Source: Chrysomallon squamiferum
Lineage: Eukaryota > Animalia > Mollusca
Assembly: GCA_012295275.1 (NCBI GenBank)
Contig: CM022665.1
Span: 186,001-250,000 of the forward strand
Direction of reading: 5' to 3'
Length of the DNA stretch: 64,000 nucleotides
The translations under genes and the position numbers were made by a program. The notes under the pieces were generated by a model. The model saw only the letters and a list, made by a program, of their open reading frames with translations. It had not been told where the DNA came from and ran no database searches. Below, one piece after another: positions 1 through 64,000 of this stretch (positions are counted from its first letter, which is position 1; each line of letters opens with the position of its first letter).

Positions 1-918
1 TGGTTGATTTTGTTTCTTTACTGCAAGTTTTCACTTTGACAAACTAATAAATATTTGTTGAGAAGACAATGAATACAACCGTATATGAAACTTTTAAAAC
101 TGCTGTGTTTAAAAGTCTTTGTGTTGTTAGTGATGGCCAACTGTTTCAACGAGAAGGTGAGAAAACCATTTTATAAAAATGATATACTTCTAAACCTTGT
201 TTAGAACTTTGTCCGTAACATATTTTGTAACTACTCATACGTACTCGTATTTTAATATCTAAAATCAAAACAGAAACATAAACTCATACCTTCAGTCGTG
301 AAAATAAAGTAAGAGCAATTTATATATGCTAATTATTACATACTTGGATAAATATATTGTTTGCAAATCATGTAGATAAGAATTATCAGTGTGTTCACAC
401 TATGTCACCATGACATCTCTGGTTGCAATGTCGTAATGTAAATCAAACTTAATTCTAGTGTAGCCTGACTGTTCGTTCCTCTAAATTTTAAACTACAAAG
501 ATGTATTGAAAGTTTGTATGTTGTTATTGATGTAAATGAAGTTTGTCATAAATATCAACAATTCAAAGGCGACATTCAGTGCTGACATTAAGGAGCTACA
601 TTCACATGTCACTGCTGTATTAATAAAACTGTAAGATATACATTTCCTATAAATTTAATAATTAAGATACATTTAAAGTTGTATACATTAGTTGAAAACA
701 AAACAAACAATTAAAAAGAAATCTTTAAAACTCCTCAAGTGAGACATCGTTCCAAAGCACGAATTTAGACAGTTGTGTTCTTCTTGAAAAGTTAATTGCT
801 GCTGAATTTACTGAACTAACAGTTTGATCTGAGATCATCAGTTTACAGATTACAACTTATCAACAAAATGCTGTGTACTTTCATTACAGCTGAGAAATCA
901 TAAAACCAACAAATTTAC

Positions 919-996
919 CTGAATCATGTAGGATGTTAATTTCTGATGCTCTTGCATAGGGGTTATTGAACAGGAACCTCTGTGTTAGTGTTTCTG
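919..996 (-). CDS. 78-nt phase-1 cassette exon, unit 1: (A)ETLTQRFLFNNPYARASEINILHDS
   Basis: Minus strand tttcatattacag|CAGAAAC...GATTCAG|gtaaat; open frame, length divisible by 3. Confidence 0.75.
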
Positions 997-2686
997 CTGT
1001 AATATGAAATTAAAAAAAAAATTTTAGTTTAACATCAGTCCAGTGTGCGTGCACCTACTTCCAGGAAGATTCTTTACCACTGTAACATAATACCACTAAC
1101 ATTTTATAGTTGTAAGTATTTTTCATAAATTTTTTGTTCGATATATTGAATTTGATAAAATATAAAATATATTAAAATTAATACAAATTTATATGACTTG
1201 TCTTTCTTTCTTTATCGGAGAAAGTCACTGACAAAGTTACTCAGTTCCTGAAGGAGACAATGAATTCCTTTGATATGAATTAATCCTGTGCAAAATAATT
1301 AAATACACTGTTGTCCAGGTTTCCACGAAATATTTTAGTCGGTTGTTTGAAGTAGAAGTTTCGGTTAATCAAACAGAGAAAGTGTAAACCAAAGACTATC
1401 ACAAAAAATATATATTACTGGTAATAGTAATTAATTAAAAACACTTTAAATGCCGATGCGAGTAAATAATTGTTGTTTAGCTTAAAATATCAAAGTAACA
1501 CCCGTTCATCAGAAACTACTTTGATTCATCTGAACTGCAAAAGACATTCAGGAAATAATTACGTATCTAAAGCCCAGCAGCCTTTGCTCTCCTTGAGAAA
1601 TTTCTCTTCTGATGGAAGTCCTACAGATGTAGTTTCAATAACGTAAATAAAGATAAACATTTCTAGCATTGTCAAGTATTACCAATGCCTTTATATGCCA
1701 GTAAAATTTATTTACAACTTTTCAGTAATATAAATCACTAAAACTAATACGAATGCTCCTATATATTTTGGTTGATTTTGTTTCTTTACTGCAAGTTTTC
1801 ACTTTGACAAACTAATAAATATTTGTTGAGAAGACAATGAATACAACCGTATATGAAACTTTTAAAACTGCTGTGTTTAAAAGTCTTTGTGTTGTTAGTG
1901 ATGGCCAACTGTTTCAACGAGAAGGTGAGAAAACCATTTTATAAAAATTATATACTTCTAAACCTTGTTTAGAACTTTGTCCGTAACATATTTTGTAACT
2001 ACTCATACGTACTCGTATTTTAATATCTAAAATCAAAACAGAAACATAAAGTCATACCTTCAGTCGTGAAAATAAAGTAAGAGCAATTTATATATGCTAA
2101 TTATTACATACTTGGATAAATATATTGTTTGCAAATCATGTAGATAAGAATTATCAGTGTGTTCACACTATGTCACCATGACATCTCTGGTTGCAATGTC
2201 GTAATGTAAATCAAACTTAATTCTAGTGTAGCCTGACTGTTCGTTCCTCTAAATTTTAAACTACAAAGATGTATTGAAAGTTTGTATGTTGTTGTTGATG
2301 TAAATGAAGTTTGTCATAAATATCAAGAATTCGCAGGCGATATTCAGTGCTGACATTAAGGAGCTACATCCACATGTCACTGCTGTATTAATAAAACTGT
2401 AAGATATACATTTCCTATAAATTTAATAATTAAGATACATTTAAAGTTGTATACATTAGTTGAAAACAAAACAAACAATTAAAAAGAAATCTTTAAAACT
2501 CCTCAAGTGAGACATCGTTCCAAAGCACGAATTTAGACAGTTGTGTTCTTCTTGAAAAGTTAATTGCTGCTGAATTTACTGAACTAACAGTTTGATCTGA
2601 GATCATCAGTTTATAGATTACAACTTATCAACAAAATGCTGTGTACTTTCATTACAGCTGAGAAATCATAAAACCAACAAATTTAC

Positions 2687-2764
2687 CTGAATCATGTGGG
2701 ATGTTAATTCCTGATGCTCTTGCATAGGGGTTATTGAACGGGAACATCTGTGTTAATCTTTCTG
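2687..2764 (-). CDS. 78-nt cassette exon, unit 2: (A)ERLTQMFPFNNPYARASGINIPHDS
   Basis: Same AG/GT boundaries, open frame. Confidence 0.75.
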
Positions 2765-4439
2765 CTGTAATATGAAATTAAAAAAAACATTTTAGTTTAA
2801 CATCAGTCCAGTGTGCGTGCACCTACTTCCAGGAAGACTCTTTGCCAATGTAACATAATACCACTAACATTTTATAGTTGTAAGTATTTTTCATAAATTT
2901 TTTGTTCGATATATTGAATTTGATAAAATATAAAATATATTAAAATTAATACAAATTTATATGACTTGTCTTTCTTTCTTTATCGGAGAAAGTCAGTGAC
3001 AAAGTTACTCAGTTCCTGAAGGAGACAATGAATTCCTTTGATATGAATTAATCCTGTGCAAAATAATTAAATACACTGTTGTCCAGGTTTCCACGAAATA
3101 TTTTAGTCGGTTGTTTGAAGTAGAAGTTTCGGTTAATCAAACAGAGAAAGTGTAAACCAAAGACTATCACAAAAAATATATATTACTGGTAATAGTAATT
3201 AATTAAAAACACTTTAAATGCCGATGCGAGTAAATAATTGTTGTTTAGCTTAAAATATCAAAGTAACACCCGTTCATCAGAAACTACTTTGATTCATCTT
3301 AACTGCAAAAGACATTCAGGAAATAATTACGTATCTAAAGCCCAGCAGCCTTTGCTCTCCTTGAGAAATTTCTCTTCTGATGGAAGTCCTACAGATGTAG
3401 TTTCAATAACGTAAATAAAGATAAACATTTCTAGCATTGTCAAGTATTACCAATGCCTTTATATGCCAGTAAAATTTACTTACAACTTTTCACTAATATA
3501 AATCACTAAAACTAATACGAATGCTCATATTTTCTTTCCTTACTGCAGGTTTTCACTTTGACAAACTGATAAAATTTGTCGCGAAGAAAATAAATACAAC
3601 CTTATATGAGACTTTTAAAACTGCTGTGTTTAAAAGTCTTTGAGTTGTTAGTGATGGCCAACTGTTTCAACGAGAAGGTGAGAAAACCATTTTATAAAAA
3701 TGATATACTTCTAAACCTTGTTTAGAACTTTGTCCGTAACATATTTTGTAACTACTCATACGTACTCGTACTTTAATATCTAAAATCAAAACAGAAACAT
3801 AAACTCATACCTTCAGTCGTGAAAATAAAGTAAGAGCAATTTATATATGCTAATTATTACATACTTGGATAAATATATTGTTTGCAAATCATGTAGATAA
3901 GAATTATCAGTGTGTTCACACTATGTCACCATGACATCTCTGGTTGCAATGTCGTAATGTAAATCAAACTTAATTCTAGTGTAGCCTGACTGTTCGTTCC
4001 TCTAAATTTTAAACTACAAAGATGTATTGAAAGTTTGTATGTTGTTGTTGATGTAAATGAAGTTTGTCATAAATATCAAGAATTCGCAGGCGATATTCAG
4101 TGCTGACATTAAGGAGCTACATCCACATGTAACTGCTGTATTAATAAAACTGTAAGATATACATTTCCTATAAATTTAATAATTAAGATACATTTAAAGT
4201 TGTATACATTAGTTGAAAACAAAACAAACAATTAAAAAGAAATCTTTAAAACTCCTCAAGGGAGACATCGTTCCAAAGCACGAATTTAGACAGTTGTGTT
4301 CTTCTTGAAAAGTTAATTGCTGCTGAATTTACTGAACTAACAGTTTGATCTGAGATCATCAGTTTATAGATTACAACTTATCAACAAAATGCTGTGTACT
4401 TTCATTACAGCTGAGAAATCATAAAACCAACAAATTTAC

Positions 4440-4517
4440 CTGAATCATGTGGGATGTTAATTCCTGATGCTCTTGCATAGGGGTTATTGAACGGGAACAT
4501 CTGTGTTAATCTTTCTG
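4440..4517 (-). CDS. 78-nt cassette exon, unit 3 (identical to unit 2)
   Basis: Same AG/GT boundaries, open frame. Confidence 0.75.
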
Positions 4518-6192
4518 CTGTAATATGAAATTAAAAAAAACATTTTAGTTTAACATCAGTCCAGTGTGCGTGCACCTACTTCCAGGAAGACTCTTTGCCA
4601 ATGTAACATAATACCACTAACATTTTATAGTTGTAAGTATTTTCATAAATTTTTTTGTTCGATATATTGAATTTGATAAAATATAAAATATATTAAAATT
4701 AATACAAATTTATATGACTTGTCTTTCTTTCTTTATCGGAGAAAGTCAGTGACAAAGTTACTCAGTTCCTGAAGGAGACAATGAATTCCTTTGATATGAA
4801 TTAATCCTGTGCAAAATAATTAAATACACTGTTGTCCAGGTTTCCACGAAATATTTTAGTCGGTTGTTTGAAGTAGAAGTTTCGGTTAATCAAACAGAGA
4901 AAGTGTAAACCAAAGACTATCACAAAAAATATATATTACTGGTAATAGTAATTAATTAAAAACACTTTAAATGCCGATGCGAGTAAATAATTGTTGTTTA
5001 GCTTAAAATATCAAAGTAACACCCGTTCATCAGAAACTACTTTGATTCATCTTAACTGCAAAAGACATTCAGGAAATAATTACGTATCTAAAGCCCAGCA
5101 GCCTTTGCTCTCCTTGAGAAATTTCTCTTCTGATGGAAGTCCTACAGATGTAGTTTCAATAACGTAAATAAAGATAAACATTTCTAGCATTGTCAAGTAT
5201 TACCAATGCCTTTATATGCCAGTAAAATTTACTTACAACTTTTCACTAATATAAATCACTAAAACTAATACGAATGCTCATATTTTCTTTCCTTACTGCA
5301 GGTTTTCACTTTGACAAACTGATAAAATTTGTCGCGAAGAAAATAAATACAACCTTATATGAGACTTTTAAAACTGCTGTGTTTAAAAGTCTTTGAGTTG
5401 TTAGTGATGGCCAACTGTTTCAACGAGAAGGTGAGAAAACCATTTTATAAAAATGATATACTTCTAAACCTTGTTTAGAACTTTGTCCGTAACATATTTT
5501 GTAACTACTCATACGTACTCGTACTTTAATATCTAAAATCAAAACAGAAACATAAACTCATACCTTCAGTCGTGAAAATAAAGTAAGAGCAATTTATATA
5601 TGCTAATTATTACATACTTGGATAAATATATTGTTTGCAAATCATGTAGATAAGAATTATCAGTGTGTTCACACTATGTCACCATGACATCTCTGGTTGC
5701 AATGTCGTAATGTAAATCAAAGTTAATTCTAGTGTAGCCTGACTGTTCGTTCCTCTGAAGTTTAAAGTACAAAGCTGTATTGAAAGTTTGTATGTTGTTA
5801 TTGATGTAAATGAAGTTTGTCATAAATATCAAGAATTCGCAGGCGATATTCAGTGCTGACATTAAGGAGCTTTATCCACATGTCACTGCTGTATTAATAA
5901 AACTGTAAGATATACATTTCCTATAAATTTAATAATTAAGATACATTTAAAGTTGTATACATTAGTTGAAAACAAAACAAACAATTAAAAAGAAATGTTT
6001 AAAACTCCTCAAGTGAGACATCGTTTCAAAGCACGAATTTAGATAGTTGTGTTCTTCTTGAAAAGTTAATTGCTGCTGAATTTACTGAACTAACAGTTTG
6101 TTCTGAGATCATCAGTTTATAGATTACAGCTTATCAACAAGATGCTGTGTGCTTTCATTACAGCTGAGAAATCATAAAACCAACAAATTTAC

Positions 6193-6270
6193 CTGAATGA
6201 ATTGTGGTGTCCATTGCTGATGCTCTTTCAGAGGTGTAATTTAACCTGAGTATATGTGCCATGGTTTTTG
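6193..6270 (-). CDS. 78-nt cassette exon, unit 4: (A)KTMAHILRLNYTSERASAMDTTIHS
   Basis: Same AG/GT boundaries, open frame, divergent type-B sequence. Confidence 0.75.
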
Positions 6271-7961
6271 CTGTAATATGAAATTAAAACAAAACATTTT
6301 AGTTTAACATCAGTCCAGTGTGCGTGCACCTACTTCCAGGAAGACTCTTTACCACTGTAACATAATACCACTAACATTTTATAGTTATAAGTATTTTTCA
6401 TAAATTTGTTGTTCGATATATTGAATTTGATAAAATATAAAATATATTAAAATTAATACAAATTTATATGACTTGTCTTTCTTTCTTTATCGGAGAAAGT
6501 CACTGACAAAGTTACTCAGTTTCTGAAGGAGACAACGAATTCCTTTGATATGAATTAATCCTGTGCAAAATAATTAAATACACTGTTGTCCAGGTTTCCA
6601 CGAAATATTTTAGTCGGTTGTTTGAAGTAGAAGTTTCGGTTAATCAAACAGAGAAAGTGTAAACCAAAGACTAACACAAAAAATATGTATTACTGTTATT
6701 AGTAATTAATTAAAAACTCTTTAAATGCCGATGCGAGTAAATAATTGTTGTTTAGCTTAAAATATCAAAGTAACACCCGTTCCCCAGAAACTACTTTGAT
6801 TCATCAGAACTGCAAAAGACATTCAGGAAATAATTACGTATCTAAAGCCCAGCAGCCTTTGCTCTCCTTGAGAAATTTCTCTTCTGATGGAAGTCCTACA
6901 GATGTAGTTTCAATAACGTAAATAAAGATAAACATTTCTAGCATTGTCAAGTATTACCAATGCCTTTATATGCCAGTAAAATTTACTTACAACTTTTCAG
7001 TAATATAAATCACTAAAACTAATACGAATGCTCATATATATTTTGGTTGATTTTGTTTCTTTACTGCAAGTTTTCACTTTGACAAACTAATAAACATTTT
7101 TTGAGAAGACAATGAATACAACCGAATATGAAACTTTTAAAACTGCTATGTTTAAAAGTCTTTGTGTTGTTAGTGATGGCCAACTGTTTCAACGAGAAGG
7201 TGAGAAAACCATTTTATAAAAATGATATACTTCTAAACCTTGTTTAGAACTTTGTCCGTAACATATTCTGTAACTACTCATACGTACTCGTATTTTAATA
7301 TCTAAAATCAAAACAGAAACATAAACTCATACCTTCAGTCGTGAAAATAAAGTAAGAGCAATTTATATATGCTAATTATTACATACTTGGATAAATATAT
7401 TGTTTGCAAATCATCTAGATAAGAATTATCAGTGTGTTCACACTATGTCACCATGACATCTCTGGTTGCAATGTCGTAATGTAAATCAAAGTTAATTCTA
7501 GTGTAGCCTGACTGTTCGTTCCTCTAAATTTTAAACTACAAAGATGTATTGAAAGTTTGTATGTTGTTATTGATGTAAATGAAGTTTGTCATAAATATCA
7601 AGAATTCGCAGGCGATATTCAGTGCTGACATTAAGGAGCTACATCCACATGTCACTGCTGTATTAATAAAACTGTAAGATATACATTTCCTATAAATTTA
7701 ATAATTAAGATACATTTAAAGTTGTATACATTAGTTGAAAACAAAACAAACAATTAAAAAGAAATGTTTAAAACTCCTCAAGTGAGACATCGTTTCAAAG
7801 CACGAATTTAGACAGTTGTGTTCTTCTTGAAAAGTTAATTGCTGCTGAATTTACTGAACTAACAGTTTGTTCTGAGATCATCAGTTTATAGATTACAGCT
7901 TATCAACAAGATGCTGTGTGCTTTCATTACAGCTGAGAAATCATAAAACCAACAAATTTAC

Positions 7962-8039
7962 CTGAATGAATTGTGGTGTCCATTGCTGATGCTCTTTCAG
8001 AGGTGTAATTTAACCTGAGTATATGTGCCATGGTTTCTG
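7962..8039 (-). CDS. 78-nt cassette exon, unit 5: (A)ETMAHILRLNYTSERASAMDTTIHS
   Basis: Same AG/GT boundaries, open frame. Confidence 0.75.
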
Positions 8040-9729
8040 CTGTAATATGAAATTAAAACAAAACATTTTAGTTTAACATCAGTCCAGTGTGCGTGCACCT
8101 ACTTCCAGGAAGACTCTTTACCACTGTAACATAATACCACTAACATTTTATAGTTATAAGTATTTTTCATAAATTTGTTGTTCGATATACTGAATTTGAT
8201 AAAATATAAAATATATTAAAATTAATACAAATTTATATGACTTGTCTTTCTTTCTTTATCGGAGAAAGTCACTGACAAAGTTACTCAGTTTCTGAAGGAG
8301 ACAACGAATTCCTTTGATATGAATTAATCCTGTGCAAAATAATTTAATACACTGTTGTCCAGCTTTCCAGGAAATATTTTAGTCGGTTGTTTGAAGTAGA
8401 AGTTTCGGTTAATCAAACAGAGAAAGTGTAAACCAAAGACTAACACAAAAAATATGTATTACTGTTATTAGTAATTAATTAAAAACTCTTTAAATGCCGA
8501 TGCGAGTAAAAATTGTTGTTTAGCTTAAAATATCAAAGTAACACCCGTTCCCCAGAAACTACTTTGATTCATCAGAACTGCAAAAGACATTCAGGAAATA
8601 ATTACGTATCTAAAGCCCAGCAGCCTTTGCTCTCCTTGAGAAATTTCTCTTCTGATGGAAGTCCTACAGATGTAGTTTCAATAACGTAAATAAAGATAAA
8701 CATTTCTAGCATTGTCAAGTATTACCAATGCCTTTATATGCCAGTAAAATTTACTTACAACTTTTCAGTAATATAAATCACTAAAACTAATACGAATGCT
8801 CATATATATTTTGGTTGATTTTGTTTCTTTACTGCAAGTTTTCACTTTGACAAACTAATAAACATTTTTTGAGAAGACAATGAATACAACCGAATATGAA
8901 ACTTTTAAAACTGCTGTGTTTAAAAGTCTTTGTGTTGTTGGTGATGGCCAACTGTTTCAACGAGAAGGTGAGAAAACCATTTTATAAAAATGATATACTT
9001 CTAAACCTTGTTTAGAACTTTGTCCGTAACATATTCTGTAACTACTCATACGTACTCGTATTTTAATATCTAAAATCAAAACAGAAACATAAACTCATAC
9101 CTTCAGTCGTGAAAATAAAGTAAGAGCAATTTATATATGCTAATTATTACATACTTGGATAAATATATTGTTTGCAAATCATCTAGATAAGAATTATCAG
9201 TGTGTTCACACTATGTCACCATGACATCTCTGGTTGCAATGTCGTAATGTAAATCAAAGTTAATTCTAGTGTAGCCTGACTGTTCGTTCCTCTACGTTTT
9301 AAACTACAAAGCTGTATTGAAAGTTTGTATGTTGTTATTGATGTAAATGAAGTTTGTCATAAATATCAAGAATTCGCAGGCGATATTCAGTGCTGACATT
9401 AAGGAGCTTTATCCACATGTCACTGCTGTATTAATAAAACTGTAAGATATACATTTCCTATAAATTTAATAATTAAGATACATTTAAAGTTGTATACATT
9501 AGTTGAAAACAAAACAAACAATTAAAAAGAAATGTTTAAAACTCCTCAAGTGAGACATCGTTTCAAAGCACGAATTTAGATAGTTGTGTTCTTCTTGAAA
9601 AGTTAATTGCTGCTGAATTTACTGAACTAACAGTTTGTTCTGAGATCATCAGTTTATAGATTACAGCTTATCAACAAGATGCTGTGTGCTTTCATTACAG
9701 CTGAGAAATCATAAAACCAACAAATTTAC

Positions 9730-9807
9730 CTGAATGAATTGTGGTGTCCATTGCTGATGCTCTTTCAGAGGTATCATTTAACCTGTGTATATGTGCCATG
9801 GTTTCTG
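9730..9807 (-). CDS. 78-nt cassette exon, unit 6: (A)ETMAHIHRLNDTSERASAMDTTIHS
   Basis: Same AG/GT boundaries, open frame. Confidence 0.75.
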
Positions 9808-11488
9808 CTGTAATATGAAATTAAAAAAAAACATTTTAGTTTAACATCAGTCCAGTGTGCGTGCACCTACTTCCAGGAAGACTCTTTACCACTGTAACAT
9901 AATACCACTAACATTTTATAGTTATAAGCATTTTTCATAAATATTTTGTTCGATATATTGAATTTGATAAAATATAAAATATATTAAAATTAATACAAAT
10001 TTATATGACTTGTCTTTCTTTCTTTATCGGAGAAAGTCACTGACAAAGTTACTCAGTTTCTGAAGGAGACAACGAATTCCTTTGATATGAATTAATCCTG
10101 TGCAAAATAATTTAATACACTGTTGTCCAGCTTTCCAGGAAATATTTTAGTCGGTTGTTTGAAGTAGAAGTTTCGGTTAATCAAACAGAGAAAGTGTAAA
10201 CCAAAGACTAACACAAAAAATATGTATTACTGGTATTAGTAATTAATTAAAAACTCTTTAAATGCCGATGCGAGTAAATAATTGTTGTTTAGCTTAAAAT
10301 ATCAAAGTAACACCCGTTCCCCAGAAACTACTTTGATTCATCAGAACTGCAAAAGACATTCAGGAAATAATTACGTATCTAAAGCCCAGCAGCCTTTGCT
10401 CTCCTTGAGAAATTTCTCTTCTGATGGAAGTCCTACAGATGTAGTTTCAATAACGTAAATAAAGATAAACATTTCTAGCATTGTCAAGTATTACCAATGC
10501 CTTTATATGCCAGTAAAATTTACTTACAACTTTTCAGTAATATAAATCACTAAAACTAATACGAATGCTCATATATATTTTGGTTGATTTTGTTTCTTTA
10601 CTGCAAGTTTTCACTTTGACAAACTAATAAACATTTTTTTGAGAAGACAATGAATACAACCGAATATGAAACTTTTAAAACTGCTGTGTTTAAAAGTCTT
10701 TGTGTTGTTAGTGATGGCCAACTGTTTCAACGAGAAGGTGAGAAAACCATTTTATAAAAATGATATACTTCTAAACCTTGTTTTGTAAACATATTTTGTA
10801 ACTACTCATACGTACTCGTATTTTAATATCTAAAATCAAAACAGAAACATAAACTCATACCTTCAGTCGTGAAAATAAAGTAAGAGCAATTTATATATGC
10901 TAATTATTACATACTTGGATAAATATATTGTTTGCAAATCATCTAGATAAGAATTATCAGTGTGTTCACACTATGTCACCATGACATCTCTGGTTGCAAT
11001 GTCGTAATGTAAATCAAAGTTAATTCTAGTGTAGCCTGACTGTTCGTTCCTCTGAAGTTTAAAGTACAAAGCTGTATTGAAAGTTTGTATGTTGTTATTG
11101 ATGTAAATGAAGTTTGTCATAAATATCAACAGTTCAAAGGCGATATTCAGTGCTGACATTAAGCAGCTACATCCACATGTCACTGCTGTATTAATAAAAC
11201 TGTAAGATATACATTTCCTATAAATTTAATAATTAAGATACATTTAAGTTGCAGACATTAGTTGAAAACAAAACAAACAATTAAAAAGAAATGTTTAAAA
11301 CTCCTCAAGTGAGACATCGTTCCAAAGCACGAATTTAGACAGTTATGATGTTGTTGAAAAGTTAATTGGTGCTGAATTTACTGAACTAACAGTTTGTTCT
11401 GAGATCATCAGTTTATAGATTACAGCTTATCAACAAAATGCTGTGTACTTTCATTACAGCTGAGAAATTATAAAACCAACAAATTTAC

Positions 11489-11566
11489 CTGAATGATGTG
11501 GGATGTTAATTCCTGATGCTCTTGCATAGGGGGTATTGAACGGGAACATCTGTGTAAATGTTTCTC
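11489..11566 (-). CDS. 78-nt cassette exon, unit 7: (G)ETFTQMFPFNTPYARASGINIPHHS
   Basis: tttcatcttacag|GAG...TTCAG|gtaaat; open frame. Confidence 0.75.
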
Positions 11567-11794
11567 CTGTAAGATGAAATTAAAAACAAACATTTTAAAA
11601 ACAAACAAATTAATCAGAAACTCTTTAAATGCCGATGAATTTTGACAGTTGTGTTCTTCTTGAAAAGTTAATTGCTGCTGAATTTACTGAACTAACATTT
11701 TGTCCTGAGATCATCAGTTTATAGATTACAACTTATCAACAAAATTCTGTGTACTTTCATTAGAGGTCAGAAATCATAAAACTAAGAGATTTAC

Positions 11795-11878
11795 CTCTGA
11801 AACTTGTGTTTAGCGAGTGTTGTGGGTTGTTGTTGTTAAAGTTTGATAATGCCATTTCCCTCAGTTGATCTCTTTGTT
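11795..11878 (-). CDS. 84-nt phase-1 exon of the same family: EQRDQLREMALSNFNNNNPQHSLNTSFR
   Basis: Same acceptor context tttcatattacag and donor gtaaat; open, 84 nt, in frame with the 78-nt exons. Confidence 0.65.
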
Positions 11879-13285
11879 CTGTAATATGAAATTGATATGA
11901 ACATTTTATACTTGACATCAGTCGATTGTCGGTAACCCTATTTCATAAATTTTCTGTTTGATATCTTGAATTTGATAAAATATAAAAGATATTAAAATTA
12001 ATACAAATTTATATGACCTGTCTTTCTTTCTTTATTTGAAGTAGAATTTTCGGTTTTAGAAAAGAACGAAATAACAAGGAAATATTTTATAATGTAAATC
12101 TAATAATTTTAAATGTTTGTCATAAAACTTACTCTACAAACGCCTTTTATTGTAAACGATATTCAGACAATCTAAGGACAGAAACAGGTGAATATTTCTG
12201 AGTCTTTGTAACAAATACAAAAAAGGTTCTTTCTCTATTATATGAAAATAATAAAATATGTTAAAATGTAATTATTATTTCAAACACTGGTCATGTTATC
12301 AAATTCTTTAGCTAAATCCAAGGTCTACCCGCGTAAAACGAAGGAGAGAAAGAACATAATGTTAGCATCATAAATTTAATAATTTTAAATATTTCTCTTC
12401 ACACTTACTCTGTGGGCGACATAAACGGGTCAGTATTTGTGACCTTTTCGTTGTGTCTCGTAACAAATATAAAAGAAGGTCTTTTTTTTTGTTGTTTTTA
12501 TCTGTTATCTGGATATGGTAAAACAGGAAACTGTTATTAGTTTGTTTATACTCGTACCTGTATTCCTAATGAAATTATTTCTGTAAAGAACAGCACAGAC
12601 ACTTTAAAAATAGACAAGAAAATGTAATGGGTCATATCTACGTCGCAGCGATCACGTGACTCAAAGTGCGTGTACAAAGTTCTATAAATAAACTTGGCAA
12701 CCTTCTAGAAAATGAACTGCTATTGAGTGTGTGTATATGTGTGTGTGTGTGTGTGTCATTTTATTTTTTAATGTATTTATTTATTTATAATCTGTTGAAT
12801 ACATTGTATTTTATTCTAGTAGAAGTTAACTACATGTTATTGATATGACAACTAGGTACATTATTTACACGGCAAACGTTTTTCAAAACTAACTTCCTAT
12901 ATTTTCTGCCTTAATAAGATCAACTCGGATTTGAACACACATTTACATGTTGTTATTATAATATTAATTTTATGTTTATTACTTTAACTCACTCTTCATA
13001 AATCTAGAAACACTTTCTGATAGAGAAACATAAATATTTGTAACATTTTCACGTACCTTATTCTCAGTGGATTAATGTGCAACGTATAAAATATAATAAT
13101 ATTAAAATATATTACTTTAATTAAAATACAAATACACTAATCTTTATTTATATTACAACTATTGTGGTTTATTTTCTTTGAATACTCTTGCGATCAAACA
13201 GGAGTCAATTTTGGGGAAAAAAGAAATAATAAAAACAATAAAAATAACGAAATAAAAAAAAGTTAAAAATAAATAAGACGAATAA

Positions 13286-13344
<59 letters not shown>

Positions 13345-13653
13345 TATTAATATTATTATTATTGTTAGTGATTTTATTTTATTTTATTTTATTTTTTATT
13401 ATTTTAATTTTTTTATTTTTTTTATTATTATTTATTTATTTTTTATTTATTTATTTATTTACTGGGTTTTTTTTGTTTTTTTTTTCTTTATCTGTTGTTG
13501 ATAAAATAAATGACCAAATGTTTTTTAACATTTTTAACTTAAATCTTTTAGGCATAATAGAAGTTTCAGTTTCACAAGAGAAAAGAAGTACACGGAAATG
13601 TTAATGTTAGCAAATAAAATTGAATATTTTTAAATATTTATCTTAACACTTAC

Positions 13654-13779
13654 TCTGTACACTTCTAACTGTTATACAAAACAATACTGAAGAAGAGTAG
13701 TGACAAAAACGGATCAATATTTGTGACCTTTTCGTCGTCGCTCGTAAAAAATACGAAAGAAGGTCAATTTCTTTACTGT
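13654..13779 (-). CDS. Candidate 126-nt phase-1 exon: SKEIDLLSYFLRATTKRSQILIRFCHYSSSVLFCITVRSVQ
   Basis: atcttcag|...CAGA|gtaagt; open here, whereas the homologous module copies I translated carry stops. Confidence 0.4.
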
Positions 13780-13872
13780 CTGAAGATAGTAAAATGTGAT
13801 AAAATGTAATTCTTATTTCAAACTCTGATCCTGTTTTTCATCTATTTCAACTAAATCCAGTGTGCTTTTTAC

Positions 13873-13920
13873 GTGAGTTTTGGTATTGAATAAAATCGAA
13901 CAGAAAAGCTTCGCTAGTTG
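13873..13920 (-). CDS. Candidate 48-nt phase-1 exon: TSEAFLFDFIQYQNS
   Basis: gtttcatag|...TCAC|gtaaaa; open; homologous 48-nt open exons at 18407-18454(-), 32128-32175(+) and 33253-33300(+). Confidence 0.4.
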
Positions 13921-14959
13921 CTATGAAACTTACACAAATTTAAACAAGGAAGTAAAGTTAAAATTGGTTTAATATGTTTGATAAATATCAGAATATTCAC
14001 TGACAAAAATATATGATTACTTGATGAACAAGACTGTTATTAAAATGTCTGTAATATTATCTAAATTCCTAATCACATTATTTCTGTAAAGAACAGTTCA
14101 AACAGATCGATATTTCGTTTGATTTTCTCGTAAAATTATGTACTCTTTTCTCAAACATTACAGGTAACATTTTAGTCCGTTTTAAAAATAGAAGTTTCGT
14201 TTGCAAAAGAAAGAAACCACACACAAATATTATATGTTAGCGGCATAGATCTAAAAATATTTGATATTTGTTTTAAAACTTACTCGATATATTTCTATCA
14301 TTAAAAACAGTATTGAGGAAGGGTTGTGACACAAATGGGTTTATTAATTTATTTATTTATTCATAATTTTTCAATACATTATATTTTATTTTAGTAAAGT
14401 TAACTAAATATTATTAACTTTACAACTAAGTATATTGTTTACACGTTAAGCTCTGTCATATTTGAATAAAATATGTCTAAATGTTGTTATTATAATATTA
14501 ATTCTATTTTTGTTACTTTAACTCCCTCTGCCTAAATGTAGAATGATTTTCTGATATTACTTTCATTAGAGTACAAATACTCTAATATTTGTTTATAGTA
14601 CAGCTATTACAGTTTATTTCCTTTGAATACTCTTCCTATTAGACAACGTTCAATTTGGAATCTTTAGATTTTCCTATATATTATCCACAAAACCAACTCA
14701 TTCACGAATAAAACTGATACAAAAGATTACAGAATTATAATAATTTATTTTGTCTGATATTCTGAATACATTGAGCCGATTGCAAAACCGCATTATTTCT
14801 GAAAAGAACAGCTGAAACCCTTTGATACATTAGAAACAGACAACAAAACATTTACTGGTTATCTCTACATTATAATGATCACGTGACTCAAATTACGTGT
14901 ACAAAAGTGATATCAACTTGTTAACCTTCCAGAAATCTAAGTGCTATTGAGAATAATCT

Positions 14960-15207
14960 CATAACTTACTAGATACATAAACCCTTATTAAATTTTTTGT
15001 AAACTTACCTAAATTCCGAATCAAATTATTTCGATGTCGTAACGATCACGTGACTGAAATTACGTGTACAAAGTGATATAAATAAAGTTGGCGACTTTGA
15101 ACCGCTAATAAGAAAAATATCATAATCGAGTTAACAAACATTATTTAATTTAATTTAATTTAATTTAACTTAACTTAACTTAACTTAACTTCACTTCACT
15201 TATTCAT

Positions 15208-15254
<47 letters not shown>

Positions 15255-16136
15255 GTTTTTGATTAATTTGTTTCCATGTTAATTGATTTATTTATAATCT
15301 GTTGAAAACATTGTATTTTATTCTAGTTAAAGTTAACTAAATATTATTCATATTACAACTAGGTATATTGTTTACACTGCAAACTTTCTCTTATAGTAAC
15401 TTCCTTTGTCTTATGTCTTATTAAGACCAACTCAGTTTATTTTCTTTGAATACTCTTGCTATAAAACAGCGGTCAATTTGATATGTTTGGATCTTCCTGT
15501 ACATTGTCCACAAAACCAACTCTGACATAAATAGAACTGATCTAACTGGTAGCACACTGACAATAACTGACTCTGTGTAATATTCTAATACACAGAGCCG
15601 ACTTCCAAACCAGTCAACTATTTATATTGTGTGTAACAGCACCTTTTGTTACCGCACTATGAAAACTGGTGTAAAGTTTCAACGATACCCTCTGATAAAG
15701 AAATAAAAGAAAAGACATATTTAAATTGTAAGATATCAGAAGAATTTGACGATTTTCTCGATTGCATCATGATCTAAATGTTATCACAATAACAACGACA
15801 GATTCTGCATAATATTCTGACTATAGAGAGTCCAACTGCAAAACTGTTAAGTATTCATACTGTGTCTAACAGCAACTTTTGATACCGCCCAGTAGAAAAA
15901 ATATCATAATAAAAAGACTTAGAAATGTGTATTCAAATCTGGGTACATTTTATTCACGCATATAGGAAAATAATATACAAGAACGTTTGTCATGTACATG
16001 AAGTACTTAGTTGTTATTTAAATTTTAAAAAATGCATGTTTTAGTATAAGAAATATAATTCATATAATTCATAAATAAACAAAACTAAATAAAATAACTA
16101 ATTAAATACAATGTAATTAAAAAATCAAATAAGACG

Positions 16137-16173
<37 letters not shown>

Positions 16174-17545
16174 AAAAGATAATAAATAAAATAAAATAAA
16201 AGTAAAAATTACCCAATGTTTTCTACATTTTTGACTGAAATCTTGTCAGGCATATTAGAGGTTTCTGTATTACAAAAATAAATAAATATTTTATAATATT
16301 AGTAACAAAAAGTTAATAGTTTTAGATATTTGTCTTAACACTTACTCTATACACTCCTAACTATTATTAAAAACGATGCTCAAAATGTGGACGACACAAA
16401 CAGGTTAATATTTATGACTTTTTCGTTGTCGCTCCTAACAAACGAATGCCGTTTTCTGAATTATCTGAAGACAGTTAAAGTTTAATGTGTTAAAATACCG
16501 GTCTTGTTTTAAACTTGTTTTTTATTATTATTAGTTTTTAACTAAATCCAAGATCAACGCATGTTTTACGTCAGTCACTGAATCGAATAAAATCGCCTAG
16601 AAAAGCTTCATTATTAGCTGTGAAAATTTACACAATGTAAAACAAGGCAGTAAAGTTAAAATCGGTTTCATATGTTTTAAAAAATATTATATATACAGAC
16701 ATGAATACTGGATAGAGAAAACTGTTATTTAATCATCTATAAACTTATCTAAATTCCTAATAACATTATTTCTATAAAGAACAACTCAAACACATTGATA
16801 TATTAAAAAAAAGACAACAAAACTTACGTTCCGAAGTGTCTTTCAGTAATCGATAACGAATGTCTTGAGGTCTGTTTATAAATATCACTTACGTGACTAC
16901 GACTACACTGTATTAACTACAAGTCCAAACCAATGTTGACTCGCACTGCGCATGTCCTTGTCTAACAGGGCTGTGTTAGTTTATCAGTACAGTTCTGATT
17001 AATAATGTCTGAGAAGTTTCGGTTTCAGAAAAGAAAGAAATGACACGGAAATATTTTATAATGTTAGCAACATAAATCTAATAATTTTAAATATTTATTT
17101 TAGCACTTTGTCTATAAACTCCTAACTATTATTAAAACGATATTCAAATAGTCTAGGGACAGAAATGGTTCTTTGTTTGCGACCGTCTGGTTGTTGTTTG
17201 TAACAAATACAAAACAAGGTAGTTTTCTCTACTATCTGAATATAATAAAATTTGTTAAAACGTAATTATTATTTCAAACACTGACCATGTTAGTAAACTC
17301 TTTAGCTAAATTCAAGGTATACGTGTTTTTTACGTGAGTGTTTGAATCGAATAAAATCGATGAGAAAAGCTATTAGCTGTGAAAACTTACACAATGTAAA
17401 CAAGTAATGTGAAAATCAGTTTCATACATTTAAGAAGTATAGATATAACTACAGACATAAATATTTCTTTACGGACATAAACTTCTAGATACAGAAAACT
17501 GTTATTAAAATGTTTATCAACTTCTTAATCATATTATTTCTGTAA
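14960..17545. repeat. ~2.6-kb direct duplicate of ~18790-21420 within the left arm
   Basis: Collinear near-identical blocks, e.g. 15421-16100 vs 19261-19940 and 16830-17010 vs 20665-20850. Confidence 0.9.
16887..16957 (-). promoter_or_regulatory. Candidate promoter / non-coding first exon (copy)
   Basis: ACTACAAGTCC, CCAAT and ACTGCGCATG motifs, followed in gene sense by a GTAAGT donor. Confidence 0.45.
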
Positions 17546-18406
17546 AGAAACAGACAACAAAACATTTACTGGTTATCTCTACATTATAATGATCACGTGA
17601 CTCAAATTACGTGTACAAAGGTGATATAAATAAACTTGGTAACCTTCCAGAAATCTAACTGCTATTGAGAATAATCTCATAACTTAGGCTATAACCATTT
17701 TTTATTTTATTTTATTTTGTTTCATTTGATATTATTTATTTATTTGTTTCTTCTTTTATGTTTTCTTTTCTTTTCTTTTCTTTTATTTGTTTCGTTATTG
17801 CTTTATGTGTATATTTTATTTATTTTTTATGTATTTTTTCCTTTATGTGTTTTATTCCTTTATTTTTTCTGCATTTTTATTTATTTATTTATTTATTATT
17901 TTATTTATTTTGCAGAGTACAATATATTCTATTGTCAATGTGCAGTCATAATCCTAAACTAGAATACTTTTTTAATAAGTCGGATTTAATTATCTGCAAA
18001 CATTATGCTGCAGTGCAAAGTTAACATTATACTGAGTAGTAAATAATTATATGCACTGTTCTCAAACGTTCCAGGAAATATTTTCGTCCGCAAACGTTTG
18101 AGTTTCACAAAAACAAACACAAAAAAACTGAAACGCGGAAATATTTTATAATTTTAGCTACACAAAGCTAATAATTTTAAATATTTGTGTTAGACTTATT
18201 CTATTCGCTCGTAACTATAATTAAAAACGATACTGAAGAAGTCTAAAAATGGATCAGTATTTGTAACCTTTTCGTTGTCGCTCCTAACAATTAGAAAAGA
18301 AGTCCGTTTTCTCTCTTTTCTGACGATAGCAACAATTTAATGTGTAAAAATACTGGCTTATTATTGAACCTTTTAAAATTAAATCCAGTGTCTACGCATC
18401 TTTTAC

Positions 18407-18757
18407 GTGACTCACTGGATCGAACAAAATGGACGAGAAACATTTCATTATTAGCTGTGGAAATTTACACAACGTAAACAAGGAAGTAATGTTAAAATCA
18501 GTTTCATACATTTAAAAAGTATAAATATCTCTGCACACATAAATATATATTTATACACATAAATGACTAGATACAGAAAACTTTTATTAAAATATTTATA
18601 AACTTACTTAAATTCCTAGTAACACTGTAAAGAACAGCTCAAACTCTTCGATATATTAAAACATAGACAACACAATGTATACGGGTTGTCTCGACCTCGT
18701 AACGATCACGTTCTCGAATTACGTGTACAAAAGTGATATAAATAAACTTGTTAACAT
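18407..18757 (-). CDS. Candidate first coding exons of the left gene: join(18723-18757,18608-18624,18407-18454) = MLTSLFISLLYTVTRNLTNNEMFLVHFVRSSES
   Basis: ATG exon ends in phase 2 at GT, a 17-nt micro-exon runs phase 2 to 1 with GTAAGT donor, then a 48-nt exon; the phases match. Confidence 0.4.
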
Positions 18758-20724
18758 TCCAGAAATCTAACTGCTATTGAGAATAATCTCATAACTTACT
18801 AGATACATAAAACCGTTATTAAATTTTTTGTAAAATTACCTAAATTCCGAATCAAATTATTTCCGTAAAGAACAGCTCAGACACCTCGATTCATTAGATG
18901 GGTCGTTTCTATGTGTGTCGGTCGTTTCTATGTCGTAGTGATCACGTGACTGAAATTACGTGTACAAAGTGATATAAATAAACTTGGCAACTTTGAATCG
19001 CTAATAAGAAAAATATAATCGAGTTAACAAACATTATTTAATTTAATTTAACTTAACTTAACTAAACTTCACTTATTTATTTATTTATTTATTTAGTTGT
19101 TGATTTTTTTGTTTCCATGTTTATTGATTTATTTATAATCTGTTGAAAACATTGTATTTTATTCTAGTTAAAGTTAACTAAATATTATTCATATTACAAC
19201 TAGGTATATTGTTTACACTGCAAACTTTCTCTTATAGTAACTTCCTTTGTCTTATGTCTTATTAAGACCAACTCAGTTTATTTTCTTTGAATACCCTTGC
19301 TATTAAACAGCGGTCAATTTGATATGTTTGGATCTTCCTGTACATTGTCCACAAAACCAACTCTGACATAAATAGAACTGACCTAACTGGTAGCACACTG
19401 ACAATAACTGACTCTGTGTAATATTGTAATACACAGAGCCGACTTCCAAACCAGTAAACTCTTTATATTGTGTCTGACAGCACCTTTTGTTACCGCACTA
19501 TGAAAACTGGTGTAAAGTTTCAACGATACCCTCTGATAAATAAATAAAAGAAAAGACATATTTAAATTGTAAGATATCAGAAGAATTTGACGATTTTCTC
19601 GATTGCATCATGATCTAAATGTTATCACAACAACAACGACAGATTCTGCATAATATTCTGACTATAGAGAGTCCAACTGCAAAACTGTTAAGTGTTCATA
19701 CTGTGTCTAACAGCAACTTTTGATACCGCCCAGTAGAAAAAATATCATAATAAAAAGACTTAGAAATGTTTATTCAAATCTGGGTACATTTTATTCACGC
19801 ATATAGGAAAATAATATACAAGAACGTTTGTCATGTACATGAAGTACTTAGTTGTTATTTAAATTTAAAAAAATGCATGTTTTAGTATAAGAAATATAAT
19901 TCATATAAATAAACAAAACTAAATAAAATAACTAATTAAATAAAATTTAATTAAAAAATCAAATAAGACATGTATTTTATATGTATATATATTCTTAATA
20001 AAAAATAAAATAAAAAATAAGATAAAAGTAAAAATTACCAAACGTTTTCTACATTTTTAACTTAAATCTTGTCAGACATATTAGAGGTTTCTGCATTACA
20101 AAAAATAAATAAATATTTTATAATATTAGTGACAAAAAGGAAATAATTTTAAATATTTGTCTTAACACTTACTCTGTACACTCCTAACTATTATTGAAAA
20201 CGATACTCAAGAAGTGGGCGATACAAACAGATTAATATTTATGACTTTTTCGTTCTCGCTCCTAACAAATACAAAAGAATGTCGTTTTCTGTATTATCTG
20301 AAGATTGTTAAAATTTAATGTGTTAAAATACTGGTCTTGTTTTAATTTATTTTTATTATTATTAGTTTTTAACTAAATCCAAGATCAACGCATGTTTTAC
20401 ATCAGTCATTGAATCGAATAAAATCGCCTAGAAAAGCTTCATTATTAGCTGTGAAAATTTACACAACGTAAAACAAGGAAGTAAAGTTAAAATCGGTTTC
20501 ATGTGTTTTAAAAATATTATATATAAAGTCATGAATATCTGATTACTGGATACAGAAAACTGTTATTTAAACGTCTCTAAACTTATCTAAATTCCTAATC
20601 ACGTTATTTTTATAAAGAAGAACTCAAACACATTCATATATTAAAAAAAAAAAAAAAAAGTAACGTTCCCGAAGTGTCTTTCAGTATTCGATAACGAATG
20701 TCTTGAGGTCTGTTTATTAATACC

Positions 20725-20795
20725 ACTTACGTGACTACGACTACACTGTATTAACTACAAGTCCAAACCAATGTTGACTCGCACTGCGCATGTCT
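20725..20795 (-). promoter_or_regulatory. Candidate promoter / non-coding first exon of the left gene
   Basis: Same motif cluster; lies upstream of the ATG exon at 18757. Confidence 0.5.
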
Positions 20796-21389
20796 TGTCT
20801 AACAGGGCTGTGTTAGTTTATCAATACAGTTCTGATTAATAATGTCTGAGATCCTTTCGTCTTTTGTGAAAAATACAAGTTTCGGTTTCAGAAAAGAAAG
20901 AAATGACACGGAAATATTTTATAATGTTAGCAACATAAATCTAATAATTTTAAATATTTATTTTAGCACTTTGTCTATAAACTCCTAACTATTAGCAAAA
21001 TCGATATTCAAATAGTCTAGGGACAGAAATGGTTCTTTGTTTGCGACCGTCTGGTTGTTGTTTGTAACAAATACAAAACAAGGTAGTTTTCTCTACTATC
21101 TGAATATAATAAAATGTGTTAAAACGTAATTACTATTTCAAACATTGACCATGTTATTAAACTCTTTAGTTAAATTCAAGGTCTACGTGTTTTTTACGTG
21201 AATGTTTGAATCGAATAAAATCGACGAGAAAAGCTATTAGCTGTGAAAACATACACAATGTAAACAAGTAATGTGAAAATCAGTTTCATACATTTAAAAA
21301 GTATAGATATAACTACAGACATAAATATTTATTTACGGACATAAACTGCTAGATACAGAAAACTGTTATAAAAATGTTTATCAACTTAC

Positions 21390-21545
21390 CTAAATACTTA
21401 ATCACGTTATTTCTGTAAAGAACGGCTCGAACTCATAGATATATTAACAACAGACAACAAAACGTATCCGGGTCGTCATTAGGTCGTAACGATCACGTGA
21501 CTCAGCTTACGTGTACAAAGAAACATAAACTTGGCGACTTTCCAT
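21390..21545 (-). CDS. Alternative candidate start exons: join(21511-21545,21390-21412) = MESRQVYVSLYTNNVIKYL
   Basis: ATG, GT/AG sites and matching phase 2; mirrored at 29089-29123/29222-29244(+). Confidence 0.35.
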
Positions 21546-21594
21546 TGAACCGCTGATAAGGAAACATCTCATAATCTAGGGAGCAGATATTATT

Positions 21595-21629
<35 letters not shown>

Positions 21630-23556
21630 TATTTTGCTGAATACATCACATTTTATTCTAGTACAAGTTAACTAAATATTAATAGTATCACAAATAGGTA
21701 TACTGTTTACACCAGAAACTGTCTTGTGCCTTAATAAGACGAACCCAGATTTAAAAAAAAGAAAAGATTTTCTAAATGTTGTTATTATAATATAATTCCA
21801 TTTTTATTACTTTAACTCACTCTTGATAAATTTAGAAAGATTTTCTGAGACACAAATATAGATATTTGTAATATTTTCATGTACATTATACTCAATGGAT
21901 TAAAAAATAACGATGTTAAAAAATACCATATATTTTCATTAGAGTAAGATTACATTGAACTTAATTTCTATTAAAGCTTTCTATTTCATTTTCTTTGAAT
22001 ACTCTTCATTTTAAAACGCGGTCAATATGGAATTTTTCGAATTTTCTTGAACATTGTCCATAAAACCAACTCTGACAGGAATAAAACTGATCTAAATGGT
22101 AGCACAATAACTGATTCTGCTTAATATTCTCAATACACAGCGTCCACTTGATTAGACTCTGAACTGTTTATGTTGTGTTACCTGCACTTAGAAAAATAAC
22201 ACAAGTTTCTTATAAAGAGAAGGAAATAAATATGAGAGAAGTTTCATAACTTAGGCGCAAACATTGTTTATTTATTTATTTATATTTTATTTTATTAGTT
22301 TTTTTCTTAAATACTGAAAAAGATGAACTTATTCTCTTATTTACATTAGTAACATTTCTAAACTGACTTTTGATTGAAAACTTCATTTCATTTAAATTTT
22401 CTAAGTTAGAGACTGGTACCGCGTAGACTCATTATTTTTTTTATTGTTTTCTTTTTTCCTTTTACTTATTTAACAAAGAATTAATAACAATAAGTTATTA
22501 AATTTCCACTCTCCTTAACCTTTTTTAAATTGACTAAAGTTTAAATTTAAAAGTATAACCGAGAGGATCAAGTGATAACTATTTTCTGTTACACTTTTTG
22601 TACATCAGATTGTTAGATAATAAGTCTAGTATAGCTTTTTTTTTCAAGTTTTTATTGTTACTGAGTTTCCTTTTCCTTTTCTTCTTCTTCCTTTTTTATT
22701 TTTTTATTTTTTATTTTGTTTTCATTTTAGAAGATTAGAATTCACTTTTCTAAATAGATTCTAACTTAATAAACACTGTGAATTTATGATTACACATTGT
22801 TTACCCCTGGACTGTGGACCAAGCTACAAACAACCTAAAGTGAAACTGTGCAAAAATCATACTGGAAATCATAACTCACCAACAAAGAACACGCAATTTG
22901 ACTTTATTTAGCTCGGTGATATGTATTTTAATATTATCAGCTGTTTTGATGTTAATAACTTATCTGATCTACCAAGATTTAAATAAATAAATAAATTTCC
23001 AGTAGTATTTTCGTCCGTACAAGTTTCAGTTTCACAAAAGATCGAAACAACACGAAATATTTTATAACTTTAGCAACAGAAAGCTAGTAACTTTAAATAT
23101 TTGTTTTACCACTTTTTTATACACTCATAACTATTATTAAAAACGATACTGAAGAAGTGTGGAGACACAAAATTGTCGACATTTGTTACTTTTACGCTGT
23201 CGCTCGTAATAAATATAAAAGAAGGTTGTTTTATGTATTATCTGAAGATAGAAGAACTATTTAAAAGCTAATTACTATTTCAAAAATCGCCGAGAGAAAT
23301 TTCGTTATTATCTTCGAAAATTTGCACAACGTAAACAAGGAAGTAATATTCAAATCCCTTTCATACATTATTTTTTTTTATTAACTTAACTAATCGAATT
23401 ATTTCTGTAAAGAACGACTCAAACACATCGATATATTAAAAATAGACAAAAAAACGTTTCCGGCTCGTCACTATATTGTAACGATCACGTGACTCAAGTA
23501 ACGTTGAAAAAAAAGGGTTAAAATAAACTACAGGGCGACTTTCCAATTGAATCAGA

Positions 23557-23756
23557 NNNNNNNNNNNNNNNNNNNNNNNNNNNNNNNNNNNNNNNNNNNN
23601 NNNNNNNNNNNNNNNNNNNNNNNNNNNNNNNNNNNNNNNNNNNNNNNNNNNNNNNNNNNNNNNNNNNNNNNNNNNNNNNNNNNNNNNNNNNNNNNNNNNN
23701 NNNNNNNNNNNNNNNNNNNNNNNNNNNNNNNNNNNNNNNNNNNNNNNNNNNNNNNN
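23557..23756. other. Assembly gap (200 N)
   Basis: Run of N. Confidence 1.
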
Positions 23757-26700
23757 AGAAAACTACCTTTTTTTTGTATTTGTTACAAACAACAACCAGA
23801 CGGTCGCAAACAAAGAACCATTTCTGTCCCTAGACTATTTGAATATCGTTTTGCTAATAGTTAGGAGTTTATAAACTAAGTGCTAAAATTAATATTTAAA
23901 ATTATTAGATTTATGTTGCTAACATTATAAAATATTTCCGTGTCATTTCTTTCTTTTCTGAAACCGAAACTTGTATTGTTCACAAAAGACGAAAGGATCT
24001 CAGACATTATTAATCAGAACTGTATTGATAAACTAACACATTCCTGTTAGACAAGGACATGCGCAGTGCGTGTCAACGTTGGTTTGGACTTGTAGTTAAT
24101 ACAGTGATGTCGTAGTCACGTAACAGTTTTCTATATCTAGTAACTTAGGTCTGTAAATATACATTTATTTCTGATTTCAACATTACTTCCTTGTTTACAC
24201 GGTGTACATTTTCACAGCTAATAACGAAGTTTTTCTCGTCGATTTTACTCGATTCAAACAGTTATGTAATACGCAGGTTGACCTGGGATTTAGTTTAGTG
24301 AAAAGAGTTTAATAACATGACCAGTGTTTGAAATATGCATTAACATATTTCATTATATTCAGATAACAGAGAAAACAACCGTTTTTTGTATTTATTATAA
24401 ACGACAACCAAAAGGTCGCAAATACTGAAGTATCTCATTATCACCCTTCTTCACTATCGTGTATAGAGTGAGTGTTCAGACAAACATTTAAAACTGTCCG
24501 ATTTATTTTGATACCACCAGGAAATATTTCCGTGTTCATTCTTTCTTTTCTGAAATCGAAACCTCTATTTTTACAACGGACTAAAATATTTCCGGTAACG
24601 TTCGAGAACAGAGTACATAATTATACGAGAAAAATCAAAGGAAAAAATCGATGTGTTTATCAGTGTGTTTGAGCTGTCAGTTACATATGTAGCAGTATCA
24701 GATTTTTTTACTTTTCCATAACACAGGAAGTAGAACGTAACAGCTACGGGTGGGTTCAGACAATTTATTCAATGTCACACAAAAAATGAAGACAAGGAAA
24801 AACACCCTACGAGAACAATAAAACAATAAATATCACATCATAGAGTACATATAGCATCAAGTTATAGAATAATTTATGTATATATATAACATTTATATCA
24901 CAATTTAAGCAAATGTATATCTATAATACTATTCATCTCATCATAAAAATAATGAAAATTGAATTATCTTGCTTTAAATCCTGAGTATTTAATGCCAAAC
25001 TATAAAAGCATTTGATAACATAAAGCAAATATATGTAATAAATACACTTGATTAACATGACAAATACAACTAGTCATATACCACAGTTATACATGACAAA
25101 CTGATATTTGACAAACATAATACATAAAAACTCATACCAGGTAGATGACACCTGGGTGTAAGAAACTGGATTCTCCAGCACACTGAACGAGAACAGGACA
25201 ATCTACAAATCAAATACAAGACATATAAAAGAAACTACCGACAATTACACAATTAACACATCACATATCGCCAACCACGATGTACCAAAACATGTACACA
25301 CACACATACAAAATACACATACAAAAATACATATACACAATTGACATTTCATTCGGATTGTATGTTTTCTTTAAGCCAGCTATCTTGAACAAATGTTTAT
25401 TCAATGTAATTTAATCCATATATCCAATATAAATAATAATTACTTTATATATTCATAAAGTAATTAAACAAGTACTTTCTAATGGTGTTAAATAACAATG
25501 CATGTATACAAAACATACATATATTAAATAAAACAAAATACAGACTAACCTTTCAGATAACATCCACTTTCAAATAATAAATTCAGTTCCACCTTTAAAA
25601 ATGAAATCTGGCCTGACAGTATAATCTTATCAGGAGAAATAAACCTGAACACTTGAGCCAAGTTGTTTATTCCCTGATGGGCTTGGGAGAGGAGTTTGGG
25701 AACAATAGTTAACACGCAAGGCAAGTAACGTGTGTTAATACAGTGTAAGCTGAATGAAACAATCACCACAATGACAAGTTATCAGCCTATTGTTTGGCAT
25801 AATCTGGCTAGGGATAAAATAAAACTTTAGTTACACAATAAGCTGACAGGAGGCAAGCTGTAAATAAAACCTTACATTAATGACCAAGCCTGCTAAAAAG
25901 CAAATATCTGCACATAAAACATTAAATACAAATCCTAACTAAAACAAATACCACATACTTCCACACATAAGTCATGTGATTAGGAATTTAGGTAAGTTAA
26001 TAAACATTTTAATAAGTCTTCTTCATCCAGTAAAGAGATATTAATGAAACTAATTTTAATTTTTCTTCCAAGTTTCATAGCACATATCGAAGCTTTTCTA
26101 GTCGATTTCATTCAATACAAACACTTACGTAAAAAGCACATTGGATTTAGTTGAAGGAGATGAATAACAGGACCAATATATGAAATAAAAATTACACATC
26201 TGACTAGCTTCAAATCGACATTCTTTTGTATTTGTTAGGAGCGACAACGAAAAGGTCACAAATATTGACCAGTTTGTGCCACCCACTTCTTGAATATTTT
26301 TCTCGGTAACTTAGGAGTGTATAGAGTAAGTACTAAGACAAATATTTAAAATATTTAGCTTTTTGTTACTAAAATTATAAAATATTTCCGTGTTATTCTT
26401 TTCTTTTGTGAAACTGAAACCTGTATTATGCCTAACAAGATTTAAGTTAACAGTGTAGAAAGCATTTGATAATTTTTTTAAATTAAAGTATATTTAATTA
26501 ATTATTTTATCTAGTTTTGTTTATATGTATCTTTCTAAATAAATTATATTTTATTCTACAAAAAAATGCACATATTTTATTTAAATTACGACTAAGTACA
26601 TCATTTACATGACAAAAGTTCTTGTATTTAATTTTCCTATATGCTCGAATAAAACGTATTCAGATTTCAATAAATATTTTTTAAGTGTTTTTATTATGAC

Positions 26701-28865
26701 TTTTTCTTATTGGGCGGTGAGAAAAGCTGCTGTTAGACACAATATAAACAGTTTACAATTTTGCAGGTAGGCTCTGTATATTCAGAATAGCATACATAAT
26801 CTCTTCTTGTTATTGTGATCAGTTGTATTCCTGTCAGAATTGGTTTTATGGACAATGTACAGGAAATTTCAAAGATTCGAAACTGAATATTCAAACAAAA
26901 CAAACTGCAATAGCTGTAATAAAAATAAAGATTAGTGTATGTTTATTATAATTAAAGTAATATATTTTAATATTATTATATTTTATACACGGCAAATGAG
27001 TATACTGTAAATGAAAATAATAAAATATTTATATTTGTCTATTCAGCAAACTATAGATAAATCAATAGTTTAATAAATAAATAAATAAATAACATAATGT
27101 GTGTATTATGATATTTGTCTGATTAGCGGTTCAGCGGAAAGTCGCCCAGTTTATTTATAGCCTTTTTCACAACGTTACTTGAGTCACGTGATCGTTACAA
27201 TACAGTGACAACCCGGAAACGTTTTCTTGTCTATTTTTAATATATCGATGTGTTTGAGTCGTTCTTTACAGAAATAATTCGATTAGTTAAGTTAATAAAA
27301 AAAAAAAATGTATGAAAGGGATTTGAATATTACTTCCTTGTTTACGTTGTGCAAATTTTCGAAGATAATAACGAAATTTCTCTCGGCGATTTTTGAAATA
27401 GTAATTAGCTTTTAAATAGTTCTTCTATCTTCAGATAATACACAAAACAACCTTCTTTTATATTTATTACGAGCGACAACGTAAAAGTAACAAATGTCGA
27501 CAATTTTGTGTCTCCACACTTCTTCAGTATCGTTTTTAATAACAGTTATGAGTGTATAAAATAAGTGGTAAAACAAATATTTAAAGTTACTAGCTTTCTG
27601 TTGCTAAAGTTATAAAATATTCCGTGTTGTTTCGATCTTTTGTGAAACTGAAACTTGTACGGACGGAAATACTACTGGAAATTTATTTATTTATTTATTT
27701 ATATCATGGTAGGTCAGATAAGTTATTAACATCAAAATAGCTGATAATATTAAAATACATATCACCTAGCTAAATAAGGTCAAATTGCGTGTTCTTTGTT
27801 GGTGAGTTATGATTTCCAGTATGATTTTTGCACAGTTTCACTTTAGGTTGTTTGTAGCTTGGTCCACAGCCCAGGGGTAAACAATGTGTAATCATAAATT
27901 CACAGTGTTTATTAAGTTAGAATCTATTTAGAAAAGTGTATTCTAATCTTCTAAACTGAAAACAAAATAAAAAATAAGAAAATAAAAAATATAAAAAAAA
28001 AGAAAGGAAGAAGAAGAAACGAAAAAGGAAACTCAATAACAATAAAAACTTGAAAAAAAAAGCTATACTAGACTTATTATCTAACAATCTGATGTACAAA
28101 AAGTGTAACAGAAAATAGTTATCACTTGATCCTCTCGGTTATACTTTTAAATTTAAACTTTAGTCAATTTAAAAAAGGTTAAGGAGAGTGGAAATTTAAT
28201 AACTTATTATTATTAATTCTTTGTTAAATAAGTAAAAGGAAAAAAGAAAACAATAAAAAAAATGAATAATGAGTCTGTAACGCGGATGAAAAGAAATTTT
28301 CAATCAAAAGTCAGTTTAGAAAATGTTACTAATGTAAATAAGAGCATAAGTTCATTTCTCTGTATTTAAAAAAAAAAAAAGAAAATATAAATAAATAAAT
28401 AAATAAGCCTAAGTCATGAAACTTTTCTCATATTTTTTTTCTTTCTTTTTATAAGAAACCTGTTATTTGAGAACACAACACAAAACTTCAGAGTCTAATC
28501 AAGTGGACGCTGTGTATTGAGAATATTATGCAGAATCAGTTATTGTGCTACCATTGAGATCAGTTTTATTCGTGTCAGAGCTGGTTTTATGGACAGTGTT
28601 CAAGAAAATTCACGCGTTTTAAAATGAAGAGTATTCAAAGAAAATGAAATAGAAAGCTGTAATAGAAATAAAGTTCAATGTAATCTTACTCTAATGAAAA
28701 TATATGATATTTTTTAACATCGTTATTTTTTAATCCATTGAGTATAATGTACATGAAAATATTACAAATATCTATATTTGTGTCTCAGAAAATCTTTCTA
28801 AATTTATCAAGAGTGAGTTAAAGTAATAAAAATGGAATTATATTATAATAACAACATTTAGAAAA

Positions 28866-28902
<37 letters not shown>

Positions 28903-29778
28903 TGGATTCGTCTTATTAAGGCACAAGAAAGTTTCTGATGTAAACAGTATACCTATTTGTGATACTATTAATATTTAGTTAACTTGTACTAGAATAAAAT
29001 GTGATATATTCAGCAAAATATAAATAAATAAATAAATAAGATAATATTTGCTCCCTAGATTATGAGATTTTTCCTCAGCAGCGGTTCAATGGAAAGTCGC
29101 CATGTTTATGTTTCTTTGTACGCGTAAGTTGAGTCACGTGATCGTTACGACCTAATGACGACCCGGTTACGTTTTGTTGTCTGTTGTTAATATATCTATG
29201 AGTTCGAGCCGTTCTTTACAGAAATAACGTGATTAAGAATTTAGGTAAGTTTATAAACATTTTAATAACAGTTTTCTGTATCTAGCAGTTTATGTCCGTA
29301 AAGAAATATTTATGTCTGTAGTTATATCTAAACTTGTTTAAATAAGTTTTTATAACGAAAATTCGATTTTATTCGATTCAAAATTCACGTAAAAACACGT
29401 AGACCTTGAAACTAAAGAGTTTTTTCAGTGTTTGAAATAATAATTACGTTTTAACACATTTTATTATATTCAGATAGTAGAGAAAACTACCTTGTTTTGT
29501 ATTTGTTACAAACAACAACCAGACGGTCGCAAACAAAGAACCATTTCTGTCCCTAGACTATTTGAATATCGTTTTTGATAATAGTTAGGAGTTTATAAAC
29601 TAAGTGCTAAAATAAATATTTAAAATTATAAGATTTATGTTGCTAACATTATAAAATATTTCCGTGTCATTTCTTTCTTTTCTGAAACCGAAACCTGTAT
29701 TGTTCACAAAAGACGAAAGGATCTCAGACATTATTAATCAGAACTGTATTGATAAACTAACACATTCCTGTCAGACAA

Positions 29779-29850
29779 GGACATGCGCAGTGCGTGTCAT
29801 CATTGGTTTGGACTTGTTGTTAATACAGTGTAGTCGTAGTCACGTAAGTG
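29779..29850 (+). promoter_or_regulatory. Candidate promoter / non-coding first exon of the right gene (another copy at ~24055-24125)
   Basis: GGACATGCGCAGT...ATTGG...GGACTTGTTGTT...GTCAC|gtaagt. Confidence 0.45.
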
Positions 29851-30571
29851 ATATTAATAAACAGACCTCAAGACAGTCGTTATCGATTACTGAAAGACAC
29901 TTCGGAACGTAAGTTTTTGTTGTCTTTTTTAAACATATCAATGTGTTTGAGTTGTTCTTTATAGAAATAATGTTATTAGGAATTTAGATAAGTTTATAGA
30001 TGATTAAATAACAGTTTTCTCTATCCAGTATTCATGTCTGTATATATAATATTTTTTTTAAACATATGAAACCGATTTTAACTTTACTTCCTTGTTTTAC
30101 GTTGTGTAAATTTTCACAGCTGGTAATGAAGCTTTTCTAGGCGATTTTATTCGATTCAGTGAGTGACGTAAAACATTCGTTGATCTTGGATTTAGTTAAA
30201 AACTAATAATAATAACAAAAAGTTTAAAACAAGACCAGTATTTTAACACATTAAATTTTAACTATCTTCAGATAATAGAGAAAATGACATTGTTTTGTAT
30301 TTGTTAGGAGCGACAACGAAAAGGTCATAAATATTAACCTGTTTGTGTCGTCCACTTTTTGAGCATCGTTTTTAATAATAGTTAGGAGTGTATAGAGTAA
30401 TTGTTAAGACAAATATCTAAAACTATTACCTTTTTGTTACTAATATTATAAAATATTTATTTATTTTTTGTAATACAGAAACCTCTAATATGCCTGACAA
30501 GATTTAAGTTAAAAATGTAGAAAACATTTGGTAATTTTTACTTTTATTTTATTTTCTTTATTATATTTTTT

Positions 30572-30614
<43 letters not shown>

Positions 30615-31818
30615 CGTCTTATTTGATTTTTTAATTACATTTTATTTAATTAGTTATTTTATTTAGTTTTATTTATTTATATGAATTATATTTTTTATAC
30701 TAAAACATCCATTTTTTTAAATTTAAATAACAACTAAGTACTTCATGTACATGACAAACGTTCTTGTATATTATTTTCCTACATGCGTGAATAAAATGTA
30801 CCCAGATTTGAATAAACATTTCTAAGTCTTTTTATTATGATATTTTTTCTACTGGGCTGTATCAAAAGTTGCTGTTAGACACAGTATGAACACTTAACAG
30901 TTTTGCAGTTGGACTCTCTATATTCAGAATATTATGCAGAATCTGTCGTTGTTGTTGTGATAACATTTAGATCATGATGCATTCGAGAAAATCGTCAAAT
31001 TCTTCTGATATCTTACAATTTAAATATGTCTTTTCTTTTATTTATTTATCAGAGGGTATCGTTGAAACTTTACACCAGTTTTCATAGTGCGGTAACAAAA
31101 GGTGCTGTTACACACAATATAAACAGTTTACTGTTTTGGAAGTCGGCTCTGTGTATTAGAATAGTATATAGAGTCAGCTATTGTCAATGTGCTACCAGTT
31201 AGATCAGTTCTATTTATGTCAGAGTTGGTTTTGTGGACAATGTACAGGAAGATCCAAACATATCAAATTGACCGCTGTTTAATAGCAAAAGTATTCAAAG
31301 AAAATAAACTGAGTTGGTCTTAATAAGACATAAGACAAAGAAAAATACTATAAGAGAAAGTTTGCAGTGTAAACAATATACCTAGTTGTAATATGAATAA
31401 TATTTAGTTAACTTTTACTAGAATAAAATACAATGTTTTCAACAGATTATAAATAAATCAATAAACATGGAAACAAAAAAATCAACAATAAATAAATAAA
31501 TAAATAAATAAATAAATGAATAAGTGAAGTTTAGTTAAGTTAAGTTAAATTAAATTAAATAATGTTTGTTAACTCGATTATATTTTTCTTATTAGCGGTT
31601 CAAAGTCGCCAAGTTTATTTATATCACTTTGTACACGTAATTTCAGTCACGTGATCGTTACGACATAGAAACGGCCCATCTAATGAATCGAGGTGTCTGA
31701 GCTGTTCTTTACGGAAATAATTGATTCGGAATTTAGGTAAGTTTACAAAAAATTTAATAACGGTTTTATGTATCTAGTAAGTTATGATATTATTCTTAAT
31801 AGCAGATAGATTTCTAGA

Positions 31819-32175
31819 ATGTTAACAAGTTTATTTATATCACTTTTGTACACGTAGTTTGAGAACGTGGTCGTTACGAGGTCGAGAAAACCCGCATACA
31901 TTGTGTTGTGTATGTTTTAATATATCGAAGAGTTTGAGCTGCTCTTTACAGAAACAATATTAATAGGAATTTAAGTAAGTTTATACATATTTTAATAAAA
32001 GTTTTCTGTATCTAGTCATTTATGTGTATAAATATATATTTATGTGAGCAGAGATATTTATACTTTTTAAATGTATGAAACTGATTTTAATATTACTTCC
32101 TTGTTTACGTTGTGTAAATTTCCACAGCTAATAACGAAATTTTTCTTGTCCATTTTGTTCGATCCAGTGAGTCAC
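31819..32175 (+). CDS. Candidate first coding exons of the right gene: join(31819-31853,31952-31974,32128-32175) = MLTSLFISLLYTNNINRNLTNNEIFLVHFVRSSES
   Basis: Mirror of 18407-18757; ATG, GT/AG and phases conserved. Confidence 0.4.
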
Positions 32176-35100
32176 GTAAAAGATGCGTAGATGCTGGATT
32201 TTATTTTAAAAGGTTCAATAATAAGACAGTATTTTTACACATTAAATTGTTGCTATCGTCAGAAAAGAGAGAAAACGAACTTCTTTTCTAATTGTTAGGA
32301 GCGACAACGAAAAGGTTACAAATAATGATCATTTTTATACTTCTTCAGTATCGTTTTTAATTATAGTTACGAGCGAATAGAATAAGTCTAACACAAATAT
32401 TTAAAATTATTAGCTTTGTGTAGCTAAAATTATAAAATATTTCCGTGTTTCAGTATTTTTTTTTTTTTTTTTTTTGTGAAACTCAAACGTTTGCGGACGA
32501 AAATATTTTCTGGAACGTTTGAGAACAGTGCATATAATTATTTACTACTCAGTATAATGTTAACTTTGCACTGCAGCATAATGTTTGCAAATAATTAAAT
32601 CCGACTTATTAAAAAAGTATTCTAGTTTAGGATTATGACTGCACATTGACAATAGAATATATTGTACTCTGCAAAATAAATAAAACAATAAATAAATAAA
32701 TAAATATATAAAAATGCACACAAAATAAATGAAATAAAACACATAAAGGAAAAAATACATAAACAAATAAACAAAATATACACATAAAGCAACAACGAAA
32801 CAAATAAAAGAAAAGAAAAGAAAATGAAATAAAACATAAAAGAACAAACAAATAAATAAATAATATAAAATAAAACAAAATAAAATAAAATAAAAAATTG
32901 TTATAGCCTAAGTTATGATATTATTCTCAATAGCAGTTAGATTTCTGGAAGGTTAACAAGTTGATATCACTTTTGTACACGTAATTTGAGTCACGTGATC
33001 ATTAAAATGTAGAGATAACCAGTAAATGTTTTGTTGTCTGTTTCTAATATATCGAAGGGTTTCAGCTGTTCTTTTCAGAAATAATTCGATTAAGAATTAA
33101 GGAAGTTTATATAAAAAAAAAAATAAAGTTTTCTGTATCTACCAATTTATGTGTGTAAATATATATTTATATATGTAGAAATATATATCTTTTTTAAATA
33201 TAGGAAACTGATTTTAACTTTATTTCCTTAAACATTCTGTACATTTTCAGAGCTAATAACGAAATTGTTCTTGTTGAATTTGTTCGATTCAATGAGTTAC
33301 GTAAAGCAAGCGTAGACACTGGATTTAATTACAAAATAATAATAATAATAAAAGTTTAAAACAAGACCAGTATTTTAACACAATAAATGTTTATTATATT
33401 CAGATAATAGAGAATACAACAATCTTTTGTATTTGTTAAGAGCGACAACAATAATGTCCCAAATATTGACCCATTTTTGTCGCCCACTTCTTGAGTATCG
33501 TTTTCAATAAAAGTTGGAAGTGTATAGAGTAAGTGTTAAGACAAATATTTAAAATTATTAGATTTATATTGCTGACATTATAAAGTATTTGTATGTACTT
33601 CTTTTCTTTTGTGAAACTGAAATCTCTATCATGCTTGACAAGATTTAAGTTAACAATGTAGAAAATATTTGTTAATTTTTGTTTTATTTAGAACATTTTT
33701 TTAAATAAATAGAAAGTTTCAAAACATAAGTCTAATTTTTATTTATTTAATAAAAAAAAATGTTTTTTAAAATTAATTATTTTATTTAGTTCTGTTTGTT
33801 TAGTTATATGATTAATTTATAATTTATTCTAGGTAAAACTGCTTATATTTTACTTAAATTACAACTAAGTACATAATTTTCATGGGAAACTTTCTTGTAG
33901 ATAATTTTTCTATATGTTTCAATAAAACGTATCCAGATTTGAATAAAATTTTCTAAGTATTTTTATTTGATATTTTTCTACTGGGCGGTAACAACAGTTG
34001 CTGTTAGACACAAAATGAACAGATTGCGGTTTTGCTATCGGCTCAGTGTATTCAGAATATCAGACAGAATAAATTCTTATTATTGCGTAATCTTTTGGAT
34101 CATATATAGGAAAATCCAAAGATTCCAAATTGAACGTTGTCTAATAGGAAGAGTATTCAAAGCAAATAAACTGCAATAGCTGTACTATAAACAAAGATTA
34201 GAGTATTTGTCCTCAAATGAAAGTAAAATATCAGAAAATCATTCTACATTTAGGCAGAGGGAGTTAAAGTAATAAAAATAGAATTAATATTATAATAACA
34301 ACATTTAGACATATTTTATTCAAATATGACAGAGTTTAACGTGTAAACAATGTACTTAGTTGTAAAGTTAATAATATTTAGTTAACTTTACTAAAATATA
34401 ATATAATGTATTGAACAAATTATAAATAAATAAATAAACCCATTTGTGTCACGACCCTTCCTCAATACTGTTTTTAATGATAGATAAAAATATATCGAGT
34501 AAGTTTTAAGACAAACATCAAATATGTTTAGATCTAAGTCGCTAACTTTATAAAATATTTGTGTGTGGTTTCTTCCTTTTGCAAACGAAACTTCTATTTT
34601 TCCAACGGACTAAACTATTTCCTGTAATGTTTGTTGACAGAGAACATAATTTTTCGAGAAAATCAAACGAAATATCGATGTGTTTGAGGTGTTCTTTACA
34701 GAAATAATGTGATTAGGAATTTATATAGACATTTCAATAACAGATTTCTTCATCCAGTAATCATATATTTATGTCTGTAAATATTCTGATACTTTTTCAA
34801 ATATATTAAACCGATTTTAACTTTACACCCTTTCACCGTTGTTTAACTTTGTGTACGTTTCATATTAACTAGAGAAGCTTTTATTCAATACCAAAACTCA
34901 CGTAAACAGCACACTGGATTTAGTTGAAATAGATGAATAACAGGATCAGTGTTTGAAATAAGAATTACATTTTAACACATTATACTATCTTCAGACAGTA
35001 AAGAAATTGACCTTCTTTCGTATTTTTTACGAGCGACAACGAAAAGGTCACAAATATTGATCCGTTTTTGTCACCACTCTTCTTCAGTATTGTTTTGAAT

Positions 35101-35394
35101 AATAGTTAGAATAACAGAGTAAGTGTTAAGATAAATATTTAAAAATATTCAATTTTAGTTGCTAACATTAACATTTCCGTGTACTTCTTTTCTTTTCTGA
35201 AACTGAAACTTCGATTATAACCTAAAAGATTTAAGTTAAAAATGTAAAAAACATTTGGTCATTTATTTTATCAACAACAGATAAAAAAAACACAAAAAAA
35301 ACCCCCAGTAAATAAATAAATAAATATATAAAGAAATAAATAATAATAATAATATAAAAAAAATAATAATAAAAAAAAAATAAATAAATAAAAT

Positions 35395-35434
<40 letters not shown>

Positions 35435-35928
35435 GTCTTATAACAAATTTTTATGTTTTTTTTTTAATGTTTTTTTATTTCGTTATTTTGTTGTTTTTTA
35501 TTTCTTTTTCCCCCAAATTGACTCCTATTTGATCGCAAGAGCATTAAAAGAAAATAAAGCACAATAGTTGTAATAAAAATAAAGATTAGTGTATTTGTAT
35601 TGTAATGAAAGTAATATATTTTAATATTATTATGATTTACACGTGACACATTAATCCACTGAGAATAAGGTACAAGAAAAATGTTACAAATATTTATGTT
35701 TGTCTATCAGAAAGTGTTTCTAGATTTATGAAAAGTGAGTTAAAGTAATAAACATAAAATTAATGTTATAATAACAACATGTAAATGTGTGTTTAAATCC
35801 GAGTTGATCTTATTAAGGCAGAAAATATAGGAAATACAATGTATTCAACAGATTATAAATAAATTAATTAATTAAAGAATAAAATACAATTTATACAACA
35901 CATTATAAATAAATTAAAAAAAATAAAA

Positions 35929-35975
<47 letters not shown>

Positions 35976-37229
35976 ATGAATTAAAACATATAAATAAACA
36001 AATAAAATAATAATAAAAAGAGGATGTGGCCTAACTTATGAGATTATTATCAACTGCAGTTCAAGAAGGTTGCCAAGTTTATTTATAGAATTTTGTACAT
36101 GCACTTTGTGTCACGTGATCGCTACTACGTAGATGCGACCCATTACGTTTGGTTGTCTATTTGTAATGTGTCTGTGCTGTTCTTTACAGAAATAATTTCA
36201 TTAGGAATACAGGTACCTGTATAAACAAATTAATAACAGTTTCCCGTTTTACCATATCCAGATAACAGATAAAAACAACAACAAAAAAGACCTTTTATAT
36301 TTGTTACGAGACACAATATAAAGGTTACAAATACTGACCCGTTTATGTCGCCCACTTTTTGAATATCTTTCTCAGTAATTGTTAGGAGGGCACAGAGTAA
36401 GTGTGAAGAGAAATATTTAAAATTATTAAATTTATGATGCTAACATTATGTTCTTTCTCTCCTTCGTTCTACGCACGTAGACCTTGGATTTAGCTAATGA
36501 ATTTAATAACATGACCAGTTTTTGAAATAATAATTGCATTTTAACATATTTTATTATTTTCATATAATAGAGAACCAACCTTTTTGTATTTGTTACAAAC
36601 AACAACCAAAGGGTCAGAAATATTCACCTGTTTCTGTCCTTAGATTTTCTGAATATCGTTTATAATAAAAGGAGTTTGTAGAGCAAGTTTTATGACAAAC
36701 ATTTAAAATTATTAGATTTACATTATAAAATATTCCCTTGTTATTTCCTTCTTTTCTGAAACCGAAACTTCTACTTCAAACAACCGACTAAAATATTTCC
36801 TGGACAGCTAGATAACAGTGTATTTAATTATTTTGCACAGAATTAATTTATATCAAAGGACTCCGTTGTCGTCTTGAGGAATTGAGTAACCTTGTCAGTG
36901 ACTTTCTCCGGTAAAGAAAGAAAGACAAGTCATATAAATTTGTATTAATTTTAATATCTTTTATATTTTATCAAATTCAAGATATCGAACAGAAAATTTA
37001 TGAAAAATACTTACAGCTATAATTTGTCAGTGGTAATATGTTACAGTGGTAAAGAGTCTTTCTGGACATTGGGTTACCCACAATCGACTGATGTCAAGTA
37101 TAAAATGGTTATATCAATTTCATATTACTGAACAAAGAGATCAACTGAGTGAAATGGCATTATCAAAGTTTGGCTACGACCAGCACCTCACTGCAGCACC
37201 ACTACCATTTATAAGTCAAGTTATTCAGG

Positions 37230-38520
37230 TAAATGTGTTAGTTTAAAGATTTCTCAGCTGTAATGAAAAAACACACTTTTTTTTTCATAAGTTCTAATTT
37301 ATAAACTGAATGATATCAGATCAAACTCTTATTTCAGTAAACTCACCAGCAATTAAGCTTTTAACAAGAACATAACTGTCTAATTCGTGCTTTGGAACGA
37401 TGTCTCGCTTGACGATCTCTGCTACTTTAAATGTATTTTAATTACACACACATAATATTAAATTTATAGGAAATGTGTATCGTACAGTTGTTGTTTATTC
37501 AGTGACATGTGGATGTAGCTGCTTAATGTCAGCACTGAATATCGCCTTTGAATTGTTGATATTTATGACAAACTTCATTTACATCAATAACAATATACAA
37601 ACTTTCAATACAGCTTTGTACTTTAAAATTTAGCAGAACGCACAGTCAGGCTACGCTAGAATTAAGTTTGATTTACATTACGATATTGCAGCCAGAGATG
37701 TCATGGTAACATACTGTAATCACACTGATAATTCTTATCTACATGATTTGCAACCAGTGTATTTATCCAAGTATGTAATAATTAACACATATAAATCCCT
37801 GTTACTTTTCTTTCACGACCGAAGGTATGAGTTTATTTTTCTGTTTTGATTTTACGTATTAAAATACGACTACGTATGAGTAGTTACAAAATAGGTTATG
37901 GACAAAGTTCTAAAAAACGTTTAGAAGCATATCATTTTTATAAAATGGTTTTCTCACCTTCTCGTTGAAACATTTAGTTATCTGTCATTAACAACACAAA
38001 GACTTTTAAACACAGCAGTTTTAACAGTCTCTTATACGGTTGTATTCATTGTCTTCTCATCAAATGTTTATTAGTTTGTCAAAGTGACAACTTGCAGTAA
38101 AGAAACAAAATCAACCAAAATATATATGAGCATTCGTATTAGTGTTAGTGATTTATATTACTGAAATGTTGTAAATAAATTTTACTGGCATATAAAGGCA
38201 TTGGTAATACTTGACAATGCTAGAAATGTTTATCTTTATTTACGTTATGGAAACTACATCTGTAGGACTTCCATCAGAAGAGGAATTTCTCAAGGAGAGC
38301 AAAGGCTGCTGGGCTTTAGATACGTAATTATTTCCTGAATGTCTTTTGCAGTTATGATGAATCAACGTAGTTTCTGGTGAACGGGTTTTACTTTGATATT
38401 TTAAGCTAAACTCTCATTATTTACTTGCATCGGCATTTAAAGAGTTTTTAATTAATTACTAATACCAGTAATACATATTTTTAGTATTTTTCTTTGTTTT
38501 ATACTTTCTCTATTTGATTG
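37230..38520 (+). repeat. Inverted, diverged copy of most of the 1.77-kb array unit (more diverged partial copies at ~38830-40930)
   Basis: Reverse complement of unit sequence, e.g. 38100-38470 vs unit junction and 1420-1780. Confidence 0.9.
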
Positions 38521-39082
38521 ATAGAGTCTGGAAAATGTGAACTTATATATATAAATTGTTTAAGTAATAACATTATCTGTACTTAATATATAAGAAAGAA
38601 ATGCCTACTGAAAACAGTTTCATAGACATCAGGGTTTGAATGTTAAACACAGAATTATCACTCTTCGTCACAGCGGTAAAAAAAAAACTTATAGTAATCA
38701 GTGATTATGTATAGCTCCGATTTTCGGTAATAACAACTAGAACAAATCAAGAATAAGTTCATATCTATTAATAAGATGACAAAAAATGCATCACAGGTAC
38801 AATTCATTTCGAACGAATCCATTGTCTGTTTGAATAATTTTTTAACGTTGTCAGTGACATAATCCCATAAAGAAAGAAAGACTAGTCACATAAGTTTGCA
38901 TTAATTTGAATATCTTGTATATTTCATCAGATCCAAGATATCAAACAAAAAAATGTGTGAATAATACTTACAGCTATAAAATGTCAGTGGTACATTGGTA
39001 GAGAGTCTACCTGGAAGCAAGTTCACACAAACTGGACTGATGTTAAGTTTAAAATGTGTTTTTTGTTAATTTCATATTACAG

Positions 39083-39118
39083 CACCAGTACAAAGCAAAG
39101 GATTATCACCTTATCAAG
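39083..39118 (+). CDS. Candidate 36-nt phase-1 exon PVQSKGLSPYQ, positional homologue of the 78-nt cassette
   Basis: tttcatattacag|CACC...CAAG|gtaaag; open. Confidence 0.45.
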
Positions 39119-40048
39119 GTAAAGTCCGAAGTAATTTAGATAAATTTAATGATTTCTCAGATCTAATGAAAGTACACAGAATTTTGTTGATAAATTATAA
39201 TTTATAACATGATGATATTAGAACAAACTGTTAGTTCAGTAAATTTAGCAGCAATCAACTTTTTAATAAGAACATAACTGTCTACTTCGTGCTTTGGAAC
39301 GATGTCTCACTTGAGGAGTTTTACAGATTTCTTTTTCATTGTCTATTTTGTTTTCAAGTGAACTCAGATACCTTAAATGTATGTTAATTATACATTCACA
39401 TGTTTCGAAATTTATAGGTAATGTATATCCTACAGTTTTATTAATTCAGCAGTGACATGTGGATGTAGCTGCTTAATGTCAGCACTGAATATCGCCTTTG
39501 AATAGTTTATATTTATGACAAGCTTCATTTACATCAATAATAATATACAAACTTTCAGTACAGCTTTTTAGTTTACAATTTAGCAGAACGCGCAATCAGA
39601 CTACACTAGAATTAACTTTGATTTACATTACAACATTGCAAACACAGACGTCATAGTGACAGACTGAACAGATAATTCTTATCTACATGATACCAAATAC
39701 TTCAGATATAGACTTCTACTAAATTTATCTAAGTATATTTTTGTTACAAAGTAGTTTTCTCATGTTTTCAGTGAAACATTGTGAAACACAAAGACATTGA
39801 AATGCAGCTGTTTTAAAAGTCTCATATAGGTTGTATTCATTGTCTTCTCAAGAAATGTTTATCAGGTTGTCAAAGTGAAAACTTCCAGTAAAGAAAGAAA
39901 ATCAACCAAAACAAATACGAGCATTCATATTAGTTTTAGCGACTTATTTTAGTGAAAATTTGTAAATAATCTTTAGTGCGATAAAAAGCCAGGAATATTA
40001 CTCGACAATGCCAGATATGTTTATCTTTATTTATGACTGAAATTACAG

Positions 40049-40132
40049 ATGTAATAGAAGAAGCACAGAAGAGTCAGTTGACGGAGAAGTTTTGTTACAA
40101 ATCAGAAACAGTGAAAGACAAGTGTAATTCAG
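40049..40132 (+). CDS. Candidate 84-nt phase-1 exon DVIEEAQKSQLTEKFCYKSETVKDKCNS
   Basis: aattacag|AT...TCAG|gtacat; open. Confidence 0.5.
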
Positions 40133-40322
40133 GTACATAATTATTTGTTAACTTTCTTTTCTAGGTGTTATAAAACAACGTATTATTACTCAACAGCAGC
40201 AGAAATGTTTATATTTATTTATGTTGCTGAAATTATAGATCTAAGAGAGGAATCGATGAAGAGTCAATGAAGATTGTTGTAAATTGTTATCACCATCACC
40301 ATCATCATCATCATTTTTATTA

Positions 40323-40364
<42 letters not shown>

Positions 40365-40833
40365 TTGGTTTGTTGTTTTACCAACAGCAAATGTGTCTAA
40401 ATTTCCATCTTAATGTTGCATTTGATCATAAGTGCCAAACTCTCCTAAAAGGAGTTCGGCAATAAAATACTGACATTTTGTAATCTGAGTAGCTTATAGG
40501 ACCCTATCACGTGTATCTTTTAATATATTTTATGTTTTATCAGATTCAAGATATGAAACAGAAAATCGAGTGATATAAATTTGATTCATAAAATATGCAT
40601 ACGTATTAATTTTAATATCTTCTATAGTTTATCAGATTCAAGAAAAATTGAAAGATTAAAGTTCGCAAGGCAAGACAAGAAAATCAACCAATACAATTAT
40701 CTGCTGTCATATTAATTTTAGTGACTTTTTTTAGTGAAAATTTGTATATAGTTTTTAGTGCCGTAAAACGCCAGTAATATTACTCGACAGCAGCAGAAAT
40801 GTTTATCTTTATGTATTTTACTGTAAATTGCAG

Positions 40834-40896
40834 ATCTAACAGATGAGTTAGTGAAGAATCGGTTCATGCTGAACCGTTGTACAGAATCAGAAAGAT
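40834..40896 (+). CDS. Candidate 63-nt phase-1 exon DLTDELVKNRFMLNRCTESER
   Basis: attgcag|AT...AGAT|gtaatt; open; paralogue of the 40049 exon. Confidence 0.45.
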
Positions 40897-41438
40897 GTAA
40901 TTATTTGTAAACTTTCTTTTCTACCTGTGATTAAACAATGTTATTTTACTAAAGGTAATAAATTGTTACGATTTATCATCATCATCATCATCATCATCAT
41001 CACGGTCTCAATTTCCATCTTAATGTTGCATTAGACTATAATAGCCAATATCTGCTTCTAAAAGGAGTTCGGCCATAACATATTCATATTTTGTAATCTG
41101 ATTAGCTCAAAGGACCCTACCACGTGTATCTTTCAATAAATAAACAAACATCAACATCTATAAATATACGACTTTAGCAACATTGGAATGCTGTAAGTTT
41201 GATTATACTGATCTGTCTAAAAACTTGTCATAAACAGTAATCTCAGAACTTCGTTAATGTCCTATTTTCGTTGTCAGAACGTTTGTCTGTCTGTGACTGT
41301 GTGCATTTTTCTAATCTGAATAACTATCACATGAGAAAATAAGATGAAAACATAATAATTTTCTTATAATCGTAAACTGATGTTAATTCTTAAAATTTAA
41401 ATACATTTTTTTTTTTTTTTCTGAAATAACTGACCTAG

Positions 41439-41653
41439 TGATGGAAGTGGAAGGCTCGAAATCTGTTATACTGATTAATTGTAATATAGATGTTTTGACG
41501 ATTAATCAAGGTATGTTTTATTATTATTATTATAATGTTTTAAATTTAACAATATTTAACAGAACACAGGAAGACGTTAAATATGTTTTATTACGGGATT
41601 AAAGCTTGTTAGTTTAATTTCCTACTTTAGGTAGCACGCTATTTTTTATTTTG

Positions 41654-41702
<49 letters not shown>

Positions 41703-43396
41703 TTGTTTATAAGAACCCAATTTTGATAGTCCCACTTTACAGCAATATATTAGGGGATTTAAAATTTAGTATTTTACAATTAAATCTTTCTTTATTTGTT
41801 TGTTTGTTTGTTTATTTATTTATTTATTTATTTATTTATTCATTTATTTACTGTTAAAGATTTGAGAAGTGATGAGAGACAACAGTTGAGAAGTGACGAG
41901 AGACAACAGTTGAGAAGTGATGAGAGAGAACAGCTGAGAAGTGATGAGACAGAACAGCTGAGAAGTGATGAGACAGAACAGCTGAGAAGTGATGAGAGAG
42001 AACAGCTGAGAAGTGATGAGACAGAACAGCTGAGAAGTGATGAGACAGAACAGTTGAGAAGTGATGAGACAGCTGCTGGATACTACTTCACTGGGACTGT
42101 TGATCGCGTTGAGTGCTTCAGCTGTGGTCAGAGCTATGATCACTGGAGACCTGAAGATAACCCAAGCTGCAGATTTGTCCTGGGAGAGGAAGGAAATGAA
42201 CCGATTCGGGTAAGTGAGAATGTTGAGCAGAGACTACAAGAATTCCTGGGCAGATTAATTGTCAGTTCAGTGTTGAAATCTTCTACTATTCATAGTGAAA
42301 CACTTCGTAATCGGTGCGAGTCTGAAAGTTCAGTTAGAGACAATGAACTGTTTGGAGTCTCTGAAACATCTGCTGTTAACACCAGTGATATGGCTACAAA
42401 TACTGTTTCACTTCCTGATAATGCTACAGTTCCTTCTTTTACTGGTGAGAGTTCTGTCAGTGGTGGTGCTGTTGCCTCTAATGATTCTCATCAAAGTTCT
42501 TCACAGCTCAGTCTCAGTAATTTACCAATCCTTCAGCTGTCCGCTTTTATGTCTGGAAGCTCCTCTACATCAGCCCCGACACTGCATGCACCACGTCACC
42601 CCGAGTACGTCGACGTACAAAGACGTATTTCGTCTTTTCAATACCAATGGCCACATCCTGACAACCAGTCTCCGTCAATGCTCGCAGAAGCCGGTTTTTT
42701 CTTCTCTGGTTAGTGTTACTGCTGCTTAATTACAAATCTTCACATTTTAATAATAATACTAATTTCACTGGTAAATTAAAACACTTGATATTTTAATAGT
42801 CACTGGAATGTTCGGACATTTTAAGCCATTTGAAATCTTTGACATTATATAGTCATTTAAAGTGTTTGACGTTTCAGTAGACATTTGAAATGTTCAATAT
42901 TTTAATAATCATAGAATCTTTGACATTTTAATAGTGAAATAAAATTTGTGTGTATGTTGATGTCAGATGAAATGTATACATTTATGAACAAGCTCATTCA
43001 TGTATAAACAGGCAATTCATGTGATAGCACGTCCTGCTTTTACTGCGGCGGAGGACTTAGAAATTGGACGCAGGGAGATAACCCTTACGTGGAACACGCC
43101 AGATGGTTTCCACGATGCGATTTCATCAGACAGGTGAAGGGAGACAGTTTTGTTGATTTGGTTCAAGAAATGAATGAAAATGAAGAGGAGGTAATTAGCT
43201 GATATTTTTAGCTTTACCATGAAATTATTAAACTTTTGTATAAATATGTGTAGTTGTGTTTACACTAGGAATTCACCAGTTTCTTAAATTTAATTTACAT
43301 TTTCTAATCTTTTCTCTCTGTTTATTGCTGTTTTTATTGTTTGTTTTTATTTATTTATTTAAATTAGTTTGAAATTTGTATTATATTAATTTGTTT

Positions 43397-43441
<45 letters not shown>

Positions 43442-44036
43442 AAAATATGTCGTTAATGTTTTTAAATTTATTTTAGATTGACTATAACCAAGTGATGGAT
43501 ATTTTAAATGATTGTCGACCTACGTTTGAACGTCTTGGAATTAAAACACGTCAAGGTAACATTAACAAAATTCTAGATTTACCAACAAGATTCTATAGAT
43601 TGCACAATTTCACAAATTAATGTCAAGATAAAATTATTTAATAGTTTACATCCCACAAAAGTATCGTTTTAAATGAGATCACGTCAGTAGTACTAATATT
43701 ATAAATATTTTTTTTCATTTTGTTCGCATAGTTGATAAATTCGTTGTTTCTGAAGAAAACAGTGGCGAATGTAATGAAACAACAAGAAACACAGAACTTG
43801 CAACTGCAGGTATAGTGCAGTTTTATTTCACTACATTTTGTTTGTTTATTTGTTTGTTTGCTTGTTATTATTGTTTATATTATTGTTATTGTTAGTTATT
43901 ATTAATATTGTTGTGTTATCATTACTGCTGTATTTTGTCTTGTTATCGTTTTTATTGTTACTATATTATTAATATTACTAGTATTATATTTTACTCGTTT
44001 ATTATTTATTTATTATGAATGTTATTGTAGTCATTG

Positions 44037-44105
<69 letters not shown>

Positions 44106-44495
44106 ATTATTATTATTATTATTGATACCCGATATATTTAGGAAAGAAATACAGAAAACCTTTTTGTATATTCGTAAAACCTTGTGAAGATCATATCTAC
44201 AAACTATTTGCTTAGAAAGATTATGTGTAAGAAAGTATACAAGTTACTAAGTCTAAACATTACTTAACGTATAAAAACTATATTATCTTTATTACGTCCT
44301 CTTTGATATTTAATAGATTCCTTGCTGGATGATAATGAGGAACTCATCTGCAAAGTTTGTCTTGAAAAGAAGATCAGAATGGTTTTCCTGCCTTGCGGTC
44401 ATCTTTGTTGCTGTGAAGATTGTGCACCCAGACTGCGAATATGTAGAATTTGTGGAAAGATAATCCAAGCCATTGTGCGAGCTTCCTTGTGTTAA
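41439..44495 (+). CDS. Inhibitor-of-apoptosis (BIR-RING, BIRC2/3/7-like) gene: join(41439 or ATG 41441-41510,41860-42708,43012-43190,43477-43555,43732-43809,44317-44495)
   Basis: Intact BIR ([10 protein letters not shown]...LAEAGFF...[26 protein letters not shown]) and C-terminal RING ([27 protein letters not shown]); all introns GT-AG with matching phases; TAA at 44493-44495. Confidence 0.93.
41862..42070 (+). repeat. Coding 24-bp minisatellite, LRSDE(R/T)(Q/E)Q x8 plus a partial copy
   Basis: (C/T)TGAGAAGTGATGAGA(C/G)AGAACAG repeats inside the IAP exon. Confidence 0.97.
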
Positions 44496-44574
44496 TCTGT
44501 TTCAGCCCATTTTTATTATAATTCTTTTATTATTATTATTAAGATGACGATATGTTGAATTTGAATTCATTTTA

Positions 44575-45963
44575 ATTTGGTGTCAGTGGACAGCTTCATC
44601 GCGAGATTGTGGAACGCAGAAAACGTTTATGGTCAAAGTTTATTGAAAACATGGACTGCGTGTGACATTAGTAGTTGACATACTTTTTATTGAAGGAAGT
44701 CGATGGTACTTAGATACTCAAACACAAGACAGACATAACGAATCGAACATTCACAGCCCACAAATTGTAAATCCAGACAAGCGTGTCCGCAGTTTCTCCT
44801 CAGCGACGGAAGAGCGTGCCTAGGACAGCCGGAGATCGACACTGGCGACAATCAAGATGAACTGACTGAAGTATCGAAACACCACTGTCACACAAACACA
44901 GTTAACACTTCTGTCTCTGTAAATATTGTATTTTTTTAAATCTCTGCGGCTTGAAAACTAAACTGCATATACCAGAATTTTAAAACTTTTTTAATCAGTA
45001 TGATATTTTGTGTTTAGTAGAAACAAAACTTGATGATATTGATACGGTAGAAATACCAGATTATCCAGTATATAGAAATAATAGAATTGGAAAATAATGT
45101 GCTAAATCGGGTGGCATATGTCCAGCTGTCAAAAGTAACATCACTTCAAAAGTACAAGTTTGTAACAACAACATCTGAATACGTATTACAGTTTAAATTT
45201 AAATCTAGAAAAAACATCTACTATATTTTCTGGTGTTGTATATATACCGCCTAAAGTCTCTCGCTATTTTAACAGTGATACTTTTAACGTGTTGCAAGAG
45301 GAATTTAATAACATACCTGCTGAAAACTAGAAACATGTTATATACACAAGCACAGAAGGGATTGCATTCAATTCTACAACAAGGAAGATGTCATAATATT
45401 TCTATTCAGTGTCAACTAAAATTATTTTAACGCATAGTTCTACCAGTTCTCCTGCATGGTAGCGAAATTTGGGAATTTTTAAAAATTTGTCATTACTTGA
45501 AAAATTACGTAACCTGTTTATGAAATTGTTATTACCTGTAAGAAAATCTGTTCTGTTGTACTCATTAAATGGAGAAGTTGGACGTTATCCAGTATATACT
45601 GCTGTAAAAGTAAAAGGTATTATTTACTAGTATCGAATGATCACGGGAAAGCAGTCTAAGTTTATATTATTAGTGTACAGACTATTGCTGAATGTTAACA
45701 ATAACACTTTCAATCACAAATGGATATTATTTAACTCTAACAAAGCTGGTGTCTTTAGATAACTTTCTATTTTCTGTAATCTAATCATGAATTTTTTCAA
45801 ATCCTGTGGCTCATATATTGATATATTGTATATATTTTATCATTATGTACATTACTGTAAATCCATCATCTTGTTATAATTATTATAATTATATTAAAAT
45901 TTGTATGGATGTATTTTCATATGCCGTAGACTACGGTCTGAATGTAAATAAAGTTCAGTTCAG
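44575..45963 (+). mobile_element. Degraded, internally deleted non-LTR retrotransposon (LINE, CR1/L2-group-like)
   Basis: ORF1-like FGVSGQLHREIVERRKRLWSKF..LVVDILFIEG; APE endonuclease start CGLKTKL..YDILCLVETKLDD and GVVYIPP; post-RT motif CQLKLF*RIVLPVLLHGSEIW; 3' end AATAAAGTTCAGTTCAG. Confidence 0.8.
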
Positions 45964-46703
45964 GTGGTTACATAACTGGTGTAAAATAGTTTAATAAAAG
46001 AACTGAGAACGTAAATGAAAAAATCAGTTTCCACTGAAAAGTAATTCCAGACAGACACTGTTATTTTCTAGATGTGTGTTTTATAACTGATTTTCATTTG
46101 ATTTTATTATGTTGATAAATGTTTGCTTTGATATTATGTGTTTATATTAGACTGCTTACTTAATCTAATACATTACTGTAAACCATAGATTATTGTAAGA
46201 AACATGACAGATGAATAAATTTATGAAATACAAAAGATAAAGAAACTTAATTATGTAGATGATGTCACAATTTAAAACAGAGTATTTAAAATACGACTTT
46301 ATCGCATTCAGAGAAATGTGAGTTATTACTGTTCCTCTGATGATGTGTTTGAGGCATTTCTTCATGATTGTTTTATAATGTACCTGAATACTGAACGTGT
46401 GTCAGGCACTTCAAGAATAGATAGAAAGGAAACAATAAATTCAGCTATTCACGGAAATGAATCAGAAGGTTCAACTGTTGATGGAAGTGATTCAAAAGCT
46501 GCAAACCTTGAAGAAAATGGATCAGGCACTTCAAGAACTGATAGAAATGAAACAAACAATTCAACTGTTCACTAAAGCTGTAATTGTTGATGGAAATAAA
46601 TCAGAAGTTGAAACTGTTGATGGTAATCAAATAGAAGCTGCACGAATTGATAAAATTGAGTCAGAAGCTGCAGAAATTGATAGCAGTAAATCAGAACTTG
46701 CAA

Positions 46704-47623
46704 ATATTTATATGTTCTGTTATTAGTTTTCTAATAATGTGAAGTTCGTAATGCATATTGCATTGTATTTACCTTAGGTGTTATATATTTTTCCCGTTTC
46801 GTATTCGACATTGTTTACACATTAAATTATATATATATATATATATATTTATATGTTCTGTTATTAGTTTTCTAATAATGTGAAGTTCGTAATGCATATT
46901 GCATTGTATTTACTTTAGGTGTTATATATTTTTCCCGTTTCGTATTCGACATTGTTTACACATTAAATTATATATATATATATATATTTATATGTTCTGT
47001 TATTAGTTTTCTAATAATGTGAAGTTCGTAATGCATATTGCATTGTATTTACCTTAGGTGTTATATATTTTTCCCGTTTCGTATTCGACATTGTTTACAC
47101 ATTAAATTATATATATATATATATATTTATATGTTCTGTTATTAGTTTTCTAATAATGTGAAGTTCGTAATGCATATTGCATTGTATTTACCTTAGGTGT
47201 TATATATTTTTCCCGTTTCGTATTCGACATTGTTTACACATTAAATTATATATATATATATATATTTATATGTTCTGTTATTAGTTTTCTAATAATGTGA
47301 AGTTCGTAATGCATATTGCATTGTATTTACTTTTAGGTGTTATATATTTTTCCCGTTTCGTATTCGACATTGTTTACACATTAAATTATATATATATATA
47401 TATATTTATATGTTCTGTTATTAGTTTTCTAATAATGTGAAGTTCGTAATGCATATTGCATTGTATTTACCTTAGGTGTTATATATTTTCCCGTTTCGTA
47501 TTCGACATTGTTTACACATTAAATTATATATATATATATATATTTATATGTTCTGTTATTAGTTTTCTAATAATGTGAAGTTCGTAATGCATATTGCATT
47601 GTATTTACCTTAGGTGTTATATA
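46704..47623. repeat. ~140-bp tandem repeat, ~6.5 copies, each ending in (AT)n
   Basis: ATATTTATATGTTCTGTTATTAG...CACATTAAATTATATAT recurs at ~139-141 bp spacing. Confidence 0.97.
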
Positions 47624-48504
47624 TGCCCATCCTGTATATCATATATATTTCCATCCTGTAATGACTGTAAACAGTGGCTAGATAAAAATAAATAATGTAT
47701 TAGATATATTTCCATGTTTTCGCTCACAATTATAGGTTTTTCAGAGGGAATTGTATTTGCTTTATTTGTTTATAATATTATTTTACTTGTGTTCGTTTAA
47801 AAGAAATCTTTACAAATAAAATAATTTGGAAAATAATAATAACAATAAAAACATAATGTGTGTCATTATTATTAATGTTTTCATGTATACATTTGTGTGT
47901 GTATGTATATATATACACACATATACATATATAGGTACATTTACATGAGTATGTATCTCTGTATGTATGTATGTATGTATGTATGTATTATTCTTTTATG
48001 CCGAGAAAAGGTAATAATTGTTAAAATCATATTTATTTTCAGAATCATGAATTTTAAAAAATATAATTTTTAAGTTGTTCACTGCAGAAATCTAACAAGA
48101 AATAAAATAGTTTGACAGAAATGACGTATTCTGTTGTTACTGACGATATTTGCGTGTCATTATTATTATTATTGTTATCATCATTGTCGTTGTCGTTGTC
48201 ATAATCATCATCATCATTATTCTTAATGTTTATATCTATACATGTATGTGAAACTCAAAATGCGAAGTAACTTTCTTTCTTCGTTCTTTCATTTATTTAT
48301 ATATTTATTCATTCATTCATTCATTCATTCATTTGATTACCTACTTTTATCATTAAGCCCCTTCTACTTCCTTACTGCTGCAAAAATGTCTTCTCTTAGC
48401 TAGTTTACAAATTCTTCTTTTGCCTTCTGTAATTTTCTTTCGCTGGAGAAATAGTGAAATTCGAAATAATTAACCGATACTTCTTTTTTTAATGTTAAAA
48501 TTAC

Positions 48505-48551
<47 letters not shown>

Positions 48552-49058
48552 ACAAAAGGCTTAATATGAAATATATTAATAATATCTTGATTATATATTG
48601 TGCAAAATAATATAAATTTTATTCTAACTGTCATCATAAGATTATTTAAGTTTTACATGAACACCTTCTTCAGGTAAGTAGATGATTAAATCTAACCATA
48701 ATGCTAAACCTCACCCTAAAACTAACACTAAACATAACCCTGATGCTAACATTAACCCTAACCCTAGATATAATCTTACTTCTAGCAATATGATAAATTA
48801 ACCAATGTTATACCAACAATCCTAATGAACTTTCCCAAGTTAATATTTCGAAATAAAAGTTGTTTTAATTTTTACACCAGGTTATATACGAAAACTCCAT
48901 TGCCTTTAATTCACCTGTGTATCATGTGACAAAGAGTATGAGTTGATTTGTTTGAGTTTCACACTAAGAATTTCAAGTTTCTTTCGTTTTTTTAGCTCAG
49001 GTCTATCACTTTAGTTTAGTATTTCATAGAATAACTAATTTTGAAGTACAATTTAAAA

Positions 49059-49113
<55 letters not shown>

Positions 49114-49803
49114 GAAATGTATATATAGATATACACAGTAAAAGAGTAGGTAATACATATTTTTCTTTAGCGTGTCCAAAGCAATAATAAAGATAACTAC
49201 TGTTGTTCAGTCAAGCTTTTGTCGACTGGTAAAATTAATTTTTTAAGTTTTATGATAAACCGTATTGTCATAGATAACAACTTTTGTAAATTATTTTATT
49301 CGGCAGTTTAGTTCTTTTATATCAATAAATAATAATACCCATCTAAATTATATTTATTTTTAGAGTAATAATTTGTTGAAAATATTGTTTTACTGTTCTT
49401 CACTATAGACATTTCTCAAAAGAAATACACTAATAAACAAATGAAATCATATTTGTCAGTTATTATCTATGTATGTCTGTATCTATGTAAAAACCTAAAT
49501 TACATAATCATCTAAGCTTATGGGAGTTTCTCAATAACTGTGTACTTAGGAATGAATGTTCTGCTCTATCAGATCAAGTCTCATTATATTAATTCCGTCT
49601 GCACGAATCTAATGGTTTTTCTCACAGAGAGAAAGAAAAATATCTGTAAAATTTTATTAACTTCGCTTTCTGCAAACCTGTTACTAAATCTGTTATAAAG
49701 TAAATATCAGCATATGAAAAATTATTCAGATTAACGTGACCCAAATTGTTTTATTCTTAGTAAATCGAGCATCTTAGCCATTTGACATCTATATTGGCAT
49801 TTA

Positions 49804-49927
<124 letters not shown>

Positions 49928-51737
49928 GTCACATTTTGTCCTGTTACATTTTGTCATATGCGATTCCACTTGAACAAACCTGACCCGTGGATCGATTTTA
50001 AGGAAAGGGTTGAAGGTTAATGATCTTATCATTAGTATGGTAAGATTTTACAACAATATATATTGATAATAAAGCGGTTATTTCAGAAATAAGGTTACAG
50101 GATACGCTGAGACATTTTCCCAGCATGTCTAACAGCTGTGTGAGTGGGTGGTGCTGGTCTGGTATGACTGCAGCCTTCTTGTCCGTCGTTGTCGTCTTTT
50201 CTGTCCACTTCAATAGCAACGAAATGACTAAATAATAATAATAATAATATTAATAATAATATTAATAATAATATTAATAATAATAATAACAATAATAATA
50301 ACAATAATAACGGTTTTAAATATTTGCGACATTTATTTTTAACGTAACCTAAACATATTTAATGACGAGTTGAATTTAAAAATGTTGTATAAAATATACA
50401 AAATATACTTAGAAATGTTGATTTTTCAAATATCACTATAAGGTAATGCCGGCTAACTTTTAAATGCTCCGTATATGTTGCATACACGATACATGTTTTC
50501 ATACAGTATAAATAAAGATCTGAACGAAATTAATATTAATTATTATTTGTGCTGAAACAAGAGAACCCTAAAAAGGATAAATTAATGTCCTGTTTGAGTG
50601 ATGCAGGATCAATGAGAGAGAACTCAAAAGCTGGGACTGTCCTTTACAGAATATCGTGTCAACCAGACGTTGATATGCGGATATTCAGCGTTCTTTTCAC
50701 TGACTACTACTTCTACTACTACTACTACTAGTACTACTACTATTGCTACTACTACTACTACTACTACTCCTACTACTACTACTACTATTACTACTACTAC
50801 TGATGATGATGATAATAATAATAGTAATAAAAAATAATAATAAAAACAATAATAATAATAAGAAGAAGAAATAATAGTAGTAGTAATAGTGTTAGTAACA
50901 ATAACAGTAATAGCAATAATAATAATAACAATAACAATAACAATAACAATAACAATAATAATAATAATAATAATAACAACAATTTAAAAACACAAAATAC
51001 GGTCGAGTTTCTCTTCATATAAAAATTAGTATTTAAAAATTGGATTTGCTGAACTCTTACGTTATCTGGGTACAAATAAAGTCACAGCTAATCATGACAT
51101 CCTTCTGTTTTGTGTGGAAGTTTTCAAGCTGCTATTGGCAATCTGATATATGTACACATACAAACTGTTTTTCTGATGCTGTTTTCATTGCTTTTCAATT
51201 TATTCTCAGCTCAGTCTTTCGTAAATAAAAAAGTAGGGTACAAAAGGTAAGTTCACATATACAGCTAACAAATAGTCTGGCTTACAATAATGTACTTGTG
51301 ACATTGTGAAATGTTACTATCATAAAACAGCGGAGTTGTTATCGGCACAAATACGAAAGTTTAACGGAAAGGTTAGCGTTTAGTCGTCACAGTTCATAAT
51401 CACATTCATTAAAACTGTTCATAGCCTTAAAAAGTTTCATACCAGTAGCTACCTTCTAATTTGTTAATATTTAGTAAAATTGACTACAACCGCTTAATAT
51501 AGTTCTGTTTACGTCGTATTTCGACCAACTATTACAAAGCAAATAACATGTTTTTAAGTATAAATTTTAATATTAGGAATTATGCTATCAAAAGTTAGAT
51601 CCGATCCATATACTCAGTCTGTGTAGAAGCTGAACAACAAGGGCGTGTTACACTGCGTGGCACGTAATCTCAAAGGAGAACTCGAGGTACTCCAACACAC
51701 CATCGATCGGATACAGTCGTTTAACCTCGACTCCCGA

Positions 51738-51834
51738 TGACGTCACTGGATGTAACATCCCGGAAATATCTCAGCTACGTCACTGGATATGTTTATTATA
51801 TCTCCATTAACAGAGAGATACGTAGATGACGTCA
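51738..51834. promoter_or_regulatory. Two perfect CRE palindromes (TGACGTCA) plus a half site in a CpG-richer patch
   Basis: TGACGTCA at 51738-51745 and 51827-51834; TACGTCA at ~51776. Confidence 0.35.
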
Positions 51835-52171
51835 TGAAACAAACATCCAAATTACAAACATCGAGCGTACAATATGCATATTGTTGTTGTTTGCTATAAT
51901 ATTATTATCATAGTTTTCTTTTAAGGATAACATTTATTCATTAAACTACTAGACTGAATACCTAGATTTACAGAGAGTGTGTAAATAAACATTGATTTTA
52001 AATGTGATGTTTGTCTAATTGTAATCAATACACACTGCATAGCTACTTCACATACACACCCACACATTTTCATATATTCATTTATATCTACCTATATTTA
52101 CCTATATGAAAGTGTACACACCATAAAGAGATATACATACTGACATTCAGATAAAACTGTTTATATATATA

Positions 52172-52224
<53 letters not shown>

Positions 52225-53926
52225 GCACACGCACACACACATTACATACATGTTGCATATTACTATAAATATATATTTAATCTGTATGTTATTTATAGTG
52301 GGACACAACACTAAAACCACGCATGAAACTGCCTAATAAATTATTTACTTTAAATTAACTGCACATACATACAAACATACAGCCACATACCCTTATTATT
52401 TTACATTTACGTATAAGATGTAACTTCCTTTGAATAACCTGGAGTTGTTTTATTGTTATCATATTTTATTATTTATAAAGAATGAGAACCACTGAAGAAT
52501 CGTGTCGACACATATTTGATTACATATTTTCATGGCAAATTAAATATATTAAAGCATTTGGTTTGTACTGCCATGGGTTCATTCTAGTAAGATAATCTCT
52601 TGTAAATTTACGATGTACATAATTATATGGCAGTATATTTATTCGTTAACCCACGTACCCTCTTTAACAGTAAACAAAAACTGTACGAGAAATTAATACA
52701 GATATACATGCGAGACCCCACAGTACAAAGCATTCATGACCCATTGAAATGTATATCTCTCAAATCAGTAGAAGTCTACTTTAACATAATAGGTTATAAA
52801 TATATACAGCAGTGTATTCAAAACAATAATAAAAGTAACTACTGGTGTTCAGTCAAGTGTTTGTTCACTGGTAGATTTAATTTTTGAATAGTTTTATGAT
52901 AAGAATGATACATTGCAAAAAGTATTATTTTAGTGTTGTTCATTGTAGAAAACTGTAACAAGAAATAAAATAGTTTGAAAAAATTAAAATGTCGTGTTCT
53001 TATGTTACGAATGATATATTTCTATGTTATTATTTCCATCATCATTTTCATAATTATTATTATTATTAACAAAAATTAACATTATTATTATAATTGTTGT
53101 TGCTATTGTTATTATTATTATCGTTATTGTTGTTGTTGTTGATACTGCAATTGTTATTATTGTTGTTGTTTTTATTATTATTATCAAGGACGTATCAGAT
53201 AACTTTACCATAAAATCAGCTCACAGATATCAATGGATTTTTAAATTACAAAGTGATTCCTGGCCCCACCCTTCAGGCTACGTTGTTTGTTGTTTTTCTT
53301 GATTTACTTTTTACTTACTTTTGCCTGAAAAGTGTGCATTAATCGTGTTTGTGTGTGTGTGTGTGTGAGAGAGAGATAATAAAATTATTTTATGTTCACG
53401 CTAATTAACTTTATGTATTTGTTTGTTTGTTATTTTAAGTTCAAATTTTACAATTACAGTTAAAATGGTTTTAATTTTATCAATACAAAATTACAAATGA
53501 TTATGAGGATGGGAAACCGGGCCCTTTTATTTTTTGTTAAGTTATTTTGTTGTTTTTCTTATTTTATTTTTTTTACTTCCTTTCTGCCGTAAAAATTCGT
53601 TGGAGATGTCACAATTAAAATAATTAACCGATATTTTTAAAACAAGTTCAAATTACATACAATTATGTACTTGTGTGTGTATGTATCTGTGTGTGTGTGT
53701 GTGTGGGGGGGTGTGTGTGTGTGGAGGTGTGTGAGAGACAGAGATAATAAATTACATGACCAAGCTAAATAACTTTATATATTTGTTTGTTTGTTTATTT
53801 CAAAATGTTTATTTGTTTGTTTTTCTTATTATATTTTTTTTTCCTTGTTTTCTACCTTAAAAAATGTTTTTTAGTTACCTTCTTACTTTCCTTTAATTCT
53901 TTTATTTTTTATTATTAGCATTATTA

Positions 53927-53989
<63 letters not shown>

Positions 53990-54359
53990 TTAATACTTGG
54001 TCAAGAAACGTGTTTATTTTATGTTGTTCGTCTTCCTTTTAAAATTTCTTTCGTTGGGGAAAATGTCGAAATTAAGAATGGTTAACTGATGTTTTAAAAA
54101 GAAGTTAAAACTGCAATACATATAATTAGGAAAGAATATCTTGTGAATATATATGGTACTAATTTAAAACACTACAAAATTGTTGTTGTTGTTTTTTAAA
54201 CATATTTTAGACTGTACTGAACAATTCAACAAAATAATATATGATATGTGACGATTTTAATTTGATACTAGCTATACAAATTTACTTACCTATAAACCAT
54301 CTGAAATCACAACAAAAAATTACCAAGAACTTTAAGGTATATGATTTAAAAGATTTATT

Positions 54360-56700
54360 TACAAAACTGTAATCTAATCTTCTAAAAAAAAAAAAAGGAA
54401 AAATAAAAAAGGAAGAAGAAGAAAAGAAAAAGGAACCTCAGTAACAAGAAAAAAGAACATTCTGATGTAGAAAAAGTGTAACAGAAAATAATTATCATTT
54501 GATCGTCTCGGTTATACTTTTAAATTTAAACTTTAGTCAATTTAAAAAAGATGAAGTAGAGTGGAAATTTAATAACTTATTATTATTAATTCTTTGTTAA
54601 ATAAGTAAAAGGAAAAAAGAAAACAATAAAAAAAAAATAATGAGTCTGTACGCTGTGCCAGTCTATAACTTAGAAGACTTAGATTTGCAACCCCGAAAGA
54701 TGAAATCAAGTTTTCAGTCAAAAGTCAATTTAGAAATATTACTAATGTAAATAAAAGCATAAGTTCATCTTCATCTGTATTTAAGAAAAAAAAAAAAGAA
54801 GTAAATATAAATAAATAAATAAATAATGTTTGCGCCTACGTCAACTTTTACTAGAATAAAATATAATGTACTCAGGTAAATAAACAAATAAATAAATAAA
54901 TAAATAAATAAAAAATAAGTTAAATTAAATTAAATTAAACTAAATTAAACTAAACTAAATTAAATTAAATTATGTTTGTTGCCTAGATTATGATATTTTT
55001 CTTACTAGCGGTTCAAAGTCGCCAAGTTTATTTATATCACTTTGTACACGTAATTTCAGTCACGTGATCGTTACGACATAGAAACGACCCAGATTGTTGT
55101 CTTTTTTCTAATGTATCGAAGTGTCTGAGCTGTTCTTTACGGAAATAATTTGATTCGGAATTTAGGTAAGTTTACAACAAATTTAATAACGGTTTTATAT
55201 ATCTAGTAAGTTACGAGAGTATTCTCAATAGCAGTTAGATTTCTGGAATGTTAACATGTTTATTTATATCACTTTTGTACATGTAATTTGAGAACCTGAT
55301 CGTTACGAGGTCGAAACAACCCGTATACATTGTGTTGTGTATCTTTTTAATATATCCAAGAGTTTGAGCTGTTCTTTACAGAAACAATGTTACTAGGAAT
55401 TTAAGTAAGTTTATAAATATTTTAACAACAGTTTTGTCTATCTAATAATATATGCCTGTAAATATATATTTATTTCGGTAGATAGATTTATGTTTTTTTG
55501 GAAATGTATGAAACTGATTTTAACATTACCTCCTTGTTTACGTTGTGTAAATGTTCACAGCTAATAACGAAGCTTTTCTCGTCGATTTTATTCGATTCAG
55601 TGAGTGACGTAAAACATTCGATTGTATAGGTAATAGGCACGTAGAACTTGGATTTAGTTAATAGTTTAATAACATGACCTGTGTTTGAAATATTAATTAG
55701 GTTTTAACATATATTATTATATTCAGATAATTTGTTACAAACAATAGCTGAAGGTCATAAATTTTGACCCGTTTCTGTTGAATATCATTTTTATTAATAG
55801 GAGTTTATAGCGTAAGTGCTAAGGCAAATATTTAAAATTATTAAATTTATGTTGCTAACTTTATAACATATTTACGTGTTATTTCTTTCTTTTCTGAAAC
55901 CGAAACCTCTGTTGCTTACAACGGACTAAAATATTTCCGGGATTTAATTCATTTGAAAGGAACCCATCTTCTCCTACAGGAATTTTCTGAGCTTGTTAGT
56001 CTCCGATAAATAAAGAAAGACGAGTCAGATAAATTTGTATTCATTTGAATATCTTTTACTTTTTATCAGATTTTAGATCTCAAACATAAAATTTGTGAAT
56101 AATATTTACAGCTATAAAATGTCATAGTAGTATTCTACAATGCTAAACAGGCCAGCTGGAAATAGGGTGACCAAGGCTCCAGTGATGTTAATTCTAAAAT
56201 GTTTATTTTAATTTCATATTACAGAAGTAGAGATCTAAAAGATAAACAGACGAAAATGGGAATGTCAAACTGTCCGTGGACGCTGCACTACAGTACAAAG
56301 TCACCAAAAGTGAAAAACACAGGAGATTCATCTAGAGGTAAATTTTTTAGTTTAATGTTTTCTTAACTGTGATGAAAGAACACAGTTTTGTTTGATAAGT
56401 TGTAATTTATAAACTGAATGTTATCAGATTAAACTGGTAGTAAGTTCAGCAGCAATTTACTTTTGAATAAGAACATAACTGTCTAATTCTACTCTGGAAG
56501 GATGTCTCACTTGAGGACGGTTATCTCGTAATTTTAGTAGCTCACACGACCCTACCACGCGTGTCTTTTAATAAACATACAAACATCACCATCTTGAACG
56601 TTTTATTAATTAGTGAGTATGTATTATGTGTCTTTGTTGCTTCCTTATTCACAAATGTATCATGAAGAGTTATCTCAGAACTTCATTAATGTCCTGGTCC
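54360..56700 (+). pseudogene. Third, compact and degenerate copy of the 5' module/micro-exon region
   Basis: Matches ~27930-28410 and ~31480-32180. ATG exon 55248-55282, micro-exon 55382-55404, 48-nt exon with TGA, 113-nt cassette-type exon 56225-56337 (frame broken), then sequence matching 41100-41270. Confidence 0.6.
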
Positions 56701-57585
56701 AGAGTATTAATTTAACATTGTATGCAGGTTTTGTTTTGTACGCACTTCTATTGTGATGTTTTGAACAGCATTTAATAGGGAACAAGTTCTCTGTAGCATG
56801 ATTTTCATTAGTTCACGGGTTAAACCTGTAATTTCAGAAAAATGAATTCAAATAAAATGGGTAAAATTAACATCAGCTAACGTTTATTTGAAAATAATTA
56901 TTTTTCACCTATTATATTCATGTAGTAATCATTCAAATTAGAAACATGCACAAAGTCACAGACAGACAAACTATTTGACAAGGAAACCAGAACATTAATG
57001 AAACTTCGAGATTACCTTTTATGATAAATTTTGAAGCAAGGAAGTGTGGGAGACATTTGTCTGACTTGCAATATTTCGAAATCACTGAGTGATATTCATT
57101 AATTAAAATAGGTTATAGATATTGATGCTTGTATCTTTATTGCTAAACCAAGATGACGTTACGCGAATTCCTTTGTTTTTCAAATTGTACATAATGAGCT
57201 TTAATATTATTTAGAGAAATTAACAAAAGTGTTCATTAAATGTCATTAAAATATAATACTGTAATTGTGTTATGTTACTAATACTTGTTTTAGATATATA
57301 AAGCACATAAAACAGTGAGATAATCAACACGCGCGTTTCCATTTTTTTATATTTTTTTTTGTGTGTGTTTGTGCTGCCAAGTAATGGTTCACTTCAACAA
57401 ACGATTATGCATTCAGCAACTCCATACAAATAAACCAATGAGCATTAATTCTGAAGGAAAATCCTGTTTGCATTACGTGATCACAGTGAAAACAACGTCA
57501 GAGTTCTTTTTAACCTGTAATCGTTCGAAGAAAGAAGCAAAAACTAAATTTTACTGGAATAAAATGTAATTAAATTTATATCACT

Positions 57586-57961
57586 ATTCCTATTATGTAA
57601 ATAAACATCTTCTGAAGAAGTGTAATATTAGTTCTAGATCAAAATAATGTTGGGTTGAAGTACTACTTGCAAAGTTCTTGAACCGAACACACGGCGAACA
57701 AATATTGAAATGGCGGATTTTTCGTCTGCAATAGTGAAAATATCTTGTATAATTCAGAAGACGATTAAATTAAATTCATATTCCTATTATGTAAATACAT
57801 ATCTCCTGAACAAGTATATATTAGTTCTAGATCAAAATAATGGTGGGCTGAAGTACTACTAGGACAGTTTTTGAACCGAACACACGGCGAACATGTACTA
57901 AATGGCGGATTGTTCGTCCGCAGTAGTGAAAATAGCTTGTATAATTCAGGAGACGATTAAT
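57586..57961. repeat. Two-copy tandem duplication, period ~194 bp
   Basis: ATTCCTATTATGTAAATA...TTGAACCGAACACACGGCGAACA...GACGATTAA occurs twice. Confidence 0.9.
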
Positions 57962-60119
57962 TGCCATTATGTAATCACTGACTTGAAAATGCAAAATCTA
58001 TATTTGTTTAATGCTATTTATTTTATGTATGAATAATTTTTGATATTTAATAAAATTTTAGCGTAATTTATGAAAATATGAACTGCCTTCAATACTTTAA
58101 TGGAATACTCCGCTGCTCTCTTTCAAAATGACTGGCAAATTTATTCCATATTTGTTAGGGTGATGGGTTGTTAGTTGCATTATATTTGTAGGGGCTGGAA
58201 ACAATTCATTCGTCTATTGGTTTTACATTGTTACACTTTTTATTATTAAAATCAAATATAATATTTAGTATACTTTATACTCTATATAACACATAATTAT
58301 TTATCTTTATCAAGTAGGGATCAACTATGTATAACTTTGTTTTTATATGTTACGGGAGCAATACACTATTTTCACTTTCTGTGTGGAGAGATGGGTCCGT
58401 GCGTGTCTATATTATATGCAAATAATGTCAGTTTCATTACATTGGATAATATAATGTTCATAGTTGACTTTCAAAGTGTCTGTTTAATAGCATTCACAAT
58501 TTGACAACAATTGGATAAAAATTGTTGAAACTAGAAACGTAAATGTACAAGAACAGCAAAACATTTGACATTTCTTGTGCTGCGTTTGTTTCAGACGTAA
58601 CGTAATTACTGGCACACTTTTTTTCTCATGTTCGGACATTTTAGCAGTTTTGCTTTGACGTAGCTCACAAACTACTTATCCAGTTTACAAAATTGCTAAT
58701 CGTTTCTTTTGAGGTTCTTCTTCAAATGATATTTTGTAATTATACTAATTTGCCGTATATAAAATATAATAATATTAACATATATTACTTTAATTACAGT
58801 AAAAATACACTGATCTTTATTTTTATTACAGCTACTGCAGTTTATTTTCTTTGAATACTCTTCCTATTAAACAGTAGTCAATCTTGAATGTTTGGATTTT
58901 CCTGTACGTTGTCCATAAAACCAACAGGAATAAAGCTGATCTAAATGGTAGCACAATAACAAGAACAGATTATGTATAATATTCTGTATTTACAGAGCCC
59001 ACTTGCAAAACTGTAAACTTTTCATATTGTGTCTAACAGTAACTTTTGTTACCGTCCTGTGAAAACTGGTTAAAGGTTTCACAGATACCCTCGCATAAAT
59101 AAATAAATAAATAGTCTATCTAAATTATATGATACCAGTAGAATTTCATTTGACGATTTTCTCGGATGCCTCTTAAACCACTTGAGATGATTCACAAATA
59201 AAACTGGTTTTCATATGCTTAAATTTAAAATGATAGAAAACATCTGGCGGTATATCTTGAAAAAAGAAAACAACAAAAGTCTAAAACTTTTGACTTTCTT
59301 GGCCACTTTTCTTAAAACCGTGACAAAAGAAATACTAAAAACTATACATTTGCAAAATATTACAAAGAACAAAATAATCGACATATTCCTAGCTATATTC
59401 TCTTTACTTTCTGTTTGTTTGTTTGTTCGTTCGTATATTAGTTTGTTTTTACATTATATTCTTAACTAACTGATTTTATCTTATATATTGTACTGTAAAA
59501 TTCTGAAACAAGGAGTTTTCAGAGAATTTATGAAATCATTTTTCTTTCACTTGGATATTTGATAACTTCATTATAATCAGTATGGTCCATGAGCTAGATA
59601 TATAAGTTTTGAGTTTTGAGTTGGTCCCACGTCTGAAGTGTCGGTTGATGGACATTTCAGATTGATAGCGCTCTCCTTTTTATGCGGTCACGTTTAAAGA
59701 TGGCTGCATGTTTTATTTTCTGTCTAATATAGTAGAGGTCAATCGACTAAGACGTTCGACTAAATTTGACAAGAAAGAAACAATTTGGATCACTTTGGTC
59801 ATAATAATTTTTCACATTCTGATATTTACATTATAATCGATTTAGTAACAGGTCTGCTGAAAAAGGAGAAAATAAAATCAGAAACTCTCTTTACATATAC
59901 GCAGAGAGAGCTAATGTAATCTGAATGAGATTAATTTTATTATAAATATATTTAGAAAATGTTGATATAAATCCGAGTTGGTTTATTCAACACAAATGGA
60001 AGTACTATATGAAAAAGTTTAAATGACGTACTCAGTTGCAATATGAATAAAGTGTACAACAGTTTTACTAAGTAAAATATAACTCACTCAACAAAATATA
60101 TAAAACTAAATAAATACAA

Positions 60120-61052
60120 ATGTTATTGTTTTTTGACATTTTTAACTGAAATGTCAGGAATACTAGGTCTTCAGTTCTAAAAATAGAAAAAGAAGGAGAG
60201 AAAGAACAAACAAATACTTTATAATGTTAGCAACATAAATCTAATAATTTTAAATATCCGTCTTAACACTTACTTACTCTGTACACTTCTAACAGTTATT
60301 GAGAACCATATTCAAGAGGTGGTCGATAAAAATCTTTGTGATCTTTTCGTTATTGCACGTAACAAAAAAAGTAGTTTTCTCTATTACCTGAATATAGTAA
60401 AACAGGTTAAAACGTAATTATTGTTTCAAATACTAGTTTTATTATAAACCCTTTAAAAAAAAAACTAAATCCAAGGTCTATGCATGCTTCAGACAAGCCA
60501 TTGAACTGAATAAAATCGACCACAAAAGCTTCAATATTTGTTATGAAATTTACACAAAGTCAAACAAGGAAGTAAAGTTAAAATCAGTTTCATATATACA
60601 TGTATTTGAAAAATATCAGTATATTTACAGACATTCGTAAGCACATTGCTTCTGTAAACAGCTCAAACACATCGATATTTCGTTTAATTTTCTCATATGA
60701 TTATATACTCTGTTGTCGAACGTTACAGGATATATTTTATTCCGTTGTAAAAATAGAGGTTTCGATTTCAGAAAAGAAAGAATGAACACGGAAATATTTC
60801 CTAATGTTAGCAAAATAGAACCGATAATTTTAAATGTTTGTCTGAACACTCACTCTATACCTCCTAACTATTATTAAGAGTGGTGATACATATTGGTCAG
60901 TATTTGCGACCTTTTGGTTGTCGTTTAGAACAAAAACAAACAAAAATTGTTTTCTCTATTATTATAATATAATAAAATATGTTAAAACGTAATTATTATT
61001 TCAAACACTGGTTATGTTATTAAATTCTTTAACTAAATTCAAGGTCCACGTG
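60120..61052. repeat. Further degenerate copies of the ~1-kb module family (left-arm orientation; also ~58740-59170)
   Basis: e.g. 60650-60870 is the reverse complement of ~24460-24680. Confidence 0.8.
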
Positions 61053-61058
61053 TTCAAG

Positions 61059-61530
61059 CTGGTATTTCTACCTTATCAGTATTATCAAGTTTTGTTTCTA
61101 CTAAACACAAAATATCATACTGATTAAAAACGTTTTAAAATTCTGGTATATGCAGTTTAGTTTTCAAGCCGCAGAGATACAATATTTACAGAGTTAGAAG
61201 TGTTAACTGTGTTTGTGTGACAGTGGTTCTTCGATATTTCAGTCAGTTCATCTTGACTGTCACCAGTGTAGGGCTGTCCTAGGCACGCTGTTCCGTCTCT
61301 GAGGAGAAACTACGGACACGCCTGTCTGGATTTACAATTTGTGGGCTGTGAATGTTCGATTCGTTATGTCTACCTTGTGTCTGAGTATCTAAGCACCATC
61401 GACTTCCTTCAATAAAAAGTCTGTCAACTACTAATGTCGCACGCAGTCCATGTTTTCAGTAAACTTTGACCATAAACGTTTTCTGCGTTCCACAATATCG
61501 CGAGGAAACTGTCCACTGACACCAAATTAA
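61059..61530 (-). mobile_element. Duplicated 5' part of the same LINE remnant downstream of the second IAP
   Basis: Reverse complement of 44575-45059. Confidence 0.8.
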
Positions 61531-61559
61531 AATGAATTAAAATTCAACATATCGTCATC

Positions 61560-61634
<75 letters not shown>

Positions 61635-61678
61635 TAGAAAAATAAAAATAAATTATAATAAAAATGGGCAGAAACAGA

Positions 61679-64000
61679 TTAACACAAGAAAGCTCGCACA
61701 GTGGCTAGGATTATCTCTCTACAAAGTGGACATCTTCGCAGTCTGGGACGCCCAATGTTCACAGCAACAAAGATGACCGCAGGGCAGGAAAACTATTCTG
61801 ATCTTGTTTTCAAGACAAACTTTGCAGATGAGTTCCTCATTATCATCCGGCAAGGACTCTATTAAATATCAAAGAGTACGTAATAAAAACAATATAATTC
61901 TTGTACGTTAAATAATTTGTGTATTTTGTAGCAAAGAACTGTTTACAATAAATCAAATAACTTGTATACTTTGTTACACATAACCTTTGAAACAAATAAT
62001 TTGCAGACGAATATACAAAAAACGTTTCTGTATTTCTTTCTTTCTTAAATATATCAGGTTACAACAACAATAGTAATAATAATAATGATAATAATAATAA
62101 TAATAATTTCATTACAAGTAACATCAACGACAACAACAATAACAATAATAACAACGTCAATAATAAATAAATAAATAATAATACAAAAATAAATGAATAA
62201 AATGTAATGATAGTAATATTAATAATAATAATAATAATAATAATAACAACAACAACCAAAACAAAAAGAGTAGTAATGATAATTATAACAATAATAGTAG
62301 TAACAATAAGATTAATAAAAATACTAATATCAACAGCGAAAAAAAAAAAAAAAGAAACAACAACAATGAAATAAAACAACAATATACCTGAAGCTCCAAG
62401 TTCTCTGTTTCTTGTTGTTTCGATAAATTCGTCACTCGTTTCTCCATGTAGATTAATATCTGTGTTACAGTTGCTCTAAAATAGATTAATGATATAATAA
62501 CAACAACAACAACAACAACAACAACAATAATAACGACAATAGTAGTAGCAGTAGTAGTACTAAAAAAAGAACAAAAATAATAATCGTAATAATAATAATG
62601 ACACAAAAACATAAAATAATAAACTTTTTAAAAGTAACTTAACTAATAAAATAAGCAAATAATAAACAAAATATCCAAGGAAAGAGAAAGTAAAGATTAC
62701 AAAATGTAAATTAAATTTACGAAATTGTTCAAATCCTTGTGAAAACACAAATACACGTATTTATACAAAGTTAATAATTTCGTGGTGGAGCTAAAAATCT
62801 TCACTTTCATTCATTTCTCGTACCAAATCAATACTTCTGATGAAATCGCATCGTGGAAACCGTCTGGCGTGTTCCACGTAAGGGTTATCTCCCTGCATCC
62901 AATTTCTAAGTTCTCCGCCACAGTAAAAGCAGGTTGTGCTATCACGTGAATTACCTGTGTATACATGAATGTTCTTGTTAATAACTGTATACATTTCCTG
63001 TGACACATACATCCACCATAACTCTGCTAATACTGACACACAAACACATACACACATAGATGAACACTCATACAGAAATACATACATATACACAAAATTA
63101 ATGTATAATGTTGCAATCGATCTTTCAAAGATTTCAGATGACTATCAAAATACCAAAATTCAAAATCAGTCTTAAAATTCTGAAATGTTTATATCACTAT
63201 TAAAATGTCAGGTAAAATGTCAGTAATTTCAAGTCTTATTAGCAAATGAACATTAAAATGAAAAAGACTTAAAATGTAAATGATAAAAAGTATAGAGCAG
63301 TCGAAGAAGATTTTCAAATGATTATTAAAATGTGAAGATGTCTGATTAAGCAGCAGTAACACTGACCAGAGAAGAAGAAACCGGCTTCTGCCAGTTCTCT
63401 CGGAGACTGGTAGTGATGACATGGCGATCGGTACTGAAATGACGAAATACGTGTTTGTACGTCGACGTAGTCCCTATGACGTGGTGCATGCAATGTCGGG
63501 GCTGATGTAGAGGAGCTTCCAGACAGAAAACCGGACAGCTGAAGGATTGGTAAATTACTGAGACTGAGCTGTGAAGAACTTTGATGAAAATCTTTAGAAG
63601 CAACAGCATCACCACTGACAGAACTCTGACCGTTAAAAGAAGGAACTGTAGCGTTAACAGGAAGTGAAACAGCATTTGTAGCCATATCAGCAGATGTAGA
63701 TGAAAAAATGGCTGTAGCCATACCACTGGTATTAACAGCAAATGTAGATGTAAAAGTGCTTGAGGGTATACTACAAATATTACCAGTAAGTGTAGGCATA
63801 CAGCTGGTATTAGTAGCTGATGCTAGAGTTCCAGTCAAACTGTCGGCAGATACGACAATATTTTCATGACCAACAGAGGTAACGATGTTGTCGATGTTAT
63901 TTCTTGGTGTTTCAGAGACTCCAAACAGTTCATTGTCACTAACTGAACTTTGAGAGTCGCTCCGATTACGAAGTGTTTCACTTTGAACAGCTGGTAACAC
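61679..64000 (-). pseudogene. Second IAP paralogue, 5' end outside the window; truncated or pseudogenised. Exons >64000-63367, 62954-62791(stop), 62475-62388, 61858-61679
   Basis: [29 protein letters not shown]; donor after the BIR exon is deleted giving TAG at 62791-62793; RING exon is 180 nt vs 179 in the paralogue (frameshift, TAG at 61719-61721). Confidence 0.85.

Follow-up and report, generated by a model that had tools for sequence, protein, structure and literature searches.

Seven blocks of 78 nt, arranged as a tandem series on the minus strand of the window (the 64-kb stretch of DNA that was analysed), vary strongly within near-identical introns, the exons being roughly tenfold more divergent than the introns. 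The blocks are predicted phase-1/phase-1 coding exons, and we consider it probable, if far from secure, that, read in series, they give the N-terminal part of a non-secreted orphan protein as modules of 26 residues. The first-pass annotation had already noticed variable 78-nt exons in near-identical introns, and this observation is confirmed. Its interpretation of the array is supported in part.

As had been reported, each unit of about 1.77 kb contains one such block (Table 1). Direct-repeat families of 6–8 copies, with a start-to-start spacing of 1753–1770 bp, begin at base 1, so that the array extends past the left edge of the window and the downstream part of the gene lies outside it. In gene order, the start exon and a first intron of 228 nt are followed by the seven cassettes, from unit 7 to unit 1, which are separated by introns of 1675–1691 nt. 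On the minus strand, all seven blocks are preceded by a pyrimidine tract and TTACAG and followed by GTAAAT. The upstream flank reads ...TTTCATATTACAG in six of them and ...TTTCATCTTACAG in unit 7, and the downstream flank is GTAAATTTGTTG in all seven. Frame 2, consisting of 2 nt, 25 codons and 1 nt (phase 1-1), is open in every cassette, while stops occur in frame 0 of six cassettes and in frame 1 of all seven. The earlier description of AG/GT-bounded blocks of constant length and phase, stop-free in one frame, is thus reproduced. The start exon, which is flanked by sequence homologous to the unit intron, codes from its ATG onwards for 20 codons plus 1 nt (MALSNFNNNNPQHSLNTSFR, G|). This ATG sets phase 1, the sole frame open in all seven cassettes, and conceptual splicing of the ATG exon to the cassettes gives 202 codons without a stop. 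GC content is 40–42% in the cassettes versus 29.6% in the introns. In their splice signals, the shared frame from the ATG, the GC content and a junction in one RNA-library contig, the blocks have the properties of genuine coding exons.

Table 1. Features of the array and of its diverged copies in the window.
Feature	Position	Strand	Details
Tandem array	1..12036	-	Exon+intron units of 1753–1770 bp, head-to-tail direct repeats
Start exon	11795..11878	-	84 nt; acceptor ttacAG 11879–11880, ATG 11853–11855, donor GTAAAT from 11794
First intron	11567..11794	-	228 nt; unit intron (1.69 kb) with internal deletion
Cassette exon, unit 7	11489..11566	-	Cassette 1 in gene order; type A variant; ETFTQMFPFNTPYARASGINIPHHS
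Cassette exon, unit 6	9730..9807	-	Type B; ETMAHIHRLNDTSERASAMDTTIHS
Cassette exon, unit 5	7962..8039	-	Type B; ETMAHILRLNYTSERASAMDTTIHS
Cassette exon, unit 4	6193..6270	-	Type B; KTMAHILRLNYTSERASAMDTTIHS
Cassette exon, unit 3	4440..4517	-	Type A; same sequence as unit 2; RNA-library contig fit ends here
Cassette exon, unit 2	2687..2764	-	Type A; ERLTQMFPFNNPYARASGINIPHDS
Cassette exon, unit 1	919..996	-	Type A variant; ETLTQRFLFNNPYARASEINILHDS
Inverted diverged unit copies	36760..40826	+	36760–38519 at 83–93% identity, 38792–39691 at 79%, pieces to 40826
Start-exon-like block	37131–37228	+	In inverted copies; ATG 37154, acceptor mutated to TG, phase-0 donor
AG/GT-bounded block	39083–39118	+	In inverted copies; 36 nt
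Inverted partial unit	55898..56517	+	72% identical
Start exon in partial unit	56225–56337	+	113 nt; MGMSNCPWTLHYSTKSPKVKNTGDSSR, G|; donor GT at 56338

The conceptual 202-residue product contains no cysteine, and no signal peptide was found in a crude test of its first 40 residues (best 9-residue Kyte-Doolittle mean, 0.07). With neither a hydrophobic N-terminus nor a cysteine the product is unlike a classically secreted peptide, which speaks against the likeness to venom and schistosome MEG products that had been proposed. Two cassette peptides matched no Pfam family at E up to 1, a search of low power with queries of 25 aa. A profile of the cassette ORFs had one hit among 1.84 billion representative proteins, a repetitive protein of 3928 aa. 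This hit was judged spurious, being aligned at profile positions 21–39, which are mostly intron-encoded, and no relative of the cassette product was accepted from this set.

Between type A and type B, 23–26 of the 78 exon nt are different (29.5–33.3%), against 2.2–3.6% in the introns. The contrast holds in all nine A–B pairs (Fisher p about 2e-14 to 2e-19), in agreement with the claim that the exons diverge faster than the introns. When the units are aligned with MAFFT, the variable columns cluster at 921–1000, with 28 in two 40-column bins, whereas most 40-column bins outside this range have 0–3. Within types, an exon excess was found between units 1 and 2 (6/78 versus 1.0% in the intron, p 3.5e-4; five replacements and one silent change, as claimed) and between units 5 and 6 (3/78 versus 0.83%, p 0.036), but not between units 4 and 5 (1/78 versus 1.8%). 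The counts given previously for units 2 and 5 were recovered exactly: 23/78 nt and 19/26 residues differ without an indel, and the 7 codons in common match at every nucleotide. Nineteen of 25 codons are replaced, none carries a silent change only, and the changes per codon position are 10:7:6. These differences span alignment columns 926–991 within an exon occupying columns 920–997, beginning and ending 6 nt inside each exon edge, and outside the exon no difference comes nearer than 42 columns on one side or 20 on the opposite side. Divergence therefore stops at the splice sites, or slightly inside them, as had been stated. The differences in the introns, however, are not evenly scattered as proposed, since units 3 and 4 have a common patch of 16 differences (~13%) in alignment columns 2–123.

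The replacement excess is the part of the suggested diversifying selection that is borne out: dN is 0.48–0.52 and dS 0.09–0.17 (dN/dS ~3–5), but Sd is just 1.5–2.5 and the significance of a ratio above 1 is marginal, so that this one deep comparison is only suggestive. The other selection statistics are likewise suggestive, because the A–B difference is essentially one deep branch: the simulated probability of at least 19 replaced codons is 0.002–0.0035 and that of 0 silent-only codons 0.06–0.08, and silent changes number 0 in the coding frame versus 3 and 2 in the other two. In the explanation that we favour, the cassettes would be read in series as 26-residue modules at the protein N-terminus and would owe their divergence chiefly to selection for amino-acid replacement, while gene conversion homogenising the introns probably sharpens the exon–intron contrast. 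As to the biochemical role, we would guess, with low confidence, that the region is disordered, evolves fast and acts in interaction or as a decoy.

The data fit an array that grew as whole units were duplicated, in agreement with the expansion by unequal crossover that had been put forward. Units 2 and 3 have exons of the same sequence, both introns around the unit 3 exon are 15 nt shorter and carry the common 16-site patch, and units 3 and 4 have a common intron haplotype. Its growth may be due to unequal crossing-over, or else to slippage in replication, between introns that are long and near-identical, and either process would produce runs of identical or near-identical cassettes like those along the gene (one A, three B, three A).

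A different account, in which types A and B are ancient paralogous exons and the introns are 97–99% alike through gene conversion and unequal exchange, seems to us a serious but rather doubtful one. The diverged exon cores would block heteroduplex extension, homogenisation would reach to them, and the contrast would be mainly an intron effect. The exon synonymous divergence of 0.09–0.17, several times the intron divergence of 0.022–0.036, is expected if the introns were homogenised and not if the exons were accelerated. The intron haplotypes are moreover mosaic and untied to exon type (site partitions: abbaaa 20, aabbaa 16, aaabbb 17), the patch common to units 3 and 4 is conversion-like, and splice-proximal intron sequence is kept even where the overall identity of a copy is down to 72%. 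However, neutral or purifying evolution of old exons predicts dS at least equal to dN, contrary to the ratio found and to the seven shared codons without silent change, and the exon excess is also present within a type, between units 1 and 2. The start exons argue in the same direction. Those of the array and of the copy at 37 kb have a near-identical 5'UTR and first six codons, and their flanks align well, but the remainder is unalignable; the hypervariable part thus begins after codon 6, inside the exon and away from the splice site.

Evidence from RNA consists of contigs from assembled (Logan) metatranscriptomic libraries. A contig from library X4 fits a type-A cassette (unit 3) to position 4519 and continues for 31 further letters. 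The 30-letter consensus of this overhang equals window positions 56306–56335, on the opposite strand, at 29/30, and thus the 3' end of the start exon in the inverted partial unit. The match stops 2 nt short of the GT donor at 56338, and as these 2 nt (AG) also belong to the cassette acceptor, the contig represents a canonical exon–exon joint. It must derive from another, paralogous locus, because the start exon matched is on the opposite strand, 52 kb off, and has one mismatch in 30. In a second X4 contig the start-exon head, which is conserved, leads into a variable part, and this part matches 37181–37210 at 27/30. Intron sequence is also found in the RNA libraries (depth in 21/30 bins for X4 and 22/30 for X8), which indicates that DNA or pre-mRNA is present there. 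Among the 15 joints listed, out of 37, none came from RNA runs and none linked cassette to cassette or skipped a cassette, so that the chaining of cassettes is something we infer.

Since any subset of 78-nt, phase 1-1 cassettes keeps the frame, the array could also be a library of alternative exons, with one or few cassettes in each mRNA, that serves isoform diversity and does not encode a long repeat protein. The sole RNA-library joint, in which a type-A cassette immediately follows a start exon, would suit this reading, which we nevertheless hold to be unlikely. Exclusivity is unenforced, as double inclusion keeps the frame, the length of the introns imposes no steric block, and no strong inverted repeats, of the sort that might work as docking or selector pairs, were found in a unit (best pairs 16–30 nt, with 70–88% complementarity). 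Identical neighbours such as units 2 and 3 contribute nothing to isoform diversity, and the listed joints include no skipping.

The locus adds to a known kind, with one repeat per exon and exons outpacing introns. If the cassettes are expressed as proposed, an orphan, non-secreted repeat protein would join venom peptides, schistosome MEGs and the LRR/TPR receptors of brown algae, and the gene would lend itself unusually well to study as a natural experiment: with at least seven copies of one 1.7-kb intron, a neutral yardstick stands beside each exon, so that selection, gene conversion and unequal crossing-over are separable within one gene. For now, the locus is of practical value as a candidate target of long-read cDNA work and of resequencing in populations. 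In snake-venom PLA2 genes, coding evolution is accelerated and the introns are conserved. Conotoxin coding sequences are described as diverging faster than introns and untranslated parts, with an excess of replacements (PMC3862624). The present exons resemble such venom genes in coding divergence above intron divergence and in replacement excess, here of marginal significance, but those genes are described as separate paralogues for secreted, cysteine-rich peptides, whereas here the exons lie within one gene and 202 residues include no cysteine. Schistosome MEGs have symmetric exons of 3–81 bp, long introns and accelerated protein evolution according to the accounts cited (PMC4350168; bioRxiv 10.1101/2023.06.21.545858). 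Short symmetric exons (78 and 36 bp) between long introns are found here as well, but MEG products are described as secreted, and the exons within a MEG are not known to be tandem repeats of a single unit whose introns are clones of each other; the cassette-ORF profile gave no sequence relation to MEG proteins among the representative proteins searched.

A closely similar layout is that of the Ectocarpus receptor genes, in which ROCO LRR exons (72 nt) and NB-ARC-TPR genes are reported to have one repeat per exon, diversifying selection on the repeats, and exon number and sequence that vary between recent duplicates (Zambounis et al. 2012, PMC3341825). As described there, a short repeat of fixed length corresponds to one exon (24 aa there, 26 aa here), and a repetitive intron–exon array varies between recent duplicates, with reverse-orientation copies nearby. 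Unlike those genes as reported, the present cassettes have no LRR or TPR match (Pfam, two cassette peptides of 25 aa, low power), the inverted copies are 25–45 kb away and not inside introns, the introns are long (1.7 kb) and 97–99% identical, and no downstream signalling domain occurs within the window, the gene's downstream part lying outside it. In arthropod Dscam, too, a single gene contains homologous exons in tandem that are equal in length, and these are described as mutually exclusive (PMC3364881, PMC3236188). Here, by comparison, the exons are 78 nt long without a recognisable domain, and in frame, intron length and inverted repeats, which are weak, no feature was found that would force a one-at-a-time choice. 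To our knowledge, Dscam introns are not near-identical.

The whole small family may have evolved alike, the coding part of the start exon diverging and the 5'UTR, first six codons and introns staying similar. Two BIR-RING (IAP-type) genes lie nearby; the gene sits in a cluster of this type, and the IAP-type family has been described as expanded in molluscs. BIR and RING exons were found solely in the neighbouring genes, the downstream part of the array gene being beyond the window. Compared with large BIR-linker exons, the cassettes scored below shuffled sequences (288/300 and 236/300 shuffles reached the observed score). It is conceivable, but in our judgement improbable, that the array serves as a germ-line reservoir for an intracellular region of recognition or decoy function that diversifies rapidly, and that it is attached to this expanded BIR-RING (IAP) cell-death gene cluster or co-evolves with it, the exons being targeted by a mutational or conversion process and the introns acting as a homology scaffold for shuffling. 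If true, this would be an invertebrate counterpart of cassette-based immune diversification.

Very improbable is a non-coding origin, as a long satellite or mobile-element-derived repeat with an exon-like variable patch and an RNA contig that is DNA of a rearranged copy: contigs 90–95% alike in DNA runs (262/426 in X1, 106/248 in X2) do point to diverged copies elsewhere, and the intron sequence in RNA libraries and the missing protein homologue fit as well, but the one frame open in all seven copies continues from the upstream ATG, all splice signals are perfect, the exons exceed the introns by 10 points in GC, silent changes are absent from the coding frame alone, and the two parts of the contig meet precisely at GT and AG, sharing only 2 nt, a result that misassembly through a repeat would not produce.

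The head-to-tail array occupies bases 1 to about 12036, with a start-to-start spacing of 1753–1770 bp; it starts at window base 1, so that the left edge truncates it. When the units were aligned with MAFFT, the variable columns clustered at one site, columns 921–1000, which correspond to a 78-nt block found in all seven units. Read on the minus strand, a T-rich tract and TTACAG come before each block and GTAAATTTGTTG comes after it. A single open frame, consisting of 2 nt, 25 codons and 1 nt (phase 1-1), is common to the seven blocks, and the remaining two frames are closed in six and seven of the seven copies, respectively. This agrees with the first-pass annotation, which had described stop-free 78-nt blocks of phase 1-1, and its counts were reproduced: units 2 (type A) and 5 (type B), which align without an indel, are distinguished by 23/78 nt and 19/26 residues, the seven codons that they share are identical on recounting, and units 1 and 2 are separated by five replacement changes and one silent change. 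We consider it very probable that the blocks are genuine coding cassette exons, placed 5' in an orphan gene. The expansion of the array that had been noted is well supported as growth by unit duplication, and the earlier observation as a whole is confirmed.

Positions of the cassette blocks, start exons, diverged unit copies and BIR-RING domains in the window
Feature	Coordinates	Strand	Type, identity, match value or remark
Cassette block, unit 1	919-996	minus	type A
Cassette block, unit 2	2687-2764	minus	type A
Cassette block, unit 3	4440-4517	minus	type A
Cassette block, unit 4	6193-6270	minus	type B
Cassette block, unit 5	7962-8039	minus	type B
Cassette block, unit 6	9730-9807	minus	type B
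Cassette block, unit 7	11489-11566	minus	type A
Start exon, 84 nt	11795-11878	minus	just upstream of unit 7; own TTACAG acceptor, GTAAAT donor
Inverted diverged unit copy	36760-38519	plus	83-93% identity
Start-exon-like block, 98 nt	37131-37228	plus	acceptor mutated to TG, donor phase 0
Inverted diverged unit copy	38792-39691	plus	79% identity; pieces up to 40826
36-nt block	39083-39118	plus	between conserved acceptor and donor contexts
Inverted diverged unit copy	55898-56517	plus	72% identity
Start exon, 113 nt	56225-56337	plus	array-like acceptor/donor context; ATG, MGMSNCPWTLHYSTKSPKVKNTGDSSR + 1 base
BIR	41784-42713	plus	3.7e-14
BIR, second half	43008-43199	plus	1.4e-12
RING	44307-44492	plus	2.3e-12
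BIR pieces	63317-64000 and 62791-63141	minus	1.4e-13
RING	61722-61868	minus	3.4e-9

The 23-nt leader of the array's start exon is followed, from the ATG at 11853–11855, by 20 codons plus one base. This ATG gives phase 1, the single frame open in the cassettes, and splicing of the ATG exon and the seven cassettes in silico with a script yielded a stop-free reading of 202 codons. At 228 nt, the first intron corresponds to the 1.69-kb unit intron with an internal deletion, and the others measure 1675–1691 nt; GC content is 0.40–0.42 in the exons versus 0.296 in the introns. In the conceptual 202-residue N-terminal part, A, S, N and T are abundant, C, W and V are absent, and four N-x-S/T sites occur. 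Its first 40 residues contain no hydrophobic stretch (maximum 9-residue hydropathy 0.07), and by this crude hydropathy test the product would not be a classically secreted protein. Upstream of the start exon, at 12130–12415 on the minus strand, two similar AGA|GTAAGT donor-like sites lie about 270 nt apart, and the sequence after each is much the same, aaatatttaaaattatta(a/g)attta; the two sites are candidates for duplicated ends of 5'UTR exons.

A search for sequencing runs returned nine, all from one organism and including two metatranscriptomic RNA libraries in the form of contigs; contigs of four runs were placed on bases 1–13300. One contig of RNA library X4 matches the window up to 4519, which is 2 bases outside the unit-3 cassette edge, and continues for 31 further letters, the 30-letter consensus of which has a single window match at 56306–56335, on the opposite strand and with one mismatch (0 matches expected by chance). 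This match is the last part of the 113-nt exon. The 2 bases that fit both sides of the joint are the AG ending that exon and the AG of the cassette acceptor, and the joint is therefore a canonical one between a start exon and a type-A cassette, in phase 1. As the 56-kb exon has the opposite orientation and one base difference from the contig, the contig must derive from a further paralogous locus. Another X4 contig follows the array's own start exon as far as 11829, beyond which its letters match 37181–37210 at 27 of 30 positions, and therefore represents a third start-exon variant in the RNA library. Intron sequence is also present in both RNA libraries, with depth in 21/30 and 22/30 bins in these data of assembled contigs. 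Among the joints listed (15 of 37) there was no RNA-run joint and no cassette-cassette joint; parts of the array are without RNA-contig cover, and assembled contigs drop variants. Summed contig depth is no copy number and was left out as a measure of it. Loose contig ends at an exon edge, in RNA library X8 at 4518 and in DNA run X1 at 11567, have no window match at up to three mismatches; translated by hand, the X1 piece is open in one frame and the X8 piece in two, and both, which were left out of the counts, may belong to additional cassette types that share this intron. Contig depth in both DNA runs rises about tenfold at 12877–13300 (3862 and 495, against roughly 100–660 and 10–116 in neighbouring bins), which suggests a high-copy repeat adjoining the array.

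Between types, the exon differs by 29.5–33.3% and the other ~1.68 kb of the unit by 2.2–3.6%, a contrast that holds in 9/9 between-type pairs (Fisher p ≤ 2e-14). Divergence had been described as stopping at the splice sites, and between units 2 and 5 it ends within the exon, all differences there being confined to at least 6 nt inside both edges; the closest ones outside are 42 and 20 columns off. Transition:transversion numbers for this pair, as raw counts only, are 6:17 in the exon and 15:22 in the intron. Within types the exon excess is smaller and uneven: units 1 and 2 differ at 6/78 exon positions versus 1.0% of the intron (p 3.5e-4) and units 5 and 6 at 3/78 versus 0.83% (p 0.036), while units 4 and 5, with 1/78 versus 1.8%, have no excess. 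Seventeen intron sites (columns 449–1582) partition the units exactly as the exon types do. A patch at 3522–3650 and 5275–5400, found only in the introns of units 3 and 4, carries 16 differences in about 120 columns and a 1-nt indel, and has the appearance of a conversion tract, or of an older haplotype that came along with the most recent unit duplication. The statement that introns differ only at scattered bases does not hold for this patch, and the introns are not featureless.

Nei-Gojobori counts gave a dN of 0.48–0.52 and a dS of 0.09–0.17 between types. Units 2 and 5 have no silent-only codons, 19/25 codons change residue, and the changes per codon position are 10:7:6; in the other two frames, three and two silent-only codons were counted. 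When 23 random substitutions were simulated, with the transition/transversion numbers kept as observed, the probability of no silent-only codon was 0.06–0.08 and that of at least 19 changed codons 0.002–0.0035. Recent changes within types comprise 13 replacement and 2 silent ones. These figures point to selection for replacement; they draw on what is in effect a single deep branch plus a few recent changes. The diversifying selection proposed in the first-pass annotation is suggested, not proven. Synonymous divergence of the exon exceeds intron divergence, which is consistent with conversion having homogenised the introns to some degree; replacement selection and such homogenisation are compatible with each other.

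In the inverted relatives of the unit elsewhere in the window, the inserts between conserved acceptor and donor contexts are quite unlike from copy to copy. The 98-nt block is probably decayed, as its TG acceptor and phase-0 donor indicate. The array and 37-kb start exons are nearly base-for-base alike in the leader and first six codons; after codon six they are unalignable up to the donor, and the flanks align well. Variability of the start exon begins inside the exon, so that the hypervariable part tracks coding sequence and not splice sites as such.

Searches of Pfam with the cassettes and the 113-nt exon, of proteins with the 66-aa ORF surrounding the start exon at 56 kb, of Rfam with bases 1–13000, and of metagenomes with the exon-flank pattern and a conserved intron 23-mer all returned no match. 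A profile of six stop-to-stop ORFs of 41 aa across the cassettes, each with its 25 exon residues between 5 and 11 intron-coded ones, gave one match among 1.84 billion representatives, which was judged spurious. Schistosome micro-exon genes and conotoxin genes are reported to share with the array its short symmetric exons and the faster evolution of exons than of introns. Snake-venom PLA2 genes are also a case of exons evolving faster than introns. Judged from its sequence, the array locus would have neither the secretion nor the cysteine features that mark the venom and micro-exon gene families. In Ectocarpus, receptor genes with one repeat per exon are described as subject to exon shuffling and diversifying selection (PMC3341825); in a profile test, the array locus appears to have neither LRR nor TPR repeats of that kind. 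The locus is no new principle, but it is well suited to long-read cDNA and population studies.

The window holds two BIR-RING (IAP-type) genes of opposite orientation, at 41784–44492 (plus) and 61722–64000 (minus), the latter continuing past the right window edge. In bilaterian RING-IAPs, the C-terminal BIR is described as split and the BIRs upstream of it as single-exon (PMC13159474). The Ser-rich linker exons of both genes are clearly paralogous, with a common ETLRNR... stretch. The analysis gave no link between the cassettes and these genes. Local alignment of the cassettes with the linker exons was no better than with shuffles, and the array's downstream part lies outside the window. A 'TIHSETL' likeness of the large BIR-linker exon to a cassette junction was rejected as chance, its local alignment scoring below shuffles, and a supposed phase-1 acceptor before the plus-strand BIR exon reads TTTACTG, not TTTACAG. 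The BIR-linker ORF matched nothing among longer proteins and, among proteins of near length, one weak BIR protein (27% identical). A 24-nt minisatellite at 41863–42072 (8.8 copies, 95% matches), in frame in a long plus-strand ORF, codes for LRSDE(T/R)(E/Q)Q repeats that lead straight into the BIR; this BIR begins only at profile position 25 and may therefore be truncated or have had its first half replaced.

The window, clearly of eukaryotic character, is AT-rich (GC 0.24–0.33 per 2-kb bin), with plentiful microsatellites and one 200-N gap at 23557–23756. Two inverted repeats some 14.5 kb from each other flank the gap, namely low-complexity ORFs at 17695–18024 (plus) and 32560–32907 (minus) with the same final 37 residues, CRVQYILLSMCSHNPKLEYFFNKSDLIICKHYAAVQS; the pair possibly represents mobile-element ends or an assembly feature. 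A tandem repeat with a 139-nt unit (46704–47624; 6.6 copies, 98% matches) is preceded by a 30-nt repeat (46629–46696) inside ORFs with GTSR(I/T)DR(K/N)ET(I/N)NS repeats, and a degenerate telomere-like CTAAACCTAACC repeat is situated in the window interior, at 48704–48766 (5.2 copies, 66% matches).
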